Part shown: positions 1-64,000 of the stretch, one piece after another | How the letters are laid out: every line of letters begins with the position of its first letter | Numbering within the stretch: position 1 is the stretch's first letter | Virus record (IMG/VR): IMGVR_UViG_3300044712_001255 | Span: 248,001 to 312,000 of that record | Direction: 5' to 3' (one strand) | Length of the DNA stretch: 64,000 bases | Translations under genes and position numbers: made by a program | Notes under the pieces: generated by a model | The model's input: only the letters and a program-made list of their open reading frames with translations | Told to the model about the DNA's origin: nothing | The model's database searches: none

Positions 1-7
1 TGACGAT

Positions 8-766
8 ATGTTGCTGCTTGGAAACACGACAATTAACACCGTATATCACGAGTCGTTGAGCAATTATCGCTATCATTACATGTCTGACGAAGATCAACCT
101 GATGCTTTGGGACACGTGCCTGTTTATTCGGCGAGATACAAGCGATCATTTGATACTTCTCCTGATTCACGATCGTTGCGTTGGCCTCGATTCAACCCAA
201 ATCGCCTTGATACAAAGGACGGGTGGCGAAAGATTGAGAGGTCGTACGTTCGAGCAACGCAAATTTCCCACCGTACGTGGAATAAATTGGGCGAAACGCT
301 CCTACAAACAATAGAAGAATGTTCACTCGCGGTTGTCAATAACGTGTATGTGTTGTTCAGAGAAGATGACGAGATATCAGCCATTGTTTTTGAGTTTACC
401 AAAGATGGTAAACTTCGATCGTTTGCGAATGTCACGAATAAGTCAGAGCTAGATTACACAAATCCTGGTATTGCGATCATTCATGAACAATTCTCGGCGA
501 CGATAATCTCTGCGTTCCGCCAAAACAGAAACGCGCAAAGACGTTACGAACTCATGCGGTTTGTTCTGATGCGTTGGGCGTTCCCCAAATACCACGCAAA
601 AGAAGAATTTGAGGTCATTGACGCGCCTGGATCTGTCGTTACGACCATTATCGCACGAGCTACACCTGATTGTCCATTTGACAGGGCATATGTGATGCAA
701 GGCAGCTCGCAAGAGGTGCATTTTCCTGCGTTTTGGCCATACGGAAGTTTGAACACGATTGAGTGA
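8..766 (+). CDS. hypothetical protein (start may lie outside the window)
   Basis: 252-aa ORF, no recognisable motif. Confidence 0.5.
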   Translation: MLLLGNTTINTVYHESLSNYRYHYMSDEDQPDALGHVPVYSARYKRSFDTSPDSRSLRWPRFNPNRLDTKDGWRKIERSYVRATQISHRTWNKLGETLLQTIEECSLAVVNNVYVLFREDDEISAIVFEFTKDGKLRSFANVTNKSELDYTNPGIAIIHEQFSATIISAFRQNRNAQRRYELMRFVLMRWAFPKYHAKEEFEVIDAPGSVVTTIIARATPDCPFDRAYVMQGSSQEVHFPAFWPYGSLNTIE

Positions 767-767
767 T

Positions 768-796
768 GTGTAGAAAAATCTTCTACATATTAGGAT
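768..796 (+). promoter_or_regulatory. putative phage promoter GTGTAG-17-TAGGAT
   Basis: Matches recurrent intergenic GTGTAV-N17-TANNNT motif. Confidence 0.55.
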
Positions 797-802
797 GATT
801 GT

Positions 803-949
803 ATGTTGAATCCAAATCTTGTGTTGTTGATGCTTACGTTCGCGCTTGCCGGGTTTCTTATCGGCGGTACGACGGGCGCTGTGAGTGGTGCTCTTGTTGT
901 TTGCATATTGGGACTTATTGCAAACTTTATTGACGTCTTTCGTCGATGA
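803..949 (+). CDS. small membrane protein (48 aa)
   Basis: Manual translation MLNPNLVLLMLTFALAGFLIGG..., hydrophobic; below ORF-track cutoff. Confidence 0.4.
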   Translation: MLNPNLVLLMLTFALAGFLIGGTTGAVSGALVVCILGLIANFIDVFRR

Positions 950-1284
950 TGCGTATGAGAACATTTTCAACTCTAACGTTCAAGCGAATCGTAACGCGAT
1001 CAAAGACGCATGAAGAAACGTGGTGCGCTCACGTTGGTACGAATCGTCTGTACTTGAAACGTACTCGTAGCAAATTGTTTCCAGGTGATACGTGGTCTCT
1101 TGAGGCTTGGGGTCGAGGCCACAATAGATTCGGCCTTGGTGATACGTGGATCGTTTACGATGATGGTGATTTTGACATCATTGATCATCACAGACAGTGC
1201 AGTGATGCGCAAGATCCTGATGTTTGGTTGGCACGTGATCCTGACGTGCTAATTGCTTTCTGGTTGAAGATACACGGAAGATGA
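946..1284 (+). CDS. hypothetical protein
   Basis: ORF with ATGA-type overlaps to neighbours. Confidence 0.5.
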   Translation: MMRMRTFSTLTFKRIVTRSKTHEETWCAHVGTNRLYLKRTRSKLFPGDTWSLEAWGRGHNRFGLGDTWIVYDDGDFDIIDHHRQCSDAQDPDVWLARDPDVLIAFWLKIHGR

Positions 1285-1808
1285 TCGATCAATCAAATTG
1301 GGCAAATACGCTTGAAAAGCTTGTGGGCGAAGAAGCGTCATTGTCAAATTGGGCGGCGTTTTTGTGGCGTAAACGGAAGCATACCCAAGTCAAAAAGATG
1401 CACGTAATTCATCTAAAGCATGAAGAACATAAAAATGCTTTTCGCCCTGGCGATGTTCTTCAGAACGTATACCGCCGCAGTGAGAAGGTGCGTGTTCAAT
1501 CATACGACGCAAAACGCGAACGTTATGATGTGGTGTATTGCGACTCAGGAACTTGTGGCTTTTACTCTGCGAGAAAACTTGAAGATGAATACACAAAAGT
1601 TTCATCTACGTTACAGACACGTCAGGAAAATTTGAATCTATTGCCAGGTATGATGTACAAGAACGTAAAAACTGGCGCATACATTTTCGTAGAAACAAAA
1701 CCAGATGCGAACATGAGAGTACTTGTGAACACTGATAATGGACATCGTACAATGAGCGTTGATGAATTTTGTGATGGTGACTGGCGTCGTGTTGATTTGC
1801 CTTATTAG
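1281..1808 (+). CDS. hypothetical protein
   Basis: 175-aa ORF coupled to upstream gene. Confidence 0.55.
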   Translation: MIDQSNWANTLEKLVGEEASLSNWAAFLWRKRKHTQVKKMHVIHLKHEEHKNAFRPGDVLQNVYRRSEKVRVQSYDAKRERYDVVYCDSGTCGFYSARKLEDEYTKVSSTLQTRQENLNLLPGMMYKNVKTGAYIFVETKPDANMRVLVNTDNGHRTMSVDEFCDGDWRRVDLPY

Positions 1809-1815
1809 TTAAACA

Positions 1816-1992
1816 ATGAGAATTACGCTCGGTGAGTTGAAGGCGCTTATTCATGAGGCGGCATCGAATGATCGTGGTAAGTGTCAAAAGTGTGGCAAAA
1901 TTGTGATGTTGACCGACGACGGGTTAATTGATCAACACGACGATTGTCGTGGGGCTGGCGTAAAACCTGTTTCGACGGCACCACTTACGTAG
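1816..1992 (+). CDS. small Zn-ribbon protein with N-terminal ITLGELxxLIxE motif
   Basis: Manual translation MRITLGELKALIHEA...CQKC...H..C. Confidence 0.55.
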   Translation: MRITLGELKALIHEAASNDRGKCQKCGKIVMLTDDGLIDQHDDCRGAGVKPVSTAPLT

Positions 1993-2037
1993 TTGCTTGC
2001 AAACGTTTACGGGTGATGTCCCTAAAAGGAAAATACG

Positions 2038-2373
2038 ATGCAGGAATTCATCAAATCAATACCCGTTCCTGTCTTCGTCATTGCGTATTCGTTGATGTAT
2101 ACGTTAGGTGAAGTGTTCTCAAAGTTGTGGGCTAACACTGGTAACATTCATAATTTTCTTGCTGCGTTTTCTACCTATTGCGTAGGTACGTTCATTTGGT
2201 TGATGTTGATACTGAACACGAATGAACTTGGAAGAATGGGATATCTCATCATCGCCCAAGGCACATTGGTGACATTCTTGCTTTCATTTTTCATTTTCTC
2301 AGAACGAATGTCAACTGCTCAGTACGTGGGCGTTGCGCTCGCCGCTATCTCTGTGTGGTTGTTATCGATGTAA
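2038..2373 (+). CDS. SMR/EamA-like (DMT superfamily) small membrane transporter
   Basis: 111 aa, four hydrophobic segments, Glu in TM1 (LGEVFSK), C-terminal FSERMSTAQYVGVAL. Confidence 0.6.
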   Translation: MQEFIKSIPVPVFVIAYSLMYTLGEVFSKLWANTGNIHNFLAAFSTYCVGTFIWLMLILNTNELGRMGYLIIAQGTLVTFLLSFFIFSERMSTAQYVGVALAAISVWLLSM

Positions 2374-2402
2374 CTGCACCATTTCTGTGATATACTTAAG
2401 AC

Positions 2403-2792
2403 ATGTTCAACTATCCGTCCGCAGGTGAGGGACACGTTCCCGCGTACCAGGTATCTGCTATTCCTTTCGTGTCTTCATCTACGATGGCTGTGGCTGAAAC
2501 GCAGCGAATTGATTTTGGTTTTCTAACAAGATTCTTGTTCGTAAAGAACACGGGAGCGGCTGCTACAAAACTCGCAGTTGGGTTCACCGCTAACGGCATG
2601 AATCCATCAAATGGGAATTTTTTCTATCTCGCGGGCTCTGAGAGTGTGAACGTAGACCTACGAGTCACTAGCATCTATCTCTCGAGTTCTGTGGGCACCC
2701 CAGGATATTCTGTTGTCGCCGGACTGACAGGTATTCCTGTGCAAAATGCGTCAATTCTAACCGGGTCGTCAGGCTATCCTGGCGTTGGATAA
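2403..2792 (+). CDS. putative virion-associated beta-rich protein
   Basis: Gly/Ser/Thr-rich 129 aa; preceded by ATACTTA late-type motif. Confidence 0.45.
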   Translation: MFNYPSAGEGHVPAYQVSAIPFVSSSTMAVAETQRIDFGFLTRFLFVKNTGAAATKLAVGFTANGMNPSNGNFFYLAGSESVNVDLRVTSIYLSSSVGTPGYSVVAGLTGIPVQNASILTGSSGYPGVG

Positions 2793-2794
2793 AG

Positions 2795-2989
2795 ATGATT
2801 GATCTAACAACGTGTGGTGGGTGGAACATCCCACGCCACGTCTTGCGTAAGTGTAAAAGAGAGAATCTTCTGCGTCTTGCGAGATTCTTACACTTACGTT
2901 ATGCGCTTGACTCAATGTCTGATAGACAATTGAGCAAGCTTGTGTATTGGAAACTAACTCGATGGAAGCAAATCTTGCGATTTGGGTGA
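2795..2989 (+). CDS. small basic hypothetical protein
   Basis: 64-aa ORF filling the gap to a convergent gene. Confidence 0.45.
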   Translation: MIDLTTCGGWNIPRHVLRKCKRENLLRLARFLHLRYALDSMSDRQLSKLVYWKLTRWKQILRFG

Positions 2990-3769
2990 TTACCCAATGA
3001 TCTTTTTGATTATTCGCTTGATTGCTTCTGTCACAGTTTCTATACGCCCACCCTTACCACGAACGCGTGACATACCAAGATCTATCAACACCAATTCACC
3101 GGTGTCAGGTCGCTTCATCATATTTCCTGCGTGGTAGTCGTGGAAGTCTATTCCGATCGCAGTTAATGTCTGGAAAAGATCACGTAGGTGAAATTTTGTA
3201 ACAAGCAAGTTCCACGCTGCGTTTGCTTTCTTAACAAATTCTTGTGCTTCTGGCGTAGAGATTCCACCAAAATCTTTCTTAGCTTTCGCGGCAATGTGTG
3301 ACTTCGTCTTCTCTTTCACAACAGACCAATCACCACCGCTCTTCGCCATCCACAGGGGTACAGCTGTCGCTATTAGCGCGCTATTGAACTCTTTTCCGTC
3401 TGCGTCGCTGATTGGTTCCAGCTTTTCTTGCAATATCGCAAACACGTTGGAATCGCCTAACTGCCATACGCCGAATACTTTTACCACGCCAGGAACATCA
3501 CCACCCAGGCCTGTCAACGCAGCGGACGCCGCTGCTTCTTTTTCATCATTTGTAACTTTTAAGACCTTACCGTCAGGCGTTTCTAACGCTGTACCACGTG
3601 TGCCCGTCGCAATTGTCTTCAATGATGACGCGTCAGATACGCCAATCTTCTCAAGGAATTTTGGAAATTTTGATAGCAACTGCGTAGATTGTGATGCGTC
3701 GACTGGTGATGAATTGATTGCTTCTTTGATCAACTTGCGAATATGACCTACTGTGGTGACGAATCTCAT
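2990..3769 (-). CDS. protein kinase-like fold protein
   Basis: ATGTRG loop, KVLKVT, catalytic HDYHAGN, LIDLG; start re-assigned to MRFVTT. Confidence 0.75.
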   Translation of the reverse strand: MRFVTTVGHIRKLIKEAINSSPVDASQSTQLLSKFPKFLEKIGVSDASSLKTIATGTRGTALETPDGKVLKVTNDEKEAAASAALTGLGGDVPGVVKVFGVWQLGDSNVFAILQEKLEPISDADGKEFNSALIATAVPLWMAKSGGDWSVVKEKTKSHIAAKAKKDFGGISTPEAQEFVKKANAAWNLLVTKFHLRDLFQTLTAIGIDFHDYHAGNMMKRPDTGELVLIDLGMSRVRGKGGRIETVTEAIKRIIKKIIG

Positions 3770-3821
3770 AGGGTTACTTATGGTCGTGAGCGTATTCAAT
3801 GACAAGAAGCTAGATATTGAT

Positions 3822-4295
3822 ATGAAACCAACAATCATCTTCGTTTCTTCGAAATCGTGGGTGTCGAAGGCAATTCAATTCATCACCGGCGGCAACGTAA
3901 CACACGCAATAATCGGTGGATTTACAATCGAGAGTGCCGACATTGTTATGCATTCTGCAACGAGCGGCGTCGCATTTTTGCCTCGAGAAAAAGCTCTCGT
4001 TGGTTGTGACATTGTAGGTGAATTTGCAATTTCACATGACGTTAACATCAAGCAGTTACTGAACGATCTTGGCCAGCCGTACGATTATCTCGAAATGCTT
4101 GGATATGTGTGGGTTTATCTAGGAAAATTGATCAAACAACGTTGGCATAACCCACTGGGTTCGTCGCAAAGTTTCGTATGCGTTGAACTCATAATGTCAA
4201 TGAATCTTCCGGAATTAAATCAACTTGACAAACACGCAACGTCTCCGCAAGATCTGTACAACGCGTGTAGTCTGTGCTATGATAGGATAAAATAA
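3822..4295 (+). CDS. permuted papain-like amidase (YaeF/YiiX, NlpC/P60 superfamily)
   Basis: SKAIQFITGGNVTHA (His first), YDY, FVCVEL (Cys late): permuted order. Confidence 0.7.
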   Translation: MKPTIIFVSSKSWVSKAIQFITGGNVTHAIIGGFTIESADIVMHSATSGVAFLPREKALVGCDIVGEFAISHDVNIKQLLNDLGQPYDYLEMLGYVWVYLGKLIKQRWHNPLGSSQSFVCVELIMSMNLPELNQLDKHATSPQDLYNACSLCYDRIK

Positions 4296-4302
4296 GCGCA
4301 CT

Positions 4303-4638
4303 ATGGCTCGATGGTTGTTGTGGCTTGATGATCAAGCCAATGATATTGACACACCTAATCGCCACCCACCACAAGGATACACAGCGGCGACGTCATCTCA
4401 TGATGCCATTGCGTTAGTGTTGGCGAAGGGCACACCAGAATTCATGGATCTTGACCATGATTTGGGCATGTTAAATGATGGTACTGTCGATGACGCCTTG
4501 CGTTTCTTGACTTGGTTACAAGAACACGCGCCAGAACCTATTCGTTATCGTGTTCACTCGCAGAATCCAATAGGCGCTCAACGCATTCACGCTTTTATGA
4601 AATCGTGGCGACGTTGGTGGCTGTCACAAATCTCATAA
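4303..4638 (+). CDS. receiver-like protein (cyclic-phosphate-processing receiver family)
   Basis: LWLDD, FMDLDHDLG, VHSQNPIGA motifs. Confidence 0.6.
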   Translation: MARWLLWLDDQANDIDTPNRHPPQGYTAATSSHDAIALVLAKGTPEFMDLDHDLGMLNDGTVDDALRFLTWLQEHAPEPIRYRVHSQNPIGAQRIHAFMKSWRRWWLSQIS

Positions 4639-5706
4639 TCCAAAAAACAGCCCGGGGTCAGAGATGACAAGCACGTCTTTTTCTCCGGGCCGCGCCATGA
4701 CGTTATCGCCATGCATATCGCCCCATTCTATGCCCATTTTTTGGCTCAACCAATTTAGCGCTACATGAAATGATCGTAGTTCGGGGTGCTGTTTAATCTT
4801 CTCAACGTCAACATCACGTTCACCAAATTCCATTGGAATCGGCGCTACAACGTTCTTTGTCAAAGCTCTATCGAATTCTACGAAGAAGTATTGTAGGTTG
4901 CGTTCATCAAAATTCTGGCCGCCAAGATCTTTAATCATGTCAACCATCGTTCCCGTAATCTTATCTCTTTCCTTTGTGATTTGTTTGATCACTTGGTCGA
5001 TATCCCATATCGACTCGTCGGCGTCAGAGTAAGCCTTTGGAGGATTGCTACGAACTATCTCTTTGATTTTTGTTACGAATAGGTTGAATGCTTTTGCTGC
5101 TGCATTGCGTGGTAAATTAGCAACGCACCCCTCCCAGAGATCTTGTAAATCATCGCTTTCTAAAAACGCTACAATTCGTTGGTAAGAAGCGTTCTCATCT
5201 AGTTCATAGCTATCAAAAAATGACGCCATCGCTCGTGACATAGGAATCAATGGTTCAACAACGATATACCAAAATGGATGAGTGGGTGATTTAAGCCTCT
5301 TTGAAATCGCAGTTTGCTTTCGTTCGCTTGGAATTTCTCCTATCTCTAAAATGTTCACCATGTGACGTTTCACAATGTCTGGCGCGGCTTCTCGAGCCTT
5401 TTGCCACTTTGCGTACGAGTCAGCCTCTTCTTTTGAGGTGATTTTTGCAATTGCGCGCTTGTTGTGCCAGAGTACTTCATGAGCCGTGCTGTACGCTCCA
5501 GAGCCGACAAAACCCATACCATGATGATCTCCGTCGCCCCTTGGTATTGGAATAAGTCCAACTGACAACAGACGTTTATCGTCTACGCTATTTGACGATT
5601 GCGCCCATTGCAATAGCTTCTCACGATAGAATTCGTCTCGCCCCTTTTCTTCCATGATGACGTTAATCATCGAACGTAACTGTCTAATCGTGATTTGCAT
5701 CATCAT
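4633..5706 (-). CDS. protein kinase-like fold protein
   Basis: VGSGAYS Gly loop, AIAKIT, GDMHGDNVM, ISDPGLF. Confidence 0.75.
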   Translation of the reverse strand: MMMQITIRQLRSMINVIMEEKGRDEFYREKLLQWAQSSNSVDDKRLLSVGLIPIPRGDGDHHGMGFVGSGAYSTAHEVLWHNKRAIAKITSKEEADSYAKWQKAREAAPDIVKRHMVNILEIGEIPSERKQTAISKRLKSPTHPFWYIVVEPLIPMSRAMASFFDSYELDENASYQRIVAFLESDDLQDLWEGCVANLPRNAAAKAFNLFVTKIKEIVRSNPPKAYSDADESIWDIDQVIKQITKERDKITGTMVDMIKDLGGQNFDERNLQYFFVEFDRALTKNVVAPIPMEFGERDVDVEKIKQHPELRSFHVALNWLSQKMGIEWGDMHGDNVMARPGEKDVLVISDPGLFFGL

Positions 5707-5712
5707 ATCTAG

Positions 5713-5741
5713 GTGTAGACGTATCACGCGTAATGTATCAT
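5713..5741 (+). promoter_or_regulatory. putative phage promoter GTGTAG-17-TATCAT
   Basis: Recurrent motif; TG extended -10; ATG at 5748. Confidence 0.65.
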
Positions 5742-5747
5742 AAGAAC

Positions 5748-6218
5748 ATGATCAAGCGTTGGTACGCGTTATTGCTTACGTGTGTTGCGTGCGGAAGCGC
5801 TCATCCTTACGACGGGTGGGACGGAGATCCAAATTATCGAGTCGCAGCGCCTGGACAGGGCGGCATGGCAACCGTTGAATACGTACCTGGGCCGTTCTCA
5901 AGATGCTCTCGATACGATTATATCTGCGCGAATGACCCGTCTGGAAAGTTTCATGCGTACAACGGTGATAGAGATCAGGTTGGCGCTGTACTACGTGATC
6001 CAAACGCTTGCGTTTCAATTCGTGCTGTGACACATGAACCGTCAGAGTGTTGCACCCCACTTGGTACGTGCGAAATCAATAAGGCGTTGGGTCTGTGCGG
6101 CACCGGACAGGTATACGTGTTGAACTGCGAGGCTACGAGTGATTTTGCAAAGCAACGTAGTTGTTCTGTGATTCCAAATGGTGGCGTGCCGTTTCCGGCA
6201 CTTTGCTGTACTTTGTAA
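5748..6218 (+). CDS. Cys-rich putative lipoprotein
   Basis: Signal MIKRWYALLLTCVAC with lipobox-like Cys; many further Cys. Confidence 0.55.
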   Translation: MIKRWYALLLTCVACGSAHPYDGWDGDPNYRVAAPGQGGMATVEYVPGPFSRCSRYDYICANDPSGKFHAYNGDRDQVGAVLRDPNACVSIRAVTHEPSECCTPLGTCEINKALGLCGTGQVYVLNCEATSDFAKQRSCSVIPNGGVPFPALCCTL

Positions 6219-6226
6219 GGAACGTA

Positions 6227-6715
6227 ATGATAAAGCTAGACAGTGACAAGCACCTGAACATTAAGATTCGTATCCAAGTCTCTGAGGTTGAGACTGGAAA
6301 ATTCATTGACTCAGATGACGTAGATACCACAATTCCAAGTTACGAAGTTCTTGAGTGGTTCACCAATTATGGACGTGCCATTACCTCCGTCTTCTGCGCG
6401 AAACAAAATGTTGGCATTCGCATAACTGGTCCTGCCGATCGCAAGATATTACAAATCAAGACTCTACGTGAAATGGGTATTGAAGTCGCCGGATACGTGG
6501 GATTGCGTGAAGCGAAGGACGCAATTGAACAAATCGATCGTGGCCCACACATGGTAATCGCAGGATTGTCGACCACGGGTATTGCTCGCATTCAGTCAAT
6601 TGCGCAAGCTGCTGGGGTGTCAATCGAACTTGCTGCGACGACATCAACAATCGCAGAAGGAAGAAATCAACAGCAATCACAATATGTCATCATGCTAACG
6701 GCGAAATCTGAGTGA
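6227..6715 (+). CDS. protein with ribosomal bL12 (L7/L12) C-terminal-like domain
   Basis: KILQIKTLRE...VGLREAKDAIE...AAGVSIEL resembles bL12 CTD KIxVIKxVRE..GLGLKEAKxLVE...EAGAxVEL. Confidence 0.55.
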   Translation: MIKLDSDKHLNIKIRIQVSEVETGKFIDSDDVDTTIPSYEVLEWFTNYGRAITSVFCAKQNVGIRITGPADRKILQIKTLREMGIEVAGYVGLREAKDAIEQIDRGPHMVIAGLSTTGIARIQSIAQAAGVSIELAATTSTIAEGRNQQQSQYVIMLTAKSE

Positions 6716-6740
6716 TGCAAATGCGCCCTGGGATGGTTAT

Positions 6741-6983
6741 TTGTTAACCAAGGGTAAGACAATGTTTGTTGCAGCATCACTAGATAAGAGCCTCAACGAC
6801 CAAATAATCGGTGGTGACGTCGTGCCATGTCCGTTCGATTGCGGCGGCACGCTTTCAGACGAAACGTCGTCAGCACCTATACGAATGATGCCGGCATCTC
6901 GAGCTCGGATGATCACCACTCGGTGTAGCGGATGTAACACGCTTTTTTACGCATGCGTGCCTGTTGCTCGGAGAGCGTCATAA
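6741..6983 (+). CDS. small Zn-ribbon hypothetical protein
   Basis: CPFDC and CSGC pairs. Confidence 0.4.
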   Translation: MLTKGKTMFVAASLDKSLNDQIIGGDVVPCPFDCGGTLSDETSSAPIRMMPASRARMITTRCSGCNTLFYACVPVARRAS

Positions 6984-6985
6984 TC

Positions 6986-7363
6986 ATGCGAGTTGATCTC
7001 ATTTCAATCGTATCGCTCGCTGTTGCGGTACCCTCTGCTGCTGGAGCGGGCATATTTGCCACGCTTGACATGCATCCATTTCTAATCATCGGCACCGCGT
7101 GTTGTGCCGTGGGTGGCATCGCTGTTGCGACGTGGAGATTTGTTTCAACGTCAACTACGTCTAAGTCACCAGCGAAAAAGGTGTTAAGGTGGCGGCGGTC
7201 GTCTCAACGCAAAAGAAAACGCTTGAAGAGCTTTCCAGAAGATATCAGAAACATCAAACCACTTATCAACACGCGGTATAGCTTTCGTGAATCATCCCCA
7301 CCCGAAGAAATGAACGAAGAGTTCAATTCTCAAGGAGACAGAAATAGCGATATTTTTGGGTGA
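6986..7363 (+). CDS. membrane protein, basic C-terminus
   Basis: Two hydrophobic segments then Lys/Arg-rich tail. Confidence 0.45.
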   Translation: MRVDLISIVSLAVAVPSAAGAGIFATLDMHPFLIIGTACCAVGGIAVATWRFVSTSTTSKSPAKKVLRWRRSSQRKRKRLKSFPEDIRNIKPLINTRYSFRESSPPEEMNEEFNSQGDRNSDIFG

Positions 7364-7410
7364 CCAGTGTAAATGTTTGAAACCGTGTATTATTCTATCA
7401 GTCACCTAAA

Positions 7411-7815
7411 ATGAACGAAACACATAACGTATCCGGGCTCATCGCTCGGTTGCATTCAGAAACATCTTTAATCACTTCACGTCCTGGCAATGAACTCGAA
7501 GAGCGCATCATTCGTTGGACTGCATTGAGTCCAAACGTAATGTCATACGAGGTAGACGCAATCAACGTCATGTTGGACGAACTTGTGAAAAATGAGCCAG
7601 ACGTTGGCGTAATGTTCACAGCGTTTGACACGATCAAATTCAGATTTGAACATGGTGAATCACCAGCGGCCGTCTTGCTTGCATGGGAAATGTGCACGCT
7701 GGCGGCTGCAAATACAAGATCAATGTCGGCATTGCGTCTTTGCAGTACCGTGATGTTCAGTACGGTACGCAAGATGCACCAATCCCTACATGATGAGGCA
7801 GGTCGTGCTGCGTGA
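7411..7815 (+). CDS. hypothetical protein
   Basis: ORF downstream of GTGTAA-type promoter at 7367. Confidence 0.5.
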   Translation: MNETHNVSGLIARLHSETSLITSRPGNELEERIIRWTALSPNVMSYEVDAINVMLDELVKNEPDVGVMFTAFDTIKFRFEHGESPAAVLLAWEMCTLAAANTRSMSALRLCSTVMFSTVRKMHQSLHDEAGRAA

Positions 7816-8164
7816 ACAAGATTTCGTTCCAGGCAACGTCATAGTACAACGTATCATGACACGCGTTGTGAAGCATGTCAACAAAAAAGGCAAGCAAAGT
7901 GCTTTGTTTGATATCGACAAACGCGAAAAAATTGAATATGAATACGTTGAAGATGCACGCTTCATGATCATTTCGTGTGTCAAGCAATTCACGCGTCGTC
8001 ACAACAAACACAAGGTCAACACTGGCAGGTGGGAAGTATTTCTAATGCCGCTTGGATGCAAGACTACAGCACCCGTCAAAATGTCATTTTTGTATGGGCG
8101 TCGTAGCGACTCAGCTGTGAATTATGATTATCAACGCCTGAACATTTACGCTTCAAAGAGGTAA
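7790..8164 (+). CDS. hypothetical protein
   Basis: ORF track; true start uncertain. Confidence 0.45.
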   Translation: MMRQVVLREQDFVPGNVIVQRIMTRVVKHVNKKGKQSALFDIDKREKIEYEYVEDARFMIISCVKQFTRRHNKHKVNTGRWEVFLMPLGCKTTAPVKMSFLYGRRSDSAVNYDYQRLNIYASKR

Positions 8165-8174
8165 ATTCCATCTC

Positions 8175-8393
8175 ATGGAAGATGAAGCGCAACGCAAGAA
8201 GGCGTTAGATGACTTTTTAAGTGTGTTCTCTCAGCAACAACGTGAATTTAAGTTCACTGCGCATGACACAAATGAGACGTTTCGGCCGCCGTTAGCAGGC
8301 GATGGCAATGAATGGCAATTTCAGGCATTTCAGGCATCACCTAAAACAACTGGCGTGGGATATGTGCTGTGGTCTAGAATTCGAAAGCCATGA
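8175..8393 (+). CDS. hypothetical protein
   Basis: 72-aa ORF, ATGA overlap with HNH gene. Confidence 0.45.
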   Translation: MEDEAQRKKALDDFLSVFSQQQREFKFTAHDTNETFRPPLAGDGNEWQFQAFQASPKTTGVGYVLWSRIRKP

Positions 8394-8758
8394 GCAAGAA
8401 AAAGGAGAAACGTGTTCCACGTCCTCGAGGTCGTACGTTGGAACAACTTGCAATTCGAATTGCGCAAACTGATAAAACATTCGACGCATTGCCCGATGGG
8501 TGGAGCGGAAAGTGTATTTTTTGTGGTGGCAGAGTGTTTGTGTCATCATCAGGTAAGACGAACGCTACCATAGAACACATAGTACCAGTTTCTGCGGGTG
8601 GGACAAATGATGAACTCAATGTTGCATTAGCTCATAGCTCTTGCAACTCAGAAAAGGGCGTTCGACACGATCCCAACTACCCAAAAGACCCTCGATCTGT
8701 AGAAGTTGTCAATAACCTGCTCCAAAGACGCCAGGAGAGGTTTCGATCTGATATTTAG
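8390..8758 (+). CDS. HNH endonuclease
   Basis: CIFC...TIEHIVPVSAGG..N.ALAHSSCNSEKG. Confidence 0.75.
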   Translation: MSKKKEKRVPRPRGRTLEQLAIRIAQTDKTFDALPDGWSGKCIFCGGRVFVSSSGKTNATIEHIVPVSAGGTNDELNVALAHSSCNSEKGVRHDPNYPKDPRSVEVVNNLLQRRQERFRSDI

Positions 8759-8762
8759 CTGC

Positions 8763-9209
8763 ATGGACAACATTGCGTTGCTGCGGCACATCATTCTCGA
8801 CGAGGCTAAGAAGATTCAAAAGGCGAAGAAAGCCAAGGTGAAGCCTTGGGATGAAGCGCCAACAGGTGAAGGCGAAACCCAAGACATGGGCGATACCAAG
8901 GATGCCAAGGTTGGCGACAAGGCAAAGCAAACTGCTTGGGAAGATGGCAAGCCAAAGGGCAAGCTAAAGGCGACTCGTGCCACCGAGCGTAAACTTACGG
9001 CCGAAGAATTGCGTCGTCTTGTTATTGACGAGGCCAAGAAGGCTAAGGCGGAGAACGCGTCTGTTACGTCAGCCCGCACGCCGTTGGAAGATCCGGATCA
9101 AGTTCCTGAGCTTCCGTGGGAAAAGGGAATGCGTAAGAAGGGCGAGCACAAGCATGCCGTGAAGCAGGAAAGCGTTCTCAAAGGCCTTGCTGATTCGCTA
9201 GAGGAGTGA
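8763..9209 (+). CDS. charged protein with repeated LRxxIxDE motif (putative virion internal protein)
   Basis: LLRHIILDEAKK and ELRRLVIDEAKK; preceded by ATATTTA. Confidence 0.55.
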   Translation: MDNIALLRHIILDEAKKIQKAKKAKVKPWDEAPTGEGETQDMGDTKDAKVGDKAKQTAWEDGKPKGKLKATRATERKLTAEELRRLVIDEAKKAKAENASVTSARTPLEDPDQVPELPWEKGMRKKGEHKHAVKQESVLKGLADSLEE

Positions 9210-9592
9210 TGCAAATCACCCTTGGACAATTAAGAACCATCGTGCGGCGCACGTTGTCCGAGCGCCGCCGTGGACACCGTAGACATCACTCACATTCATC
9301 GCATGGTCATGGTGGATTTGGCCCGGGTGATATCTTCAGCTGGGGATTGTTCGGTGGGTCAAAGGATTACGGTGGTTCTGAACCTGGGAGTTATTCCGGG
9401 GGCGGCTCGTGGGACATGTACGGCGGCTACGGAGACTATGGATATGGAGCGTATGCTTCTGGACACCATTATCACGACCCGCGCACAGACCCTGACGTTC
9501 CGGAGTTCATGAGGCCCTCTGGTGGAGTCACGGCAAGTACACATTCAGATGATTTTATGGATTTTGATGATGATTCTGACGGATTTGACTGA
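9206..9592 (+). CDS. Gly/His/Tyr-rich low-complexity protein with ITLGQLR motif
   Basis: MQITLGQLRTIVRRTLSE then His-rich, GYGDYGYG and acidic tail. Confidence 0.55.
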   Translation: MMQITLGQLRTIVRRTLSERRRGHRRHHSHSSHGHGGFGPGDIFSWGLFGGSKDYGGSEPGSYSGGGSWDMYGGYGDYGYGAYASGHHYHDPRTDPDVPEFMRPSGGVTASTHSDDFMDFDDDSDGFD

Positions 9593-9693
9593 GTGTAAAG
9601 GGTCAAGCGAGGCTATATACTAGAATCAACGCAACAGAAAATGCCACAGCGGTGGAAAATAGTTGTGTACAAGTGAAAGATTAATGATACTGT
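9593..9693 (+). promoter_or_regulatory. tandem promoters upstream of first RNA cluster
   Basis: GTGTAA(9593)-17-TATACT(9616) and GTGTAC(9665)-17-TACTGT(9688). Confidence 0.65.
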
Positions 9694-9742
9694 ATGATTA
9701 CCGAGGCGTTCATACCGCTCGGTCCTACAAATAGGAAATCCA

Positions 9743-9856
9743 ATGAAGACTGCAATCGCAAATATCGCAAAACAATATCGCCAACCAGAATGGCGTATTG
9801 AGGCGAATTATGCGATTCGCAATGCCAATCAGGAGAAGGATAAGATCCCGAGCTAG
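9743..9856 (+). CDS. putative leader peptide (37 aa)
   Basis: AGGAAA SD; MKTAIANIAKQYRQPEWRIEANYAIRNANQEKDKIPS*. Confidence 0.6.
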   Translation: MKTAIANIAKQYRQPEWRIEANYAIRNANQEKDKIPS

Positions 9857-9884
9857 CGTAGTTGAATAAATAAAGTTCAATGCG

Positions 9885-9920
9885 TCGGCTCGGAAGAAGA
9901 TTCCGGGCCGATTGTGTTTT
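9885..9920 (+). terminator. intrinsic terminator / attenuator hairpin before tRNA cluster
   Basis: 11-bp stem TCGGCTCGGAA/TTCCGGGCCGA, loop GAAGA, then TTGTGTTTT. Confidence 0.7.
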
Positions 9921-9925
9921 AGAAT

Positions 9926-10009
9926 GGTGCGTTGCCCGAATGGTTCAAGGGGCGAGGCTGTAGTCCTCGCGGTTAAGACCGATTGGTGGTTCGAATCCAT
10001 CACGCATCA
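9926..10009 (+). tRNA. tRNA-Tyr(GTA)
   Basis: Cloverleaf, CGAGG-CTGTAGT-CCTCG, long variable arm. Confidence 0.9.
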
Positions 10010-10055
10010 CCGGAACTAACGAGTTCTGATGTTCTCTGAAAACTGATCGTTGTAT

Positions 10056-10141
10056 GGATGTGTTGAGCAGGTGGTGAGCTCAGCTGACTGTAAATCAGCC
10101 GCCCGTAACGGGTTTGTCAGGTTCGATTCCTACCGCATCCA
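10056..10141 (+). tRNA. tRNA-Tyr(GTA)
   Basis: GCTGA-CTGTAAA-TCAGC, long variable arm. Confidence 0.9.
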
Positions 10142-10148
10142 CTCATAT

Positions 10149-10231
10149 TCTCGGGTCGGGAAATTGGTATCCCAAGAGATTGTTAATCTCTCGCACGTAA
10201 GTGTATGTAGGTTCGAGCCCTACTCCGAGAG
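10149..10231 (+). tRNA. tRNA-Asn(GTT) with long variable arm
   Basis: AGAGA-TTGTTAA-TCTCT, G73, variable region CGCACGTAAGTGTAT. Confidence 0.85.
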
Positions 10232-10232
10232 C

Positions 10233-10320
10233 GAACTCATAATGCAAGTGCCTGCGTGGAGCAGGAATACTGCAAGTGAAAGGAAGATTAACATACCAAG
10301 TAACACCAAACAGTGGGTTC
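10233..10320 (+). ncRNA. structured RNA with internal GTGAA...AGTAAC helix
   Basis: Closing GAACTC/GGGTTC, hairpin CCTGC/GCAGG, GTGAA 10276 and AGTAAC 10299. Confidence 0.45.
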
Positions 10321-10324
10321 ACAT

Positions 10325-10397
10325 TGCGTAGTAGGCAAATTGGTAAGCCGTGGAGTTGTTACCTCCTTGATTGCGGGTTCGAATCCTGCCTGCGCAG
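10325..10397 (+). tRNA. tRNA-Asn(GTT)
   Basis: TGGAG-TTGTTAC-CTCCT, G73. Confidence 0.85.
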
Positions 10398-10399
10398 CG

Positions 10400-10582
10400 C
10401 CGGATAGTGGTGGGTTCCACTGCGTAAGTGAATGAAGTAACTATGCTAATGCGACGCTTGGGTTCGAGTCCCAACAGGTAACAAATGGGCATAATGGTAA
10501 CGGTTACTGGTTACGCAAAACAAGTTGACTACGAGGGCAAATGTTAGCGTAATCTACTGGGTTCGATTCCCGATAGTCCGCA
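10400..10582 (+). ncRNA. structured RNA with two T-arm-like hairpins
   Basis: GGTTCGAGTCC and GGTTCGATTCC hairpins, GTAAC-TATGC/GCATA-GTTAC and TTACGC/GCGTAA helices; no cloverleaf. Confidence 0.45.
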
Positions 10583-10595
10583 AATCACAATGAAT

Positions 10596-10666
10596 GCCTC
10601 ACTAACATAATGGTAGTGTAACTGGTTCTTACCCAGCTAGTCTCAGTTCGATTCTGGGGTGTGGCA
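10596..10666 (+). tRNA. tRNA-Lys(CTT)
   Basis: ACTGG-TTCTTAC-CCAGC. Confidence 0.85.
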
Positions 10667-10667
10667 C

Positions 10668-10738
10668 TGCGGCGTAGTTCAATGGTAAAACAGCTCGCTC
10701 TGACCGAGTATCTGTAGGTTCAACTCCTACCGCCGCAA
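10668..10738 (+). tRNA. tRNA-Gln(CTG)
   Basis: GCTCG-CTCTGAC-CGAGT. Confidence 0.9.
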
Positions 10739-10741
10739 CGA

Positions 10742-10916
10742 GCCGACAATTCCAGTTTCGAGTACTGGACGCACTTGATAACATTGGCGCTTGAAAGGGC
10801 CCATTCACATTGTCTCGAGCACCAGTGTGATGGGCAGCAAGTACGTAAAACGCCTCACGACATCGTAGAAATAGCAATGAAAACAAAGTGTGTAATGCAA
10901 GTGGTAGCATATCGGC
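10742..10916 (+). ncRNA. circularly permuted tRNA-like RNA, copy 1
   Basis: 3' half 10742-10777 (GCCGA, T arm, CGCACTT-G) precedes 5' half 10886-10916 (AAGTGTG, D arm ATGC/GCAT, TCGGC); all four stems pair. Confidence 0.75.
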
Positions 10917-10924
10917 GTGTTTTT

Positions 10925-10995
10925 TGGAGCATCATCTAATGGCAGGATAGTAGCCTTTGAAGCTATGAATAGGGGTTCGAGTCCCTTTGCTCCAA
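10925..10995 (+). tRNA. tRNA-Gln(TTG)
   Basis: GTAGC-CTTTGAA-GCTAT. Confidence 0.9.
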
Positions 10996-10998
10996 CAA

Positions 10999-11151
10999 GC
11001 CCGAGACCTGGGTTCGAGTCCCAGTTGGACGGTGGCGCTTGAGAGCAAGTCAACGTGCTGATCACACGGAGACATCGCTAGTACGTAAGTCGCCGGCAAT
11101 TGGCTGATCACCTTTTGTCTTGTCCAGTAGTTTAGCGGTCAGAACACGGGC
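10999..11151 (+). ncRNA. circularly permuted tRNA-like RNA, copy 2 (Asp-like scaffold)
   Basis: 3' half 10999-11032 (GCCCG, T arm, TTGGACG-G) precedes 5' half 11121-11151 (TGTCCAG, D arm GTTT/GAAC, CGGGC). Confidence 0.8.
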
Positions 11152-11164
11152 AGTCCTTTCACAT

Positions 11165-11237
11165 GCACTAGTAACTCAATCGGTAGAGTAGACGGCCTTT
11201 AACCGTAAAGTTGAGAGTTCGAGCCTCTCCTGGTGCA
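11165..11237 (+). tRNA. tRNA-Lys(TTT), C33 variant
   Basis: Loop CCTTTAA. Confidence 0.8.
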
Positions 11238-11252
11238 CTTCAACAACGATTT

Positions 11253-11324
11253 GCTTCTGTACGCATCGGGTGAGGCGGGTGGATTGTCAATCCATTGAGG
11301 CGGGTTCGAGTCCCGTCAGAAGCG
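11253..11324 (+). tRNA. tRNA-Asp(GTC)
   Basis: GTGGA-TTGTCAA-TCCAT, G73. Confidence 0.9.
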
Positions 11325-11330
11325 CAATAC

Positions 11331-11403
11331 GTCCCTATAGCTCAACGGATAGAGCGCTTGGCTACGAACCAAGAGGTTGTAAGTTCGAATCTTGCTAGGG
11401 ACG
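11331..11403 (+). tRNA. tRNA-Arg(ACG)
   Basis: CTTGG-CTACGAA-CCAAG. Confidence 0.92.
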
Positions 11404-11404
11404 C

Positions 11405-11478
11405 TGCGGGTTAGAGAAGAGGCCCATCTCACTTGGCTCATAACCAAGAGACCGCCGGTTCGAATCCGGCATCCGCTA
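11405..11478 (+). tRNA. tRNA-Met(CAT), initiator-like
   Basis: CTCATAA loop, 1:72 mismatch; only two G-C pairs at base of anticodon stem. Confidence 0.8.
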
Positions 11479-11479
11479 C

Positions 11480-11554
11480 GACGCTGTAGCTCAAATGCAA
11501 GAGCAGCTGCAATTAAGCAGCAAGATGTTGGTTAAAATCCAGCTGGCGTCACCA
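11480..11554 (+). ncRNA. tRNA-shaped RNA with 6-nt non-canonical anticodon loop and encoded CCA
   Basis: Intact acceptor, D and T stems; GCTGC-AATTAA-GCAGC; ends ACCA. Confidence 0.65.
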
Positions 11555-11555
11555 T

Positions 11556-11631
11556 GGCCTTGTCGTCTATGAATGTAGGACGCCACCCCTTAGTCGAGGT
11601 GGAAAAACAGGTGCGAATACTGTCGAGGCCG
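11556..11631 (+). ncRNA. Glu-like tRNA scaffold with 10-nt anticodon loop
   Basis: GGCCTTG/CGAGGCC acceptor; CCACC-CCTTAGTCGA-GGTGG; degenerate T loop. Confidence 0.55.
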
Positions 11632-11637
11632 CAAATT

Positions 11638-11710
11638 GATTCTGTCGTCTATGAGTAAGACAATCCCAAATTGGTGGGAATAAAAGCTGATTCGTTGTCA
11701 GCCTGGATCA
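11638..11710 (+). ncRNA. tRNA-shaped RNA with non-canonical anticodon loop
   Basis: GTCT/AGAC D stem; TCCCA-AATTGG-TGGGA; GCTGA/TCAGC T stem. Confidence 0.55.
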
Positions 11711-11711
11711 C

Positions 11712-11785
11712 TGGCACATGATGTAGTGGTTTCTGCATGCTGGTCTGATAAATCAGTCGTACGAGTCCGATTCTCGTTGTGCCTA
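11712..11785 (+). tRNA. tRNA-Ile(GAT)
   Basis: CTGGT-CTGATAA-ATCAG; slightly atypical T loop. Confidence 0.75.
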
Positions 11786-11786
11786 C

Positions 11787-11858
11787 GGCCTTGTCGTCTA
11801 TCGGTAGGACAATTGGTTCTCAGCTAATAAAGGACGGGTTCGACTCCCTCCAAGGCTA
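11787..11858 (+). tRNA. tRNA-Glu(CTC)
   Basis: ATTGG-TTCTCAG-CTAAT. Confidence 0.85.
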
Positions 11859-11860
11859 CA

Positions 11861-11967
11861 CTCTTTTGCATTGTGGTCGTGTCTCGACGGGGACCAGCGA
11901 TAGGTTCAAATCCTATCATAAAATTTGGTAGCTGAGCGTTGGTTCGAATCCAACGGGTGTAAAAGAG
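11861..11967 (+). ncRNA. closed RNA with two tandem T arms
   Basis: 10-bp closing stem CTCTTTTGCA/TGTAAAAGAG; ATAGG-TTCAAAT-CCTAT and GTTGG-TTCGAAT-CCAAC. Confidence 0.6.
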
Positions 11968-11973
11968 ATTTTT

Positions 11974-12047
11974 GGTCCCATCTTCTAAATGGTCAGGATA
12001 CTAGACTTTCAATCTGGTAATGGCGAGTTCAAGTCTCCCTGGGATCA
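11974..12047 (+). tRNA. tRNA-Glu(TTC)
   Basis: CTAGA-CTTTCAA-TCTGG. Confidence 0.9.
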
Positions 12048-12133
12048 CCTCGAGTTTCCTTCATGAACTTTGTCGTGCCTGCGTGCGTGGAAAGCGACTA
12101 GATCACCTGGTGACAATCGGGAAAGACCGATAA

Positions 12134-12207
12134 CGGGGTGTACCTCAGTCTGGTAGAGGGCTTGTTTTGGGTACAAGACGTCGCACGTTCGATTCGTGTC
12201 ACCCCGA
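12134..12207 (+). tRNA. tRNA-Pro(TGG)
   Basis: CTTGT-TTTGGGT-ACAAG, C1-G72, A73. Confidence 0.9.
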
Positions 12208-12221
12208 CAACGAAAGATTAC

Positions 12222-12293
12222 ATGCCACTGGTGTTAATGGTAACATGTGGGTTTCCAAGTCCCGTGATGCGCGTTCGATTCGTGCGTGGCATG
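12222..12293 (+). tRNA. tRNA-Trp(CCA) (Gly TCC register less consistent)
   Basis: TGGGT-TTCCAAG-TCCCG, G73. Confidence 0.65.
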
Positions 12294-12360
12294 CTAAACA
12301 AAAATGTGTGATACAAGCTCACACATTAGGAATACAACATACAAACGCAAGGAAAAAGTC

Positions 12361-12876
12361 ATGAATATCAGCCAAGCTCTTCGTCGTATCTCAGTCATTA
12401 AGGGTCAGCTCGCAACCACAGCAACACGTTTCGCCAGTTCAGTCACGTGGATTGATGACGCAAAGCCAACATATTCGCTTGCTGAGTGCGATGTTGCGTG
12501 GGCTCGTCTCGTAGGTGAGCAGACGTCGCTTGAGGCCGCAGTGGCAATTGCCAATGCAACGAACAAGATCACCTATCGTGGTCAGGAATTCACGCTTGCG
12601 TTTGCCGTGAAGCAGTTGGCTGTTTTCAAGGCAAAGATTGCGCTCTTGCGAACCCTGAATTGTCAGGCGACTGCAGAACGCACCGATGTTACTCGTGATA
12701 CTGAGTACGTAAATGGAAATTACGTAACTGTCACTCGAGAGAAGAAGGTTCACTGTGCATTCACTGAGCGTGAGCGTGATACGAGTGTTCAGGTAGCGCA
12801 GACAGACTTTGACGAGCTCAACGCACTCGTCGAGGCGGCAAATCACACCATTCAGGTCGACCCTCAGGTCGTCTGA
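12361..12876 (+). CDS. helical/coiled-coil protein, DIP1984-like
   Basis: MNISQALRRISVIKGQL...IANATN...ELNALVEAAN resembles DIP1984-family pattern (recalled, not searched). Confidence 0.55.
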   Translation: MNISQALRRISVIKGQLATTATRFASSVTWIDDAKPTYSLAECDVAWARLVGEQTSLEAAVAIANATNKITYRGQEFTLAFAVKQLAVFKAKIALLRTLNCQATAERTDVTRDTEYVNGNYVTVTREKKVHCAFTERERDTSVQVAQTDFDELNALVEAANHTIQVDPQVV

Positions 12877-12883
12877 TGTGAGA

Positions 12884-13081
12884 TGCGCCGAAAGGGAAGT
12901 TGCTGTTGAAACCCTGTTGATTTAAAATCAACTCAACCCTAATAAGGAATGAAAGCTATTGGTATCGGTTCTGGCATCGCATTCAGCACTCAGCGTCCAG
13001 CATCTTTTCCTATCAGCTCATAGCCCTTAGCAGGTAGATTTCAGCAATCAGCAGTCAATTACAACACGCTTCCCTTGCGTT
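12884..13081 (+). ncRNA. structured RNA with 7-nt-period YAGC repeats
   Basis: Closing AAGGGAAGT/GCTTCCCTT; YAGC at 12984,12991,12998,13014,13021,13028,13042,13049. Confidence 0.6.
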
Positions 13082-13085
13082 GTAT

Positions 13086-13157
13086 GCGGTGATAGTTTAG
13101 TGACAAAACGGCAGGCAACCAAAGCCTGAGATCATGGGTTTGATTCCCACATCCGCG
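13086..13157 (+). pseudogene. degenerate Trp-like tRNA (loop AACCAAA)
   Basis: CAGGC/GCCTG stem, no U33, mismatched acceptor. Confidence 0.45.
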
Positions 13158-13269
13158 CTAAGTAACGAGAAAAATTATCGGGTGAAATACCCATATGCCT
13201 GATTGCGTAAGAAGGGTCGACACTTCTGCGATGGAGGTACAACGCCAGAGGAGCGTTAACGTGAAAGTT
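13157..13269 (+). ncRNA. AGUA/GAA-helix RNA
   Basis: AGTA-ACG (13161) ... CGT-GAA (13261), internal hairpins. Confidence 0.5.
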
Positions 13270-13270
13270 T

Positions 13271-13341
13271 GGGGCTTTCGTATAGCGGGATTACGCTGGC
13301 TTTGCAAGCCAGTCACACGGGTTCGAGTCCCGTAGGCTCCA
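13271..13341 (+). tRNA. tRNA-Ala(TGC)
   Basis: CTGGC-TTTGCAA-GCCAG, G3:U70. Confidence 0.92.
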
Positions 13342-13374
13342 CAAATCAACAATGACTGCGTTCAAAGTTGATCA

Positions 13375-13500
13375 ATTACGAGTAACTATTAAGCGGTGTA
13401 AATCCGCATTGTATGCAACGTCATCGACAGTTCGCCTCGATCGGGGTGACTGCCCTCTGCACGTTGACGTACTGGCCGGTGAGCCTAATGTGAAAGTAGT
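13375..13500 (+). ncRNA. AGUA/GAA-helix RNA
   Basis: ATTAC-G-AGTA-AC ... GT-GAA-A-GTAGT; GCGG-TGTAAAT-CCGC hairpin. Confidence 0.55.
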
Positions 13501-13505
13501 GTCAT

Positions 13506-13577
13506 GGGCCTGTAGTTTAATAGGGAAAATTCCTGCCTCGCACGCAGAAAACTCGGGTTCGAATCCCGATGGGTCCA
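13506..13577 (+). tRNA. tRNA-Ala(CGC)
   Basis: CCTGC-CTCGCAC-GCAGA, G3:U70. Confidence 0.88.
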
Positions 13578-13589
13578 CACAATCAACGA

Positions 13590-14630
13590 TCAGTTTGATA
13601 AGAGGTGCCTAAGAACGTCATTGTATGATTCAACCTTGACGTTTGACAATGCATTAAAGATTTCATCTTGCGTTGCCTTGTCTTTCACGTTCTGCTTGAT
13701 CCAATCAATCACTTGGTCCTTATTTACGCCGCCTTGCGTTTGTGATTGTGTACGTGAGCTGCTGTTGGTTTGTTGATTAGGTTGCTGTTCAGTAGACTCT
13801 TCATTAGACCGTTGTGATACTTGCGTATCAAAATTTTGGATCTCTTTGCCCACAGCTTGCATTTTTTCGATCATCGCTGCTAATTTGCCGCTTTTCACTA
13901 TTTGCGCAATTTCTCTTGCTATATTTGCATCAACGTTCATGCCAGCTTGCTTACCAGCTGACATTACAATTGATTGCAACGTATTACTTCCGTGTTGATC
14001 GCCTCGTGGCAATTCACTGCCGCCTGGTACCTTACCAGCATCTAGCGATGTTGCCTGCTTTGTTGGCCTTTGTGCTGTGATTTGTGGTTGTGGTTTTGGC
14101 TTTGGCGTCGCAGGTACAGGTTTCTTTCCAAACTTTGCATTTGCAAGTTCTTCATCTGATTGCACGCCACGTTCTTGTTCGTCTACTGCTTCCATTAGAC
14201 GACGAAACTTTGTGTGAAATGACTCATTGATTTCAGCAGCATCAACTTTTTGTGCAACAAGCTCGTAAAAATGCATACATTTCATGAACTCTTTTTCAAG
14301 AAGCTTGAAATCGCCGTCCTCGTCGTCAAAAATGTCCTTGGAAATACGACCTAAAAATCCTTTTATCTTATCAATGGTGCTTTTCTTATTAACTTGCTTG
14401 TACTTTGCGAATTTCCCTTTTATGTTATCAAGCGTTGTTGCAAGTTGATTTGCGATCGTTATTTGATCATTAGCTTTTAGTACGTCCACTGTTTGCTTCA
14501 CATTTTTGAAAAGCGCTTTGAATTTTGCAAATAACTCTTTATCGATTGCTTCATTCAATTGCTGACGAATGTTCTCATCGATCTTCAAAAGCTTTCGACG
14601 TTGCGCAAGCGTAAGTTTGCTGGTAGACAT
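13590..14630 (-). CDS. charged protein with Gln-rich linker (putative virion internal protein)
   Basis: IRQQLNEA and FRRLMEA motifs; ATAGTTA 10 nt upstream. Confidence 0.6.
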   Translation of the reverse strand: MSTSKLTLAQRRKLLKIDENIRQQLNEAIDKELFAKFKALFKNVKQTVDVLKANDQITIANQLATTLDNIKGKFAKYKQVNKKSTIDKIKGFLGRISKDIFDDEDGDFKLLEKEFMKCMHFYELVAQKVDAAEINESFHTKFRRLMEAVDEQERGVQSDEELANAKFGKKPVPATPKPKPQPQITAQRPTKQATSLDAGKVPGGSELPRGDQHGSNTLQSIVMSAGKQAGMNVDANIAREIAQIVKSGKLAAMIEKMQAVGKEIQNFDTQVSQRSNEESTEQQPNQQTNSSSRTQSQTQGGVNKDQVIDWIKQNVKDKATQDEIFNALSNVKVESYNDVLRHLLSN

Positions 14631-14878
14631 AGCGATATTCTAACTATTCGTTCGGTGATACACGATCAGTCTATGGCTTACTGTCAGCTTATGCAAGGAG
14701 AATACGTTAGGTGGCACGGGCAACTAGCCCTAGTTGTCTACGAATTTTGGGGCCTTGCAACGATTCGGTTGTGCGAGAAGCACTCGATCTACGAGGTTTT
14801 TTTGCACGATCTCAAACCTGTAACCCTTCAACCTGTCCGGTGTAATACCTGACTCAACGTGATAGGCTTGTCCTAGGC

Positions 14879-15256
14879 ATGGACACCACAACATACGTTT
14901 ATATCGCGCTTGGTGCAGTCGCCACAGGAACATCATTGTGGTGGGTAATTCGAACAATTCGTCGTCGATTGACGCGTCCTGCTGGTGGTTCACAGTCGGT
15001 GAACGTGAAACAGCTGCGTGTTCGACTTACAACGTTGACTGGCGAGATTTTTGATATCTCGTTTGAAGGCAAGGCATTCTACATCAATGACACAATCTGG
15101 ATGCAGACTGCTAAAGAAATTTTCAATGATTGGCGTGACGCAGGCGAACACGGTTTGTTTCGTGTTTCTCGTAACCAATGGATTGGCGCGCAGAACGTAA
15201 AGGAACTTCTCTTGGTGAAAGAGAGTGATCTTTTTATTGACGTGCCGTACTCTTGA
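14879..15256 (+). CDS. membrane-anchored hypothetical protein
   Basis: N-terminal TM; promoter GTGTAA(14840)-17-TAGGCT. Confidence 0.55.
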   Translation: MDTTTYVYIALGAVATGTSLWWVIRTIRRRLTRPAGGSQSVNVKQLRVRLTTLTGEIFDISFEGKAFYINDTIWMQTAKEIFNDWRDAGEHGLFRVSRNQWIGAQNVKELLLVKESDLFIDVPYS

Positions 15257-15258
15257 CG

Positions 15259-15287
15259 GTGTACAATCGCACACCGTGTATTATAAT
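15259..15287 (+). promoter_or_regulatory. putative phage promoter GTGTAC-17-TATAAT
   Basis: Perfect -10 hexamer with recurrent GTGTAV -35. Confidence 0.7.
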
Positions 15288-15318
15288 AGCAACCCAAAAA
15301 GAACAAGAAGGATAGAAA

Positions 15319-15705
15319 ATGGCAAAGAAGCTGAAGAAGAACGCAAAGTCCGAGACCGTTGTCGAGAACGTGGCCGCCGTCACTGTTGACGCTGCCCCTG
15401 CAAACCTGTTTGAGGCGTTCATTGATCTGAGTGATCCTGAGCTGTCTCAGGCAATCGAGCGGCTTGAGGCTGAGCGTAACAGCTGCCTGGCGCATCGAGA
15501 GGATCCTATGGAGATTGAGATTGAGAAGTGTTTCGCTCAGCGTGAGTGGAGACTGCGTGCTGAGCGTTGGAAGGCGCATTGCGCGTATCTCGATGCAGAC
15601 GCAGAGTCTCTTCGAGAGGATCAGTACCCGATCGCAGACCTCGATAATTGGGAGTTCGTCTCAATTTGCAACGGTTCGCGAGCGCCTCGCGTTCAGCGCG
15701 CCTAG
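15319..15705 (+). CDS. hypothetical acidic protein
   Basis: Strong SD AAGGA; 128 aa. Confidence 0.6.
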   Translation: MAKKLKKNAKSETVVENVAAVTVDAAPANLFEAFIDLSDPELSQAIERLEAERNSCLAHREDPMEIEIEKCFAQREWRLRAERWKAHCAYLDADAESLREDQYPIADLDNWEFVSICNGSRAPRVQRA

Positions 15706-15716
15706 GATTTCTTGAC

Positions 15717-16532
15717 ATGAAGCAAACGAGTAAAGAACCAAAGATAGTACAAACGTATCTCGACTCATTGACACGTTTGCCGCAGCTTTCGCACCCTGAT
15801 CTTGTGAACCTTTTCAAGGTTCTTGAAGATACTGAAGAGAAGCTTGCGGCAAAGGAACGAGCTCGCAAGAAGGTCATTGAGTGTAATCTTCGTCTTGTCG
15901 TATCAATCGCAAAGAAGTACTACAAGAACTACAAGTTGCCCATTGAAGACCTCATTCAAGAAGGCAACATTGGACTCATGAAAGCCGTAGAGCGATTTGA
16001 CTACAAGAAGGGTTGGCGGTTTTCAACGTACGCTACATGGTGGATTCGCCAAGCAATCGGTCAGCATGTTCAAAAGCGACGTCGAACCGTGCGATTGCCT
16101 GCGCATGCCGCTGCCGTTCAACGCAAGTTGATTCAGGCTGCTGATGATTTCAAGCAACTGCATGGTACTAATCCTTCGAGCGAAGAACTGCAGGAAGTCG
16201 TCAAGGCTTCAGAGACTGTGGTGCGAGCAACGATGTTTGCGTCTCGAGGAACTGTGTCATTGAATGATCCTGCGTATGCAGCTGCCGGTGGACCTACCAA
16301 GACAATTGCTGATGTTCTTGAGGATGAAGATCCGGGTGCTTGCCCATTCACCAACTGTGCTGACGTAGAGATTGTGAACATTGTTCGACAAATCATGAAA
16401 ACGTTGACGGTGAAAGAGTCTGCGATCCTACGTCTGAGGTTTGGCCTCATTGAGGATGATACGAATTCTGAAGAGTTCCCAATCACTCAAGATGAGATTG
16501 ACAACCTTGACGAAGGACGTGGTTTGACGTAG
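15717..16532 (+). CDS. sigma70-family RNA polymerase sigma factor lacking region 4.2
   Basis: NLRLVVSIAKKY, DLIQEGNIGLMKAVERFDYKKGWRFSTYATWWIRQAI; ends after LTVKESAILRLRFGL. Confidence 0.9.
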   Translation: MKQTSKEPKIVQTYLDSLTRLPQLSHPDLVNLFKVLEDTEEKLAAKERARKKVIECNLRLVVSIAKKYYKNYKLPIEDLIQEGNIGLMKAVERFDYKKGWRFSTYATWWIRQAIGQHVQKRRRTVRLPAHAAAVQRKLIQAADDFKQLHGTNPSSEELQEVVKASETVVRATMFASRGTVSLNDPAYAAAGGPTKTIADVLEDEDPGACPFTNCADVEIVNIVRQIMKTLTVKESAILRLRFGLIEDDTNSEEFPITQDEIDNLDEGRGLT

Positions 16533-16735
16533 CGATGGGCGGTGATGGATATGTATTATCTGTCATCGTTGCCATTTTCTGGAGTCAGCCATGAACTTTT
16601 CTGCTATCCTGGTCATAATTGGTCTCACATGCGCCGGTCTTAGCGCATTAGTTTTTACGTTACCGTTCATGGCCAGGATGCAGTGGTTCAAGGATCTTTT
16701 CATAGAGGAACAACCCGATATCGAAATAGTAGAAC

Positions 16736-17026
16736 ATGATGATGACGAATGAGATTACAGTTGGCATAGCTTTCATCATTGGCATTGCGTTGGGATATGT
16801 GGTGCGCTATGCAAGTGAATTCTTGACATCAAGAAAAGTACCAACACCAAAGCGCCTCAAAAAGGCAGACCTTGTAAAAGATATGCAAGATCGTATGCAC
16901 GATCGTCTCAATGAGATTGACTTGCCATTCGGTCGACCACGAAAAACAGAACATGCTCCGGTGACTGCGATTGGCAACGCTCGGGCAAGAACGATGTTGA
17001 TCAATAGAAAAGAAACAAAAGAGTAA
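16736..17026 (+). CDS. membrane-anchored hypothetical protein
   Basis: N-terminal TM. Confidence 0.5.
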   Translation: MMMTNEITVGIAFIIGIALGYVVRYASEFLTSRKVPTPKRLKKADLVKDMQDRMHDRLNEIDLPFGRPRKTEHAPVTAIGNARARTMLINRKETKE

Positions 17027-17028
17027 AA

Positions 17029-17328
17029 ATGAATCCAGGCAAGAAGTTCAAGGCGGGATATGCTACAGTTACAAGCGACAACGGTGGCGACAATTACCGT
17101 GAAATTGCCGAATTGATGACCCAGATAGGGTTCCCAATGAATCATTCATCTGCTCGTAATCACGTCATTAGGGCGATGCACAAGTTTGTGCTTGCATTTT
17201 GTCAAGCTCAAGGTATTGAATTCTCTGAAAAAGAGCAACTACGCATTGCTCGTGATCCTCGCTTTCAGGAGGCCATTTGCGATGTGATGCAGTACCTTGA
17301 GGCTGAGAAAGAAGATCGCCATATTTAA
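17029..17328 (+). CDS. helix-turn-helix protein resembling sigma region 4.2
   Basis: DNYREIAELMTQIGFPMNHSSARNHVIRAMHKF. Confidence 0.55.
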   Translation: MNPGKKFKAGYATVTSDNGGDNYREIAELMTQIGFPMNHSSARNHVIRAMHKFVLAFCQAQGIEFSEKEQLRIARDPRFQEAICDVMQYLEAEKEDRHI

Positions 17329-17332
17329 GGAC

Positions 17333-17785
17333 ATGAAACTGAAGATCAAGTACCAGCCCACAACGGCTGTGAGTCTTGAAAAGATGTTAAAGCGTCGCAA
17401 GATGTCGTTAGCAACATTCTTGACAGAACAGGGCATTAGCACATACGAAAGCTTGCGATCACGTTGCGCCACGATTGGCATCGTTCCGCCGTCGGAAGAA
17501 GAGTACCTACGTGTGTCTGGTCCAATTGTCTCAAACCCCCAAGAGGGCGTTGTGATTCTTGAGCCTATTCCTATCATCAATGATTCCACCGGTAAGGAAA
17601 CTGAGGAGATAGCTCCCGCACCATCTGCGGCTGATATCGCTGGTATAAAACAAACAGATGATGAGAAACCACGCAAGAAACGTGGAGGCTTTCAGCGATC
17701 TGCAGTCGTGGAATCTGTAGACGCTCCTGAGCGCGCCGACGTCATTGACGCGTTCATGTCTGGTTCAATTTTGCCAACTGCATGA
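17333..17785 (+). CDS. hypothetical protein
   Basis: ORF; ATATTTA at 17321. Confidence 0.55.
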   Translation: MKLKIKYQPTTAVSLEKMLKRRKMSLATFLTEQGISTYESLRSRCATIGIVPPSEEEYLRVSGPIVSNPQEGVVILEPIPIINDSTGKETEEIAPAPSAADIAGIKQTDDEKPRKKRGGFQRSAVVESVDAPERADVIDAFMSGSILPTA

Positions 17786-17820
17786 GTGTAGACAACGTAA
17801 TCATGAGATAGACTGGTCTC

Positions 17821-19149
17821 ATGATCAATCAGACCGTCGTCCAGATCCTAGAAGCACTCGAGAAAACTTCCAAGCGCACGGAGAAGGAAACCATCCTTAA
17901 GCAGCACGTAAAAAACGTGCTGCTTCGACAGGTCTTTGTTGCAGCAATGGATCCGTATACGAACTACGGCATTACGAAGTTTAAGAAGTGTCGTCCAGTC
18001 GCCCAGGAGAATGGCGGATCTGACGTTCTTCTAGAGGCGTATTTGACTCGTGTACTTCCTGTGTTGGCATCACGCGAAGTGAGTGGAAATGCGGCACGAG
18101 ATGTCATTGAAAAGACATTCAGCACGTTCAATGCTGACGAGCAGAAGTGGGCAGAACGCATTCTGTTGCATAATCTTCGATGCGGTGTGCAAGAGAAGAC
18201 TGTGAACAAGATCTGGCCCGGTACCATTTCTCCTTATGCGGTTCAGCTAGCAGTTCCTCTTGAACATCACGTTGTTGGTGAGAAAATCGTTCTTGACGAA
18301 CCCATCGTCTTTCCCGTTCTTGTTGAACCAAAGCTTGACGGTTTGCGACTCACTGCGACGAAAGAGAAGGGCGTTGTCACGCTGCGTACTCGAAACGGTA
18401 CTGAGCTTGATACGTTCCCGTCATTGATCAACTTTCTTACCGAGACCGACGGTGATGATTACGTTCTTGATGCCGAAGCCATGGGTGCAGATTGGAATGA
18501 AAGCGCATCTGTATTGATGTCTCGCAAGCGTAGCAAGGATGATAAGAACATGGTCTACAACTTGTTCGATGCCTTGACTCTGCAGGAGTGGAAGACACAA
18601 GATTGTAAGCGCACGCAAGGCACACGTAGAACTGACATGCTGTCATTGTGGAATCAACGCTGGCAGTGCGGTCCTATCAAGCCTACTGACGCGAAGCTGT
18701 GTCACAACCTTGAAGAAGTTCAAGCGTATTATGTAGAATGTGTTAACGCCGGGTACGAGGGCGTGATGATAAAGGATCCAAATGGTCTCTACACATTCGA
18801 TCGTACCAAGGCGTGGCGCAAGCTGAAGCCTTTCACTACGTACGAAGGCGTCGTGGTTGGGTGGTACGAGGGCAAGCGCGGCACGAAGCGTGAAGGAGAC
18901 TTTGGCGGGTTTAACGTTCTGTTGCCGAATGGCGTTGTCACAAACGTCGGTAGCGGATTCTCTGATGATGAGAAAGCAGAGATCAACAACGACCCAACGT
19001 CTTGGATCGGTAAGATCGTTGAAGTAAAGGGACAGCCCCCGCTGACTGACGACGGCAAGGTGCGCTTCCCGAGCAAGGTACGTTACCGCGAGGCGAGTGA
19101 CGTAGATCCCAAGGTTCTCGAAGCTTACGAAGCTTGGTCGGCTAGGTAA
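17821..19149 (+). CDS. lig: ATP-dependent DNA ligase
   Basis: EPKLDGLR (motif I), LDAE, YNLFD, YEGVMIKD, WRKLK, OB-fold VGSG; promoter at 17786. Confidence 0.92.
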   Translation: MINQTVVQILEALEKTSKRTEKETILKQHVKNVLLRQVFVAAMDPYTNYGITKFKKCRPVAQENGGSDVLLEAYLTRVLPVLASREVSGNAARDVIEKTFSTFNADEQKWAERILLHNLRCGVQEKTVNKIWPGTISPYAVQLAVPLEHHVVGEKIVLDEPIVFPVLVEPKLDGLRLTATKEKGVVTLRTRNGTELDTFPSLINFLTETDGDDYVLDAEAMGADWNESASVLMSRKRSKDDKNMVYNLFDALTLQEWKTQDCKRTQGTRRTDMLSLWNQRWQCGPIKPTDAKLCHNLEEVQAYYVECVNAGYEGVMIKDPNGLYTFDRTKAWRKLKPFTTYEGVVVGWYEGKRGTKREGDFGGFNVLLPNGVVTNVGSGFSDDEKAEINNDPTSWIGKIVEVKGQPPLTDDGKVRFPSKVRYREASDVDPKVLEAYEAWSAR

Positions 19150-19156
19150 TTACATC

Positions 19157-19447
19157 GTGGACAACGATCTGCAACATGCGTTCGCGCGAATAAGTTCTAT
19201 CTTGGAAGCTCACGAAATTATTGATTTTCGTGCAAGATGTTCCATGGGAATTTGGCAGGTCGTATTGCTTGGAAAAAATGGCGTCAAACGAGGCTCTGCC
19301 GACGTAGATCTGAGCAGAGCCTTTAATGACGCAGTGAATTACTACGTTGCAGCAACTACTGAGAATTCAACGGGATATTCACAGGATGGTATTGGAATTT
19401 CTCCCATTTCACTTGATCCACCGCCGTCTCCAAATCGTAGACGCTAG
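19157..19447 (+). CDS. hypothetical protein
   Basis: 96-aa ORF (GTG start). Confidence 0.45.
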   Translation: MDNDLQHAFARISSILEAHEIIDFRARCSMGIWQVVLLGKNGVKRGSADVDLSRAFNDAVNYYVAATTENSTGYSQDGIGISPISLDPPPSPNRRR

Positions 19448-19538
19448 ATCAATAAAATCAATACCTTGTACACGAGTGCAGGTTTACTTTGCCCATGGTA
19501 GAGTCAGACCATAGGCAAGGCAAAGGACACAAACACAC

Positions 19539-21179
19539 ATGGCTAAGAAGACTGCTAAGAATGTTGCTCCGGTTCAGATGTCTGAGGCTGACGCAGCGAA
19601 ACTGCGTGAGGCTGCGGCTCGATTCGATCTCAACGTTCACATCATCAATTTCCTCAGCTCTAACGCATTCTATGCTGAGATCTCTCGTCGAGTTCACAAG
19701 ATCAGCACGAAGGACATTCCCACCGCTGCTGTGGCTTGGAACCAGAAGCTCGACAACATCGTGTTGTACTACAACCCGGAATTCATGTGCCAGCACACCC
19801 CAAAGCAGGTGATTGGCATTCTGAAGCACGAATTCAGTCACTTGTTCTACGGACACTTGAACGCTCGTCGGAAGACTCCACACCGTATGTGGAACATCGC
19901 TACCGATCTTGCAATCAATTCGCTGATTGTTTCGAGCGAGCAGAATTCTGCTTCATATTCTAACATCAACAATCCTCAGGCTGTTTTGCCGGAATGCGCA
20001 TTGATTCCCGGCCACCCGGTTTTCTTTGCAGATCTCAAGCGGCCCTTGACGGCTGATGAGAAGGCTGCGCAGCCCATCGCTGCTCTTATCGAGAAGATGA
20101 AGCCGTTGCTCGCTTCTGAGGATTATTTCCAGCAGCTGATGAAGGTCGCAAAGGAACAGCAGAACACTTGCCCGATGTGTGGCGGTTCTGGCAAGATCAA
20201 GGTGAAGTCTGACGCGGGTGGAGATGAGAATAGCTCAGACGGGCGGGACGGCGTCGAGAAGGAAGGCCAGGACAAGGGCGAAAATGACAAGGGTAATGGG
20301 TCATCTCGCGGAGATGATTCTCACGACGAGGGATGCGAGGGCGATGGAAATTGTTCTTGTGGCCACGGCGATAACGAGCCCGGTGGTTGTAGTGGTCCTG
20401 ATGGTGAATATGATTGCCCTTGCTGCAAGGGCGATGGTGAGCTCGGTGACGGCATTGGTTCGATGGACGATCATGGATTTTGGGATGACATCCCGGAAGA
20501 TATGCGTGAATACGTCGAAAATCGTGTGCGTAACGTGATTGAGCGCGCTGTTGAATCCGCCGATCAGAGCTCGAATGGCTGGGGCTATATGCCTGCTTCG
20601 ATTCGTGAGGAGATTCGTCGGTTCGTATCCAAGAAGGTGCCGTGGCGCTCTGTACTCCGGCAGTTCATTGGAGTGCTTCTGCCAGGCGATCGTTCTACCA
20701 GCATCAAGCGCATCAATCGTCGCTATCCGTATATCCATCCCGGTGTGAAGCGTGGTCGCAAGGCTAAGCTTCTCGTCGCAATCGATATGTCTGGTTCTGT
20801 TGGAGAGGAACTTCTCGCAACGTTCTTTGCGGAACTAACCAACTTGGCAAAGAATTGTGAGATCGATGTTGTCCCGTTCGATTGCTCTGCTGAACCTGAA
20901 CATATCGTCAAGTGGCGACGTGGTGGTCCCCCTCCGATGGGTCGGGTGAAGGCCGGTGGTACCAGCTTTGATGCTCCCACTGACCTTGCCAATGATCCTA
21001 AGAACCGCGGTCGTTGGGATGGTCTGCTAATCGTCACAGACGGGATTTGCAACGCTCCCAAGGAAAGTCGGGTACGTCGCGGATGGGTTCTTGGTCCTGG
21101 GTGCAAGCTGCAATTCGACTCGAACGAGCTCCAGGTCTTCGTAGACAATGAGCGACCGATGGTCGGAGCGTGGAGGTGA
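19539..21179 (+). CDS. metallopeptidase-like plus vWA domain protein (DUF2201-type)
   Basis: HEFSH, NIATDLAIN, vWA DMSGS...GGT...IVTDG; promoter GTGCAG(19476)-17-TAGAGT. Confidence 0.8.
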   Translation: MAKKTAKNVAPVQMSEADAAKLREAAARFDLNVHIINFLSSNAFYAEISRRVHKISTKDIPTAAVAWNQKLDNIVLYYNPEFMCQHTPKQVIGILKHEFSHLFYGHLNARRKTPHRMWNIATDLAINSLIVSSEQNSASYSNINNPQAVLPECALIPGHPVFFADLKRPLTADEKAAQPIAALIEKMKPLLASEDYFQQLMKVAKEQQNTCPMCGGSGKIKVKSDAGGDENSSDGRDGVEKEGQDKGENDKGNGSSRGDDSHDEGCEGDGNCSCGHGDNEPGGCSGPDGEYDCPCCKGDGELGDGIGSMDDHGFWDDIPEDMREYVENRVRNVIERAVESADQSSNGWGYMPASIREEIRRFVSKKVPWRSVLRQFIGVLLPGDRSTSIKRINRRYPYIHPGVKRGRKAKLLVAIDMSGSVGEELLATFFAELTNLAKNCEIDVVPFDCSAEPEHIVKWRRGGPPPMGRVKAGGTSFDAPTDLANDPKNRGRWDGLLIVTDGICNAPKESRVRRGWVLGPGCKLQFDSNELQVFVDNERPMVGAWR

Positions 21180-21183
21180 TATC

Positions 21184-21459
21184 ATGTGGGGATTTCTTAG
21201 GGCAGTATTCTTTCTTTCATTGTTCTCAGGAGCGCTGAAATTCAGTCCACTGCTGAGATTGGTCACAGGAATCATCTTGACGCCAATCTGCGGGTTGGGG
21301 TTTGGAACCCTACTAAGCGTGCCATTTATTCTCCTGTTGCTCTTGGTGGGCGGTGGAGGAGGCTTAGGCTTGATGATTGGCGTATGGGGAACTTGTGTAC
21401 TCATTGCGTCAGGATGGGCATTCATCTCTTTGTTGCTTCCAAGCGTGAGTGACGATTAG
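21184..21459 (+). CDS. small membrane protein
   Basis: Three hydrophobic Gly-rich segments. Confidence 0.5.
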   Translation: MWGFLRAVFFLSLFSGALKFSPLLRLVTGIILTPICGLGFGTLLSVPFILLLLLVGGGGGLGLMIGVWGTCVLIASGWAFISLLLPSVSDD

Positions 21460-21467
21460 CTATATAC

Positions 21468-21719
21468 ATGACATTCTTCTGCGCCGGTGATGCGGTGACG
21501 GTGAAACCCGAATGGGACGCTGTCACCGTTTTTTCGTCATCAACGGCAAGTGATCGTGTTGCTATTGGAGAGTTCAAGCGTGGTCAACATGGTCTCGTAA
21601 TTTCAGTGGGTAAAGACATCGGGCAACCAATGATAGAGATCCTTGTAAGATCATTGGTTGGGTGGGTTGCTACAGCTGGCGTCATTAAGACATCATGGTC
21701 GTCGAACATTGACAGCTAA
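21468..21719 (+). CDS. hypothetical protein (SH3/KOW-like)
   Basis: Short beta-rich ORF; fold is a guess. Confidence 0.35.
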   Translation: MTFFCAGDAVTVKPEWDAVTVFSSSTASDRVAIGEFKRGQHGLVISVGKDIGQPMIEILVRSLVGWVATAGVIKTSWSSNIDS

Positions 21720-21857
21720 AATCCGCGTAGCGTGTGTATAGTATTGTTTGACGTTATGGCAATTCGTATTGTTCGTGGAATTGATCGCACTCGTAACAAA
21801 AAAGTGTATTCTTACGGACGACTAACTCATCCAGGATTAGGCGTAAGAAAAACATAT

Positions 21858-22607
21858 ATGAATGTACGTAATTCGCCAAATGATGGGTCGCCATTCCACC
21901 CAATGAATTTTGGATCAGATTTGAAGTTTTGGCTTCGGGGTGATCTTGGTGTGACGACAAGGGATTCATCAGTTGTAAAATGGGAATGTCAAGTTTCTGG
22001 TATTTCATTTGATGAAACTGGTTTTGGTGATCCTCCTACGCTTGTTGCACAGGATTCACGTCTTAACAACGTTGCAACAGTTCAATTCACAAATTCTCTA
22101 TTGACAAAATTATCGTCAACAGGTCCGATTATTTCAGATACGTGGACTTGGTTGATCATTGGATATTGGGATGCAATTAGCGACGCACCAAACTTGTGGC
22201 AGTTGAATTATTCAATCAGTCCAGCCCTTGTTGCTGGTTTCTTGTTTTCGCGACAAAATTACGTATCATCGTATGATCAAACAACCATTATCTCGGCGCA
22301 ATCAGATGACGCTGACGTTGATGCATTATCTGGAGTTAAGGCAGCATTTCTATTATCACAAGATGCAACAGGAGATGTTAATCAAACAACATTGGGATAT
22401 CGTAATGTGAATAGACGATTAGGCGCAACGGACTATGTTTATTCGCCTACGGCTATTCGATTGGACACAACGCTTTCCATGTCTAATACGTACAACAAAT
22501 TGAGTTCTATTGCTGAAGTACTGGTAATTTCAAAACCAATTTCTGATATCTTTAGGCTGAGCCCATATATTCGTGATCGCTACATGATCGATTTATTGGA
22601 CATCTAA
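21858..22607 (+). CDS. LamG/lectin-like beta-sandwich protein
   Basis: LKFWLRGDLGV..VVKW..SG opening typical of LamG-like tail-associated domains. Confidence 0.5.
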   Translation: MNVRNSPNDGSPFHPMNFGSDLKFWLRGDLGVTTRDSSVVKWECQVSGISFDETGFGDPPTLVAQDSRLNNVATVQFTNSLLTKLSSTGPIISDTWTWLIIGYWDAISDAPNLWQLNYSISPALVAGFLFSRQNYVSSYDQTTIISAQSDDADVDALSGVKAAFLLSQDATGDVNQTTLGYRNVNRRLGATDYVYSPTAIRLDTTLSMSNTYNKLSSIAEVLVISKPISDIFRLSPYIRDRYMIDLLDI

Positions 22608-22608
22608 T

Positions 22609-23364
22609 ATGAAAAACGTAATTGAACGCATCAAAAATGGTGAAATGTTGTTGGCATGGGAAACCATCACGCTTACAAGCTCAAAATCTCAATTGGTTGA
22701 TTGCACACTAGAAATTCAAGTGATGCAAGACGCAATGAAACTACAGAATGATTCTGGTAATTGGGTACGTTTCATGGTGACTGCATATCAACAGCAACAA
22801 ATCGCAGATATTGTTGGTGGAATTTTCCATTCTGAGAAGACGGCAGAAGAACGACACAAGCACGCAAATACAATAATTTCCCCAGTGACTCAAACGCCTC
22901 CAGGAAGCGGCAAAATAACTGCGCTCGCAACCGAGGACGATTACAATCACTACGTAGATCTAGCGCTTCAAAAGGCGCAGCCTGACGGCGTCTTTGGTAT
23001 TGTCTCTGCGGTTGGCAAGCCGTGGTGTCTAACAAACAATATGGCAGGTCAACAACGTTATGGTTCAAAAACAGCGTATAACTTCGGTTGGTTTGACAAT
23101 GGGGGCATATACACAAGCCCATGTGGGCTAAAGTGCTGGCAGGCTGTTGCAAGCGGCATGTCAGAATACGTACACAATGATTCTCACGCCGATCCCTCAC
23201 AAGTTTGTGAATTTCCACATAATGATTGCGTGCTGACACTAGCCGACGGGTCTAGACAAGATTGGAAACTAGCTGACGTCTATCAGCATGAGTTATACTG
23301 CGATTTCGTTACACACGGTGGGCCACTAAAGATCGTTAGACAAAATTCTGTCCCTCTTAGTTGA
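22609..23364 (+). CDS. hypothetical protein
   Basis: 251-aa ORF, conserved-looking YNFGW, HND.H.D.SQ. Confidence 0.55.
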   Translation: MKNVIERIKNGEMLLAWETITLTSSKSQLVDCTLEIQVMQDAMKLQNDSGNWVRFMVTAYQQQQIADIVGGIFHSEKTAEERHKHANTIISPVTQTPPGSGKITALATEDDYNHYVDLALQKAQPDGVFGIVSAVGKPWCLTNNMAGQQRYGSKTAYNFGWFDNGGIYTSPCGLKCWQAVASGMSEYVHNDSHADPSQVCEFPHNDCVLTLADGSRQDWKLADVYQHELYCDFVTHGGPLKIVRQNSVPLS

Positions 23365-23371
23365 TTTTTTA

Positions 23372-23400
23372 GTGTACTTGTGTGCGAGACATGATAACCT
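23372..23400 (+). promoter_or_regulatory. putative promoter GTGTAC-17-TAACCT for second RNA cluster
   Basis: Recurrent motif. Confidence 0.6.
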
Positions 23401-23406
23401 ATACTC

Positions 23407-23540
23407 AAGGTGCTGCGGCATCTACTTCAGGATGGTAAACATGCTACGCCAACTCAACACGATACAGAGAACACATACCGGCTTGATGCTGGTGTGCGGC
23501 CTGTCGTGTTTAGGTTTGCCATCCAGCGTCGGCCTCCTTA
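23407..23540 (+). ncRNA. rod-shaped structured RNA (6S-like?)
   Basis: GGATGGTAAAC/GTTTGCCATCC, AACACGA-CAG/CTG-TCGTGTT, CACATACCGGC/GCTGGTGTG nested helices. Confidence 0.35.
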
Positions 23541-23600
23541 CCCCCTCAGGGGTAAGATTTAGTTGCTGACATAGGCCCCTCGTCCTGGGCTAGAAGTTTT

Positions 23601-23670
23601 CAAAGCGTAGCTCAAAGAGAGCGGCTGATCGTGGAGATCAGTGATGCAGAATCGGTACCTGCCGCTTTGA
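23601..23670 (+). ncRNA. tRNA-shaped RNA with non-canonical anticodon and T arms
   Basis: CAAAGCG/CGCTTTG-A, GCTC/GAGC D stem, GCTGATC-GTGGA-GATCAGT. Confidence 0.5.
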
Positions 23671-23722
23671 CGGATCGAAAGAAAGTTGTTTCGATCTTGT
23701 TCATTGACAATCTGCATTCTTT

Positions 23723-23793
23723 CAGCCTATGGCGTAGTGGTAACGCTCCAGTTCGGGGAACTGGCATCATTGGTTCGATTCCGATTAGGCTGA
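23723..23793 (+). tRNA. tRNA-Pro(GGG), C33 variant
   Basis: CCAGT-TCGGGGA-ACTGG, C1-G72, A73. Confidence 0.75.
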
Positions 23794-23869
23794 CTGGGAA
23801 TACGTCATTTTCCTAGTGCAGGGACGCCTGTTGAGTGAGAGTGACGTAGACCATACACTAGAAAAATGA

Positions 23870-24466
23870 TTGATAGAATTGATCGATATGAAGAAATGTG
23901 ATGCATCTCTTGAAGAGATTCAAAGATTCGTAAAAGAATCAACATGTATTTCGCAAGTTGTCATTGCGCTCAAATTACCGTGTAATGCGAAGTACGCAGA
24001 ATTTGTTCGTCAATTGATCTCACAACACGCACTTGACACATCTCACTTCACACGCAAACGAAAATATGAACGAATCAGAAAAGCTTGTCCTGTTTGTCAA
24101 ACAACGTTTGAAACATACGTAAATCATCCTAAATACAACAAAACAACGTGTTCGTGTGCTTGCGCAAATTCATTCTTTCGTAGTGGAAATAACAACCCAA
24201 ACACAAAGCATGACGAAGATAAGGGAACGTGGATGTACACGTTATGTTGGAAAAATCATGAACATCAATGCGTCATTTGTGGTGAACAAAACATCGTAGC
24301 TGTTCACCATTTTAATGGTAAACATGATGACAATCGACCAGAGAATTTGGTACCTATGTGTCCAACACATCATCAATATTGGCACTCTAAATTTCGATCA
24401 CTCATAGAGGAAAAAGTAAACACATATGTAGAAAATTGGATCTCAACACATCAGAGATTAGTGTAG
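23870..24466 (+). CDS. HNH endonuclease
   Basis: CPVC, CSCAC, CVIC..AVHH.N..H.DN..NLVPMCPTHH; stop lies inside downstream tRNA. Confidence 0.7.
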   Translation: MIELIDMKKCDASLEEIQRFVKESTCISQVVIALKLPCNAKYAEFVRQLISQHALDTSHFTRKRKYERIRKACPVCQTTFETYVNHPKYNKTTCSCACANSFFRSGNNNPNTKHDEDKGTWMYTLCWKNHEHQCVICGEQNIVAVHHFNGKHDDNRPENLVPMCPTHHQYWHSKFRSLIEEKVNTYVENWISTHQRLV

Positions 24467-24522
24467 TGGTTGCACACCTGCCTTGGGGACAGGTTGTCGG
24501 AGTTCGATTCTCCGATCTCTGA
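24452..24522 (+). tRNA. tRNA-Pro(TGG)
   Basis: Loop CTTGGGG, C1-G72, A73. Confidence 0.85.
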
Positions 24523-24523
24523 C

Positions 24524-24770
24524 GCACACGTGGTGGAAAGGCAGACACAACATTAAAAGCGTAAGGTGCTTGTTGGCGTTGATTCGCCAGCATCAAGCAT
24601 GGATCGAGGGAGCGTAACGCGGTGCGGAAAACGGCCAACGGGTACGACAATCGTGAAGTGTGCAGCAGGTTTGCGGATGCACCGGAACGGCGCTCGAGGG
24701 TGTCGTAAGGGAAGCGAGCTTATCCTAAAAGCTGCAGATGTGGATGCGGGTTCGAGTCCCGCCGTGCGCA
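24524..24770 (+). ncRNA. tRNA scaffold with 182-nt structured insert replacing the anticodon loop
   Basis: Leu-type D arm GTG-GAAAGGCAGA-CAC, ACATT/GATGT stem, T arm GCGGG-TTCGAGT-CCCGC, A73. Confidence 0.7.
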
Positions 24771-24773
24771 AAT

Positions 24774-24844
24774 CAGGGACAGGTGTAATGGTTGCACCTC
24801 TGTTTCGGGAACAGATAGTCGGAGTTCGATTCTCCGGTCCTTGA
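24774..24844 (+). tRNA. tRNA-Pro(CGG)
   Basis: TCTGT-TTCGGGA-ACAGA. Confidence 0.88.
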
Positions 24845-24956
24845 CAACATCATAACACGACCAAATGGTGCCGGCAAAACCCCCGGAGTGCAAAATGTAG
24901 CTGTGGCAGGCGAATTGACGCCAAGGCGATAACATAGCAACGTGCGATGATGAAAT

Positions 24957-25028
24957 ACCGGGATAGCTCAGTGGTAGAGCGTCTCCCTTACAAGGAGAGT
25001 GTCGCAGGTTCGAGCCCTGTTCCCGGTA
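24957..25028 (+). tRNA. tRNA-Val(TAC)
   Basis: TCTCC-CTTACAA-GGAGA. Confidence 0.92.
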
Positions 25029-25029
25029 C

Positions 25030-25102
25030 GAGCGTCTGGTGTAGATGGTTCGCACAATACCCTGAAGACGTATGGGACTCGGTTCGATCCCGAGGGCGCT
25101 CG
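25030..25102 (+). tRNA. tRNA-Phe(GAA)
   Basis: Loop CTGAAGA. Confidence 0.8.
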
Positions 25103-25105
25103 CAA

Positions 25106-25179
25106 TCCCAAGTTGGTTAAGACGGATGAACGCGTGCCTGAAGAGCACGAGAGGGTGGTTCGATTCCACTGCTTGGGAC
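25106..25179 (+). tRNA. tRNA-Phe(GAA)
   Basis: CGTGC-CTGAAGA-GCACG; atypical D arm. Confidence 0.7.
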
Positions 25180-25206
25180 AATACGAGCAAGATATGTATG
25201 TTTGCT

Positions 25207-25812
25207 ATGTCTGGAGAGAAGAACGGCGTACGTATCAATTCATTAGCAGACGTTGAGGGACCATCGTCCTCCAACTGGCCGGCAAAGATACGCGCTAGTT
25301 CAGGAGAAAAGCTCAAAAATTGGGCCGCAGTGCTGATGGGCGTCGCGGCGCTTGTGACCGCTGGTGGCACATATATCAAGCCCGCGGATGACACAAAAAC
25401 ACGATCGACTTATGAAGAGATTCGACGCGAGATAGGCGAAATGTCGAAAGACATTAAGAATGTGTCGCAGGACGTTGAGTTCTTATACCAGGTGCGTATC
25501 TCTGATGAGAAACAACGACATGACGCGTTTGACAAAGAAGCAAAGATGCAGGAAGAGGAAGATTCATACATAGAGCAATTCCTTGCAAAGAAAAACGGAT
25601 CAAAAGCCGCGAAGGACTACATTGACAAGCGCAAGCTTGAACGTAAAAAGTTGCGTGTGTTGTTCAAGGTAAGTTCAGACAAACGTGAACTCGCACGCCC
25701 ACCGACTACGAGAAATCTTCCGTCGTATGACGCAGTTCCACAAACTTCGGCGAGTGCAGGCGCACCAAATACCAATGATGGTGGGTCAAGCAGGCCGAGT
25801 GTAAACAAGTAA
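25207..25812 (+). CDS. membrane-anchored coiled-coil protein
   Basis: TM WAAVLMGVAALVTAGG then helical region; start re-assigned downstream of tRNAs. Confidence 0.55.
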   Translation: MSGEKNGVRINSLADVEGPSSSNWPAKIRASSGEKLKNWAAVLMGVAALVTAGGTYIKPADDTKTRSTYEEIRREIGEMSKDIKNVSQDVEFLYQVRISDEKQRHDAFDKEAKMQEEEDSYIEQFLAKKNGSKAAKDYIDKRKLERKKLRVLFKVSSDKRELARPPTTRNLPSYDAVPQTSASAGAPNTNDGGSSRPSVNK

Positions 25813-25884
25813 CGCCAAGTGGTAGAACGATAATACATCCGGTTGCAACCCGGAAGATTGCAGGTTTAAGTCCTGTCTTGGCGT
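25813..25884 (+). tRNA. tRNA-Cys(GCA)
   Basis: TCCGG-TTGCAAC-CCGGA, U73. Confidence 0.85.
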
Positions 25885-25886
25885 CA

Positions 25887-26043
25887 GATCAAGTAACCAG
25901 ATCTTTTGATCCGATGTTGATAACGTAAGTCAACTTTTTGGCGGAACTGGCAGACGCGCCGGCCTAAGAAACTGGCATGATCATTTGAACAAAATTCTTG
26001 TGATCTATGTGGGTTCAAGTCCCACAAGAGAAGGTGAACGATC
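25887..26043 (+). ncRNA. tRNA mimic on AGUA/GAA helix, unit 1 (Leu AAG-like core)
   Basis: GATC-A-AGTA-ACC ... GGT-GAA-C-GATC enclosing D arm, loop CTAAGAA, long variable arm, T arm. Confidence 0.7.
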
Positions 26044-26047
26044 ATTT

Positions 26048-26119
26048 GCTGGAGTGGTGATAGTGGTAGCACAGTTGCTTGGTAAGCAACCTGCAGGGGT
26101 TCGATTCCCCTCCCCAGCA
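26048..26119 (+). tRNA. tRNA-Thr(GGT)
   Basis: GTTGC-TTGGTAA-GCAAC. Confidence 0.9.
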
Positions 26120-26121
26120 CA

Positions 26122-26212
26122 GAGCGCGGTAACTACGTTCGTTGTCATGGTTTGACAAGGAATTCTTTCAAAAATTCCTATTTTGGTTCGAATCCAAATA
26201 GGTGAAGCGCTC
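26122..26212 (+). ncRNA. tRNA mimic on GGUA/GAA helix, unit 2 (Glu-like core)
   Basis: GAGCGC-GGTA-ACT ... GGT-GAA-GCGCTC; D, anticodon-like (8-nt loop) and T arms. Confidence 0.7.
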
Positions 26213-26219
26213 AATCTTC

Positions 26220-26318
26220 AAACAAAAGTAACCTCACAAACGAAGTGTTGATAGTGACACAACTTGAGTTTAACAAGAAAAAGTAGGTGCAAGTCCTGCC
26301 GTGAAGGTGAAATTGTTT
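26220..26318 (+). ncRNA. tRNA mimic on AGUA/GAA helix, unit 3
   Basis: AAACAA-A-AGTA-ACC ... GGT-GAA-A-TTGTTT; loop AGTTTAA; T arm GTAGG/CCTGC. Confidence 0.7.
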
Positions 26319-26324
26319 CTTTTT

Positions 26325-26421
26325 CAACAAAGTAACTGTTTTCGTGTTGATTGATAATCATCTTAGCTTAAAACTAAGACAATCTGGTGAGACTCCAGAC
26401 TCGAGTTTAGGTGAAATGTTG
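26325..26421 (+). ncRNA. tRNA mimic on AGUA/GAA helix, unit 4
   Basis: CAACA-A-AGTA-ACT ... GGT-GAA-A-TGTTG; CTTAG-CTTAAAA-CTAAG; T arm TCTGG/CCAGA. Confidence 0.7.
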
Positions 26422-26428
26422 TACAAAC

Positions 26429-26505
26429 GTGATGAGTAACATACAATGTCAAGGTGACATCCACAAGATGTCATACGTGGTGCAAATCCCGGACGTGAAA
26501 ATCAT
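26429..26505 (+). ncRNA. reduced tRNA mimic on AGUA/GAA helix, unit 5
   Basis: GTGAT-G-AGTA-AC ... GT-GAA-A-ATCAT; GGTGCAAATCC T-loop-like. Confidence 0.55.
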
Positions 26506-26510
26506 ACGAT

Positions 26511-26581
26511 GCTGGTCTAGTATAGTGGCATTACAGCTGTTTCGTAAGCAGCCTACAGGGGTTCGATTCCCTTGACCAGCA
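26511..26581 (+). tRNA. tRNA-Thr(CGT)
   Basis: GCTGT-TTCGTAA-GCAGC. Confidence 0.88.
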
Positions 26582-26663
26582 CGATACTAAAAACACAGTA
26601 ACGAAAAAAAGCAATAAACGCTTTGAGAGATTATTGCTGAAGTGAAAATGAGAGTAGGTATCG
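26582..26663 (+). ncRNA. AGUA/GAA-type RNA without tRNA core, unit 6
   Basis: CGATACT/GGTATCG closing, AGTAAC 26597, GTGAA 26642, AGCAATAA/TTATTGCT hairpin; weaker flanking pairs. Confidence 0.4.
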
Positions 26664-26668
26664 ACGTC

Positions 26669-26741
26669 GCCCGTGTAGCTCAATTGGCAGAGCAAGCGCC
26701 CTGTAAGCGCGAGGTTAGGTGTTCGACTCACCTCATGGGCA
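26669..26741 (+). tRNA. tRNA-Thr(TGT), C33 variant
   Basis: Loop CCTGTAA. Confidence 0.82.
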
Positions 26742-26765
26742 TCAAGATCAACAATGATCTTTTAT

Positions 26766-26836
26766 GGACTGGAAGAGCAAACGGTTAGCCGACAGGTTGT
26801 GGCCCTGTCGTAGTGGGTTCGACTCCCGCCCAGCCC
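26766..26836 (+). tRNA. tRNA-His(GTG)
   Basis: ACAGG-TTGTGGC-CCTGT; atypical positions 8-9. Confidence 0.75.
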
Positions 26837-26838
26837 TC

Positions 26839-26921
26839 GCTGTCGTGGTGGAATTAGGCAGACACATCAGGTTGAGAGCCTGACGGTTTATACCATGCAG
26901 GTTCGACTCCTGTCGACAGCA
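26839..26921 (+). tRNA. tRNA-Leu(GAG)
   Basis: TCAGG-TTGAGAG-CCTGA, long variable arm. Confidence 0.92.
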
Positions 26922-26922
26922 C

Positions 26923-27006
26923 ACAACTGTGGCGGAATTGGCAGGCGCGCCAGACTTAGAATCTGGTGACCGCAAGGTCGTGGAGGTTCGATCCCTCTCA
27001 GTTGTA
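26923..27006 (+). tRNA. tRNA-Leu(TAG)
   Basis: CCAGA-CTTAGAA-TCTGG, long variable arm. Confidence 0.9.
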
Positions 27007-27014
27007 CGAGATAC

Positions 27015-27557
27015 ATGGCAAATCAATATTCTAAGTTTAAATGGGAAGATGAACGTCCATTTGAAGATCTGGGCCGAGTAAAACAACGTAACTTCCTAAT
27101 AAAAGAAGCGAATTTTAGTTGTTCTGCTTGCGGCTTCAATAAGTCAAGAGAAGACGGACGATCAATTTTAGAAATTCATCACATCGATGGGAATCATCAA
27201 AATAATGTTCGATCAAATTTGAAAGTGTTATGTCCAAATTGCCATGCCATGACGTTAAAATTCAGATTTTACGGAAAATCACATCTATCGTCAAAAGATC
27301 ATAGAGCTCGAACTATCAATAAAGAGCTCAGAATAAAACGTAAATTAGCGAGAGAACAACGCCAATCAAAAATTAGAGATCAGTTTTGTGAAACGATATT
27401 GTTATGTCATGAGACAAAAGAAATTGATTTCTCTAAATTTGGATGGGTATTACGTCTATCTGAGATGTTTGGCGTAACGCACCAAGCAATTGGTAGACGT
27501 ATAAGAAAATTGATGCCAGAATTCTACAATGATCATTGCTTCAAAAGGAAAGCATAA
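27015..27557 (+). CDS. HNH endonuclease
   Basis: CSAC...LEIHHIDGNHQNN..NLKVLCPNCH. Confidence 0.78.
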   Translation: MANQYSKFKWEDERPFEDLGRVKQRNFLIKEANFSCSACGFNKSREDGRSILEIHHIDGNHQNNVRSNLKVLCPNCHAMTLKFRFYGKSHLSSKDHRARTINKELRIKRKLAREQRQSKIRDQFCETILLCHETKEIDFSKFGWVLRLSEMFGVTHQAIGRRIRKLMPEFYNDHCFKRKA

Positions 27558-27562
27558 AATAC

Positions 27563-27642
27563 GGGACTCGCGGCTTATCCGGATGGTTTGCCGGAATCTG
27601 TCCTATGAACAGACGCCAATGGTTCAATTCCGACGAGTCCTA
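27563..27642 (+). tRNA. atypical tRNA-Ile(TAT)-like, C33, enlarged D loop
   Basis: TCTGT-CCTATGA-ACAGA; weak T stem. Confidence 0.5.
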
Positions 27643-27647
27643 CATAC

Positions 27648-27720
27648 ACCAACATGGCTGAGTGGTTGAGGCGCTCGCTTCATAAGCGAGTTTACGTGGG
27701 TTCGATTCTCACTGTTGGTA
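27648..27720 (+). tRNA. tRNA-Met/Ile2(CAT)
   Basis: CTCGC-TTCATAA-GCGAG. Confidence 0.85.
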
Positions 27721-27724
27721 CAAC

Positions 27725-28042
27725 ATGATAGCACAAAAAGCACGGTTGATGACTAAACTAGTCTCTCTATTGAGAAAGAAGTTGTTTGATAATTCACCTT
27801 TCATTGAAGAGGTGCTCACTCAACTCGACATATTGACTCTCGAGAGAGGCATCAAAGTATGCGTAGAAGATCAGTTGATCGTGGTGTATTTACCAAGCAA
27901 ACCGGGATTCAATCCAATTCCCGTCGCGGCTGGCGTGATGCACCAGGCTGACGTCATTTTTGAATATGAAGCTGGCACGGGACGCATTGTCAAGTGCCTC
28001 AAGCATCGTGAACGTAATCCAGAAGAATTCAATAACGTATGA
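27725..28042 (+). CDS. hypothetical protein
   Basis: 105-aa ORF coupled to next gene. Confidence 0.45.
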   Translation: MIAQKARLMTKLVSLLRKKLFDNSPFIEEVLTQLDILTLERGIKVCVEDQLIVVYLPSKPGFNPIPVAAGVMHQADVIFEYEAGTGRIVKCLKHRERNPEEFNNV

Positions 28043-28443
28043 AAATACTTGTTTGCGGCTCTAGACATTGGGATGACATCGAGACAATTGCGCGTGTGTT
28101 GGAGGGGTTACCCAAATCTGGTGTCACGATAATACATGGGGCGGCTCGAGGGGCTGACATGATAGCCGGAGAGGTGGCCAAGCAGTTTGGATGGAACGTA
28201 CGTGAATACCCGGCGCAGTGGGACAAACACGGTAAAGCTGCTGGACCTCTTAGGAATCAGCTCATGCTTGATCGTGAAAATCTACGAGACAATCCTATTG
28301 AACTGTGCATTGCATTTCATGATGAGTTGCACAAGCAAGAGGGCGGTACTTACGACATGGTGAGACGATCTGCAGCTCTTGGCATACCCGTTAGAAATGT
28401 GAGATCATCAAATGACTCAACAAATAACACGCTTCATCAATGA
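28039..28443 (+). CDS. SLOG-family protein (DUF2493/YspA-like)
   Basis: ILVCGSR, IIHGAARGAD, AAGPLRNQLM, AFH...GGT.DMV. Confidence 0.75.
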   Translation: MKILVCGSRHWDDIETIARVLEGLPKSGVTIIHGAARGADMIAGEVAKQFGWNVREYPAQWDKHGKAAGPLRNQLMLDRENLRDNPIELCIAFHDELHKQEGGTYDMVRRSAALGIPVRNVRSSNDSTNNTLHQ

Positions 28444-28876
28444 GTACGCATTTTTGAGCAGCTTTCATACGTCCACGGTGCGATGGGACGGTAGACTCTG
28501 GAAGTCGGTTGAACACGCGTATCAGGCAGCAAAGACGCTTGATGCCAAACAACGAGACATGATTCAGGCTGCAAAAACTCCTGGCGAAGCAAAGCGGATT
28601 GGGCAAGCTATCACGCTTCGACCTGATTGGGACGACGTAAAGTTGAACATCATGCGTGAATTGATTCATGAAAAGTTTATGAATCCTTTCCTGCGTCACA
28701 GGTTGCTTGAAACGGGTGAAGCAGAGTTGATTGAAATCAACTTTTGGAACGATAAATTTTGGGGCGTCTGTCGCGGTGAAGGAAAAAATCACTTAGGCAG
28801 AATTCTCATGGATGAGCGAGACAGCATACGAGAAGAATTGATCGCAGATAACACCACCGTGGAGGAACTTCGGTAG
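28412..28876 (+). CDS. NADAR family protein (YbiA-like)
   Basis: FLSSF, SVEHAYQAAK, AKRIG, LLETG, DKFWG, GKNHLGRILM. Confidence 0.85.
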   Translation: MTQQITRFINEYAFLSSFHTSTVRWDGRLWKSVEHAYQAAKTLDAKQRDMIQAAKTPGEAKRIGQAITLRPDWDDVKLNIMRELIHEKFMNPFLRHRLLETGEAELIEINFWNDKFWGVCRGEGKNHLGRILMDERDSIREELIADNTTVEELR

Positions 28877-28936
28877 ACTCGATAGACTCAGACTCTATTG
28901 TCGCAAGATGTGCAGGTTCGAATCCTGTCGGTGGTA
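28853..28936 (+). tRNA. tRNA-Leu(CAG), overlaps NADAR 3' end
   Basis: ATAGA-CTCAGAC-TCTAT, long variable arm. Confidence 0.85.
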
Positions 28937-28974
28937 CGAGTGTAGATACGTACAACATATTGTATCATGAGGTC

Positions 28975-29265
28975 ATGATGGAACAAGAAGACATGCAGAC
29001 GGTGAATGTGCCTGAGCGTCGACCTGACGCTGTCCTACTTGAGACTGGCGAGTTTGAAGTCGTTAGAAAGCTTCGCTCTCGCATCCTCGATCAACACGCC
29101 AAGATGTACCCGTGGGTGTATATCACCAGGGTTGGATACGGAGACGATGTGAAGTACGTCCTCTCGGTTGCGAATGGTTTCGGCGGAAAGCTGTCATCTA
29201 GCGAGCTTGAGAAGATTGCTGCCTCGGTCTCTGAAGAGCTGGAAAATCTCACGTTGCCTTCATAG
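28975..29265 (+). CDS. hypothetical protein
   Basis: ORF after promoter GTGTAG(28940)-17-TATCAT; stop inside tRNA-Arg. Confidence 0.5.
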   Translation: MMEQEDMQTVNVPERRPDAVLLETGEFEVVRKLRSRILDQHAKMYPWVYITRVGYGDDVKYVLSVANGFGGKLSSSELEKIAASVSEELENLTLPS

Positions 29266-29327
29266 TAAAACGGAAATAATGGTGCGCTTCGAACGCACAG
29301 TTCTAGGTTCGAATCCTAGTGAGGGCA
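29256..29327 (+). tRNA. tRNA-Arg(TCG)
   Basis: GTGCG-CTTCGAA-CGCAC. Confidence 0.85.
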
Positions 29328-29338
29328 CACCATTATTT

Positions 29339-29411
29339 CTCTTCGTAGTTCAGTGGATAGAACATCGCTTTCCTAAAGCGAATGTCATGTGTTCAAATCA
29401 CATCGAAGAGA
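29339..29411 (+). tRNA. tRNA-Arg(CCT)
   Basis: TCGCT-TTCCTAA-AGCGA. Confidence 0.9.
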
Positions 29412-29415
29412 CTAC

Positions 29416-29489
29416 GTCCCCATAGCTCAGCTGGATAGAGCGTCGGCCTTCTAAGCCGAATGTCGTAGGTTCGAATCCTACTGGGGATG
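29416..29489 (+). tRNA. tRNA-Arg(TCT)
   Basis: TCGGC-CTTCTAA-GCCGA. Confidence 0.93.
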
Positions 29490-29528
29490 CTAAGTGTAGA
29501 CGAACATAAAGTGTGGTAAGTTGAAATT

Positions 29529-29942
29529 ATGGAAACGTCAAATAGCAACATGGCGAACGTCATCATGGAAACTTGGACGGAATCCGAAAGCGGATGGGGC
29601 TGTCGTCCAGACGGATGTTCATTGCACCTCAATCTTGCTGATCTTGATGCTTACGTCAAGGAATATTGGGCAAAAATGCCTAAGGAAGTTCCGTATGAGT
29701 ATAGCACACCAGACGAAAGTCCTAAGTTGATTTCTATCCCAAGGGACAGTTCAGAATACAAACGCCTGTTGGAAACTTGCAATGGTGTTCGACTTTGTCA
29801 GGACGAAATCAATAAGCTACGTTATCCCAACGGGTGGAAACAAGGAGCACATGATGAAACAAACCCTCGCAAGATCGTTGATGATGTGTCTAGTAATGTT
29901 GTCACTCGTTCAACTGCTGACCAGCTGTTACGCAGAGTTTGA
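29529..29942 (+). CDS. hypothetical protein
   Basis: WTESESGWGCRPDG motif; promoter GTGTAG(29494)-17-TAAGTT. Confidence 0.5.
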   Translation: METSNSNMANVIMETWTESESGWGCRPDGCSLHLNLADLDAYVKEYWAKMPKEVPYEYSTPDESPKLISIPRDSSEYKRLLETCNGVRLCQDEINKLRYPNGWKQGAHDETNPRKIVDDVSSNVVTRSTADQLLRRV

Positions 29943-30065
29943 TTTTCCAATCAAGACTCCACGTACAGATCCTTGCACGTCAAAGACAGACGTGGCATAC
30001 GTGTACATCAATCCAACGTGTAGAAATCCTCGAATCATTGTTAGAAAGCCAGAATAGGAGAAAAC

Positions 30066-30305
30066 ATGGAAAAGAGTAAAAAGCAACAGGATATTGAAGG
30101 CAAGTTGGTGGCGTGGCGTAAGCTTACTCCCGCGGAGCAGCTCGCTGATTTGGACCGTCGCCTCGGTAAGGGCGTTGGCGCCGCAAAGCAGCGCGCTCGC
30201 ATTCAGGCAAAGCTCGATAAGCAGCCCGCCAAGGCTGAGGCGATTGCTACTGACGTTGTCAAGGAGCGTCCTCAGCGCCCGAAGCGGCAGAAGAAGGACA
30301 AGTGA
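30066..30305 (+). CDS. small basic hypothetical protein
   Basis: SD AGGAG; Lys/Arg-rich. Confidence 0.55.
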   Translation: MEKSKKQQDIEGKLVAWRKLTPAEQLADLDRRLGKGVGAAKQRARIQAKLDKQPAKAEAIATDVVKERPQRPKRQKKDK

Positions 30306-31363
30306 CAAATCGATCACTCACTGTCATTCAACAGGGTGCGCTTCGATGTGTCTCTTCTGAGGGATACAACTACACGTTTGATACCGAGACGGGTCGGTTT
30401 GCTCGATGGGGCAAGACTGCTAATGACGATCCCATCATGGCTCCACACCCAGAAATTGCAGATATTGAAGTAACCACTATCTGCGCTGGCGTTGGTGGAA
30501 AGCTGTGTGGGCACTGTTATAAGTCCAACACTCGCAGCGGATCGAACATGTCACTCGATACCTACAAGCGAGTTTTTGATCGCATCGCAGCGTCAGGCAC
30601 TCTCACGCAGGTTGCATTTGGCGCAGACAGCACTGGACGAGCAAATCCTGATCTCATTGAGATGATGAAATACACTCGTTCAAAGGGAGTTGTACCAAAC
30701 ATCACAATTGCCGACATTGATGACGACATGGCCCAGCAACTTGCAAGCGTTTGTGGTGCTGTGGCCGTGAGTCGATATGCTGACAAGAACTATTGCTATG
30801 ATTCTGTGGCGAGGTTGTCAGCAGCTGGTCTCAAGCAGATCAACATTCATTTGATGATCAGCCGCGAGACGTTTGATTGGGCATATGAGACGATCAAGGA
30901 CGTTCATTCTGATCCTCGACTAAAGGGGTTGAAGGCAGTAATCTTGCTGTCTCTCAAGCAAAAAGGTCGGGGAACTCGGTACAACACTCTCGTTCAGTCG
31001 CAGTTCGCAAAGCTTGTGCGAGAGTCCGTGGATTACAACGTTCAAATTGGATTTGACAGTTGCAGTTCATTGAAGTTCTTGAGAACACTCAAGAAGAATC
31101 ATCCGGATTACCCCCGCATCAAGCAGCAGGTCGAGCCGTGTGAAAGCACTCTGTTTTCAGTGTTTGTGAATCACAAGGGTGAGACTTTCCCGTGTTCCTT
31201 CACGGAAGGCACGCCAAATTGGGAAAGCGGAATTGATACACTTGCGTATGATGATTTCAATGATGTGTGGAATCACACCAGGATGCAAGACTTTAGGGCA
31301 AAATTGCTTGCGTCAGACAAGAATGAACATGAATGCCGAGAGTGCACGTTATTCAACGTGTGA
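30302..31363 (+). CDS. radical SAM protein with SPASM/twitch-like C-terminus
   Basis: CX7CX2C (CAGVGGKLCGHC), C..V..GETFPCSF, CREC. Confidence 0.85.
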   Translation: MTNRSLTVIQQGALRCVSSEGYNYTFDTETGRFARWGKTANDDPIMAPHPEIADIEVTTICAGVGGKLCGHCYKSNTRSGSNMSLDTYKRVFDRIAASGTLTQVAFGADSTGRANPDLIEMMKYTRSKGVVPNITIADIDDDMAQQLASVCGAVAVSRYADKNYCYDSVARLSAAGLKQINIHLMISRETFDWAYETIKDVHSDPRLKGLKAVILLSLKQKGRGTRYNTLVQSQFAKLVRESVDYNVQIGFDSCSSLKFLRTLKKNHPDYPRIKQQVEPCESTLFSVFVNHKGETFPCSFTEGTPNWESGIDTLAYDDFNDVWNHTRMQDFRAKLLASDKNEHECRECTLFNV

Positions 31364-31374
31364 AAGAAGGAAAA

Positions 31375-31911
31375 ATGAAGATTAGAGATGGTTTTGTAAG
31401 TAATAGCAGCTCAACGTCGTTCACTTGCTCAGTCACTGGCACAGTCCTCACGGGATATGACGGTGAATATGACGAAGCAATCTGTACTTGTCAGCATTGT
31501 GGTGCTGAATTTCTGGCGTCAGAGTTGTATACTCCCAAGCAACCCACTGAAGAATTTATGAAGATTGCTATTGCTGCTTCACGCAATGAATACGATGAAG
31601 ACGAAGACGACAATGTTGAGTCAAGCGCAATACCTGAGAAGCTGAGCGAACTTAAGAAAGCTTACAAGCTTGCAGTTGACAAGATCAAGTCTGGGAGTGG
31701 GAACACATACGTTCCAAAGGAAATGTGCCCAATTTGCACGCTTGATTACATTGATGATAATGATTTGCTTCATTATTTGATGGCAAAGACAGGCGTAGTT
31801 GACGTCTCTGAGATTTACGATGAGATCAAGGCAACTTTTCAGGACCATGATTTGTTGAAGAATTTTCTTGACACAATTGCAATCAAGAGGAGCAAGAAAG
31901 ATGAAGATTAG
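31375..31911 (+). CDS. MKIRDGFVSNSSSTSF-motif Cys-containing protein, paralog 1
   Basis: Conserved N-terminus plus three Cys pairs. Confidence 0.7.
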   Translation: MKIRDGFVSNSSSTSFTCSVTGTVLTGYDGEYDEAICTCQHCGAEFLASELYTPKQPTEEFMKIAIAASRNEYDEDEDDNVESSAIPEKLSELKKAYKLAVDKIKSGSGNTYVPKEMCPICTLDYIDDNDLLHYLMAKTGVVDVSEIYDEIKATFQDHDLLKNFLDTIAIKRSKKDED

Positions 31912-32437
31912 AGACGGATTTGTAAGTAATAGCAGCTCAACATCATTCACGTGTCAAATTTCCGGGCGTGCGTTAGCCGGTCGAGATGGTGAATATGAGG
32001 AAGGTACGTGTACGTGCATCAAATGTGGCACAGATTTTCTATCTCATTACGCACTTAAAGTTGACATTGATCAACTTTCTATTGCGCAAAAGCGTGACAT
32101 CTTGTCCGTAATGAATGAATCAAACTACGGCGGTGGCGCATTCGAAAATCTTGAAATTGACGATCCCAAGCAGATAATCAACGTGACGGATGATGTGATT
32201 ACGTCAACAATGATCGCCGTCAAGCAACAGATTGAAGATGGATATGAACACACCGACGTACACGAAGTTTTCTGTCCATGCTGCAATTTGACTCACATCA
32301 TTGATGCTGACGTAACTGATTATCTGATGGCAAAGTGCGGTTTCTTCACCAAAGATGCCGTACGAGATGAAATTCGTAGTGTTTTCAACTCACGAGAAAC
32401 ATTGCAAAACTTCACAAAGACAATGTTGCGTAAGTAA
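31901..32437 (+). CDS. MKIRDGFVSNSSSTSF-motif Cys-containing protein, paralog 2
   Basis: Identical first 17 aa to paralog 1, same Cys layout. Confidence 0.7.
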   Translation: MKIRDGFVSNSSSTSFTCQISGRALAGRDGEYEEGTCTCIKCGTDFLSHYALKVDIDQLSIAQKRDILSVMNESNYGGGAFENLEIDDPKQIINVTDDVITSTMIAVKQQIEDGYEHTDVHEVFCPCCNLTHIIDADVTDYLMAKCGFFTKDAVRDEIRSVFNSRETLQNFTKTMLRK

Positions 32438-32443
32438 CATTGA

Positions 32444-32517
32444 GTGCGGCGACTGTAGCTGGTGAAACTGCCTGCTCGACAAGCAGGATATGGTGGGTTC
32501 GATCCCCACGCTGCACA
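32444..32517 (+). tRNA. tRNA-Val(GAC), C33 variant
   Basis: CCTGC-TCGACAA-GCAGG. Confidence 0.75.
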
Positions 32518-32570
32518 CGGGAGTGTAACATACGCATCCGTTGGTATAGATTCAATAATCGGAGGTCTCA

Positions 32571-32957
32571 ATGAACGAAGTGAAGCAGGTGATCGTAGTT
32601 CGTAAAGATCTCTCAATGAGGAAAGGAAAAATGTGTTCTCAAGTTGCTCACGCAGCTATGAAGTTCATCCTTGATAACAATGACGCTGATAAAGCGGATA
32701 AAATTCAGGTCGATTTGACGGCGGCCGAGGCAGAATGGGTGAGTGGTACATTCACAAAAATTGTTGTAGGTTGTGATTCTGAGGATGAGCTTGAACAGCT
32801 TATTCTAAAGGCTCAAGTGATGGGCGTCACAGTTCACAAGATCATTGACAATGGCAATACAGAATTTCATGGTGAGAAAACACTGACATGCGCGGCCTTC
32901 GGACCTGCGTATACAGATGAGCTCAATCCAATCACAGGACACCTAAAGTTGCTGTGA
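32571..32957 (+). CDS. pth2: peptidyl-tRNA hydrolase, Pth2 type
   Basis: KQVIVVRKDLSMRKGKMCSQVAHA, KIVV, IDNGNTEF, T..AFGP...ITGHLKLL. Confidence 0.9.
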   Translation: MNEVKQVIVVRKDLSMRKGKMCSQVAHAAMKFILDNNDADKADKIQVDLTAAEAEWVSGTFTKIVVGCDSEDELEQLILKAQVMGVTVHKIIDNGNTEFHGEKTLTCAAFGPAYTDELNPITGHLKLL

Positions 32958-32961
32958 ATTT

Positions 32962-33033
32962 GGCCCACGCACCAGCTGGTGACGGTACTTGGCTTACACC
33001 CAAGCATGCACAGTTCGATCCTGCGGTGGGCTA
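32962..33033 (+). tRNA. tRNA-Val(TAC)
   Basis: CTTGG-CTTACAC-CCAAG; G8. Confidence 0.8.
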
Positions 33034-33035
33034 CG

Positions 33036-33260
33036 ATGTCAGAAGATAAGACATATATCTTTTTTGGTAGTGGAAGCAATCGTTCGTTGGTGGCTCAAGA
33101 CCTCGAGGGTGCCCTCGTTCAATTGGTGAGCATAAAGGGTAGGCTTCCCAATACAATGGGCGCTGTTCCCAAGGGTGACTTTCGAAGAACTAAAGAAAAT
33201 GACTATGAATTCTTCCCAAATGGAGAATTTTCTGAAACACTGTTTGAAACAACATGGTAG
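33036..33260 (+). CDS. hypothetical protein
   Basis: MSEDKTYIFFG..., between tRNAs. Confidence 0.4.
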   Translation: MSEDKTYIFFGSGSNRSLVAQDLEGALVQLVSIKGRLPNTMGAVPKGDFRRTKENDYEFFPNGEFSETLFETTW

Positions 33261-33282
33261 AACGTACTAAAAGATAAATCAT

Positions 33283-33370
33283 AGAAGGTTGGCCGAGTGG
33301 TCTAAGGCGACGATTTTGAAAATCGTAGGTCCTCAAAAGGGACCCGGGAGTTCGAATCTCTCACCTTCTG
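33283..33370 (+). tRNA. tRNA-Ser(TGA)
   Basis: ACGAT-TTTGAAA-ATCGT, long variable arm, G73. Confidence 0.92.
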
Positions 33371-33381
33371 CTATGTACTTT

Positions 33382-33466
33382 GGAAGTGTGTCCGAGAGGC
33401 TTAAGGTAGCTGTTTGCTAAACAGCCGGCGGTAAAACGCCCGCAGGTTCGATTCCTGCCACTTCCG
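33382..33466 (+). tRNA. tRNA-Ser(GCT)
   Basis: GCTGT-TTGCTAA-ACAGC. Confidence 0.92.
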
Positions 33467-33469
33467 TGA

Positions 33470-33712
33470 ATGAAATTTACAATTAAAACACTTGTGAGTG
33501 AAAAGAACTTCACACTCGAGCACTTCGAAGGCTACATCATCTGTCTTCGCAAAGAAGTCGCAGGTGTGAAGGGATTCATGTTGCTTGGGTTTCTTCAAGA
33601 ACTCTGGATACCAATTTCATTATTGACATTGTCACAAATCAAAGTATTGTTGAAAGTGATGAGAGATCGTAAGAAAAGATATCCATTGGTGATTTCAAAA
33701 AAACGTAAGTAA
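33470..33712 (+). CDS. hypothetical protein
   Basis: 80-aa ORF between tRNA-Ser genes. Confidence 0.4.
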   Translation: MKFTIKTLVSEKNFTLEHFEGYIICLRKEVAGVKGFMLLGFLQELWIPISLLTLSQIKVLLKVMRDRKKRYPLVISKKRK

Positions 33713-33713
33713 T

Positions 33714-33800
33714 GGAAATGTGGCCGAGAGGTTTAAGGCACCAATTTCGAAAATTGGCAGGGGCTACCGCCCCTCATAGGTTCGAATCCTATTGCTTCTG
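33714..33800 (+). tRNA. tRNA-Ser(CGA)
   Basis: CCAAT-TTCGAAA-ATTGG. Confidence 0.88.
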
Positions 33801-33954
33801 CTGGAGTAAAGTATGTTACGCAAAATTCTACGTTGGCTTGATGAATATGCATTTTTACGATATGGACATCAATTCACTACGGTTAAGTACGAAGAACCAA
33901 TTTCAACTTGTTTGATTCCTAAAGAAATCATCTTAACTGACGAGGACATTACGT

Positions 33955-34176
33955 ATGGAAAACAGCTCGCAGAACAACTCGCAAAAAGAAGCGCTAACGC
34001 AGGATATCGATAATGATATCGCGTGGCTAAAGAAAAAGAGCCACCAGAAACTCAAGACAGAACAGGAGACAAGAGAGGCTCGTCGTATCTTCAAACGCCT
34101 GACGTCTAAGAAGCAACGTAAATATGGTAAGAAGATTATAGAAAATGTTGATGAGGACGATGAAGCGATCGATTGA
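33955..34176 (+). CDS. small charged hypothetical protein
   Basis: 73-aa ORF. Confidence 0.4.
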   Translation: MENSSQNNSQKEALTQDIDNDIAWLKKKSHQKLKTEQETREARRIFKRLTSKKQRKYGKKIIENVDEDDEAID

Positions 34177-34189
34177 TACTTAAAACATC

Positions 34190-34591
34190 ATGGGCGTACC
34201 GACGAGAGACACATTGGTCGAAAATGTAGCGCGGGGATGCTACGAATTGCAACTGATTCAATATGAACTCAAGGGAATTTTTCTGCCGCATTGGGACAAC
34301 AATGATCCCAACCTTGACGCAAGCGCAAGAGCGCTTTTAGAAGCATCAAAGACAGATATGTTGGGATTCACATATGCATCTCTCGCAGGATGGGATCCAA
34401 TACGCCAACACGAATCGTGGTTATTTGATCAGGCAGTTCTTGGATGGACATACGGTGATTCATATGATCCCGTAAATAAAAAAGATCCACGCATGGTTCA
34501 TTGGGATGAGTACCCACAAGAGAAACAAATGGAAATTATGCAAGCGTTCAAGGTGATTCGTACGCTTTGTGCGCTTATTGGACTAATTTAG
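34190..34591 (+). CDS. RyR-domain protein
   Basis: QHESW..GWTYG..YD..KKDPRMVHWDEYP. Confidence 0.65.
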   Translation: MGVPTRDTLVENVARGCYELQLIQYELKGIFLPHWDNNDPNLDASARALLEASKTDMLGFTYASLAGWDPIRQHESWLFDQAVLGWTYGDSYDPVNKKDPRMVHWDEYPQEKQMEIMQAFKVIRTLCALIGLI

Positions 34592-34676
34592 TAGGGTGGC
34601 CGAGAGGCTTAAGGCACCGCGCTGGAAACGCGGAGGTCCCGTAAGGGACCCGCACGTTCGAATCGTGTCTCTACTG
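34590..34676 (+). tRNA. tRNA-Ser(GGA)
   Basis: CCGCG-CTGGAAA-CGCGG. Confidence 0.92.
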
Positions 34677-34694
34677 CGGTGGAATAGTTAAGAC

Positions 34695-34928
34695 ATGCGT
34701 ATCAAGGTTGGTGAACTTCGTAAGTTAGTGCGTGAATCGTTGGAAGGGCCAACAGCCTGGAGTGATTTGCCACGAATTGAGCAGATCAAGTCAGAATATT
34801 CGGACATCTACAAGGAAAAATTTGGCATTCGTCCAAGATGGAAGCTAGCAGAGCTTGAACAGATGTCGTTAGAAGACGCAGAGGCTGTTCTTCAGGAACT
34901 TCTTGACACGCCGGGTGATGAATTTTGA
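34695..34928 (+). CDS. small protein with IKVGELRKLVRE motif
   Basis: N-terminal motif shared with other late genes; ATAGTTA upstream. Confidence 0.55.
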   Translation: MRIKVGELRKLVRESLEGPTAWSDLPRIEQIKSEYSDIYKEKFGIRPRWKLAELEQMSLEDAEAVLQELLDTPGDEF

Positions 34929-34957
34929 GTGTAAGTGTTTGAAACACCAGATATAAT
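34929..34957 (+). promoter_or_regulatory. putative promoter GTGTAA-17-TATAAT for Gly/Leu tRNAs
   Basis: Perfect -10, recurrent -35. Confidence 0.7.
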
Positions 34958-34965
34958 GGTGTTAT

Positions 34966-35038
34966 GCGGTAGTAGTTCAGTTGGTAGAACGTCTGCTTGC
35001 CATGCAGAAGGTCGCGGGATCGTACCCCGCTTACCGCT
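34966..35038 (+). tRNA. tRNA-Gly(GCC)
   Basis: TCTGC-TTGCCAT-GCAGA, U73. Confidence 0.88.
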
Positions 35039-35039
35039 C

Positions 35040-35110
35040 GCGGAATTGGTATATTGGTCGTGCCTTGGGTTTCCAACCCAAAGAAACCGTTTCGATTACG
35101 GTATTCCGCT
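35040..35110 (+). tRNA. tRNA-Gly(TCC)
   Basis: TTGGG-TTTCCAA-CCCAA, U73. Confidence 0.88.
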
Positions 35111-35139
35111 CATAAGAATGCAGATTGTTTGAAAATTAC

Positions 35140-35222
35140 GCTATCGTGGTGGAACTGGCAGACACGCTAGTCTCAAAAACTGGTGCCCAAAAGGCGTGTG
35201 GGTTCGACTCCCACCGATAGCA
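35140..35222 (+). tRNA. tRNA-Leu(CAA)
   Basis: CTAGT-CTCAAAA-ACTGG. Confidence 0.92.
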
Positions 35223-35223
35223 C

Positions 35224-35307
35224 GGCCCCTTGTTGGAATTGGTAGACAACGTCGATTTAAAATCGATTGCGATAAAAAGCGTCTCGGTTCGAGTCCGGGA
35301 GGGGCTA
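35224..35307 (+). tRNA. tRNA-Leu(TAA)
   Basis: GTCGA-TTTAAAA-TCGAT. Confidence 0.92.
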
Positions 35308-35311
35308 CAAA

Positions 35312-35632
35312 ATGTCGAATCGCAAGAAGGAAATAAGAGAAGTATTTCGACAATGCGTTTTTTCTCGAGACAAATTTAGATGTGTGATGTGTGGAATTGC
35401 AGGAACGCAAGATACGCTTGATGCACATCATATTACTGATCGTAAATTGATGCCCAATGGTGGGTATGTTGTTTCAAATGGAATTAGTCTTTGCGCTGAT
35501 TGTCACATAAAGGCTGAAGAATTTCATATATCTGGAGGCGATCATGTTGACATCGGGTGGGCGCCCGTTGACCTTTATAAGAGAATCAACTCTTCATTTC
35601 AAAGAGCATTCATTGATAGCGAAAAATTATGA
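35312..35632 (+). CDS. HNH endonuclease
   Basis: CVMC..LDAHHI..NGISLCADCH. Confidence 0.7.
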   Translation: MSNRKKEIREVFRQCVFSRDKFRCVMCGIAGTQDTLDAHHITDRKLMPNGGYVVSNGISLCADCHIKAEEFHISGGDHVDIGWAPVDLYKRINSSFQRAFIDSEKL

Positions 35633-35934
35633 GCGATGGTAGCAAATTACACATTCAATCTCTTCTAGAAGGAATTCCCGTCAAATTTCGTCCTCACGGC
35701 AATAGCATGGTGCCAATCATTTACAGCGGTCAACTTGTGACGATCTCCCCCTTGACGCGAGAACCAGAAGTTGGTGACGCAGTGCTATGCAAGGTTCGAG
35801 GGCGACAAATGTTGCATAAGGTAATTGCAATTGGCAGTGACGGACGTTTCCAAATTGGGAACAATCATGGTCTCATCAACGGGTGGTGCACCAGACAAAA
35901 TATTTTTGGCGTCCTTACCTGTGTCGAACCATGA
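35629..35934 (+). CDS. S24/S26 peptidase-like protein
   Basis: GNSMVPII..G...VLCK....LHKV. Confidence 0.6.
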   Translation: MSDGSKLHIQSLLEGIPVKFRPHGNSMVPIIYSGQLVTISPLTREPEVGDAVLCKVRGRQMLHKVIAIGSDGRFQIGNNHGLINGWCTRQNIFGVLTCVEP

Positions 35935-35964
35935 AAATTCTTCCTGTCGACATAATTGAAAGAT

Positions 35965-36126
35965 ATGGCCAATTTCAAGAGAGGTCGCGCAAAGAACAGA
36001 AGACACGGATGCCTGCTTTGCAAGCCGTGGAAGATGAACGGCGGCAAGAAGAAGTTGTGCAAACACAAGTATCGTTGCGAATCGATCTCTATGCGTGAGC
36101 AGATCAACGAACTAGATGAACGTTGA
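35965..36126 (+). CDS. small basic Cys-containing protein (53 aa)
   Basis: Manual translation MANFKRGRAKNRRHGCLLCKPWKMNGGKKK... Confidence 0.45.
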   Translation: MANFKRGRAKNRRHGCLLCKPWKMNGGKKKLCKHKYRCESISMREQINELDER

Positions 36127-36625
36127 CAATACACCCCCACTCAAGTGCTTCTTTTGCCAATAACTTTGCGCCATTGATGTGAAAGTTATTGTCATCATAG
36201 AATTCCACTTGACGTAGGCCACGTTGCTTGATCAATTGCGCAATATATCGCGCCTTTCCAGGTGGAATGTCTGCTTTCTCGCCGAGTGCCATGACTTCGC
36301 ATCCCGGCATATTGTGCATATCAAGGAACTCCTTGGGTCCATTGGGAGATCCTCGGGCAGTCATCACCATCACGCCTTCAGGACCCAATCGCTTGTATGC
36401 GTCCTTTGCTATGTCGAGAATCTCATCATTCTCGTGAAATTCGGGCGCAAGCGACTGGAATTGACTCATATCGTATGAGTACTGTGTTTCGTCCATGCGA
36501 TGTTCTCGCCATTGTCGAGAATCTAGCCATTGGACCTCACCAGTGTCGAGGTCAGTTACCTTGATGCGTGCATCAGAGACACACAACGTATCATCAAAGT
36601 CGAAAATGTAAAGCTTGTTTGGCAT
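36104..36625 (-). CDS. HAD-superfamily phosphatase (RNA-repair type)
   Basis: IFDFDDTL, VMTAR, K, FYDD. Confidence 0.72.
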   Translation of the reverse strand: MPNKLYIFDFDDTLCVSDARIKVTDLDTGEVQWLDSRQWREHRMDETQYSYDMSQFQSLAPEFHENDEILDIAKDAYKRLGPEGVMVMTARGSPNGPKEFLDMHNMPGCEVMALGEKADIPPGKARYIAQLIKQRGLRQVEFYDDNNFHINGAKLLAKEALEWGCIVNVHLVR

Positions 36626-36702
36626 CTAGCTTACCTAGCAAATCCTATCCCTCTTATACGCGGTGTACTCGAGCGTCATTGTGTGGTAATGTACCTATAA
36701 AT

Positions 36703-37938
36703 ATGGCACACAATATTCCCATAGTGATCGAATACTTGAAGACCCACTCTCTCCAGGAGCTGGAGGATGAGCATGGCGTCAAAGCTCGTCCTGACGCGGC
36801 GAACACCAAGTTTAGCCTAAATTACGATCAATTGGCTATCAAGGGCGGTGACAAGCTTGCTGAGCAGTGCCGCGGTATGGTTGTTCGTCCAATCAATGTT
36901 GCAACTTCTGGCGCATCATTTGATTGGGAAAAGCTACGTTCTGCACCCGTTGGCGAGTGCGTTGTCCTGTGTCGGCCAATGGATCGATTCTACAATGACG
37001 GTGATTTCTACGCCGCAAAGATAGACTATGATTCTGCCGTCGTGTATGAGAAGCTCGACGGTACTATGATGGCTGCATATTGGGACCCGCTCAAGGCTGC
37101 ATGGCACACCGCAACTCGATCAATTCCTGAGGCTGACCTGCCAATTCGGTTGGGAGACTTGGTGTTGGAAGATACCACGTTCCGTGGTCTGTTCGATCAG
37201 GCATTGGAATACATGATTAATGGTGAACGTGATCCAATGTTTCCAAATGCAATGACGTGGTGGAATCGACTCAACAAGCAATACACCTATGTCTTTGAAC
37301 TGACGAGCCCATTGAATCGTGTAGTTGTGCAGTATGACGAACCACGTATTACTGCGATCGCTTGTCGAGATAACGTATCTGGTCGTGAATGTCTCACTGG
37401 TATGTATCAACTCTGGCCTCGCCCTCGCACGTGGAAGCTCAATGACACTCATGCTATTAAGGCATTGGCGGATTCATTCTCTCCCGCTGAGTTGGAGGGG
37501 TTTGTAGTGTGTGATGTTCATTTCAAACGCGTCAAGATCAAGAATGCTGCATACGTCTTGGCACACCACGCCAAGGATGGCATCGTGTCTTCAAAGCGCA
37601 ATGCGCTTGTCGCAGCATTCAAGGGAATCCTTGATGACGTCATGCCCATGGTCGATCCTGCAACGCGAAAGGCAATGGAGGAACTGCAATTTGCTGTTGG
37701 CAAGTTCATCAAGGAGAGCGAAGCAAAGTACGCAGATTGGGCATCGCAGTGCGAACCCGGTGACAACAAGACGTTTGCGTCCTTTGTGAGCGCAAATCAA
37801 CCCGTGTTGTCGTCAGCGTACTATGCCGTGTTCCGCGGCAAGAGCAAGACCATCGGAGAATACATGACTCAACACATTGGCGAAGGAATGATTGGCGACA
37901 AGGCACTCGACAATATTCTTACCTACTTGAAGGTGTGA
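36703..37938 (+). CDS. T4 Rnl1-like RNA ligase
   Basis: EKLDGT (motif I), HTATR, YVFELTSP, EGFVV, VKIKN; start re-assigned to MAHNIP. Confidence 0.8.
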   Translation: MAHNIPIVIEYLKTHSLQELEDEHGVKARPDAANTKFSLNYDQLAIKGGDKLAEQCRGMVVRPINVATSGASFDWEKLRSAPVGECVVLCRPMDRFYNDGDFYAAKIDYDSAVVYEKLDGTMMAAYWDPLKAAWHTATRSIPEADLPIRLGDLVLEDTTFRGLFDQALEYMINGERDPMFPNAMTWWNRLNKQYTYVFELTSPLNRVVVQYDEPRITAIACRDNVSGRECLTGMYQLWPRPRTWKLNDTHAIKALADSFSPAELEGFVVCDVHFKRVKIKNAAYVLAHHAKDGIVSSKRNALVAAFKGILDDVMPMVDPATRKAMEELQFAVGKFIKESEAKYADWASQCEPGDNKTFASFVSANQPVLSSAYYAVFRGKSKTIGEYMTQHIGEGMIGDKALDNILTYLKV

Positions 37939-37976
37939 TCCACATCTGCACAAGAAGAATAAACGGATGCCATGAG

Positions 37977-38006
37977 ATGGGCTCGATGATATTGCGTCGA
38001 GCCCAT
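37977..38006. terminator. hairpin between convergent genes
   Basis: ATGGGCTCGA/TCGAGCCCAT 10-bp stem. Confidence 0.6.
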
Positions 38007-38012
38007 TTGCCG

Positions 38013-38366
38013 TTATATGTTCTGCAGGATCTTGGCTAGTGTAGCAGCGCGTGTCAGCTGACTTCGTTTTGTTTCTGGGTAATCAACCCAATGCATCAAA
38101 CGTGGATCGGTTTTTGCGACATCATCGTACTGTTCACCGAACGTCCACCCAGCCAGAAGCTGGTCGACCACCCAAGATTCTTGATGTGCTTCTGGGGTTT
38201 TACCTTCAAACATCGCAATCACAAAAGCAATAAGCTCCTGTTGCGCAAGCGTTGGGTAATCCTCCCAGTGAGGCATTGTCCCGCTTGATTCTATACGATC
38301 AAGTTCACATATTGCTTGCGCAACTAACGAGGCTTTTGCTATCATTGCACTTGGTAATGTTGTCAT
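38013..38366 (-). CDS. RyR-domain protein
   Basis: HQESW..GWTFG..YD..KTDPRLMHWVDYP. Confidence 0.65.
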   Translation of the reverse strand: MTTLPSAMIAKASLVAQAICELDRIESSGTMPHWEDYPTLAQQELIAFVIAMFEGKTPEAHQESWVVDQLLAGWTFGEQYDDVAKTDPRLMHWVDYPETKRSQLTRAATLAKILQNI

Positions 38367-38374
38367 GTTTCACC

Positions 38375-41300
38375 TTAGAAGTTGATTGGACGCCAGACTC
38401 CATTCAGATAAATGAAGTTTCCTTGACGTGCGTTCATGCGAATTTGACCATTTCTTGGGCTCGCGGGCGCCGAGAAGTCGGCGAATGCTGCGGCAGATGG
38501 TGTGAATGCTTGTCCCTTATATCGAGCCCAACCAGAAACACGTACTTCGTCCATGTATCCTAACATTGGTTGACTAATGATGCCACCAATTCTTATACGA
38601 TCTCCGCCGTACATGTATGGAACATATGCTGTAGCTGTTTGGAACGTTCCATCAATGGCCATTCTTACTATGCCATCGTATCGTTCAACACATATATGAT
38701 GCCATGCGTTCAATCCAATCGTTGTAATTGTTGAATTTGATGAGAATGATCCAGCCCACGTACCAGGTGTGATAGACCACGCAAATGACGGTTTGCTATT
38801 ACTTGTTTCAACATAAATGATTGGACCAATTTGATCACCACCAGCTGCGTTGGTGGCAGCGAACCACATGTTATAACCCGTGCCAGACGTAGGATACGCC
38901 CAAAACTCTATTGTGAAATCACCAAATTCTGGGAAGAATGTTGTGTTGGTCACTGTCAAATAGTTTGCAGCATTATCACCAGTATTCAATGACGTTGAAC
39001 CAAATTTCTTTTGTGTTGAACTGCGTGTGGGTGAGCCGGCGGCAGTTACTGTTTGATTACCAATACCTGAATCTGTCCAAGCCGCACCTTCAAAGTGAAG
39101 GTGCAAGTAGTTTAAACATGTGTCAAGCGTAAGAGGAGTCGTATCACTAATTGGATCAACGTAACTGAATGGTACGCCATCGTCAGACGCCGCTGGCGCT
39201 GGTACGCCTTTCAATCGTTTTGAATATAGATTCAATCCATCATTTTCAAATTGATAAGCAGTAACGCCGTTCAAATATACGGATGCGACTGTACCCGCCC
39301 TTATGGATGTCCTAAATAACGTCCATGAGCCAAGCGCTACGCCGCCGCCAGCTTCAACAACGTCTGTCGATAGAATATCAGTGAGACCGCCATACCCTGA
39401 GCGCGTCGTTATCACTGATTCGCCGTCAGACACTCTGATGAGACCAGATGTTGATCCTGAATACGCTGCTCGAGCAGAATACAATGCGTCTCTTGCAACC
39501 CAAGAACCACTGACATTTTGAATCAATTGATTATTGATTCCAGACGGTAACGTCCCAGAAAATATCTGTAGAAGCGTTTTGCCAGTAGGTATTGTTTCGT
39601 CTGTAAACAATAATGATTGATTTACTCGAGTTAATTTGATGCTTGACGTACCAAATTGAACATCGTTAGACGTTATTGTAATAGAACCAGTACCAACTGT
39701 AAGTGATCCTGAAATTCTTACATCACCCGCAAATAGCGCAATTTTGCGATTTGATCCTGATGACACTCCGACAGACCCAGAGACATAAAAGAATACGTCA
39801 CTCCCGGCTAATGATCCAGAATCAAGAAATTGTGTAGGAGAACCAAACGCGACAGAACCTGTTGATAACAACGAACCGCTAAAGTCCATCCATCCGGCAA
39901 ATGATCTTCGTCGTGTAAAATCCGCAAATTGCTCAGTTGGAACTGAGAATGCAACAGGGTATCTGTCTATGCCAACCGTTATTCTAACATCGTCAATATA
40001 TCCATTAAGCGTTCTTGCGCCGCCTGGGAAGTACGGGTAATGTCCAATCCAACACTTGGTGCTTGTGTACATGCTAGTCGCGTATGCGTATGTGCCGGCA
40101 TACACTCCATCGTACCAAAGTCGTATTTGACCACCACTTCTGCTTGCAGCGACATGATGCCAAGCACCTGCGGTTGGCGTAATCACCCCGCCTGGGCCAC
40201 CAGCCCACCCCACCCCAGCAGCAGATACAAGAAACTGTAACGTATTATTCGACTCAAGATAGAGTATTGGTCCCTGCCCATCGGCCGACGTTGCGAACAT
40301 GATAATCGGTTGATAGCCGACACTGACACTTGTGAACCAAACCCAACATTCAATCGTCCAATCACCTGAACCGAGCGTGATAACGCCACCAGAGTTATCA
40401 GCATATAACGTGTTTGTGTTAACTCCATTAAGACCTAATGATGTAGTGCCCCATTTCACCTGAGTGTTTGATAACTGAATTGTTCCCGCCGACGTCATTG
40501 TCATCGGATTACGAGAAGAATCTATCATTGTTGTGCTGCCATTTGACCCATTGAAATGTAGCAACAATTTAGTGTAATCAAAATATGAATCGCCCAAAAA
40601 TAACCCAGAATCACCGCCAGATGCCGTAGATGAAATAGTGACTTGCCCGTTTGATTGAGTCACTATCGCTATATTGCTGCCTGCTGTAAGATACGTTTGT
40701 CCGTTTGTAAGTTTTTGTAATGATCCTCTTAACCCACCAACAAAGTCTACATTACCAGTGAATGTAGCGCCTGATATTGTCGCAACAATGTCATCGTCAA
40801 TAGCAAGCGTGAAAAATCCCGCGCCCCCACCGAGTGGATCTACGACTTGATCATTGAGTTCTAATGCAATAAATGAAACATTATCAACAGTAGACGCATA
40901 GACGTTATCACCATTTTTTGCATATAACTCATACGTATGAGTTCCTGCTGTAGGTGAATCTACAAATGTTATGAATGATGAATTATACGTATATGATGTT
41001 GAAGGAGAATTAGTAACGCCAGGATTCGTAACGCTTATTCCATGTACGGCATTGCTAAGTGGTTGGCCATCTCGATAAATGTTGAATACAGCTGACGCTG
41101 AGTAAAATGGCGTTGGCGTAGTCAGATAGAACGTATTAGCGCATGTTCCCATCAACAGAATTTTCTTACCAAGAGTTGATAGTGTGATGGAATTTGCAAT
41201 AGGTTGATATGACGATGATAACGTCATCGAATTTGATAGGAACGCTGAACCGTAGTTAACGTCAGGCGTTAGTTCGATCGCAATGACTTGTGAAAGTCGT

Positions 41301-43096
41301 GGTACACTGGCCACTTGGCCATTCACTACAAAATTTGATGCAACGTATCCACCTACTTTGACATTGTAGTTATGTGTTCCCGCCGGGGGCGAATCTACAT
41401 GAACAAATGTATCATTAATGTAGCTAAAATCAGAACCAAGGTGCACGCTAAGTGCTGTTTCATCTCGATACGCATGTACGCCTTGAATATATTGATATTG
41501 AGGTGATTGATAGTTCACCTGGCCCAGCATCAAAACAGGGTATCCTGTTGTTGTAATTGACGCAGTTAAATATGGGATTGTCCATAAACTAGCGTCAAAC
41601 CCAAATGACATAACGCTTGACGTTGATCCACTTGCCCAATTTAATGTCGGTGAGAACTCAATCACAGAAAATTGAGCTCTATCGACTGCCGTTGTGTCTG
41701 CGATGATTGACCAATCTTGAGCCTTTTTATTTCTAACGGCTGCAATTGAGTGCGTGCCGGCCGGCGGTGTTTCCATGAAAAAACACCCAAGATTTGCGTA
41801 ATGTTTGTAATTGTGTAGAAACCATGTAGAGTATTCGACATAGTGAGACGCAATTGATGCTGTCGATAAAAATAGACCATCACGACTGTAATATACGTCA
41901 GGATACCACGTACTTCCAGCAGATGTTGTCGCGAAGAGAGACGCAACATACAATACCGGACCGCCCCTTGTGACAATCGATCCTGAAAATTCAGGTATAA
42001 TTGGTGGCCATTGCGTCAGATCATCAGGCCCTGGCATATCGTGAGTTGTAAATGAACTCGTCGTGAATAGCCCATATGTCACAGATGATGCTGACGATGC
42101 TAGCTGTAGACCAAGCCCAGCGTGAAGCACAAGCGAATTTGTGAGTGATGATGTTACGTTGGCAAGAATGTAATACGGGTAAATGTCGCCAGGTCTAGTG
42201 TTTGTGAATGTAATTTGACCATTTGATTGTGTTACTATCGATATGCCTAAGCCTTCTGAGAGATATGACACCCCGTTAGTTGTTTGTTGTAATGAGCCGC
42301 TAAGACCGCCATTGAAATTAACGACACCTGTAAATGTTGATCCTGATATCGTAGCAACAATATTGTTATTGATATTAAGGCTATACGTACTTCCTGCTCC
42401 ATTGTCTGTGCCTATGAGGCTAGGACCAGGAGTGAACACTCGTTCATCTGTGAGATATGTATCAGTTGTTAGCGTGAGGTATTGTGCTGACGATACCGGA
42501 CCAGTTGCGCCCGTGGGACCTGTCGGACCCGTCGGGCCTATCGCGCCAGTCGCTCCAGCAGCACCGGTCGCCCCCGTGGGACCTATAGGACCCGTAGGAC
42601 CTACGCCACCTCCTGACCCTCCCGTGGCCCAAGCGTGCCACTGATCATCATACCAATACGCAGCGTATGATCCATAATCTGTTGATATAGTTTGTGTATA
42701 CGAATCATCGATTGTGATTTTGTTTAATGAATCATCACCAGCAATGATGATGTTTACGCTGGACGCGAGTCCAGAAGCGTCTTTCGCTATGATTAATTGG
42801 CCTTCTCGCGGTGAAGGCGGCAACACAAGAGTTACGCTTCCACTCGGTCCCGTTAGCGTTGAGACAAAATCAACCTCAATTATTGAATCATTGTTATTTG
42901 CGTATTGAACTTCTGTATCGCTAGAAAAAGTATGCTTTACTACATTGATCGATAATCGTCCTGTTATATCAAGTTCAGCAGGTTTATTCACCGTGCCGAT
43001 TTGGAAGTCGCTTGTTGCAGCGACGCGTTGAATATTTCCAAATTGGTCCTGTGCTATAAAGAACAGCGATGTGAGTGTATCGATAGATGTCGGCAT
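38375..43096 (-). CDS. tail fibre protein with collagen-like repeat and LamG-like domains
   Basis: GPTGPIGPTGATG collagen run; two F-H/W-TIECW..WHH...G.IDEVR LamG-like blocks. Confidence 0.8.
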   Translation of the reverse strand: MPTSIDTLTSLFFIAQDQFGNIQRVAATSDFQIGTVNKPAELDITGRLSINVVKHTFSSDTEVQYANNNDSIIEVDFVSTLTGPSGSVTLVLPPSPREGQLIIAKDASGLASSVNIIIAGDDSLNKITIDDSYTQTISTDYGSYAAYWYDDQWHAWATGGSGGGVGPTGPIGPTGATGAAGATGAIGPTGPTGPTGATGPVSSAQYLTLTTDTYLTDERVFTPGPSLIGTDNGAGSTYSLNINNNIVATISGSTFTGVVNFNGGLSGSLQQTTNGVSYLSEGLGISIVTQSNGQITFTNTRPGDIYPYYILANVTSSLTNSLVLHAGLGLQLASSASSVTYGLFTTSSFTTHDMPGPDDLTQWPPIIPEFSGSIVTRGGPVLYVASLFATTSAGSTWYPDVYYSRDGLFLSTASIASHYVEYSTWFLHNYKHYANLGCFFMETPPAGTHSIAAVRNKKAQDWSIIADTTAVDRAQFSVIEFSPTLNWASGSTSSVMSFGFDASLWTIPYLTASITTTGYPVLMLGQVNYQSPQYQYIQGVHAYRDETALSVHLGSDFSYINDTFVHVDSPPAGTHNYNVKVGGYVASNFVVNGQVASVPRLSQVIAIELTPDVNYGSAFLSNSMTLSSSYQPIANSITLSTLGKKILLMGTCANTFYLTTPTPFYSASAVFNIYRDGQPLSNAVHGISVTNPGVTNSPSTSYTYNSSFITFVDSPTAGTHTYELYAKNGDNVYASTVDNVSFIALELNDQVVDPLGGGAGFFTLAIDDDIVATISGATFTGNVDFVGGLRGSLQKLTNGQTYLTAGSNIAIVTQSNGQVTISSTASGGDSGLFLGDSYFDYTKLLLHFNGSNGSTTMIDSSRNPMTMTSAGTIQLSNTQVKWGTTSLGLNGVNTNTLYADNSGGVITLGSGDWTIECWVWFTSVSVGYQPIIMFATSADGQGPILYLESNNTLQFLVSAAGVGWAGGPGGVITPTAGAWHHVAASRSGGQIRLWYDGVYAGTYAYATSMYTSTKCWIGHYPYFPGGARTLNGYIDDVRITVGIDRYPVAFSVPTEQFADFTRRRSFAGWMDFSGSLLSTGSVAFGSPTQFLDSGSLAGSDVFFYVSGSVGVSSGSNRKIALFAGDVRISGSLTVGTGSITITSNDVQFGTSSIKLTRVNQSLLFTDETIPTGKTLLQIFSGTLPSGINNQLIQNVSGSWVARDALYSARAAYSGSTSGLIRVSDGESVITTRSGYGGLTDILSTDVVEAGGGVALGSWTLFRTSIRAGTVASVYLNGVTAYQFENDGLNLYSKRLKGVPAPAASDDGVPFSYVDPISDTTPLTLDTCLNYLHLHFEGAAWTDSGIGNQTVTAAGSPTRSSTQKKFGSTSLNTGDNAANYLTVTNTTFFPEFGDFTIEFWAYPTSGTGYNMWFAATNAAGGDQIGPIIYVETSNSKPSFAWSITPGTWAGSFSSNSTITTIGLNAWHHICVERYDGIVRMAIDGTFQTATAYVPYMYGGDRIRIGGIISQPMLGYMDEVRVSGWARYKGQAFTPSAAAFADFSAPASPRNGQIRMNARQGNFIYLNGVWRPINF

Positions 43097-43115
43097 CTCA
43101 AACTACCTAGCTGCG

Positions 43116-46100
43116 TTAGATCACAAGATTACCGTTTGAATCAGTTGTGATGCTTTGTAAAGTTTGGTTGAGTTGTAGGGGATTGATTGTCGATCGATTG
43201 TGAGCTTCACCATCGAAATATGGTAATGATGACGTTGCTTCAAGACTTAGATTTGACGACCACGTGGTTTCTGGTTCAACGTGTTGACTTGTGATTGGGT
43301 TCACAAAACGAACTTGTACAGGTGAATCCTCTATGTTGTTATCAACAAACATTTTTGTGTCAATCCCTTGTTCAAGCATATCGCGGAATTGACCAAAACG
43401 ACCGCGACGAAATACGAGAGATGTGTTAGATGTTATTCCGCTGAACAGCCCGTATTTCCACCCACGAATCATTACACCATATACGTTATTTCGACCCCAT
43501 AGATCGACTGTCTTAAATTGTGGAAGATGATTTGCTCCACATCTTATCGTATTTGATGAAATATGTTGTAATGTAGAGGGAATTGTTTGTGTACCGTAAT
43601 TGGGATGAGAAAAATCAAAATCATTTCCATTCTTTACACCCAATGCAATGTTGTTTAGATCACCAAATCCAAAAATGATTTTACGTATTTCATCTCTAGA
43701 GATATTAACAGTTCCCGGACCACCTCGATACCACCACGCACCATTTGGTTCAAATTTTAGTGGCGAGTAAAATCCTGTAGGTGACGCATTTGCCCATCCA
43801 CCATAATAGACGTAAATGTTATGTGACGTCCTTAGCAAAACACTGGTGTTAATAACGTCTGGAGCAAGTCCATTCAAATTATATAGTGATGAATTCCAAT
43901 AACGATTGGTATCATAAACAGAAATGAATGGATCAAGTGATCTATCAATAGATGCGTATCTTGATTCAAATGGAAACCCAAATGGCCAATCATTATCGGT
44001 TATATTTGCCGTACCTGGTGTTGCTGGTGGTAATCCACACCAAGACCATAAAATACCACTTACACCGCCAAATTCAGTAGTTTCTGTTGACGTATCAGAA
44101 ATATTTGCAATTGGGAAATTTGTCTCTTGCAATAAATTTGAAAGTGAAGGAACAAATGAATCATAAATGATTTGTTGTGATGTCATTCTTACATTGCTGA
44201 TTATGCCTGCTACTTCGAATTGCTTGCGTAACGCAACATCTCTTTGCATCACCGTATCAGAATATAATTGATTGATGTCTGATAAATCATAGAAAGTATT
44301 TTGAGATGCACTTACAATATTGAATTGTTTTTTACGTTCCTGTAGGGACATAGATCCCGTGACATACGCGTCATTGTACGTACCGTAAAGCGCACGTCTT
44401 CCATAAACTTCAAATTGATCAAGTGCAGGATCATTACCAATAACATCGCTTATTATCGTAGATTGAAATTTCGTATTACGAACATCATGGAATTCTTTTG
44501 CTTCACGTAAGTAACTTCCAAAAAATGTGATCTTTACTGATGATCCTGATGGGATCTTGATGTCATGGCCTAATGTGCCAGTTACATAAAATCTATCATT
44601 AGGATCTCCACCTACGAATGTTGCTCGTTTCACGCATGGTCGTGTTTTACTCACTGCTAACGTAAGCTTTTGATTTGGGAAAATAACATATGGACTTTTT
44701 TGCGTTTGCATTACGCAAATGGGTTGTGTTAACGTAAATGACTGGGCTGCTAACGCAGATGATTTCTCTGTATCTGACATGTAGAAATACTTGTTTTTGT
44801 ATTTCAATGGTGATCGAGATGTAATTTGTTCACGACCAAAAATTGATTGTCCAGACCCGACAAATCCATCTTGGTTTCTTCCAATGTTATTGATCCAATT
44901 TATTCGGTAGTGATTATCATTTCCACCTACAAACAATTTTGTGTCTGTGGACGTTATGATGAATTCCTCTGTACTCACAAATTGAGAAAATCTTAATCTA
45001 TTGTTGTCTGTTCCGCCATTAAGCGCATCGAAACGTAACGTTCCGATGACCCCGTTGGTAATGGCACTCTCGGCAAGTAATTTAACACTACCTGTGAATT
45101 CATAATTGGATTTATTAGGATAAACAATAGTTGATGCTGATGGCAAAAATGAGTTTATGCCGCGAATTTGTCCAACTGCTTCCAACAGCGGCCAAATGAT
45201 TTCTGGACCTTGACTGCCAGTGAAGTCATTACAATTTGTTATTGTAGCAGATAGAATAAGCTCTTGTCGCGTTAGATTATTGTACGTAGTTTGAGCAAAT
45301 AGTGCGACCGTGACCAGCGGACCACCTATATCAATAAACGTGTTCTCCGTGCTTGTCCAATCGTATCCATATGGTTGCACGCAACGAGTTACGTCATCAA
45401 ACCAGGTTTTACCAGCCTCAAGAGGCAATTCAATCATTGCTTTTTCAATAATGAAAGGTTCATTGATTGGCAATGAAAATGTTTCCGTGTTTGACGGAAC
45501 GTACTCTTGATTTATGCAAATACTTTTTGCATACTCCTTTTGAATCGCAACATTGTAATTTTGCTCATTGAAAACATTATTGATATTGTCGTCAGATGAA
45601 TTTGCGATATAATACGGTGGTGCTGTTACAATTGCATCGCTTCCACTAACAATCAAATTGCCTAATGGACCAAATCCCCGGTAATCTTCTGACGTACGTT
45701 TACTATCGATATAAGCCATTCCGTCAGCGAGATCACTTGGATTTTTCACCAAAAATTGTTTATATCGAGTATCATAATACATGATTGAGCTTGTGAGCCC
45801 AAGCATCGGAGTCGTATATTGAATTGGAAGTTCAATATTGATTTGATTCTTTGATTGTAATGTTTCAGTGAGATCTGCGTTGGCATTCACAAAAAATACA
45901 CCATTTGGGGTGGTGATATCATCAATCATAATTTGACGATTGTGCTCACTAAATGGTTTAATTCTTGACCAATTTCGAGGATCATTCTCGGCGATTGAGT
46001 TGATGTCAAGCGTTGCAAACGTTGATCCTGTGGCTTGAATTGTCGTGCCACTTAGGATATCTTCAAGAGATTGAATTTGTTGTGTGTATCCGAGGTTATT

Positions 46101-47492
46101 ACGACTTATCATTGCAGGATATGACACAACGGCTTGAGTTGAGAATATTGTTGATTTTTGATCATCAAACATTCCAATCGAAACACTTGACCCATCATAT
46201 TTTGATGATACACGAGGAAGAAGCTTACGTCTCACCGCAGGAGGTTGAAACACTAATGATGTTGCATTTCCTTGTTGACAAGGCCAATCATACGCCGTCA
46301 ACAAATAGTTGTAGTACGTAGTTGGCATTGACCAGTATTTTTTGTATTGCGCAGGTGTGCTTATTCCACCAAGTGGATGACGTTCAACAGAATTTAAAGA
46401 TGAAACCATTCCCCCTAAAGATGGCGCCCATTCAGGGAATATCAATAATGAAGATCCAATATTGATTTCTGACGTAAAATCTCTAAACCCGTTTTTTGTG
46501 AAAACACCTACGCAAGCAGCGTGGTTTGATTCAAAGTTGTAATTTGCGTAAACACCCGTCTCTTTTATCTGTTCTCCCCCACGTAACTTACGATACGTAA
46601 ATTCTAGACGTCCATTCTCAAAAATTTTCAATTGAAATTGAAAACTTGAAGAAATTGTAGGTACTTTCATCTCAAGATCGGCATACGTTATATGATGAAA
46701 CGAACACCATTGAATTGCTCTATAAAGACCATGTACTGTGTCTGATAGAACTTGTGTCCATCGCACTCCTGCTTTTGAGGGTGAGAAAATTAAATCTGGG
46801 GGTTGTGTCATCCCATAATGAATCTTTTCTACAAGATCATCAGAGTTATATCCCCCCAAATCTACAAGCGATTCATAGTAAATCGATCCAGATAACGCAC
46901 CCGTATTAGGGATCACCTCATTTTGATATTTTGATCCACTAAGATTTGCAATGTAATTAACGGGCGTAGATCCTAATGAGGCAAGGCTATTGGACGGTAA
47001 TGTTGGACCATTTATTTGATAGTTGTCAAGATTAATAGAAAACCATGGTGCAACTAATACACCGTCAAATGTCATGTTCAAATTGATTGAGTGCGGTGAA
47101 CCTGGACCCATACAATTTGTGGGAGAATAAAGATCACGCGCCATTGTATTCCACAATGACGAACTAACGTGCGTAAGTAGATCAGGGTTTTTGCCAATAA
47201 TGCAATATCCTGACATACTGATAACGATATGATCGTATTCTTCACCATTCATACGAAATGAAAAGCCAAGAGGAATAGGCAACGACTGTGGTTCTGTGTG
47301 CCATGTTGTGTTATCAGTTCCAACGTACCCAACTAACGCAACTAACCCGCCAATAGAAGGATCATGTACGGTAGTTGCAGGAATCTTTGTGAACAACGCA
47401 TCATCTAACATCGCCGTGTTGGATACTCTTTTCAACGCGTAATCGTTGATATAGTTTGTGCGTGTTCTTTGTACTTTAGGTGTTGCAGGCAT
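43116..47492 (-). CDS. large virion structural protein
   Basis: 1458 aa, beta-rich, within tail/baseplate operon. Confidence 0.6.
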   Translation of the reverse strand: MPATPKVQRTRTNYINDYALKRVSNTAMLDDALFTKIPATTVHDPSIGGLVALVGYVGTDNTTWHTEPQSLPIPLGFSFRMNGEEYDHIVISMSGYCIIGKNPDLLTHVSSSLWNTMARDLYSPTNCMGPGSPHSINLNMTFDGVLVAPWFSINLDNYQINGPTLPSNSLASLGSTPVNYIANLSGSKYQNEVIPNTGALSGSIYYESLVDLGGYNSDDLVEKIHYGMTQPPDLIFSPSKAGVRWTQVLSDTVHGLYRAIQWCSFHHITYADLEMKVPTISSSFQFQLKIFENGRLEFTYRKLRGGEQIKETGVYANYNFESNHAACVGVFTKNGFRDFTSEINIGSSLLIFPEWAPSLGGMVSSLNSVERHPLGGISTPAQYKKYWSMPTTYYNYLLTAYDWPCQQGNATSLVFQPPAVRRKLLPRVSSKYDGSSVSIGMFDDQKSTIFSTQAVVSYPAMISRNNLGYTQQIQSLEDILSGTTIQATGSTFATLDINSIAENDPRNWSRIKPFSEHNRQIMIDDITTPNGVFFVNANADLTETLQSKNQINIELPIQYTTPMLGLTSSIMYYDTRYKQFLVKNPSDLADGMAYIDSKRTSEDYRGFGPLGNLIVSGSDAIVTAPPYYIANSSDDNINNVFNEQNYNVAIQKEYAKSICINQEYVPSNTETFSLPINEPFIIEKAMIELPLEAGKTWFDDVTRCVQPYGYDWTSTENTFIDIGGPLVTVALFAQTTYNNLTRQELILSATITNCNDFTGSQGPEIIWPLLEAVGQIRGINSFLPSASTIVYPNKSNYEFTGSVKLLAESAITNGVIGTLRFDALNGGTDNNRLRFSQFVSTEEFIITSTDTKLFVGGNDNHYRINWINNIGRNQDGFVGSGQSIFGREQITSRSPLKYKNKYFYMSDTEKSSALAAQSFTLTQPICVMQTQKSPYVIFPNQKLTLAVSKTRPCVKRATFVGGDPNDRFYVTGTLGHDIKIPSGSSVKITFFGSYLREAKEFHDVRNTKFQSTIISDVIGNDPALDQFEVYGRRALYGTYNDAYVTGSMSLQERKKQFNIVSASQNTFYDLSDINQLYSDTVMQRDVALRKQFEVAGIISNVRMTSQQIIYDSFVPSLSNLLQETNFPIANISDTSTETTEFGGVSGILWSWCGLPPATPGTANITDNDWPFGFPFESRYASIDRSLDPFISVYDTNRYWNSSLYNLNGLAPDVINTSVLLRTSHNIYVYYGGWANASPTGFYSPLKFEPNGAWWYRGGPGTVNISRDEIRKIIFGFGDLNNIALGVKNGNDFDFSHPNYGTQTIPSTLQHISSNTIRCGANHLPQFKTVDLWGRNNVYGVMIRGWKYGLFSGITSNTSLVFRRGRFGQFRDMLEQGIDTKMFVDNNIEDSPVQVRFVNPITSQHVEPETTWSSNLSLEATSSLPYFDGEAHNRSTINPLQLNQTLQSITTDSNGNLVI

Positions 47493-48394
47493 CAGTAAGT
47501 CAAGCCTCCAAATGCTATCGAGTCAGTTCCAACGCCTTGTACGCTGTCATACACAAATCCACATGGCGCTGACACTTGATTGTACCTCACGTATGAATCT
47601 GTGCTATATGCAACATGACCTGTTGCATTGTCTATATCTTGTAAATTCAACGCTACATTCATCTGCGAATCATTTGTTTGTGATAGAGGTACACCGCGAG
47701 GTAAACGTTGATCAGTGAATGGTAACAATGAGGTTTGATCATCATTCACATAACCAACAATCACTGTATTTCCAAGATTGTCAGCCGTGTCGATGAACGA
47801 AATGGGCGTGGGATGTGGATTGAAGTAATCAAGAGATAAAATTTGTGGAGTCGCCTTACGAATGTTCGCAGTTCCCCCACACACTTCACCATAAACAGCA
47901 TGCGCTTCAAATGGAGAATCAATACTACTAAATGATGCAACGTTACGAATTGAAAGTGGCTCAATTACGCCATCAAAATCATCTGGTGCGCCGTCGTTAT
48001 CAGGCAACACAACTGGCCAAGCTGCGAATTTCGTTGGTGACAAGTTTGCAGGATCATATACATCAGATGACTGTAACGCGATGTATTGCGTAGGATCAAA
48101 TGGCGCAACGTCTTCAAATTCTGCTATATTTTCTCGATATGTGATACCTTGACCAAACGTACGTTTTGGAATGACATGGCCGGGTTCGCCCGCGTGAATC
48201 TTACAGACGCCAGCGTCCCAATCTGATTGATGTCGTAGTTCAACACCTTGCTTATATGTCGCAATTTGTGACGTGTCTATCGATGACGTGTTGATCATCG
48301 ATGCAACAATCTTTTTGTCATGTACGGGTGGTCCGTCATCAAACCATAACGTTTGCGCGACGAACGGTTGAATCGTTGCGTTTATGACAATCAT
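47492..48394 (-). CDS. virion structural protein
   Basis: Operon context; ends DSIAFGGL. Confidence 0.55.
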   Translation of the reverse strand: MIVINATIQPFVAQTLWFDDGPPVHDKKIVASMINTSSIDTSQIATYKQGVELRHQSDWDAGVCKIHAGEPGHVIPKRTFGQGITYRENIAEFEDVAPFDPTQYIALQSSDVYDPANLSPTKFAAWPVVLPDNDGAPDDFDGVIEPLSIRNVASFSSIDSPFEAHAVYGEVCGGTANIRKATPQILSLDYFNPHPTPISFIDTADNLGNTVIVGYVNDDQTSLLPFTDQRLPRGVPLSQTNDSQMNVALNLQDIDNATGHVAYSTDSYVRYNQVSAPCGFVYDSVQGVGTDSIAFGGLTY

Positions 48395-48403
48395 GGTTGA
48401 TCC

Positions 48404-51400
48404 TTAGTATTTGCGCAAAGATCCAACGACTTGTTGAACCAACAGAACGTCTCTGATCCTTGAGCGATTGCTTTCACCAACATACATCTCTTCAAAATGA
48501 TACTGCAACTTGTGACGTTCCAACATGTGAGATTCAATCAAGAAGTTTGTGCCCTTGAAATTACTCTTATGTGGAATCAGCTGCTCGATAAATGTGCCAA
48601 TGGCGACATCGAACCACCGGAAGAAATCAAAGAAAGCTCTAAAGTTGATTTTTTCCTGTACCTGCGTAAAGTATATGTTACGCAGCTGCTCAAGATCAGG
48701 ATAATCTGATGAGAACGCAAGCTCTGGCGCACCGATTGCTTCATTCAACTTCTCGAACGTTGAAAAGATCGTGATGATATCGCGATTCAATGAATCAATT
48801 AGCGAAAATTCAACAGAGAATTTTGAACTATCAGTTGGCTTTTCAGCTGGTGGGACTTCATACACGGGGGCAAATTGCGTCCATGGATTCATTTCAACTA
48901 CGTCTAATTCCTTTGCGCTTCTAATTCTAATCTTATCAGCTGACACAGCTTCATCAAAATACGGCGACAAGTAGCTGTACCCAAACGTTTGTCCACCAAG
49001 CGCAAGAGTTCCCACGGTAAATTGAGATCCCGTGAGGTGGTTTCCATTAAGACTAAGATCCCACATTATTACGGACCCTGTTGGGAGCCCGAGTGAGGCA
49101 GTTGCGAGCGGATAACGGTAATCGTCTTGTTGCCAGATTGAGAATAACCTAAGTCGTTCCCAAGAACCAGAACTTGTTGTGTTGAAGTTGTAGTTGATCC
49201 ATGGATCGTCCACACCGACGCTCTTGTAGTTACGAACGTGTTCTTTGAATTCTATTTCTGTCTGAGACTTCGTCCAGAATCTAACGTTTGACATTCTTCC
49301 GACAAACATTGTTGTTCGCGCTACAGAATCTACAGAGTCATCATTAAGGAATGCGCCGCCAGTTGTAGTTGACATTGACGTATTACCCCAACGTAATGAA
49401 CTACCTGAAACGTTATCTGACGACTTTGTTTTCAGAACGTTATCTTCTGTATAGAAGACTTCTGAGAAGTACGATGACGTCATCGTCAACTTTGTGATGT
49501 CGCCAAAATCATTTTGTGCAGCTCGCAAAAAATACGTACCAGATGCAGTACCAGATTCTGATGAGTCGATGTATCCAAATGAAACATTCCACGGATCACC
49601 ATCAAATAATCCATCGCCAGATAGATTTAGAGGCATTGCAAGCAGCGGAGAATTTGCGCTGTTACCGGGACGTGCGTATAATGTGAGTTTTGAGCCATTC
49701 TCAACAACAAGGTTCATTATTGTGCGTTCGCTATTCGGAGTAGAACCTGTGATGATGAAGCGTACCAATGATTGCTGATCTTCGAATGAATATTGTCGTT
49801 TCTGTATTGCCAGCGGAAAATGATAGATCGCTTCATACGTCCAGGACGCTCGTGTCAATAACCCATCATTCGCGTTATTTGAGATTCCATGTGGTGGATG
49901 AACGTCTTTTTGCACAAAAGTTCCATACGGCGTCGGAAATCCTGGTTCGATACGAGACGCCGTAAGAAATGGTGTAGTGACTATTGATCCACTGGACATG
50001 TTTATCATTAGTCCAGATTCAATGTGACGTTCTCTAGACGCGTCTAACATTTGTTCTGTTGGACCACCATATTCTCGAATACGAACGCTGTTGTTGGGAT
50101 CAATACCAAGCGCTCTTAAAAATGCTTCAATTGCGTATCGAGTTCCCTTAGATCGTAGGATTTTTGGGAGGTAAATTAGCACCCTTTTCAACAATTCGTC
50201 CTGTACAGTGCGTAATGCTATTGGTCCTGTGTTGATTTCATCATCTATGTTTTCTGCGTAGATGTATTGATCAATTGTTGATTCGTTGAAAAGTGGAGGT
50301 AAGTCTACACCCCATGTACGAGCAACGTCAATCAAAAATGGATTTGGTACTGTGTCATGTGTATCATGAGATACACTTCGCATGTTTGCAAATTGATCGA
50401 TTAGAATTTTGATGTTATCGAAAAACTTTGCATACACGTATAAGAACGACAAGATCAGGTGCGTTGAACCCATTTCGCCTTGTCCGGGAATACCTTCGCC
50501 ACCATACGCATTATTTGCGTCACCCAATTGCGTTTTAAATCCTTCGTATGATTGCCCTTGCAAAATGAGATTTTCTGGCACGAGCTTCGTGATGATGTTG
50601 GGATTTGCTGCATCATACAGTGATGCACTTTGTAGTAGCGTTTCATTCAATGACACAATTGATGGATACGCTGGGAACAAAACAGGCGATAGCTCATCAC
50701 GCTCATAGATCATCAATGATGAAGCTTCATCATCAACGCTCTTACGTAGAGTGCCGACAAAAGCGTTTACTAATGCATGTAAGCTATTTCCAGAGCTATC
50801 AAGCACAATAGCATTCACGTACCCGTTGTCGGGAACCAACGGAGGTGGTGGCTCATTGAACTTATAGTAGAGCTTCAAATCGTCAGACGCTGTAATCAAT
50901 TTTTGATGATATGCTTGTTGCTGTGCAATTGTCCTAACGCTGTGAAAGAATCGAAACTCGTCAAGGCTTCCTGAGAATGTTTGCGTCGGCGTAATTACTG
51001 ACGTGCCATTTATCCACGATGATCCCGACGCAATCGTTAGGGGTGACGTTGTTAACGCAAGGTTTCCAATGACGGGCGTTGTTCGTGATGTCGCCAATAA
51101 TGAAAAATTCTGGTAAAGCGCAGCCAACGCAGGCCCATTGTCTTTGTTCAATACTGCGGCGATGTGCGTGAACGTACCTTTTGGAATTTCCCCTGTTGCA
51201 AATACGCTTGTTGATCCTGAAACTACATTGAAACACAATGTTGCAGCAGCAGAACTAACTGACGGTTCCAAATACAAGGAGAATCCATTGCCATCATTTT
51301 GTTTTTGGCAAATCACCTGTAAATCATTCGCAACTGGTGCAACAAATACATGTGTCTCAACACTAAATGATTTATCGCCGGGATTCATTATCCCGAGACC

Positions 51401-51883
51401 AGTTGCATTTTTTGCAAGCTCTGGGAATAGCGCGCCAGCTTTATCTTGTATGGATATCCAATTACCCAACGCGCCATCCTCGCCTACTTGCGTGCCAGAG
51501 AACATCAAGAATCCATGATACTTTGGGAATTGATCGAATACCCAACGTTCAAATCCAGTCAATTCGTCAAAAAAACGTTCAATCTCTAACTTTGTTCCAT
51601 CAAATGGGAATCCATTGATGATTTGATCGAATGTTGCGTTCACAAGAACTTCAGCTGGCATGAAGAAGCAATGATTCTCAAATTGAGACCAATCAACGTT
51701 CAACTGTTGTGTTGACTTTAGAGGTTCACCACGTGGATCGTATTTGAAAGAGCTAGATGATGCTACGTTTGTATCGATGACATCTTCAAGAGTCATCGTT
51801 ACAGGTCGTACACCTTCTATTGCCGCCTTAAGAAAGCTTGGTACGCCAAACGTTTTTGTTGGAGAATTTGATTTAATGTCCAT
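48404..51883 (-). CDS. baseplate/tail protein with LamG-like domains
   Basis: LRSKGT..AIEAFLRALG (wedge/gp7-like motif), SGSLDEFRFF, LKLYYKFNE. Confidence 0.65.
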   Translation of the reverse strand: MDIKSNSPTKTFGVPSFLKAAIEGVRPVTMTLEDVIDTNVASSSSFKYDPRGEPLKSTQQLNVDWSQFENHCFFMPAEVLVNATFDQIINGFPFDGTKLEIERFFDELTGFERWVFDQFPKYHGFLMFSGTQVGEDGALGNWISIQDKAGALFPELAKNATGLGIMNPGDKSFSVETHVFVAPVANDLQVICQKQNDGNGFSLYLEPSVSSAAATLCFNVVSGSTSVFATGEIPKGTFTHIAAVLNKDNGPALAALYQNFSLLATSRTTPVIGNLALTTSPLTIASGSSWINGTSVITPTQTFSGSLDEFRFFHSVRTIAQQQAYHQKLITASDDLKLYYKFNEPPPPLVPDNGYVNAIVLDSSGNSLHALVNAFVGTLRKSVDDEASSLMIYERDELSPVLFPAYPSIVSLNETLLQSASLYDAANPNIITKLVPENLILQGQSYEGFKTQLGDANNAYGGEGIPGQGEMGSTHLILSFLYVYAKFFDNIKILIDQFANMRSVSHDTHDTVPNPFLIDVARTWGVDLPPLFNESTIDQYIYAENIDDEINTGPIALRTVQDELLKRVLIYLPKILRSKGTRYAIEAFLRALGIDPNNSVRIREYGGPTEQMLDASRERHIESGLMINMSSGSIVTTPFLTASRIEPGFPTPYGTFVQKDVHPPHGISNNANDGLLTRASWTYEAIYHFPLAIQKRQYSFEDQQSLVRFIITGSTPNSERTIMNLVVENGSKLTLYARPGNSANSPLLAMPLNLSGDGLFDGDPWNVSFGYIDSSESGTASGTYFLRAAQNDFGDITKLTMTSSYFSEVFYTEDNVLKTKSSDNVSGSSLRWGNTSMSTTTGGAFLNDDSVDSVARTTMFVGRMSNVRFWTKSQTEIEFKEHVRNYKSVGVDDPWINYNFNTTSSGSWERLRLFSIWQQDDYRYPLATASLGLPTGSVIMWDLSLNGNHLTGSQFTVGTLALGGQTFGYSYLSPYFDEAVSADKIRIRSAKELDVVEMNPWTQFAPVYEVPPAEKPTDSSKFSVEFSLIDSLNRDIITIFSTFEKLNEAIGAPELAFSSDYPDLEQLRNIYFTQVQEKINFRAFFDFFRWFDVAIGTFIEQLIPHKSNFKGTNFLIESHMLERHKLQYHFEEMYVGESNRSRIRDVLLVQQVVGSLRKY

Positions 51884-51893
51884 CTTTCACCGT

Positions 51894-53396
51894 CTAGCGT
51901 AGGTCATTCACTCTAAATGCTGGGGATACGTTTCGATATACGTACTCATTACCTTGCGTAGAAATCATAATGTCTATCGTATACGTGCGTTGATCACGCA
52001 ATGATGACATATCAAGCTCAAAGTACATTCCATCGCCATCACTTGATACTCTTGTCGAGTTGTATGTTGTGTCAAATGGAATGATATTGTCATCAGTCGA
52101 GATGTCTCGTATCTGATAGTGAACATCACGGATCACTAACCCTGGGAGCGCCAAAAACTCCTTTGTTAACTTGATGTATGGAGACAGATAATCGAATATG
52201 TTTACCCTCACAAACACCATCTCATTGGTCTTATGCGACTGACGTAGGCCCGTTGTTGTCACAGTGTAATGGCTATGTTCAATGCGTTTATTCGTCCGTA
52301 GTGGTGGTCTAATTGACAACATCGAACCTGTGACAAACCCGATCGTGTTGTCAACTGACCCCCAAATTGGTATGAATTCAACTGACCCTGATAACAACAA
52401 TTTTGATGCAATTTGATTCGTTAGTGGTACGTTGATTGTAGCGTAGTAAATGCCATCAACTGGTATTGATCCACGAGTGTGTTGTGAACCAGTGAAACCA
52501 AATTCTAACATTCCACCAGAAACTGCCGTTTGTAGTCGAAGAGTGATGCAATTTGTTCCAGTCACTGGCATTGACGCCGACATTAGATTTTGTAATGAAT
52601 TGAATCTATAGTTGTACAGAAATACGTTACAATCACTATCAAATTCAAGTATTTGTGTATCATCTTGTACTGAGTCGTCAAAGCGCACAACTAGACGAGG
52701 ATGCTTTTCTTCATTATATGCATTGCGAGCTGCAAATCTCTTCACAAAGTACGTTCGCGCGTCGTTTTCAAAGTCAGAACTTAGTGAAATACGAAATCCT
52801 TCATCTGGGATTTGACTTGACAATGTGGCGGATATTGCAGCTGTAACGTCTACTGACAGATTTTCTTCTCCGGTTGTGAAGAATTGAGATGCCTTTAGCG
52901 ACACCGCATTTACTGATGTTAAATAATCATGCGCACCAGATGCATCGCCCCCATCATTTGCGCCAGACGCTATCCACACAGAATTTGGATATGAAGCTGT
53001 CAAAAAATTCGTTACATCAAAATCTGCATATTTGACAACGTCACGACCTCTTCCTTCGTCGAAGGATTGAGATAATGGAAAAACATCTATTGTGAAGTTT
53101 TCAGGTGTTGGTTGACCACCATAAACATCAAACAGTTGTAGCTGCGCATTGAAACTTGCATCCGTAATGTCAAGTTCCTTATTTACGATTGCTTTTCGCA
53201 ACTCAGAAAGATCGAACTTTACAAGTAAACGTGACAATTCAATAGGAGATCCAGACAACACGTAGTTGCCTTCGTTGTATAATTTGAACAAATCAAGCGT
53301 AGCTGCGGTACCAACGTTTGAAGTTGAACATCGTACGTTATTGATCACCTTGTCGGTGATGTACGTGTCCTTTGTGACCTGTAGAACCTTGAACAT
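51894..53396 (-). CDS. virion structural protein (DNRLRE-like N-domain)
   Basis: KDTYI...SRLLVKFDL pattern. Confidence 0.55.
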   Translation of the reverse strand: MFKVLQVTKDTYITDKVINNVRCSTSNVGTAATLDLFKLYNEGNYVLSGSPIELSRLLVKFDLSELRKAIVNKELDITDASFNAQLQLFDVYGGQPTPENFTIDVFPLSQSFDEGRGRDVVKYADFDVTNFLTASYPNSVWIASGANDGGDASGAHDYLTSVNAVSLKASQFFTTGEENLSVDVTAAISATLSSQIPDEGFRISLSSDFENDARTYFVKRFAARNAYNEEKHPRLVVRFDDSVQDDTQILEFDSDCNVFLYNYRFNSLQNLMSASMPVTGTNCITLRLQTAVSGGMLEFGFTGSQHTRGSIPVDGIYYATINVPLTNQIASKLLLSGSVEFIPIWGSVDNTIGFVTGSMLSIRPPLRTNKRIEHSHYTVTTTGLRQSHKTNEMVFVRVNIFDYLSPYIKLTKEFLALPGLVIRDVHYQIRDISTDDNIIPFDTTYNSTRVSSDGDGMYFELDMSSLRDQRTYTIDIMISTQGNEYVYRNVSPAFRVNDLR

Positions 53397-53399
53397 GGG

Positions 53400-55235
53400 T
53401 TAGACCGCCCTTCCAATGATATCGACTTCCGGGTATCTGATTTCAAACATTCCTCCCGGAGGTGGGAAAATGATATCCTTGAACGTATTGGATGTTACGT
53501 CAAACGTTCTGTCACTGTAAGAACGATTGTTCACCATACCCGTCATTGTCGTGAATGTCAAAGCATCTGGTCTCACTGAGATGACGCCACGAATTGCCGA
53601 CAATGAATTACGAACCTCTGATAGAATGATGGGTTGATCGATGTAGAAATTTTGTGTTTTGAAGAATTGTTGTAGGCGATTGAGCACGCTTGTTAATACA
53701 AGTTGTTTGTTTAATGCCGGGTCTATCACCACATCAAAATTCAAGCGTAAGTTAATGATTTGACCATCTAACACATCGATCGCGTCTGAGATCATGCGAT
53801 ATGGCGACAAGTATTTCACAAGATTCAACTTTAGTGAATCTGGTGCTGTCACCATCAACCCGTCTGCATCACGTGAAATGATGAATAACTGGGTCGCCAT
53901 TGGATTGTTGGGATTTGCACGAACAGCGGCTCTATACACTCTACCAAAGTTGCTTGGGATAGTATAGACATGCGCAAGCAAGTCTTGACGTGACACCATA
54001 CGTTCCTGCGCTGCTTTTGTCGCAGGAATCAATTCCTTTAACTCATTAATTGTTAACGCGTCCTCTCCACCTGCTGCCCTAGCGTCATTGCTAACTTCGA
54101 TACTGTTTCTTACCTGTGCAGCTATCACAGCAGACGGATTATTTGGGAACGTCATCGTCAATTGAGATACGATTCGAATCTCATTAGGACCAACGTTGTG
54201 ATTTAGACCACCGCCGTATCGATACGTGGCATACAACGTAGTGTTGGTACCAGCAACACCCAAAGTATTTGTCTGCATCATCTTCGTTGGATTAATTGGT
54301 TGTCGAGAGAACGTGCGACGATATGGGTACCGAATTGCAAACGTTGAAGGGTCTGGTATGATATCGTCTTCAAGTGAGTCTGCAGAACCACCACCAAACG
54401 TTAGAGTTGTTTTTCGGCTACCGATATTGACGTTCTTCGTAAATCTGTAAGGCGCAGGAATGATCTTGATAGCTTCGGGTACATCACCAGAATCATCGCG
54501 ATAATTTGGAATGTTTTGATACACTACATCATCAGTCAACGCTGAAACTTCGTAGTAATCATTTCCCAAGGCATCATATACAGATATGATTTGTGTTACA
54601 TGCGCATTTGTGAGTGTTAGTTGTCTGAACGGAACAAACTGCGTTCCAATTTCAAACGTGTCAGTTGTTTCCTGCCCAGAGATACACTCTCCCGACATGA
54701 ACATAACATAAGACAGCACGGCACCTGACGATGATGTTTTGCCAATTTTGATCGTTGCGTAATAATCGCCATTTGCCTTCTTGCGTGTGAAGTCAACGTC
54801 TTCTAACAAAATAAATTGCACGCCATTGTCTGATAACAACGTTGAGTTTGCCTTAATGATGGGTAACGCGTCTACATTTGGGCCCGTCGGTCCAGCGGGT
54901 ACTTGAATGTAGAAAGATACGTCAACTACGGCTGGTGATGCGCCAGACACAGGAACGCCAGAATTGAGCAGGTGTCTTTCTACGTTTCTATTTTCAACTG
55001 CGAGTTGCGGGTCTAGTTCATGGTATTGATGATCTAGATAAAACGCCATGTTATCGCCGACGAATGCGGCAAAATCGATGAGCAAACCACCAAGACCGTT
55101 CTCAGAAAAATCCTGAATCTTGTCAGGGTAGTACCGCCTGGCATAATTCACGAGTTCTGCTCGCAGTGAGTCGAAGTCTCGAGCCAGATAGTTGCGTTGG
55201 CGTGGCTCCTTGATGATAGTATTTTTGAGTGCCAT
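53400..55235 (-). CDS. baseplate wedge protein (T4 gp6/J-like)
   Basis: YLARDFDSLRAEL, DFAAFVGDNMAFYLD, AAGGED, QERMVSRQD. Confidence 0.8.
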   Translation of the reverse strand: MALKNTIIKEPRQRNYLARDFDSLRAELVNYARRYYPDKIQDFSENGLGGLLIDFAAFVGDNMAFYLDHQYHELDPQLAVENRNVERHLLNSGVPVSGASPAVVDVSFYIQVPAGPTGPNVDALPIIKANSTLLSDNGVQFILLEDVDFTRKKANGDYYATIKIGKTSSSGAVLSYVMFMSGECISGQETTDTFEIGTQFVPFRQLTLTNAHVTQIISVYDALGNDYYEVSALTDDVVYQNIPNYRDDSGDVPEAIKIIPAPYRFTKNVNIGSRKTTLTFGGGSADSLEDDIIPDPSTFAIRYPYRRTFSRQPINPTKMMQTNTLGVAGTNTTLYATYRYGGGLNHNVGPNEIRIVSQLTMTFPNNPSAVIAAQVRNSIEVSNDARAAGGEDALTINELKELIPATKAAQERMVSRQDLLAHVYTIPSNFGRVYRAAVRANPNNPMATQLFIISRDADGLMVTAPDSLKLNLVKYLSPYRMISDAIDVLDGQIINLRLNFDVVIDPALNKQLVLTSVLNRLQQFFKTQNFYIDQPIILSEVRNSLSAIRGVISVRPDALTFTTMTGMVNNRSYSDRTFDVTSNTFKDIIFPPPGGMFEIRYPEVDIIGRAV

Positions 55236-55265
55236 AGCGGTTCACACGATAAGTATCGAGCTGCA

Positions 55266-55742
55266 TTACGTCACATACAACGTGATTTCGATGATAGCGT
55301 TCTTGACGTCTAGCGCAGCGACGTCGTACGTTACCATGATCTTAATCGCGGCAACGCGGTTGTTTTTGTTGTTTCTGTCGACGGACGACGCGAAGTTGTT
55401 CAATGAGATATACGGCATCCACTTCGTCACGGCGTTTCTGATGCGTTCAATTGCTTGAGAATCAAAATCATCCAATGAGACGAGTTCTGTTGTTATCGGT
55501 CGGAGGTTGGCACCGTAGTCGTAAAGACCGAGTCTTTCACCGTAGTTTGTAAGTAATAGATTGCGTAGATTGTCGGCAACTTGGTCTTTCAATGAATATG
55601 TGACATCAAATATCAACCCACCCGTAGACGAACGTAACGGGGTCTTAATGCCATACATTGTAGGCGTTTTTGCAGCAGAAGTTGATGACTCAATGTTGTC
55701 TTGAGTTGTTTTGCCGGCGCTGCGAAAGCTAAAGTTTCCCAT
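55266..55742 (-). CDS. baseplate gp25-like protein
   Basis: QVADNLRNLLLTNYGERL..YGANL...I..W.PYI. Confidence 0.8.
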   Translation of the reverse strand: MGNFSFRSAGKTTQDNIESSTSAAKTPTMYGIKTPLRSSTGGLIFDVTYSLKDQVADNLRNLLLTNYGERLGLYDYGANLRPITTELVSLDDFDSQAIERIRNAVTKWMPYISLNNFASSVDRNNKNNRVAAIKIMVTYDVAALDVKNAIIEITLYVT

Positions 55743-55749
55743 TTAGACC

Positions 55750-57381
55750 TCAATCGTTATATTTGTTCTCTGACGACGTGTCAGGTTGATACTCTTTCGG
55801 TTTTGGACGTCCAGTATCAGCAGTAACTACCTTCTCACTGTCGATGACATACCGAACAACGCGTCGATTGCCTGTCTTAGTTGAATTTAGCGCGAACGGA
55901 ACCTGATAAGTCTTGTTGCTTGACCCAAGCTCAAATCTGTATTCATCTGAAGCGACAGCAGACGGGTACAGTGGGCCGTTGGGATCTGAAGTCTTGGGGT
56001 TCAACTTATCGGGTGATCCTCCACCAATTGTTGCTATCGTTTTCCCATTATTTTCTCCACCGCCGTAATCATCTACGAACAGTTCAGCGTGCAACTCAGC
56101 GTCAGTCGCGCCGATGATAACGAAATCTCCCTTTTTGAACGATGGTATTGTTTTGTCACCTTTTTCATAGTTGAATAACACGGCATCACGTCTTGTTGCT
56201 TCACGAATTAGCAATGTTATGGCAGAGCCGTCTGCGTAAGGTCCTTCAAAATAACCTGTTTGTTTACCGTTCTTTTCATATTCTACAAAGTCGCGAGTGC
56301 CCGCTGCTATCAAACAACTTCTGACAAACATGCCACATGAAGATGCTGTTTTTGCGAAATTCACTGCTTTTTGCAATGGGTCACCAGTTTTAGGATCAAG
56401 ATCAGTTGGCATCAACGATTGTGTATACTTCTGGCTGTCTTTCCCCCAACTGCTGTTCACCATTTTATTTGCGTGGTCAATAATCTTTTCCCTTGGAGAG
56501 CGTTGTTTTGCTGTAGATTTCTCTGGTGGTGGTGGACGATACCCATACATGTCGCCAAGCCCGCCAACTGCCCCACCAGATGCTGAACCTAACGTAGCGC
56601 CTACTATGAGAATCGAAGCACATTCTACAGTTTTCTTTACAAGAACAATGTTCGTAGCGATTTGTAATGCTGGATTTGGGCCATTCGGCGCAGGAAAAGC
56701 GCCATAAATCAACTTACAGATGCCTGATAGTTGTAAGCCTAACAATGGTAATAAAATGTCAGGTGATAACATCCCAGGCACTATCATTGTTGGCAATTCT
56801 AACAACTTCAGGTTCAGCTTCACCAACTCGCCCATAAGCGCAATATCATACGATGGAAAATTCACCTTTGGTATGTCAATAGCAGGCGGTTTTGGTATAC
56901 ACAATTGAGCCAACTCAGGAATCTTTACTGCGAAATCTGGTGGTTGTATTTCCAATTTCATTAGAAGCATTGGAAGATTACCCATCAAACTTGGAAATTC
57001 TCCAAAGCTAATCTGTGGCATTGGCAAATTTGCTGATGCTGCCAATGATATTGGATCGAACATTAGTGGAAATAATGCTCGAATGCCTTCGACATTGAAT
57101 GCCGCAGCGATGTTGGCGTACGTACCAAAATTTGTGCTACGCCAATCATGATAGATTTCTTTGTTTGTTAAGTAATCATCTGGTAAAGTCGTACCAGCGG
57201 GTAACGGTGGAACAACAGGAAAGCAATCTCCAAACATCGGTGGAATGACACTTGACGATCCGTCAGACAACACCTTTTTGACGTCTTTGATAAAGCTGTC
57301 TTTTGCGCCAGACGTAAGAATAGCTTTTCCTGTGTGGCTACCCACTATTAGGACACCAGCGTCTTCTTGAGTCCACCCCAT
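55750..57381 (-). CDS. tail-associated protein with Pro-rich region and possible CHAP/NlpC-like C-terminus
   Basis: ASSCGMFVR (Cys), LHAELF (His). Confidence 0.45.
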   Translation of the reverse strand: MGWTQEDAGVLIVGSHTGKAILTSGAKDSFIKDVKKVLSDGSSSVIPPMFGDCFPVVPPLPAGTTLPDDYLTNKEIYHDWRSTNFGTYANIAAAFNVEGIRALFPLMFDPISLAASANLPMPQISFGEFPSLMGNLPMLLMKLEIQPPDFAVKIPELAQLCIPKPPAIDIPKVNFPSYDIALMGELVKLNLKLLELPTMIVPGMLSPDILLPLLGLQLSGICKLIYGAFPAPNGPNPALQIATNIVLVKKTVECASILIVGATLGSASGGAVGGLGDMYGYRPPPPEKSTAKQRSPREKIIDHANKMVNSSWGKDSQKYTQSLMPTDLDPKTGDPLQKAVNFAKTASSCGMFVRSCLIAAGTRDFVEYEKNGKQTGYFEGPYADGSAITLLIREATRRDAVLFNYEKGDKTIPSFKKGDFVIIGATDAELHAELFVDDYGGGENNGKTIATIGGGSPDKLNPKTSDPNGPLYPSAVASDEYRFELGSSNKTYQVPFALNSTKTGNRRVVRYVIDSEKVVTADTGRPKPKEYQPDTSSENKYND

Positions 57382-57384
57382 GAT

Positions 57385-58896
57385 TCACGCCTTCACCAAT
57401 AAACGATTTGCCCAAACGCCTTGAGCTGGTACACCTGTCACTAATTGCCCACCCATCGTAGATATCGGACCAGGGCCTGACACCTTGCCAGTGTCTCTGT
57501 CAAACGTGCATTTTATGCCAGACACTAAAACGCCCTTATCGGCGTCTTCACCACCAAGCTTGATGCAACCACGTTTGCCAGGCTTGAAAATGAAATCACC
57601 AGCTGGTGTTATCGCAAACGCTGCCCATTCATCAATGTTCTCGACGCGTTTCATGCGTCCTTCATTGTCCCCATCTGGTTCATATGTTGTCACGTAAAAT
57701 ACAACGTCAGAACGAGCGATGATGCGTACTTTGTCTGAGGACACGACAACACCACTATCACCAGACACGGCAGATGTTAATTTTTCTTTATCTTCCCCTC
57801 TGTCTAAGATTGCCTTGCCACCGTCTTGTTCTGTGAAATTCGCCTTATTGAACTTGTCTATTTTGAAATTACGATCTATTAACGTCGTGTTTGCTATCAA
57901 CACTCTAGAACGATCATTCACGTAATCAATATCGCCTTCGTTAGGCACGAGTTCTTGCGCAGCTTTTCCAAGTTCATCAAATCCTATTAGATTTGTGACG
58001 ACTTTTCCAGAAGTTTCTGGTGTTTGCCCACGGCCCACAACAAGATCTAAAACGCCGGTATTCTTACCCGTAACGTCAGTTGTTGGTATTGATGTTGTGA
58101 TACCACGTTCATCATCTTTTTCTGTTGTCAGAGCCTTATTCAAGCGATCAGTTCCAAAGATGATAGCTTGGTTATTTGACCCTTCGAACACAAGGTCGGC
58201 AGGGCGCTTACGAAAACGTGGTACTGCTTCTTTATTGATAAGACCACTTACGATGCTATTAGTGATTATATCTTCATACGCATCAGGACCGCCCGAGATG
58301 TATCTTGAATCTGCTAGCGTGAATGGCTCATCATTCTCGTCTTTTGCCGCGATACCATTGTACAGATGGTATATTGGGTCTGTCTTTCCAGACGCTAACG
58401 CTTTTGCAGATTCACCAAGAAAAAAGCCAGGATCGACGTCTCTTGGCGCATGTGAATGATTCACGTCATCAGTGTGTTGAAACGTCACTGCTCTCCACAA
58501 CCACCAACATATTTCTATGCTTTTCACTTCTGGCGATTCAGCAAATGCCCAAACATGTTCGCCAGGTTTGCACGGCAGAGAAATATGTGAAGGCAAAAAT
58601 GGAAAGAAGAATTGTGGTTGCGTTAGTTCTGACGCATCTAGTAACAGTCTCTGACCAACGATTGTATTTCTTGGTAACACGGCACCAAGATTTGCATTGA
58701 TCACCCCAAGATCTTGAAAGTATGTCAAGGTAGCATTATCGATTACAGTTGGATCACAAATTACGTCTAACACAACGACGCGAAAGAAATTTGGTACGGG
58801 AGGTCCATCACCACGATGATACAATGCCTCCCAATTTCGAGCTACGTCAGCTTTACCTTGGGCAATTGCTCCAAATTTGTCGATAATGCCGGTCAT
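57385..58896 (-). CDS. baseplate hub/spike-like (gp5/VgrG-like) protein
   Basis: FPF.P.H..LPCKPGEHVW, DLVFEGSNNQAIIFG; next to gp25. Confidence 0.55.
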   Translation of the reverse strand: MTGIIDKFGAIAQGKADVARNWEALYHRGDGPPVPNFFRVVVLDVICDPTVIDNATLTYFQDLGVINANLGAVLPRNTIVGQRLLLDASELTQPQFFFPFLPSHISLPCKPGEHVWAFAESPEVKSIEICWWLWRAVTFQHTDDVNHSHAPRDVDPGFFLGESAKALASGKTDPIYHLYNGIAAKDENDEPFTLADSRYISGGPDAYEDIITNSIVSGLINKEAVPRFRKRPADLVFEGSNNQAIIFGTDRLNKALTTEKDDERGITTSIPTTDVTGKNTGVLDLVVGRGQTPETSGKVVTNLIGFDELGKAAQELVPNEGDIDYVNDRSRVLIANTTLIDRNFKIDKFNKANFTEQDGGKAILDRGEDKEKLTSAVSGDSGVVVSSDKVRIIARSDVVFYVTTYEPDGDNEGRMKRVENIDEWAAFAITPAGDFIFKPGKRGCIKLGGEDADKGVLVSGIKCTFDRDTGKVSGPGPISTMGGQLVTGVPAQGVWANRLLVKA

Positions 58897-59264
58897 TAAT
58901 TCTTGCCTTTGATCTGATTGAAGAGATCTTCAGCGGACACATTCTCTTCGGAACTTTTTGCCTTTGCAACAAGTTCTGCTAGACGAATCAATTGGTCATT
59001 TGCCTTACTCATACGTTCAAGAAAAGACGCCATGGTTTTGCCATGTACGGCGTGTTCCGAGCTTTTCTTTTGGCATATCTCAACTAACACCAAGTAGTTT
59101 TGCATCGCATTCTGTCGATCAGTGATTGCATTTTCGTAGATTTCCAACCACAAAAGACGCTTTTTATCGTCCAGACTTTCAATGTCAGACAGCAACTGCC
59201 TGAAATTGACAAGCTTTTTGCCAATGCTGACTACGTTATCATTCAAAGAGTCTGAATCGGGCAT
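58896..59264 (-). CDS. helical hypothetical protein
   Basis: 122-aa coiled ORF coupled to sigma-like gene. Confidence 0.55.
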   Translation of the reverse strand: MPDSDSLNDNVVSIGKKLVNFRQLLSDIESLDDKKRLLWLEIYENAITDRQNAMQNYLVLVEICQKKSSEHAVHGKTMASFLERMSKANDQLIRLAELVAKAKSSEENVSAEDLFNQIKGKN

Positions 59265-60066
59265 CTGTCTTTATCCTTCGATAGTGTCGCTTGATTTGCT
59301 GCATGGTTGTTGTGAGTTGCTTTGGGCTGAGTCCAGACAGCTCTCTTAGATAGAGCAAAATTGCGCCCTTATTCAACAAATCAAGATCATCAATGTTTTC
59401 AAAAATAGTGATGATAGAATTGATGCATACGAGCTCGTTCTCTGTCTTTGACTTCCCTCTAATCTCATATAGCATGTCAACAATTCCTTGAGCCGAATTT
59501 TGTTGTTCAAGGATGACATCTTGGCTTGGAATAGTACAGTGATCTTCAATGATCTTCGTTTCATGCGCATTTAGTGCATCTGGATCATCTAGACTCACTG
59601 AGCGACGAGATCGAGTTGTCTTTTGTTTTGTCTTGATGACGAGCCAATTTTTTGCAACAACGTTGAAATAACTGAACGCATTTGTCCCACGGGTTGCATC
59701 AAATTTGCTGATCGTTTCGAACAAAAAGTTGACGCAATCATTCTTCAGATCATCGTAAGATTCATGCATCGCAGAAAATTTATGGATGTTTATCAGGTTC
59801 TCAGCGAGCTTCTGAAATGCTGGCATGATATCTGTGACATAAATCTTCTCACGCTCCTTTGCAAGCGTTGACTGCTGATACGCTACGATTGCCGCTTGCG
59901 TACCCGCATGAAAATACATCTTGTTAGGATTGGGCGCGGCACCCGTCTTGCCTCGACGTCGAATAACGCGAGGCTTTGCATCAACGACCTTTTTCTTTTC
60001 CTTAGGTTGTTTCTTGGTCGTTTGCTTGACTTGAGTTTTCTTGTTCTTGACGGGTGTTGTACTCAT
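59239..60066 (-). CDS. gp55-like late sigma factor
   Basis: YFHAGTQAAI..Y, LKNDCVNFL...KFDATRGTNAFSYFNVVAKNWL. Confidence 0.65.
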   Translation of the reverse strand: MSTTPVKNKKTQVKQTTKKQPKEKKKVVDAKPRVIRRRGKTGAAPNPNKMYFHAGTQAAIVAYQQSTLAKEREKIYVTDIMPAFQKLAENLINIHKFSAMHESYDDLKNDCVNFLFETISKFDATRGTNAFSYFNVVAKNWLVIKTKQKTTRSRRSVSLDDPDALNAHETKIIEDHCTIPSQDVILEQQNSAQGIVDMLYEIRGKSKTENELVCINSIITIFENIDDLDLLNKGAILLYLRELSGLSPKQLTTTMQQIKRHYRRIKTDARFRLFE

Positions 60067-60379
60067 CTATTGCCTCTCGTAGATTCTCTAGCAGCCCTGT
60101 GATGTCATCACGCCCTTGTTTGACCACCTTTACCAGGTGTTGAATGATGGGATCGTCGCTTGTGACCGGATATTTGGAAACCTTGTCAATATCATTATGA
60201 ATTCGTGATATGACAGTTCGTGTTTGATTGAGAAATTTCGCGCCGATATCATGCGCTTCTTCAACATCGCTTTCAAGCTGGATGACTTGGTTTGCTAGCG
60301 ACAAGGCTCGCGTCAACAACCAAATTGATGTACCAAGAAAAAGCAACGTCGTTATTGCGAAAATGATCGTCCAAATCAT
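60002..60379 (-). CDS. membrane-anchored coiled-coil protein
   Basis: N-terminal TM. Confidence 0.5.
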   Translation of the reverse strand: MIWTIIFAITTLLFLGTSIWLLTRALSLANQVIQLESDVEEAHDIGAKFLNQTRTVISRIHNDIDKVSKYPVTSDDPIIQHLVKVVKQGRDDITGLLENLREAIDEYNTRQEQENSSQANDQETT

Positions 60380-61533
60380 AGCACACCTTGGAACGTAGAT
60401 TCATACGTTTTTGCAATTTCATTGAATGAGTAACGTGGAACGATCTTTGATTGTAAGTCAAGAGCCCACTGTCGTGGTACGTCGTGAGATTCATAGAACT
60501 TACGAACTCTCTTCTTGAAGTCTAATGCTGACGGTTCAGCCCACTTTGCACCTTCCATGAAGATCTGATTATCAACTCGAGACTTGTGAATTGCTCGAAG
60601 GTCATAATACACTTCGATGAATTTGCCAAGCTTGAGGAAGTCCATATGACCAGACCACCCGGTTGCGATGATAGGCAATCCACTTGCAGCTGCCTCTAGC
60701 GTTGGCAAACCGTATCCTTCGCCACGTGTCAAAGAAACGAAGCACTTTACCTTTGGATGTTGGTATAGCGCTGCAACTTCATCATCAGACATTGCGCCGT
60801 GTAGCAAGTGAATGCGTGGATATGGGCCCTTACGCACTTCACCAATCAATTTCTGCACGAGGCGCGTGACATTGTGTCGATCGATGCGAGTATTTCTTGC
60901 AGTGTTTGTCTTCAAGATGATGCCAACGTCGCCGTTATTTGCAAACTCTTCGCACAACCAACGCAACGTGTAAAAGATGTTCTTGCGATCATTTTCTGGA
61001 TTTGTACCCGTTATTTGACCGAACACAAGAAAGTTGAAATCAGTAGAAATGTCAAGATCAAGCTGCGGCATCTTCGTAGCTACGGCGTCATGATAAGCCT
61101 CTGGGATGACGTGCAGTGGAACTGTGATGTTACCCGTATTTGTCAATGCCTTCTTGACATGTTCCGACGGTACTACGATTGCCTGCATCTTGTTGCACGC
61201 ATTGATCCACGCAGGATTGCACTTATCAGTTTCAACTGCGGCAGTTACACCAACATTGAATCGCGCCAAATTTGGATCCCATTCATTTGGTAACTGAACT
61301 TGAAAACTTACGTCTACAGGCTGATTGATGGGTTTTGATCTCTGCATGATCTTACCGATCAACCCATCGTTCAATGATTCATTCAATAACCAAGGCGTTG
61401 CACCCCATGGAAGCGCGCCCATTATGACATCATTATCGCCCGGTCGTTCAATCAACCAACGAGCGATTTGTCGAGAATGAACGCCATACCCAGACTGCGT
61501 GAGAACAGGGCCTCTTACAACAATTTGCTTCAT
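60376..61533 (-). CDS. glycosyltransferase family 4
   Basis: SGYG N-terminus, RKN, RGEGYGLPTLEA (EX7E). Confidence 0.8.
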   Translation of the reverse strand: MKQIVVRGPVLTQSGYGVHSRQIARWLIERPGDNDVIMGALPWGATPWLLNESLNDGLIGKIMQRSKPINQPVDVSFQVQLPNEWDPNLARFNVGVTAAVETDKCNPAWINACNKMQAIVVPSEHVKKALTNTGNITVPLHVIPEAYHDAVATKMPQLDLDISTDFNFLVFGQITGTNPENDRKNIFYTLRWLCEEFANNGDVGIILKTNTARNTRIDRHNVTRLVQKLIGEVRKGPYPRIHLLHGAMSDDEVAALYQHPKVKCFVSLTRGEGYGLPTLEAAASGLPIIATGWSGHMDFLKLGKFIEVYYDLRAIHKSRVDNQIFMEGAKWAEPSALDFKKRVRKFYESHDVPRQWALDLQSKIVPRYSFNEIAKTYESTFQGVL

Positions 61534-61534
61534 T

Positions 61535-62779
61535 TTAGATCTCCTTAATTGACCACGGCTTGTAATTTTGACGCCAATTCTTCAACGTTGATTCGAGTGA
61601 TTCATCCCATTTGGTTATCAAATCATCCATACGATAATCGCGTTCTGCGTGGGCTCGGCACTTCTTTGAAAGTTCGATCTTTTCGTCTACTGACAACGCA
61701 TAAATCTTCATGATAGCGTCGCTAAACGTCTTGTTGGAAACAAAATCCTCGTAGATATAAGGGATTGCCTGATTTCCGGTACACACCCTGACCTCCGGAT
61801 CAAGACCAATTCCATAGTGGACGCCAGTCTGATGATCAACAAGCTGGCGTGTTAGCCCACCTGTCTTTATGGTGATAGCTGGAACACCCGCTAGTTTTCC
61901 TTCCAGGATAGGCACGCCAAATCCTTCATTACATGATCTGTTTAGCTGCACATCAGAGATGTTGTAGAGCATATTCATCATATCGAAGCCAATACGCTCT
62001 TGCGAATAGACAACATTGTCAGTTATACCGTACATGTTGACAACTTCATACAGATTTGACCCTTCCTTGTCAAGAGGATCGGTATGCATCACCAACGTAG
62101 CTTTACGATGTCCATGCTTTTGCTGTAATTCATCAAGGAAGATCTTCCATGATGCTATGATATCATTCACCATCTTTCGTCGAGCGTTACGGCCTACGTA
62201 CAACCCAATGAAATGATCTGCCCGTTGATCGCCAATCAAACGTCGCTTGTGTTGTAACGCTTCTTCTCGAGAGAACGGCTTGTAAATCTCAAATGGCACA
62301 GCATGTGGAATGTAGTTCGTACGTTCTGGTAACCACTTATGCACCATCTCGTACGTTGGATAGTTGATGCAATTGATCAAGTCAGTGGATTCGTATAGCA
62401 CCTTATTAAACTCAGGGGCTGGGTCGTTATCCCACAGATGGTTATAAACTATTGGACAGACTTGATGTATTTCATCCTCCTGTTCCCAAACCCAATAGAA
62501 GAATCTAGGGTCAGTAAATAGAAAAATTGCATCTGGCTTTTCGATCGCCAATGCTTGTCTAAGCATCTGTGGATCGCCAAATCCATCCGTTGGCTTAATG
62601 ATGAAATCCTCATTAACAACTACGGTACGATAATCTTCGTGCTTTACCGCTCCCCCAAAACAACGAAAGCTATATTTACCTGTCTTAACAAGTCCTTCTA
62701 TCAACCAACGTGCCTGAACACCGACACCCGACGTTGATAAAGGGTGATCACTTAACATCAAAATCTTATGCTTATGCAT
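61535..62779 (-). CDS. glycosyltransferase family 4
   Basis: STSGVG, GRNARRK, NEGFGVPILE (EX7E). Confidence 0.8.
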   Translation of the reverse strand: MHKHKILMLSDHPLSTSGVGVQARWLIEGLVKTGKYSFRCFGGAVKHEDYRTVVVNEDFIIKPTDGFGDPQMLRQALAIEKPDAIFLFTDPRFFYWVWEQEDEIHQVCPIVYNHLWDNDPAPEFNKVLYESTDLINCINYPTYEMVHKWLPERTNYIPHAVPFEIYKPFSREEALQHKRRLIGDQRADHFIGLYVGRNARRKMVNDIIASWKIFLDELQQKHGHRKATLVMHTDPLDKEGSNLYEVVNMYGITDNVVYSQERIGFDMMNMLYNISDVQLNRSCNEGFGVPILEGKLAGVPAITIKTGGLTRQLVDHQTGVHYGIGLDPEVRVCTGNQAIPYIYEDFVSNKTFSDAIMKIYALSVDEKIELSKKCRAHAERDYRMDDLITKWDESLESTLKNWRQNYKPWSIKEI

Positions 62780-62800
62780 AAGTCAACAATACTACGATCG

Positions 62801-63724
62801 TTAGCATTGTGTAATGCTATCCGGCAATAATGCTTTGATACGTAACAATTCGTAAATATCGGTCTTTAATATTTCAACGTCAGTAATACGTGTGAGATGC
62901 AACGTTGATTGTTGCGTAAACCAAATATCTTGTTCACGGTCTCGCAACCACTTTTTATAGATCGCCTTGTCAACACAAGAAATAGATGTCTTTATTGATG
63001 TTATGTCTCTGTTGAGGCCATGCCAATACACACCGTCTACTTGGACGTATGTGTTGAGTGGTACAATCAATATGTCCATTGACCACCCATTCAACATGGT
63101 GTGAATTAATATATTTGTGTTCCCCCATACATCAATTAATGCATTACGTAACTGAACTTCTGGACGTGATTCCAGCAGTTTACCTGTTTTTCTCTTTGTT
63201 TCATATGCTTTCAAAAATCGTTCACGTCTATTGAACTTTACGAATCTTGAGTTAGCTGCACAGTGACACCCAAAACGTTCGTAGATTGCAACTTGTGCTT
63301 TATTTTGTACGTCTTTACGCGTGAATGGAGAAACAAATGATCTACAATGAATATTGTGAATGTGACCGTATCGTATAAGATTTGTTTTAGATACTTTTTC
63401 ACGCACAGCGCTCGCTTGCATTGCGTGCTTAACGCCAAATCGCATCCATAGTGTGGATGCGATTTTTTCGTTCAATTTTGATCCAAAAGAACCTACGTAA
63501 CCATATCGTTCTTGCATTGTCGATTGATGTCGCAACGCAGTCAACAGACGATGAAATTCTTCTACTGGCACACTATCATGACATTTTTCTAAGCAAGATA
63601 TCGAACAATAGTGGTATTTGTGATTGTTTTTCTTTCCTCTTACAATCTCAGATGAACAACAATCACAAACATAGACATATCTTGCATTTTTTCCTTCATG
63701 TCTTCTACATAGAAACAATTTCAC
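62801..63724 (-). CDS. free-standing Vsr/DUF559-like endonuclease
   Basis: SRPEVQL, SMDI, VQVDGVYWHG; N-terminal CDCC..YCSISC. Confidence 0.6.
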   Translation of the reverse strand: MKLFLCRRHEGKNARYVYVCDCCSSEIVRGKKNNHKYHYCSISCLEKCHDSVPVEEFHRLLTALRHQSTMQERYGYVGSFGSKLNEKIASTLWMRFGVKHAMQASAVREKVSKTNLIRYGHIHNIHCRSFVSPFTRKDVQNKAQVAIYERFGCHCAANSRFVKFNRRERFLKAYETKRKTGKLLESRPEVQLRNALIDVWGNTNILIHTMLNGWSMDILIVPLNTYVQVDGVYWHGLNRDITSIKTSISCVDKAIYKKWLRDREQDIWFTQQSTLHLTRITDVEILKTDIYELLRIKALLPDSITQC

Positions 63725-64000
63725 ACCTTTCTAAACACAGAGTCACAGTGCTCGGTGCCAAAAAAATCGCACCATTGACATGACATTCTGTTTTTTAGAG
63801 CTACATTTCTTTCCATACTTGTCAACATATTTCTCACAAGCTGCGTTGACTTTTGAATTGTCGTTTCTCCGACTGACACTGGAAATAACTCACAATGATT
63901 CCCAGGCTTTGCAGATCTTTTCAAAATGACAAATCCACAACGAACGTCCTTGATGGGCGTAGACGTCTTTCTTGTCCAGAAATCCTTGTACAAAATCAAC
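63721..64000 (-). CDS. C-terminal part of PD-(D/E)xK (Cas4/RecB-like) nuclease, partial
   Basis: C-terminal CQWCDFFGTEHC cluster; start outside window. Confidence 0.5.
   Translation of the reverse strand, partial: LILYKDFWTRKTSTPIKDVRCGFVILKRSAKPGNHCELFPVSVGETTIQKSTQLVRNMLTSMERNVALKNRMSCQWCDFFGTEHCDSVFRKV

Follow-up and report, generated by a model that had tools for sequence, protein, structure and literature searches.

Evidence for a conserved pair of a DIP1984-like gene and a heptad-repeat RNA in huge phages, often within tRNA arrays

TRAP, a ring built of β-sheet, takes up 11 GAG/UAG repeats of the trp leader, which are separated by spacers of 2 to 3 nt. In Csr sponges, irregularly spaced GGA motifs are displayed by hairpin loops, and the genes for these RNAs do not adjoin csrA. 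Within the tRNA cluster of phage T4, species 1 and species 2 are structured non-tRNA RNAs that are released by tRNA-processing enzymes; to our knowledge, these two RNAs have neither a periodic array nor a dedicated protein gene. In the hut terminator RNA of Bacillus subtilis, the HutP hexamer reads XAG triplets separated by 4-nt spacers and thus recurring every 7 nt, with three triplets per face of the protein and two triplet blocks joined by a linker of 12 to 17 nt (PMC2425495). Here, we report a computational analysis of a viral locus in which AGC triplets recur at a 7-nt period in an RNA downstream of the gene for a DIP1984-like protein.

The window, by which we mean the whole 64,000-nt stretch of DNA that was analysed, corresponds to bases 248,001 to 312,000 of a 324,468-bp IMG/VR virus genome with an estimated completeness of 86%. 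ARAGORN identified 45 tRNA genes within the window, every one on the plus strand, and these indicated that the genome is that of a huge phage. One tRNA run has the gene order tRNA-Pro, tRNA-Trp, an open reading frame (ORF) of 171 amino acids, a gene-free segment of 209 nt, a tRNA-like element and two tRNA-Ala genes. A preliminary description of this DNA had set the ORF and a downstream RNA amid tRNA genes, and this setting was recovered, since the ORF lies between tRNA-Trp and the tRNA-like element, which is followed by tRNA-Ala. The features of the locus are as follows.

12222 to 12294, plus strand: tRNA-Trp(CCA), the upstream neighbour of the ORF (called by ARAGORN; 40.1 bits with the Rfam tRNA model)
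12303 to 12327, plus strand: 9-bp inverted repeat, AATGTGTGA / TCACACATT, 3′ of tRNA-Trp and 5′ of the ORF's ribosome-binding site (read from the sequence)
12361 to 12876, plus strand: ORF of 171 aa, with AAGGA 8 nt 5′ of the ATG; a single copy in the genome
12892 to 12908, plus strand: 5′ arm of helix P1, AAGGGAAGT (12892 to 12900), and 5′ arm of helix P1b, TGTTG (12904 to 12908)
12916 to 12932, plus strand: hairpin GTTGAT / ATCAAC with a 5-nt loop, at the place taken in GC-rich relatives by P3, a GNRA-capped hairpin
12961 to 12984, plus strand: tract with a 6-nt period, GGTATC GGTTCT GGCATC GCATTC, the counterpart of a tract of three to four GAYAYY units in relatives
12983 to 13005, plus strand: heptad block A, three units with AGC at 12985, 12992 and 12999, which aligns to the conserved GCGGU-YAGC-NNU-YAGA block of relatives
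13013 to 13056, plus strand: heptad block B, six units with AGC at 13015, 13022 and 13029, AGA at 13036, and AGC at 13043 and 13050; family unit U-N-A-G-C-N-N
13062 to 13076, plus strand: 3′ arm of P1b, CAACA (13062 to 13066), and 3′ arm of P1, GCTTCCCTT (13068 to 13076)
13086 to 13157, plus strand: tRNA-like element directly 3′ of the RNA (21.6 bits with the Rfam tRNA model, under its gathering score of 29 bits)

The inverted repeat at 12303 to 12327, which was also detected on the minus strand by a terminator scan, could be a processing or regulatory hairpin; L002, a locus close to that of the window, has a similar inverted repeat at the matching place between tRNA-Trp and the ORF. The order tRNA-Trp, ORF and RNA is likewise the same in L002, and the tRNA-like element at 13086 to 13157, for which ARAGORN made no call, is kept there at the same place. 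This element probably defines the 3′ end of the RNA via tRNA-processing enzymes. Neither a promoter nor a terminator consensus was found between the gene and the RNA when the window was scanned.

The RNA carries YAGC at 12984, 12991, 12998, 13014, 13021, 13028, 13042 and 13049 and TAGA at 13035, every one of them where the preliminary description had it. The strict, phase-locked period of 7 nt that was claimed for these motifs held within each block, but the step from block A to block B measures 16 nt, so the array has two registers, of 3 + 6 units, and one of the units reads AGA. In the 324,468-bp genome, a run with at least four of six AGC slots filled at 7-nt spacing occurs at this place only, both strands being considered, and when the 400 nt downstream were dinucleotide-shuffled 200 times, the observed chain was never matched. 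Tandem Repeats Finder reported no array for the window segment, because only three to four of the seven positions are conserved. A coding repeat was rejected as a reading of the window array since the 7-nt period is out of frame.

It had also been proposed that the array lies in a segment of about 200 nt closed by a helix. The RNA segment of the window (about 185 nt, 12892 to 13076) does have such a helix, P1, in which AAGGGAAGT and GCTTCCCTT form eight Watson-Crick pairs and one U-G pair and which is extended by the 5 bp of P1b, but this 9-bp P1 is not significant in the window alone, as an equally good helix was found in 55% of shuffles with the same search space. Folding of the single window segment was not significant on either strand, with z values of −1.5 on one and −1.1 on the other. 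The window P1 is therefore credible only because homologous loci have a helix of 14 to 24 bp at the same position. The segment is 89% identical to its counterpart in L002, where the U-G pair of P1 is replaced by a C-G pair and the hairpin corresponding to 12916 to 12932 keeps its stem with an altered loop. The window RNA is a short version of the family, with a P1 of 9 bp, a P1b of 5 bp and the hairpin at 12916 to 12932. In single-sequence folding, the unpaired fraction was 0.42 in the array versus 0.33 elsewhere, and the array was not clearly left open.

The linkage between the gene and the array was evaluated on loci drawn from two close contigs, 17 metagenome loci, genomes of one phylum, each about 1 Mb in size, and contigs found by protein identity. 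An array was scored as strong if it had at least four of six AGC slots filled at the 7-nt period. The test set comprised 25 distinct loci in which the downstream DNA extended over 280 nt or more; these are not 25 independent events because L012 to L014, L015 and L016, and the window and L002 are close to one another; their proteins are 30 to 78% identical to that of the window, most of them 30 to 47%. A strong array was found in 21 of the 25 loci, on the same strand as the gene and 115 to 320 nt past the stop codon, and the observed value was reached in none of 200 shuffles. Two more of the 25 (L011 and L018) have a weaker array, in which three of six slots are filled and AGN variants stand in register. 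The check laid out in the preliminary description, a search for 7-nt periodicity in the DNA downstream of homologous genes, thus favoured its proposal, with an array in these 23 of the 25 loci. In L010, P1 is kept and AGC is replaced by AGN, as AGU, AGG and AAG units, while L007 has no array downstream of the gene; the proteins of both loci retain all conserved residues. Upstream, over a stretch of 400 nt, no gene had more than two of six slots filled, and the same held for the complementary motif. The array is present in two loci beyond the 25 as well, L157 (identical in sequence to L023) and L158, and the loci that carry it range from AT-rich to GC-rich.

The search was also run in the opposite direction. 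A pattern made from the RNA only (GCGGTYAGCNNTYAGA, 5 to 6 nt, AGCNNNNAGC) matched three IMG/VR contigs, and in two of the three a DUF6847-like ORF (E = 1e-57) lies immediately 5′ of the match, the third match being a repeat within a coding region of 295 aa. Together with the 21 strong and 2 weaker arrays among the 25 loci, these data support the core of the earlier suggestion, a dedicated pair of a gene and a downstream periodic RNA, and we consider the module to be, almost certainly, a real and conserved combination of gene and RNA. A generic pattern, (AGC-N4)x5-AGC, matched more than 120 loci in IMG/VR, which proved to be CAAGC arrays and 7-nt microsatellites, none of them with the protein; AGC or CAAGC heptads thus occur in phage contigs lacking the protein, and the motif alone does not imply it. 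Downstream of the canonical 153-aa DIP1984 gene on the Acinetobacter plasmid pMMA2, no heptad array of any trinucleotide was present within 450 nt. With this one canonical member compared, the association is specific to a divergent subfamily and does not extend to the DIP1984 family as a whole, so RNA binding, if real, would be a subfamily trait.

Six loci (the window, L002, L003/L004, L148, L149 and L150) are situated among tRNA genes or directly after tmRNA. The long contigs that bear the gene, 178 to 506 kb in length, are rich in small ORFs without known function and encode homing endonucleases together with RNA ligase, NUDIX and thymidylate-synthase-type genes, a gene content that points to huge phages, and each of them has a gene-free gap of 280 to 760 nt 3′ of the gene. 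Isolated phages and plasmids, searched by both blastn and tblastn, gave no match. A search for sequencing runs yielded seven from metagenomes, none of them recorded as RNA. In the sampled phylum with genomes of about 1 Mb, a match was found in 4 of 401 genomes, one of the four being marginal (E = 1e-4). Some copies of the gene are named as belonging to metagenome-assembled genomes of Patescibacteria or Magasanikbacteria. One copy so named is accompanied by cellular-type genes and by a serine recombinase next to tRNA-Asn, and may thus be part of an integrated element.

The aligned arrays share a common plan that consists of the 6-nt tract, block A with three units (family consensus GCGGU-YAGC-NNU-YAGA), a phase break of 2 to 9 nt, and block B, where six units are the rule, seven occur in a few loci, and a UUGU tail follows in many. 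Over 108 units, the consensus is U-N-A-G-C-N-N, with U at position −2 in 75% of them and a depletion of U immediately after the C of AGC. The AGC columns were aligned and conserved in alignments of 18 and of 7 sequences. For the 6-nt tract, the self-match at lag 6 was 0.365 versus 0.24 to 0.29 at other lags (mean of 22 loci, calculated over the 45 nt 5′ of the heptads).

The closing helix of the family starts 6 to 86 nt past the stop codon, spans 177 to 293 nt and has 8 to 24 bp. In 14 of 25 loci it measures 14 to 24 bp with P < 0.02 relative to shuffles, and its sequence varies by lineage. G-U pairs lengthen P1 on the gene strand relative to its complement (22.5 versus 14, 15.5 versus 7, and 15 versus 8), and this strand specificity argued for transcription of the RNA together with the gene. 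With seven GC-rich members, RNAalifold predicted P1, a second helix inside it, P2 (GUCGGG/CCCGAY), with its arms on either side of the array, and P3, a GCAA-capped hairpin. These three helices are 83 to 88% canonical in the seven members, versus 21 to 68% in slid controls. Covariation, counted by a script on this GC-rich consensus, amounted to five compensatory pairs in P1, three in P2 and six in P3, where compensatory changes among relatives affect six of the eight pairs. When MAFFT and RNAalifold were applied to all 18 RNAs or to 7 AT-rich ones, the arrays aligned, the helix arms did not, and no pair was predicted. Rfam 15 gave no match at E ≤ 1 over the window segment and none over the RNA of 10 related loci.

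The window ORF scored below the curated cut-offs of two profiles, with 15.8 bits for DUF6847 (Pfam PF20935; cut-off, 27; E = 0.014) and 14.9 bits for DIP1984_fam (NCBIfam NF038048; cut-off, 70; E = 0.023). Using phmmer, we found 262 related clusters (50% identity) at E ≤ 1e-3, 159 of them at E ≤ 1e-10, and 58 of 77 phmmer relatives matched DUF6847/PF20935, with a best E value of 8.7e-15. Pattern scans of viral contigs with a single protein and with a three-sequence alignment recovered no relatives. An AlphaFold model based on the relatives' alignment (pLDDT, 97.6) has four long helices and two β-hairpins; the label "coiled-coil," under which the gene was introduced, is therefore loose for what is predicted to be a four-helix bundle with two β-hairpins. 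The best PDB match of the model is 3kdq (DIP1984), a Corynebacterium diphtheriae protein without known function (VIA-align Z of 14.3, with 149 of 152 residues aligned; Foldseek TM of 0.70/0.78). PDB matches below 3kdq were generic helical hairpins only, and no known RNA-binding relative of the fold was among them. Libraries of predicted structures (AlphaFold DB and ESM Atlas) returned clusters named DIP1984, septicolysin and Siphovirus Gp157, with TM values of 0.76 to 0.78 in the Atlas. Judged from the shared predicted fold and from homology via intermediate sequences, the ORF belongs to a divergent phage subfamily of DUF6847/DIP1984.

Members of this subfamily are about 20 residues longer than canonical proteins and possess conserved N- and C-terminal motifs of their own. 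The conserved motifs are M-x-I-S-Q-A-L-R-R-I-x-x-L-K-G at the N terminus, L-N-x-x-V-E-x-x-N-H at the C terminus, and A-N-A; in the form noted at the window ORF, the two terminal motifs read MNISQALRRI..KG and LNxxVExANH. Conserved polar residues (R8 and K14, N65, and N154/E158/N161/H162) fall within the conserved motifs of the two termini and are expected to converge on one end of the bundle, as read from the helix directions in the model. No function has been reported in the literature for any member of the DIP1984/DUF6847 family, and "septicolysin" is an automatic label; in papers on Acinetobacter plasmids, its members are taken for putative cytolysins, with no experiment as proof.

By analogy with the described triplet-reading proteins, we lean towards the view that the upstream protein binds the phased array. 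On this model, the array would be displayed single-stranded in a loop held by P1 and P2, and each protomer of an oligomer of the upstream protein would read one AGC, in a HutP- or TRAP-like manner, so that block B would carry six protomers and block A as many as three. As the RNA is part of the transcript that encodes the protein, freshly synthesised protein would bind to it in cis, and a particle of fixed stoichiometry would be formed. In the window, the flanking tRNA-Trp and the tRNA-like element would allow tRNA-processing enzymes to excise the unit from the tRNA precursor, while in relatives with a P1 of 14 to 24 bp the release could be performed by RNase III. On a geometric argument, the 7-nt step is compatible with helical bundles placed side by side. 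The position in tRNA and tmRNA arrays leads us to speculate about translation or a tRNA-related takeover of the host, or about counter-defence. The complete picture is more tentative than the binding itself: it is possible that huge phages and Patescibacteria-type elements encode a ribonucleoprotein in which about six (+3) protomers of the DIP1984 fold are mounted on the UNAGC array, which a long closing helix keeps in a loop, and that this particle, made within tRNA/tmRNA arrays, targets the translation of the host, its tRNA metabolism or tRNA-directed defence.

The RNA might instead be real and co-expressed with the gene while its ligand is some other factor (for example, an RNA-binding protein of the host, a nuclease or a translation factor), which we regard as unlikely. 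The RNA would then be a stable small RNA or a 3′-UTR element that titrates or recruits this factor, and the linkage to the gene would reflect co-regulation or a shared pathway. Such a role would suit the placement of the module in tRNA/tmRNA arrays, where phages put RNAs acting on host machinery, and would fit a fold without a known RNA-binding relative, the L007 protein with all its conserved residues but no array, and the AGC-heptad arrays found elsewhere without this protein. Against it stands the strict adjacency, with the RNA on the gene strand, 6 to 86 nt past the stop codon, in AT-rich and GC-rich hosts alike, which is predicted by a direct partnership; a host ligand would need to be conserved across all these hosts. 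Moreover, the gene is immediately upstream in both of the two true matches to the RNA pattern.

We think it very improbable that the module is a type III-like toxin-antitoxin system, in which a toxic protein of the "septicolysin" family would be sequestered by the periodic RNA; a toxin-antitoxin-like pair was one of the readings offered initially. This idea draws on the tight pairing of a single gene with a repeat-bearing RNA and on the structural neighbours automatically labelled "septicolysin," which the Acinetobacter plasmid literature calls a putative cytolysin without experimental proof. ToxIN-type systems, however, have tandem repeats of about 34 to 36 nt before the toxin gene, with a terminator between the two, and their toxin, an endoribonuclease, separates the repeats by cleavage. 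The repeats described here are 7 nt long, lie 3′ of the gene with no intervening terminator, and are part of a folded RNA, and the fold of the protein is not ToxN-like, so the toxin-antitoxin reading fails on repeat length, gene order, terminator and toxin fold alike. In addition, PADLOC gave no hit for the window protein and one marginal, unrelated hit for five relatives, and the contexts are lytic-looking huge phages.

A role of the heptads as DNA sites for a transcription, replication or packaging protein has a precedent in the more than 120 IMG/VR loci whose CAAGC-type heptads run into sigma-70-like promoters (last unit AAGCTTGACA, N17, TATAAT) adjoining GP88 and small-terminase genes, and these demonstrate that phased AGC heptads can be DNA or promoter-proximal elements. 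For the array studied here this role is hardly credible, as a 7-bp period does not fit the helical repeat of duplex DNA, the enclosing helices covary and contain G-U pairs that fit the gene strand only, the orientation relative to the gene is invariant, and the window shows no promoter consensus after the array. Further candidates were dropped: tmRNA (no tRNA-like end, and ARAGORN was silent), a retron msr/msd (no reverse transcriptase nearby), mimicry of an anticodon loop or D arm (the motif fits neither), and pairing of the 6-nt tract with the heptads (the two are not complementary).

If the complete picture of such a ribonucleoprotein is true, it would provide the first molecular function for the DUF6847/DIP1984/"septicolysin" fold, as well as a new RNA family and a new mode of RNA recognition. 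A protein family with a solved structure, 3kdq, becomes a candidate for RNA binding, with a ligand of about 185 to 290 nt that has nine phased sites, and a conserved structured RNA missing from Rfam is now described. The explicit ruler, a 6-nt tract followed by 3 + 6 heptads, should make stoichiometry and recognition easy to examine. The module may also bear on what the tRNA/tmRNA arrays of huge phages do besides supplying codons. Finally, "septicolysin" as the label of a pore-forming protein, which has no experimental support in the literature examined, merits re-examination.

Like CsrB and RsmZ, the phage RNA has many copies of a short motif and could hold several protein copies. It differs from the Csr sponges in its exact spacing, in a tract that is probably single-stranded, and in being joined to the transcript of the protein itself. 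The comparison with CsrB made in the preliminary description did not stand up, since GGA motifs in hairpin loops are absent and the phased, linear tract repeats UNAGC. The likeness to the periodic triplets of TRAP that was drawn there was apt: on the proposed model, one triplet would be bound per ring protomer and the RNA would be wrapped around an oligomer. The RNA of the phage differs from the TRAP target in its 7-nt period, its 3 + 6 plan, the helical nature of the protein and the lack of an attenuation system. No terminator-like site overlaps the array on the plus strand, and the array is not in a 5′ leader. Neither a HutP fold nor a TRAP fold was present among the fold matches of the phage protein, of which 3kdq was the only strong one.

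By analogy, HutP would be closer still, as its RNA also has a 7-nt period, with the triplets arranged 3 + 3. With the HutP/TRAP type of system the phage RNA shares a conserved triplet at fixed spacing (AGC at 7 nt, in 3 + 6 units, in 21 to 23 of 25 loci), and with HutP in particular it shares the 4-nt spacers of U-N-AGC and the arrangement in two blocks (3 + 6) across a phase break. The differences are that the phage protein has an unrelated fold, a four-helix bundle with β-hairpins; that its array is 3′ of the gene in a closed RNA, whereas that of HutP is in a 5′ terminator; that there are nine units in place of six, with C invariant as the third base; and that no ligand control is known for the phage system. 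Thus, the principle of triplets read by an oligomer is already known from HutP and TRAP, and what is new, as judged from Rfam 15 and the searchable literature, is the RNA family, its protein partner, the double ruler of 6 nt and 7 nt, the 3 + 6 plan, the placement 3′ of the gene, and the setting in tRNA arrays of huge phages.

The RNA downstream of the DUF6847/DIP1984-like ORF bears, immediately 5′ of its AGC heptads, a tract with a different period, and it lies between an inverted repeat upstream of the ORF and a tRNA-like element directly 3′ of the RNA:

window 12303-12327, 9-bp inverted repeat AATGTGTGA...TCACACATT, between tRNA-Trp and the ribosome-binding site of the ORF
window 12961-12984, 6-nt-periodic GAYAYY-like tract of 3-4 units
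window 13086-13157, tRNA-like element, Rfam tRNA 21.6 bits (threshold 29 bits)
L002 (a closely related locus), about 1413-1486, tRNA-like element at the same place

Equivalent 6-nt-periodic tracts were found in 21 relatives, and the mean self-match of the tract preceding the heptads, in the window and its relatives, was 0.365 at lag 6 versus about 0.26 at other lags. The heptad RNA carries two periodicities, a 6-nt tract and then the 7-nt heptads. A comparable inverted repeat occupies the equivalent tRNA-Trp/ORF interval of L002.

The position of the tRNA-like element is kept in both phages. It has a good T-arm, poor acceptor-stem pairing and an odd anticodon loop (AACCAAA in the window versus an 8-nt loop in L002), and ARAGORN made no call at 13086-13157. 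Further tRNA and tmRNA genes were identified near the module or its homologues:

window 11480-11551, tRNA, Rfam 44.7 bits
window 11974-12047, tRNA, Rfam 43.2 bits
L003 488-830, tmRNA gene with tag GSNQYFAAAAA; identical copy at L004 695-1037
L150 1899-1973, tRNA with a four-base anticodon (tgtt), hence an 8-nt anticodon loop, called by ARAGORN

Both window tRNAs scored above the gathering score and were absent from the ARAGORN list. At L003, a distant relative of the module, the tmRNA is followed after 25 nt by the DUF6847-like gene. The four-base-anticodon tRNA of L150, a module-bearing huge-phage contig, belongs to a 14.5-kb region that holds 10 tRNAs.

At a further homologue, L007, the AGC array is absent, and a segment of ~190 nt stands in its stead, with one copy of a 19-nt direct repeat, GTGGGTGACGGCGCGCTGG, on either side (at about 2009-2030 and at about 2200-2220). 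The segment may represent a replacement or an insertion.

A second, distinct class of heptad array, built of 6-16 CAAGCNN units and frequently present 2-3 times per contig at a spacing of ~800 nt, was found in IMG/VR phage contigs:

L030 1767-1859 and 2669, minus strand
L041 531-568 and 1331-1390
L081 502 and 1297
L027 290
L029 855

None of the 120 CAAGCNN-array loci listed from IMG/VR encodes a DUF6847-like protein. The final CAAGCNN unit merges into a sigma-70-like promoter (AAGCTTGACA, N17, TATAAT), which lies upstream of a GP88-family gene, with a small-terminase gene nearby.

What the first reader, a model, noticed from the sequence alone, without database searches (positions are those of the whole stretch)
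24524..24770. tRNA with a 182-nt branched domain in place of the anticodon loop
Acceptor, Leu-type D arm, 5-bp anticodon stem (24550-54/24737-41), short variable loop, perfect T arm and A73 are present, but 24555-24736 forms nested helices (GTGCTTG/CAAGCAT, TTGGCG/CGCCAG, GGAT/ATCC, GAGCG/CGCTC, GGTGC/GCACC). The architecture is tmRNA-like (tRNA domain on a long helix), yet there is no G3:U70, a D stem is present, and no ssrA-type tag is readable. I see no group I P7 core or BHB motif. It may be a new chimeric RNA class or a protein-spliced intron handled by the phage ligase.
Basis: partly seen in the sequence, partly recalled or inferred. Interest (0 to 1): 0.8.

Follow-up and report, generated by a model that had tools for sequence, protein, structure and literature searches.

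The report
Oversized chimeric tRNA-like gene in phage
A giant soil phage carries, inside its array of about 48 tRNA genes, a 247-base gene with the ends of a tRNA wrapped around a conserved internal domain of about 180 bases; it matches no known RNA family, and it most likely makes a stable tRNA-like RNA of unknown job rather than a tmRNA or a self-splicing intron.

Summary
The tRNA-like shell is real. It has an acceptor stem (6 of 7 pairs, A3·C70), a tRNA-Leu-type D arm, a 5-bp stem, a perfect T arm and A73, and it sits 1-3 nt from the flanking tRNA-Pro genes.

ARAGORN therefore calls 24690-24770 a weak tRNA-Arg(CCU).

No Rfam family matches: not tmRNA, group I or Y RNA. The phage has its own tmRNA elsewhere, and I found no splicing endonuclease or RtcB.

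Only one homologue was found (L032, 91.5% identical, no indels).
- Neighbouring genes are only about 80% identical, and 42% of third codon positions differ, so the whole unit, insert included, looks constrained.
- Its substitutions keep or improve the T stem and outer acceptor stem.
- Homology starts and stops at the tRNA-like ends.

Removing the insert at the anticodon loop never gives U33. Removing 24550-24716 gives a good 80-nt class-II-like tRNA(CCU), but no mechanism for that is known.

Overall folding is no better than shuffled sequence; only the 24566-24600 hairpin stands out.

Best reading: a stable chimeric tRNA-like non-coding RNA, like T4 rnaC and three other tRNA-like genes in this genome. 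Function unknown; no RNA data were available.

The parts
24524..24530 (+). Outer acceptor stem, 5' strand (GCACACG)
   Evidence: It pairs 6 of 7 with 24763-69 in the window and 7 of 7 in L032. Pairing probability is at least 0.9 in both sequences. Positions 3-5 differ from the paralogous tRNA-Leu(GAG) in a way that fits this 3' strand.
24533..24548 (+). tRNA-Leu-type D arm (GTGG-AAAGGCAG-ACAC)
   Evidence: The same 16-mer lies in tRNA-Leu genes in the IMG/VR loci I scanned. It is nearly identical to the window's tRNA-Leu(GAG) at 26839. The two L032 changes both fall in the loop.
24550..24554 (+). 5' strand of the 5-bp stem in the anticodon-stem position (ACATT)
   Evidence: It pairs with 24737-41 in both sequences and is invariant, so there is no covariation either way.
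24555..24736 (+). Internal domain of 182 nt (the 'insert')
   Evidence: 14 substitutions and no indels against L032, while flanking genes are about 80% identical. No Rfam hit. No paralogue in the phage genome. No relative in IMG/VR, GenBank phages or GTDB genomes.
24566..24600 (+). Stable hairpin with a 3-nt bulge; the apical part looks like a T arm missing one loop base (TGGCG-TTGATT-CGCCA)
   Evidence: z = -3.97 in the window and -3.51 in L032. The C46U change keeps the pair and A72C falls in the bulge.
24610..24695 (+). Central branched domain closed by GAGCGT/GCGCTC and CGGTGCG/TGCACC(G)G
   Evidence: The closing helices appear in the minimum-energy fold of both sequences and in the RNAalifold consensus. 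8 of the 14 insert substitutions lie here; the two that fall in predicted inner pairs (G·U to A-U, U·G to U-A) keep pairing. The z-score is not significant.
24703..24717 (+). Second, D-arm-like hairpin (TCGT-AAGGGAA-GCGA)
   Evidence: Taken from the Rfam tRNA alignment of 24694-24770. The only change in L032 turns U·G into C-G.
24717..24733 (+). Anticodon-arm-like hairpin AGCTT-ATCCTAA-AAGCT (U33, anticodon CCT, A37)
   Evidence: ARAGORN drawing. Invariant in L032. No tRNA in IMG/VR shares this arm.
24737..24741 (+). 3' strand of the 5-bp stem (GATGT)
24746..24762 (+). Canonical T arm (GCGGG-TTCGAGT-CCCGC)
   Evidence: The G-C pair becomes A-U in L032, a compensatory double change.
24763..24770 (+). 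Acceptor stem 3' strand (CGTGCGC) plus discriminator A; no CCA is encoded
   Evidence: C244T in L032 repairs the A3·C70 mismatch. Homology with L032 ends exactly here.
24690..24770 (+). Nested alternative: the ARAGORN tRNA-Arg(CCT) call of 81 nt, using GCGCTCG as its 5' acceptor strand
   Evidence: It passes only the default ARAGORN threshold, scores 17.8 bits against the Rfam cut-off of 29, and was not found in an excerpt of L032.

Best explanation
24524-24770 is one gene for a stable, unspliced, chimeric tRNA-like non-coding RNA of about 247 nt.

Shown:
- The gene was assembled from tRNA parts. The 5' acceptor strand and D arm are a paralogue of the phage's tRNA-Leu(GAG). The T arm and 3' strand resemble its tRNA-Asn. 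These close around an internal domain of about 180 nt with no detectable relative.
- That domain itself ends in a D-like hairpin and an anticodon-arm-like hairpin with loop AUCCUAA.
- The whole unit, insert included, is conserved in the one related phage found.

Inferred:
- It is transcribed as part of the polycistronic tRNA array.
- The acceptor/T-arm module lets RNase P and the 3'-end and CCA-adding enzymes cut it out and stabilise it like a tRNA. [quoted passage not shown]
- The internal domain is the working part. It could be a binding platform or decoy that displays a tRNA-Arg(CCU)-like anticodon stem-loop to some tRNA-directed enzyme of host or phage.
- It is not a decoding tRNA, a tmRNA or a known ribozyme.
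For: 1. A discrete tRNA-slot unit.
- It lies 1 nt after tRNA-Pro(TGG) and 3 nt before tRNA-Pro(CGG).
- In L032 the two flanking Pro genes are different genes (63% and 69% identity), yet the unit is 91.5% identical and homology begins and ends at the outer tRNA-like ends.
- An X3 contig also loses similarity just upstream, at 24521.

2. Constraint over the full length.
- 21 substitutions and no indels in 247 nt. Adjacent genes are 80% identical, and 42.5% of third codon positions differ right up to the stop codon.
- All three codon phases of the only open frame are conserved, so the constraint is not protein coding.

3. Substitutions respect the tRNA shell.
- T stem G-C to A-U.
- Acceptor A·C to A-U, and G-C to G·U.
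- The D-loop and T-loop changes leave the GG and TTCRA motifs intact.

4. The outer 5' strand differs from its Leu(GAG) paralogue at exactly positions 3-5, in the direction that pairs with this 3' strand.

5. No route to a canonical tRNA through the anticodon loop, no known ribozyme or intron family, and no splicing enzymes.

6. The same phage encodes other non-decoding cloverleaf RNAs:
- 103, 136 and 75 nt at G000 243421-243793.
- 70 nt at window 23601-23670, with compensatory changes in L032.
- T4 rnaC has the same plan: acceptor-like stem, canonical T arm, anticodon-like hairpin and a long internal hairpin.
Against: - There is only one homologue, 8.5% diverged, so no helix of the insert has real covariation support. 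The pair-preserving changes in the insert were partly found with a structure predicted from the same two sequences.
- Folding energy is not better than shuffles.
- No RNA data: no RNA run was listed. Expression, ends and absence of splicing are therefore all inferred.
- The conservation could instead reflect recent lateral exchange of the cassette in a mosaic array.
- The decoy or platform function is pure inference.
- A deletion of 24550-24716 would give a tRNA that scores better in ARAGORN than about half of the real tRNAs of the array. An unspliced RNA does not explain that.
Confidence: 0.45

Rival explanations
1. It is an interrupted tRNA gene whose intervening sequence is removed to give a decoding tRNA. 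The best candidate removes 24550-24716 (167 nt, between tRNA positions 26 and 27). That joins the Leu-type acceptor and D arm to the CCU anticodon arm, a 12-nt variable region and the T arm, giving an 80-nt class-II-like tRNA. A weaker candidate is an anticodon-loop intron leaving the loop AAAAGCA, a Leu(AAG)-like tRNA.
For: - Among 4,662 tested deletions, the products 1-26 + 194-247 and their immediate neighbours are the only ones to pass ARAGORN at 115% of threshold. They do so in both the window and L032. About half of the array's bona fide tRNAs fail at that level.
- Oversized tRNAs with inserts occur in other phages: the Lak megaphage 'enigmatic introns', one of which is predicted to hold a tRNA, and L019, which has 37- and 27-nt inserts in class-II tRNAs with the same D arm.
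- The CA to TG change at 24735-36 keeps two possible pairs of a mini variable stem.
Against: - No known bacterial or phage mechanism splices at position 26/27.
- The junctions lack the group I U·G and terminal-G combination (my reading of the junctions found).
- No group I or II hit; no EndA or RtcB; no intron-less allele anywhere.
- The anticodon-loop version gives A33 in place of U33.
- The variable region has no real stem.
- A canonical tRNA-Arg(CCT) already exists at 29339.
- Passive introns are usually poorly conserved, whereas this insert is as conserved as the exons.
Confidence: 0.17
2. It is a non-functional recombination scar. A tRNA-Leu 5' fragment, unrelated DNA and a decayed tRNA were joined by homing-endonuclease-driven or illegitimate recombination. 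It looks conserved only because the cassette moved between the two phage lineages recently.
For: - The array is mosaic, with neighbouring Pro genes swapped.
- HNH endonuclease genes sit in it, one directly upstream and absent from L032.
- The window holds several orphan T arms and tRNA fragments.
- The 5' part is a paralogue of Leu(GAG) and the 3' part resembles Asn.
- There is a weak resemblance between the two 5' halves and a shared TAAAAGC repeat.
- Folding is unremarkable.
- The element is young and absent from relatives at about 50% protein identity.
Against: - There are no indels, and divergence is 8% against 42% at neighbouring third codon positions, with the drop starting at the stop codon.
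- tRNA-Val next door is already 12% diverged with compensatory changes, so the region is not uniformly young.
- Stem substitutions are all pair-preserving, including one double compensatory change.
- The 5' acceptor strand has adapted to its distant partner.
- Homology edges coincide with the tRNA-like ends in two independent comparisons.
Confidence: 0.2
3. The gene is just the 81-nt tRNA-Arg(CCU) that ARAGORN calls (24690-24770). The upstream 166 nt is a conserved leader that happens to contain a tRNA-Leu 5' fragment.
For: - ARAGORN calls it in the window and in L032.
- GCGCTCG pairs 6 of 7 with the 3' strand at a tRNA-like distance.
- The anticodon arm and T arm are perfect.
Against: - It is the lowest-scoring class of ARAGORN call and scores 17.8 bits against the Rfam cut-off of 29.
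- It has a poor D arm with no U8 or A14.
- In L032 its acceptor stem falls to 4 Watson-Crick pairs, 2 G·U and 1 mismatch, while the outer stem becomes perfect.
- ARAGORN finds nothing in the L032 excerpt.
- GCGCTC is also the 3' strand of the helix that closes the central domain.
- Homology with L032 and X3 starts at 24521-24, not inside the 'leader'.
Confidence: 0.1
4. It is a tmRNA-like or otherwise aminoacylated trans-acting RNA, or a degenerate group I intron in a tRNA.
For: It has a tRNA-like domain on a helix, A73 and a Leu-type D arm, which are LeuRS identity features in E. coli (my own knowledge). tRNA group I introns exist in soil bacteria (my own knowledge).
Against: - No tmRNA or group I hit at E<=10, and ARAGORN's tmRNA search finds nothing.
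- The phage has its own tmRNA.
- There is no G3·U70.
- No splice-site pair gives a canonical loop.
Confidence: 0.03

Closest known systems
Bacteriophage T4 species 1 RNA (rnaC, 139 nt; AF158101 70908-71046) and species 2 RNA (rnaD)
   Same: Both are encoded inside a phage tRNA cluster next to a homing endonuclease gene. Both have an acceptor-like terminal stem, a canonical T arm (CCGGG-TTCGAAT-CCCGG), an anticodon-like hairpin and a long extra internal hairpin. Neither is in any Rfam family. The biological role is unknown (PMC3014915).
   Different: There is no sequence similarity. T4 rnaC is about half the size, its expansion replaces the D arm, and it folds far better than shuffles (z = -4.6). 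The present RNA keeps a normal Leu-type D arm and carries a branched 180-nt domain containing a second D-like hairpin and an anticodon-like hairpin.
'Enigmatic introns' in tRNA genes of Lak megaphages and other huge phages (Devoto et al., bioRxiv 10.1101/356790)
   Same: These are oversized putative tRNAs in very large phage genomes. One insert is itself predicted to hold a tRNA. The inserts are highly conserved between genomes, match no Rfam class, and have no known mechanism. L019 in IMG/VR shows the same thing in Leu-type tRNAs with an identical D arm.
   Different: For those inserts, removal at or next to the anticodon loop gives a canonical tRNA, and intron-less alleles exist. The two L019 examples I could measure are 27 and 37 nt. 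Here the insert is 167-182 nt, no intron-less allele was found, and removal at the anticodon loop never gives U33.
tmRNA (RF00023)
   Same: A tRNA-like acceptor and T-arm domain closes a large internal domain, and it is encoded by phages too.
   Different: The feature has no G3·U70, no tag reading frame and no pseudoknot signature, and it does have a D stem. Rfam and ARAGORN are negative. A genuine tmRNA lies elsewhere in this genome.
Group I introns in bacterial tRNA anticodon loops (Azoarcus tRNA-Ile, Agrobacterium tRNA-Arg(CCU), cyanobacterial tRNA-Leu(UAA))
   Same: Both are inserts of about 200 nt in a tRNA gene. The soil setting and the CCU and Leu themes also match.
   Different: No RF00028 hit even at E<=10. 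No 5' U·G with terminal-G splice-site pair gives a canonical anticodon loop. I saw no recognisable P7/J8-7 core by inspection. The CCU anticodon lies at the 3' end of the insert, not at its 5' edge.
Bacterial Y-RNA-like YrlA (RF02553)
   Same: A non-coding RNA with a tRNA-mimicking module, also found in phages.
   Different: It scores only 14.5 bits against a gathering score of 69, and only over the T arm. The phage has no Ro/TROVE protein. In YrlA the tRNA mimic is internal, whereas here it forms the termini.

Membership tests
tmRNA | G3·U70 in the acceptor stem (alanine identity) | tested here: not met
   Position 3:70 is A·C in the window and A-U in L032.
tmRNA | Tag reading frame with a resume codon and pseudoknots; match to the tmRNA models | tested here: not met
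   ARAGORN's tmRNA search at an 80% threshold finds nothing. There is no RF00023 hit at E<=10. The real phage tmRNA is at G000 49473-49828.
Group I intron | Match to the conserved P3-P9 core (RF00028) | tested here: not met
   No hit at the gathering score or at E<=10 on 521 nt.
Group I intron | 5' exon ending in U (U·G in P1) and intron ending in G, with the ligated exons forming a canonical tRNA | tested here: not met
   All deletions were enumerated. The canonical products (junctions 23/191 to 27/195) follow A or C, not U. Junctions after U30 or U31 give loops without U33.
Archaeal/eukaryal protein-spliced tRNA intron | Bulge-helix-bulge at the exon-intron borders, and a splicing endonuclease available | tested here: not met
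   A symmetric 3x3 internal loop (AAA/GCA) lies next to the stem, not staggered 3-nt bulges. PF01974 and RtcB are absent from the phage record, which is 86% complete. Host enzymes could not be tested.
Canonical tRNA (RF00005) | Score above the gathering threshold for a contiguous cloverleaf | tested here: not met
   The full unit gives no hit. The nested 24694-24770 scores 17.8 bits against 29. ARAGORN accepts 24690-24770 only at its default threshold.
Phage tRNA-cluster stable tRNA-like RNAs (T4 rnaC type) | Encoded within a phage tRNA array; terminal acceptor-like stem plus canonical T arm; non-tRNA internal expansion | tested here: met
   for the feature; for T4 rnaC.
Phage tRNA-cluster stable tRNA-like RNAs (T4 rnaC type) | Accumulates as a stable RNA processed like a tRNA | not testable with these tools
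   No RNA run was listed for this sequence.
Phage tRNA-cluster stable tRNA-like RNAs (T4 rnaC type) | Sequence or structure homology to rnaC or rnaD | tested here: not met
   A blastn search of GenBank phages, which include T4, finds no match. The resemblance is architectural only.
Huge-phage tRNAs with 'enigmatic introns' (Lak type) | Oversized tRNA-like gene whose insert is conserved and unclassifiable, sometimes holding a predicted tRNA | tested here: met
   definition taken.
Huge-phage tRNAs with 'enigmatic introns' (Lak type) | Removal of the insert at or next to the anticodon loop restores a canonical tRNA; insert-free alleles exist | tested here: not met
   No product has U33. ARAGORN's intron mode finds none. 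No insert-free allele was found in relatives or in IMG/VR.
YrlA / Y RNA | Match to the model and a Ro (TROVE) partner | tested here: not met
   14.5 bits against 69. No TROVE domain in the genome.

The most novel reading that the evidence does not exclude
The 167-182-nt domain is a new kind of catalytic or protein-independent intervening sequence. It would be excised from a non-canonical site (between tRNA positions 26 and 27) to release a class-II-type tRNA with Leu-like body features and a CCU anticodon, which could read AGG with an unexpected amino acid. Alternatively, the full-length RNA is charged (A73, Leu-type D arm) and acts as a new trans-acting, tmRNA-like adaptor.
Probability: 0.06. 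Interest if true: 0.9.

Novelty: new variant of a known kind. Interest (0 to 1): 0.45.

Why it matters
Huge phages carry tens of tRNA genes. Among them sit oversized or non-canonical tRNA-like genes that annotation tools skip or mislabel, and that nobody has explained. T4 rnaC and rnaD remain without a known role, and the Lak 'introns' were described as enigmatic.

This locus is an unusually large and clean example:
- It has a complete tRNA shell.
- It has a nested anticodon arm.
- Its insert looks constrained as strongly as the tRNA parts.
- It sits in a genome that holds several further tRNA-like RNAs.

If the RNA is stable, it is a candidate decoy or platform in the phage-host conflict over tRNAs. 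If it is spliced, it would need an unknown mechanism.

Practically, the ARAGORN label 'tRNA-Arg(CCT)' for 24690-24770 should not be taken at face value.

Tried and rejected
Searches for relatives that found nothing useful:
- Rfam at the gathering score and at E<=10: nothing but weak T-arm-driven hits.
- ARAGORN in intron mode and tmRNA mode: nothing new.
- GenBank phages by megablast and blastn: no match.
- IMG/VR exact-pattern scans:
  - T arm plus acceptor: 0 hits.
  - D arm: 30 contigs; those examined are ordinary tRNA-Leu genes, plus the insert-bearing tRNAs of L019.
  - Anticodon arm: 3 chance hits inside coding genes.
  - A 17-mer from the insert: 0 hits.
- GTDB genomes with a 19-mer from the insert: 18 chance hits of 19-25 nt.
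- The single metagenome scan went on the neighbour protein. It returned only distant relatives that lack the element.
- Contig look-ups from neighbour proteins gave one true homologue, L032, and four relatives without the element.
- Translating the open frame across the feature to fish for spurious ORFs in other contigs found only the window's own protein.
- No paralogue of the insert in the phage genome.

Other tests:
- RNA evidence: no RNA run was listed. The DNA runs hold the same phage at low depth, with one SNP (24565 G>A) and no deletion joints inside the feature.
- Protein coding: the + frame is open in both sequences, but only 7 third-position changes occur where about 24 would be expected. 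I rejected it.
- Transposon-like insertion: a TAAAAGC direct repeat flanks 172 nt, but there are no terminal inverted repeats and deleting between the repeats gives a 10-nt loop. I rejected it.
- Duplication of the 5' half: the similarity is weak (p about 0.03). I kept it only as a possible origin.
- Thermodynamic ensembles of the two sequences agree only on the outer acceptor stem, so I do not offer a firm secondary structure for the insert.
- No promoter or terminator lies next to the feature on the + strand.

Full report
**Setting.** The window is part of a 324-kb IMG/VR phage record from a rhizosphere metagenome (G000:C1:248001-312000). It holds an array of about 48 tRNA genes (45 by ARAGORN and 46 Rfam tRNA hits). 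The array is interspersed with HNH endonuclease genes and with SLOG and NADAR genes, and a T4 Rnl1-like RNA ligase gene follows it. The feature fills the slot between tRNA-Pro(TGG), which ends at 24523, and tRNA-Pro(CGG), which starts at 24774.

**The observation.**
- The acceptor stem has 6 of 7 pairs, with an A3·C70 mismatch.
- The D arm is of tRNA-Leu type. The same 16-mer lies in tRNA-Leu genes in the IMG/VR loci I scanned.
- Positions 6-26 equal the window's own tRNA-Leu(GAG) at 26839 but for a 2-nt indel, while acceptor positions 3-5 differ in the direction that fits the distant 3' strand.
- A complementary 7-mer somewhere within 400 nt upstream of a T arm is expected by chance about 0.6 times. 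One that sits exactly in front of U8-G9 and a D arm, 1 nt after the preceding tRNA, is not.
- The named helices of the insert exist and are nested, but overall folding does not beat shuffles: z = -0.32 in the window and -0.93 in the homologue. The central domain is also unremarkable, at -0.46 and -1.45. Only the hairpin 24566-24600 stands out, at -3.97 and -3.51.

The 3' end of the insert contains a D-arm-like hairpin (24703-17) and a perfect anticodon-arm hairpin, AGCTT-ATCCTAA-AAGCT (24717-33). A second strand, GCGCTCG (24690-96), also pairs 6 of 7 with the 3' acceptor strand. ARAGORN therefore reports a nested 81-nt tRNA-Arg(CCT). That call is marginal:
- It passes only the default threshold.
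- It scores 17.8 bits in Rfam against a cut-off of 29.
- It has a poor D arm.

**Known families.**
- Rfam gives nothing for the insert, even at E<=10 on a 521-nt search space. There is no tmRNA, group I, ribozyme or riboswitch hit, and the YrlA and Y RNA hits are weak and confined to the T arm.
- ARAGORN's tmRNA and intron modes are negative.
- The phage has a normal tmRNA elsewhere, with tag ANDNATVLRAAA.
- The phage record has no splicing endonuclease, RtcB or Ro.

**Relatives.**
- One homologue was found, through the neighbouring 251-aa protein: L032:3551-3797, on a 3.9-kb JGI contig.
- It is 226/247 identical with no indels.
- More distant relatives (neighbour protein 45-54% identical) have ordinary Pro, Gly and Phe tRNAs in that region and nothing like the insert.
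- IMG/VR, GenBank phages and GTDB genomes hold no relative of the insert.
- The phage genome holds no second copy.

**Is the insert conserved?** Yes, as far as one comparison can show.
- Flanking genes are about 80% identical.
- In the adjacent ORF 42.5% of third codon positions differ, and that level holds right up to the stop codon.
- The feature differs at 8.5% of positions. The part between 24550 and 24716 differs at 7.2%.
- The two neighbouring Pro tRNA genes have been replaced by different genes (63% and 69% identity). tRNA-Val is 88% identical with compensatory changes.
- Homology with L032 starts 3 nt before 24524 and ends at 24770. An X3 contig likewise loses similarity upstream of 24521. 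The unit therefore behaves as one cassette whose edges are the outer tRNA-like ends.

**Substitution pattern**.
- T stem: G-C to A-U, a double compensatory change.
- Outer acceptor: A·C to A-U, and G-C to G·U.
- Loop changes leave the D-loop GG and the T-loop TTCRA intact.
- In the insert, C46U keeps a pair. Three changes turn wobble pairs into Watson-Crick pairs (idx 111, 139, 183).
- Part of this agreement is circular, because the consensus was predicted from the same two sequences. Counting only helices defined beforehand, 6 of 7 changes preserve pairing (p about 0.06).
- Variation is concentrated in 24618-24684 (8 of 67 positions). In 24685-24734, which includes the D-like and anticodon-like hairpins, only 1 of 50 positions differs.

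**Could it be spliced?** I enumerated 4,662 deletions and scored the products with ARAGORN.
- The best products join 1-26 to 194-247, removing 24550-24716. This gives an 80-nt class-II-like tRNA with a Leu-type body, anticodon CCU and a 12-nt variable region.
- These pass 115% of threshold in both phages, a level at which about half of the array's real tRNAs fail.
- That is intriguing, but I know of no mechanism for such a site in bacteria or their phages, and the junctions do not fit group I rules.
- Phage tRNAs with shorter inserts do exist: the Lak megaphages and L019, which has 37- and 27-nt inserts and the same D arm.

**Context within the genome.** The phage encodes several other non-decoding cloverleaf RNAs that neither Rfam nor ARAGORN reports:
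- Three in tandem at G000 243421-243793 (103, 136 and 75 nt). The 136-nt one has an expanded D arm, a long variable arm and an anticodon-like loop without U33.
- One at G000 115176-115254.
- A 70-nt one at window 23601-23670, whose anticodon-like stem changed with compensation in L032.

T4 rnaC, fetched for comparison, has the same plan of acceptor-like stem, canonical T arm, anticodon-like hairpin and a long internal hairpin. It too is absent from Rfam and has no known role.

**Verdict.**
- Most likely (0.45) this is a stable, unspliced, chimeric tRNA-like RNA. It would be excised from the array transcript by the tRNA-processing machinery, with the internal domain as the functional part.
- Rivals: an interrupted tRNA that is spliced by an unknown route (0.17); a recombination relic that only looks conserved because of recent cassette exchange (0.20); the nested tRNA-Arg(CCU) with a leader (0.10); tmRNA-like or group I (0.03).
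- Without RNA data and with two sequences only, the secondary structure of the insert and its function remain open.

Noticed in passing
L064:422-794 (G000 243421-243793, about 4.3 kb upstream of the window): Three tandem non-canonical tRNA-like genes of 103, 136 and 75 nt. All have 7-bp acceptor stems and T arms. The 136-nt one has an expanded D arm, a long variable arm and an anticodon-like loop ACACAGC without U33. Neither ARAGORN nor Rfam reports any of them.
   Followed up: partly
window 23601-23670 (and all of 23365-23722): A 70-nt cloverleaf without canonical D or T loops. Its anticodon-like stem differs from L032:3222-3291 through compensatory changes. The whole 358-nt non-coding stretch is 92.5% identical to L032, against about 80% for the genes, and part of it recurs in distant relatives (L066, L067).
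   Followed up: partly
G000 49473-49828 and G000 313007-313079 (complement); both outside the window: The phage encodes its own tmRNA (tag ANDNATVLRAAA) and a suppressor-type tRNA with anticodon TTA. The second hints at possible TAA read-through or recoding.
   Followed up: no
window 10458-10474, 11008-11024, 26009-26025, 26182-26198: Canonical T arms outside any called tRNA, with no convincing 5' acceptor partner. 25931-26036 looks like a tRNA-Leu relative with a variable arm of about 33 nt. These may be decayed or atypical tRNA-like elements in the array.
   Followed up: partly
window 23870-24466 and 27015-27557: HNH endonuclease genes lie inside the tRNA array. The first is absent from L032, where a different tRNA-Pro(TGG) sits instead. 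Both tRNA-Pro genes flanking the feature are replaced in L032 (63% and 69% identity), which shows gene-by-gene mosaicism of the array.
   Followed up: partly
L019:3558-3684 and L019:3775-3893 (complement; IMGVR_UViG_3300028837_001110): An unrelated phage contig carries two class-II tRNAs with inserts of 37 and 27 nt at or near the anticodon loop: a tRNA-Leu(AAG) with the insert at 37/38, and a second that ARAGORN labels Phe(AAA). They are invisible to ARAGORN's default mode. The first has exactly the D arm of the feature.
   Followed up: partly
window 11871-11963: The 93-nt 'tRNA-Leu(CAA)' call by ARAGORN passes only the default threshold and has no Rfam tRNA hit. It is probably spurious or another atypical element.
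   Followed up: no
G000 115176-115254: A 79-nt cloverleaf with a perfect 7-bp acceptor stem and a T arm (CGCAG-TTCAACT-CTGCG), far from the tRNA array and not called by ARAGORN.
   Followed up: no
window 24565: The same G-to-A difference is seen in L032 and in a low-depth contig of the independent run X3. That contig's sequence diverges upstream of 24521, so at least three variants of the cassette context exist in soil samples.
   Followed up: partly

Follow-up and report, generated by a model that had tools for sequence, protein, structure and literature searches.

The 64,000-nucleotide stretch of a jumbo phage genome analyzed here (the window; positions 248,001 to 312,000 of IMG/VR record IMGVR_UViG_3300044712_001255) encodes a radical-SAM (rSAM) enzyme followed by two proteins that start with the same serine-rich sequence, raising the question of whether the shared N-terminus is a site on which the enzyme acts. 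A first-pass annotation of the sequence had proposed that the serine-rich segment may be a modification site that matures these two proteins. The analysis presented here confirms the observation and supports the proposed interpretation, though in the absence of mass or activity data any modification of the tag remains an inference. Importantly, the pair of proteins is a small sample of a much larger system, for which no description was found in the literature searched, and a reading restricted to the maturation of two proteins understates that system.

The radical-SAM gene and its two neighbors

The rSAM gene (30302-31363, + strand) encodes a protein of 353 aa belonging to the unnamed family phrog_7293 (E 6.9e-114). 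The cluster motif, C61-x7-C69-x2-C72, is followed by a conserved YKSN (30482-30517, + strand), and C69, C72, Y73, K74, and N76 are invariant among homologs. CX7CX2C, noted in the first-pass annotation, is a recorded variant of the rSAM motif (PMC9477430, PMC5682303) and in this family is a lineage-specific loop insertion, as homologs have CX3, CX6, CX7, CX9, or CX12 before CX2C. The protein has no hit to the Pfam rSAM model (PF04055) at E<=1, though a distant homolog does (51.5 bits), and the missing match most likely reflects the loop insertion and divergence of the window protein rather than non-membership in the superfamily. The AF2 model (pLDDT 90.9, pTM 0.90) matches 446 PDB chains at E<=1e-3, nearly all of the listed hits being rSAM enzymes, and the top Foldseek hits are SuiB, SkfB, CteB, PqqE, TigE, and anSME.

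The N-terminal extension (residues 1-45; 30302-30436, + strand) is predicted to be all-beta, with strands at residues 7-11, 14-19, 22-27, and 33-36, and holds the conserved motif YNYxF...TGxFxRWG, in which F26, G31, W36, and G37 are invariant and Y22, N23, F33, and R35 are nearly invariant. The C-terminal region (31061-31345, + strand) is an auxiliary Fe-S (SPASM/twitch-like) region, with a Pfam SPASM (PF13186) hit to residues 280-349 (30.8 bits, cut-off 21.5), while TIGR04085 scored below its cut-off (21.4 versus 27). The first-pass annotation described this tail as SPASM-like, but only four of its Cys (C254, C280, C298, and C348) are invariant across 30 homologs, and the tail therefore looks like a one-cluster, twitch-like domain rather than a full seven-Cys SPASM with two auxiliary clusters. 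A PDB sequence-profile search provided a weak match to the BtrN twitch domain (E 1e-3) and to SkfB, in addition to spurious PPR-repeat hits. No curated rSAM family reaches its cut-off, thus the chemistry cannot be transferred by homology.

The two downstream genes, A (31375-31911, + strand) and B (31901-32437, + strand), each encode a protein of 178 aa, are 41% identical overall, and share Cys18, 39, 42, 118, and 121. The conserved start of gene A is the ATG at 31375, not the upstream ATG at 31333, and the start of gene B, at 31901, overlaps the end of gene A by 11 nt; each start has a Shine-Dalgarno-like purine run just upstream. Residues 1-18 (MKIRDGFVSNSSSTSFTC) are identical in the two proteins. 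As the first-pass annotation stated, the first 16 codons have exactly 4 differences (D5, G6, T14, and S15), all synonymous, and codons 17 and 18 also differ only synonymously. The tag proper comprises residues 1-17 (MKIRDGFVSNSSSTSFT) and lies at 31375-31425 in gene A and 31901-31951 in gene B, both on the + strand. Beyond the tag, protein A consists of a Cys-rich (zinc-ribbon-like) helical domain. This is the commonest class of tagged protein, with the family profile identifying 2033 cluster representatives at E<=1e-3. The AF2 model of protein A has a pLDDT of 90, but only 58 for residues 1-10, such that the model does not pack the start of the tag into the fold. No Pfam family was identified for protein A, and fold searches against PDB and BFVD returned only generic zinc-finger noise. 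Further, a feature search of the Atlas returned only unnamed viral clusters, and PADLOC had no hit for the window proteins.

Distribution of the tag and its coupling to the enzyme

In IMG/VR phage contigs, the tag MKIRxGFVSNSSSSSF starts 469 non-redundant ORFs on the seed strand of 150 related loci, compared to 1 loose match on the opposite strand. The tagged proteins have a median length of 131 aa and occur in same-strand arrays of up to 13 genes, usually directly after a homolog of the rSAM. Beyond the tag, the proteins form 120 BLAST families, and all hhalign probabilities among the ten largest are below 28%. The tag itself is selected as a peptide: 464 of the 469 tags begin at a start codon exactly at tag residue 1, the Ser positions use both AGY and TCN codons, and paralog tags within a locus differ at 7247 synonymous versus 2407 nonsynonymous codons. 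These codon data argue against recent duplication or gene conversion as the cause of tag identity.

The tag and the enzyme co-occur in both directions. At least 66 of 80 rSAM-seeded loci carry 1-13 tags within 10 kb, all on the strand of the enzyme and none on the other, and two loci (L089 and L090) also carry a variant tag missed by the search pattern. From the opposite direction, 44 of 71 tag-seeded loci carry the rSAM within 6 kb, and the rSAM is the only non-tag protein family that recurs around tag genes. Of the 27 tag contigs without a nearby rSAM, 9 carry one elsewhere, including 4 of the 4 contigs that are at least 90% complete, while 18 incomplete contigs show no rSAM. Motif proteins usually occurring without the enzyme, one part of the result that the first-pass annotation had named as refuting its proposal, was not found.

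Cultured phages RB16/RB43, KP15/KP27, and Vibrio phage D479 have both components. Vibrio phage D479 has the rSAM and 3 tags within 9 kb on the same strand, but in RB16 and KP27 the two tag genes are about 20 kb from the enzyme, indicating that operon-level coupling is not universal. In the phage database, the rSAM is present in 172 records and the two tag proteins in 175 and 174, from the same genera, though this matching phylogenetic profile comes from one clade and is confounded by descent. Neither a megablast of the region nor tblastn of protein A and of a typical zinc-ribbon member identified a match among cultured phages; the zinc-ribbon class seems absent from cultured phages, but other tag classes are present. 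A 'conserved N-terminal motif' described for RaK2 is a different, tail-spike motif.

Predicted docking and proposed function of the tag

The predicted complex of the enzyme and protein A had ipSAE scores of 0.80, 0.80, and 0.70, compared to 0.00 for the best of 3 controls. The mark was reached by 58 of 80 solved complexes and 2 of 110 mismatched pairs, the runs agree in at least 78% of contacts, and the partner pLDDT is at least 72. It should be noted that this score is the confidence of the model itself and that the prediction used custom alignments and riding ligands not covered by the calibration. The partner interface is limited to residues 1-28, which touch enzyme residues 30-37 and residues of the barrel and auxiliary-cluster domain (103-107, 131-135, 152-155, 179-183, 248-254, 280-282, and 298-300). 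Tag residues 2-7 pair with the conserved N-terminal strand of the enzyme (lowest-error contacts 35:2, 34:3, 33:4, and 31:6), and the Ser run lies against residues of the barrel and the auxiliary-cluster domain.

Taken with the genomic coupling, the favored explanation, held with moderate confidence, is a two-component phage system in which an rSAM enzyme with a single auxiliary Fe-S cluster modifies the tag at the start of a set of client proteins, which in this phage are A, B, and a third tag protein 176 kb away. In the proposed mechanism, tag residues 2-7 dock as an extra beta-strand on the N-terminal sheet (TGxFxRWG), threading the conserved V-S-N-S-S-S-S-S-F stretch into the barrel next to SAM and the auxiliary cluster, although the prediction does not report which tag residue faces SAM. 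The 5'-deoxyadenosyl radical would then abstract a hydrogen from a tag residue and the auxiliary cluster would take up the electron, for a net two-electron oxidation. The likeliest products, inferred rather than observed, are a Ser alcohol oxidized to an aldehyde (formylglycine-type, as anSME does to Ser and BtrN to an alcohol) or an intra-tag cross-link such as Phe7 to Ser9, either of which would give about -2 Da per event. The modified tag would be a common functional handle on many unrelated, mostly acidic, small accessory proteins.

The nearest structures to the enzyme are peptide or protein maturases. RiPP maturases of the SPASM/twitch group (SuiB, CteB, SkfB, and PqqE) are the best structural matches (Foldseek E about 1e-8 to 1e-9, TM up to 0.70 to SuiB) and share the C-terminal auxiliary Fe-S domain. 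The predicted strand addition to an N-terminal recognition element, here a four-strand all-beta extension, resembles the way in which leader peptides probably bind in CteB-type enzymes. However, the clients in this viral system are full-length proteins of 80-200 aa from about 120 families rather than one short precursor, and no protease or exporter is linked. The anaerobic sulfatase-maturating enzyme (anSME/AtsB), which modifies a Ser or Cys in a conserved motif of a folded protein client, is also a structural neighbor (4k36-4k39), but it has two auxiliary clusters, its client motif (C/S)xPxR is absent from the tag, and no anSME model was among the NCBIfam hits. An anSME-type mechanism is not supported as a family assignment. 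The tag also contains the string F-V-S-N-S, reminiscent of the FxSxx peptides paired with an rSAM-SPASM gene beside STAND/AP-ATPase conflict systems (Kaur et al. 2020, PMC7159879), and one bacterial tag-rSAM pair lies in an operon with a SMEK-NACHT (Avs2-like) protein. In Fxs, the motif is at the extreme C-terminus of a short peptide, while here it is at residues 7-11 of proteins, and no FxsB model hit was found for four family members or the window protein; the resemblance to FxsB and the triceptide systems is a lead only. The tag is not consistent with a glycyl-radical site and its activase, as R-x-G-F has the wrong spacing relative to RVxG[FY], G6 is only 88-93% conserved (replaced by D, S, or C), and the enzyme has a C-terminal Fe-S domain.

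Alternative roles and implications for phage biology

An alternative, considered unlikely but the likeliest of those examined, is that the tag is a docking handle and not a substrate, with the rSAM protein acting as a hub that binds tagged adaptors or regulators while its chemistry acts on a small molecule, a nucleic acid, or another part of the client. The best-defined contacts are indeed those of the strand pairing between tag residues 2-7 and enzyme residues 30-36, the clients are very diverse, and in the window the enzyme occurs in a tRNA, RNA-repair, and NAD-related neighborhood, with 45 tRNAs nearby. However, the most conserved part of the tag is the Ser run (N10, S11, and S12 are about 100% conserved), which the model places against barrel residues, and not the docking strand alone. 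Further, tRNAs are near the enzyme in only 23 of 80 loci, compared to at least 66 of 80 for tags, and no third conserved partner was identified.

It is less likely still that the tag is a targeting signal unrelated to the enzyme (e.g., for capsid targeting, export, injection, or stability) and that the rSAM merely shares the same hyperplastic accessory region. Diverse T4-type internal proteins, encoded in variable regions of T4-like genomes, probably share a short N-terminal capsid-targeting sequence in a comparable manner, the tagged proteins are small, acidic, and variable, like injected or early accessory proteins, and one RB16 tag protein weakly matches a PHROG annotated as head-tail adaptor. 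Without a virion proteome to consult, the case against this role rests on the coupling to the rSAM in both directions and in independent lineages, the complex controls (0.00), the lack of the Glu-containing prohead-protease site of the T4 signal, and the absence of a capsid or protease gene recurring next to the arrays. Similarly doubtful is a RiPP-like system in which the modified tag is cut off as the product, for while the closest structures are RiPP maturases and the tag is short, extremely conserved, and predicted to be flexible, no protease or exporter recurs in the neighborhood, up to 13 different full-length carriers per phage for one identical peptide is hard to explain, and the carriers are themselves conserved families (about 2000 cluster representatives for the zinc-ribbon class alone).

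A broader interpretation, which is about as likely as not, is that phages have a general protein-tagging system in which one rSAM enzyme installs a single, as yet unknown, post-translational modification on a universal 17-residue N-terminal tag carried by more than a hundred unrelated families of small acidic accessory proteins, up to 13 per genome. The modified tag would provide a shared property, such as a reactive group, protection from proteolysis, or targeting, for use in phage-host conflict, with the same pair occasionally found in bacterial defense islands. rSAM maturases are known to act on one peptide or one protein class, while here a single enzyme appears to serve a portable tag that evolution has attached to many unrelated proteins, in phages from soil, water, and clinical collections. 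If confirmed, the system could supply a short, genetically encodable tag-and-enzyme pair for protein engineering, and it would define a new post-translational modification in viruses and give a first functional handle on hundreds of phage genes of unknown function (phrog_7293, phrog_7397, and many ORFans).

Genomic setting and the radical-SAM family

The 324-kb IMG/VR phage record that contains the window (bases 248001-312000) is estimated to be 86% complete. A total of 45 tRNA genes on the + strand, covering most amino acids and with several duplicated, occur at 9926-35308 of the window. The genes around the radical-SAM (rSAM) locus are accessory genes, and the tRNAs are interleaved with HNH endonucleases (27015-27557 and 35312-35632), a YAcAr/SLOG protein (28039-28443), a NADAR protein (28412-28876), PTH2 (32571-32957), a RyR-domain protein (34190-34591), and a T4-type RNA-ligase-like gene (36568-37938). 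The region looks like a translation and RNA-repair island of a jumbo phage. The open reading frames are as described in the first-pass annotation, which had identified an rSAM gene followed by two proteins with a shared Ser-rich N-terminus. The rSAM gene (30302-31363, 353 aa) has C61-x7-C69-x2-C72 and a Pfam SPASM hit above the cut-off, and belongs to phrog_7293, which is annotated as 'unknown function' (E 6.9e-114). Genes A (31375-31911) and B (31901-32437) encode 178-aa paralogs that are 41% identical, with first 18 residues that are identical and differ only at synonymous sites.

An alignment of 30 homologs of the enzyme revealed a conserved N-terminal motif (YNYxF...TGxFxRWG), C69, C72 and the following YKSN, and four further Cys (C254, C280, C298, and C348). 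The spacer before CX2C is 3, 6, 7, 9, or 12 residues in different members, and the 'atypical' CX7 noted in the first-pass annotation is therefore a loop insertion in an otherwise ordinary cluster motif. CX7CX2C has been recorded before in other rSAM groups. The four conserved Cys fit one auxiliary cluster (twitch-like) and not the two of a full SPASM domain. The AF2 model is confident (pLDDT 90.9) and shows a predicted four-strand N-terminal sheet in front of the barrel. The nearest solved structures are peptide or protein maturases (SuiB, SkfB, CteB, PqqE, TigE, and anSME), but by sequence no curated family reaches its cut-off and matches to the PDB are marginal. In several phages (L019 6496-8810, L025 2546-4304, L031 1954-3878, G027 10027-12078, and Cronobacter phage leB, in 2 pieces), the rSAM gene is split into two ORFs separated by 0.3-1 kb, which could be the result of an inserted homing endonuclease, intron, or intein. 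In Vibrio phage D479, a homing endonuclease lies directly after the gene (10100-10828 of its locus, L175).

A shared N-terminal tag on many protein families

While a word search found only 6 relatives of protein A, a profile search of 1.84 billion representatives found 2033, all of which begin with MK[IV]RxGFVSNSSSSSF at residue 1. Proteins A and B (31375-32437) belong to a minority branch of this zinc-ribbon class that lacks the C21, H44, and C47 usual for the family and has C37/C39/C42 instead, and the metal site seems to have been rebuilt in this branch. Scanning IMG/VR with the profile gave 70 loci, in which many neighboring ORFs matched only over the first 17-20 positions. Inspection of these ORFs revealed tandem, same-strand arrays in which each gene starts with the same tag and continues with unrelated sequence, with up to 13 such genes in one locus (L056) and 11 each in three others (L012, L045, and L072). 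Over 150 loci, 469 non-redundant tagged ORFs were counted on the seed strand, compared to 1 loose match on the other strand. Of the 469, 464 start at ATG, GTG, or TTG exactly at tag residue 1, and the median length is 131 aa.

After removal of the tag, 453 tails fall into 120 BLAST families, 83 of which are singletons, and 93% of tails are acidic (median net charge of -9). Profile-profile comparisons among the ten largest families gave no probability above 28%. The tag is held constant at the protein level: Ser positions use both AGY and TCN codons, Arg uses AGA and CGN, and paralog tags within a locus differ at 7247 synonymous against 2407 nonsynonymous codons.

Genomic coupling and predicted docking of tag and enzyme

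Around tag genes, the only recurrent non-tag family is the rSAM, which occurs within 6 kb in 44 of 71 loci. Of the 27 other contigs, 9 carry the rSAM elsewhere, including all 4 that are at least 90% complete, and most of those without it are under 60% complete. In the reverse direction, 66 of 80 loci seeded by the enzyme alone carry 1-13 strict tags within 10 kb, always on the strand of the enzyme and mostly starting right after its stop codon. Two of the 14 apparent negatives have a variant tag that was missed by the search pattern, while others are RB16-type genomes. tRNAs accompany the enzyme in only 23 of the 80 loci. The genome containing the window has a third tag gene (86 aa, tag MKTRGGFVSNSSSCSF) at record position 102486-102746 (987-1247 of its locus, L176), 176 kb from the enzyme and directly after a 320-aa ORF.

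Among cultured phages, RB16 and KP27 have the enzyme and two tag genes about 20 kb away, which in RB16 are RB16p106 and RB16p111, the latter being phrog_7397. The tail of RB16p106 (RB16 record 66610-67077; 2111-2578 of its locus, L081) matches phrog_132, annotated as 'head-tail adaptor' (E 3.3e-10, residues 64-147), and if the match is real, at least one tagged protein could be virion-associated. In the phage database, the enzyme is in 172 records and the two tag proteins are in 175 and 174, from the same genera, though these represent one clade and the agreement is weak as independent evidence. Vibrio phage D479, a separate lineage, has the enzyme and three tag genes within 9 kb on the same strand. 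Among 185,579 species genomes, the tag pattern matched only 125 stretches, and the 13 confirmed loci are all in metagenome-assembled genomes (MAGs), so the system is essentially viral.

The enzyme alignment, SAM, two 4Fe-4S clusters, and the protein A alignment were folded together, resulting in ipSAE values of 0.80, 0.80, and 0.70, compared to 0.00 for the best of 3 controls. The mark was reached by 58 of 80 solved complexes and 2 of 110 mismatched pairs, the runs agree in at least 78% of contacts, and partner pLDDT is at least 72. It should be noted that the calibration did not cover custom alignments or riding ligands, and that the model supports binding but does not show it. In the model, the interface of the partner consists of residues 1-28 only. 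Residues 2-7 pair with enzyme residues 30-36, and the rest touches residues of the barrel and the auxiliary-cluster domain, including N133, N181, H183, D252-C254, C280-S282, and C298-F300, many of which are invariant. On its own, protein A is predicted to fold well (pLDDT 90), but its first 10 residues have low confidence, and its fold has no known match.

Possible chemistry and role of the pair

The evidence supports a functional pair in which the tag is recognized by the enzyme, and the most economical reading is that the tag is also modified by the enzyme. A single fully Cys-ligated auxiliary cluster, as in BtrN, suits a net two-electron oxidation, which points to Ser-to-aldehyde oxidation or an intra-tag cross-link, though none of this chemistry has been shown. 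The FxSxx string in the tag recalls the Fxs peptides that Kaur et al. (PMC7159879) found next to rSAM-SPASM genes in conflict systems, but no FxsB model matches.

No paper, Pfam family, or NCBIfam model was found for the tag or for the pairing, though the literature searched was incomplete and a prior description cannot be excluded, and PHROGs list both parts as 'unknown function'. The general principle of an rSAM maturase with a ribosomal client is known, while the new elements are a portable N-terminal tag shared by many protein families, the gene arrays, and the viral setting.

The clients look like typical small acidic phage accessory proteins. In one Acidobacteriota MAG (1.47-Mb contig; 4736-9502 of locus L174), four overlapping same-strand genes encode a SMEK-NACHT NTPase with PADLOC Avs2-like matches, a 128-aa ORF, a 137-aa tag protein, and an rSAM homolog with a canonical CX3CX2C motif and a longer Cys-rich tail. 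A possible integrase-type gene, judged by eye only, lies nearby (10472-12646). The presence of a tag-plus-enzyme pair in an operon with this NTPase hints at a role in conflict, and the pair may also work inside bacterial defence islands.
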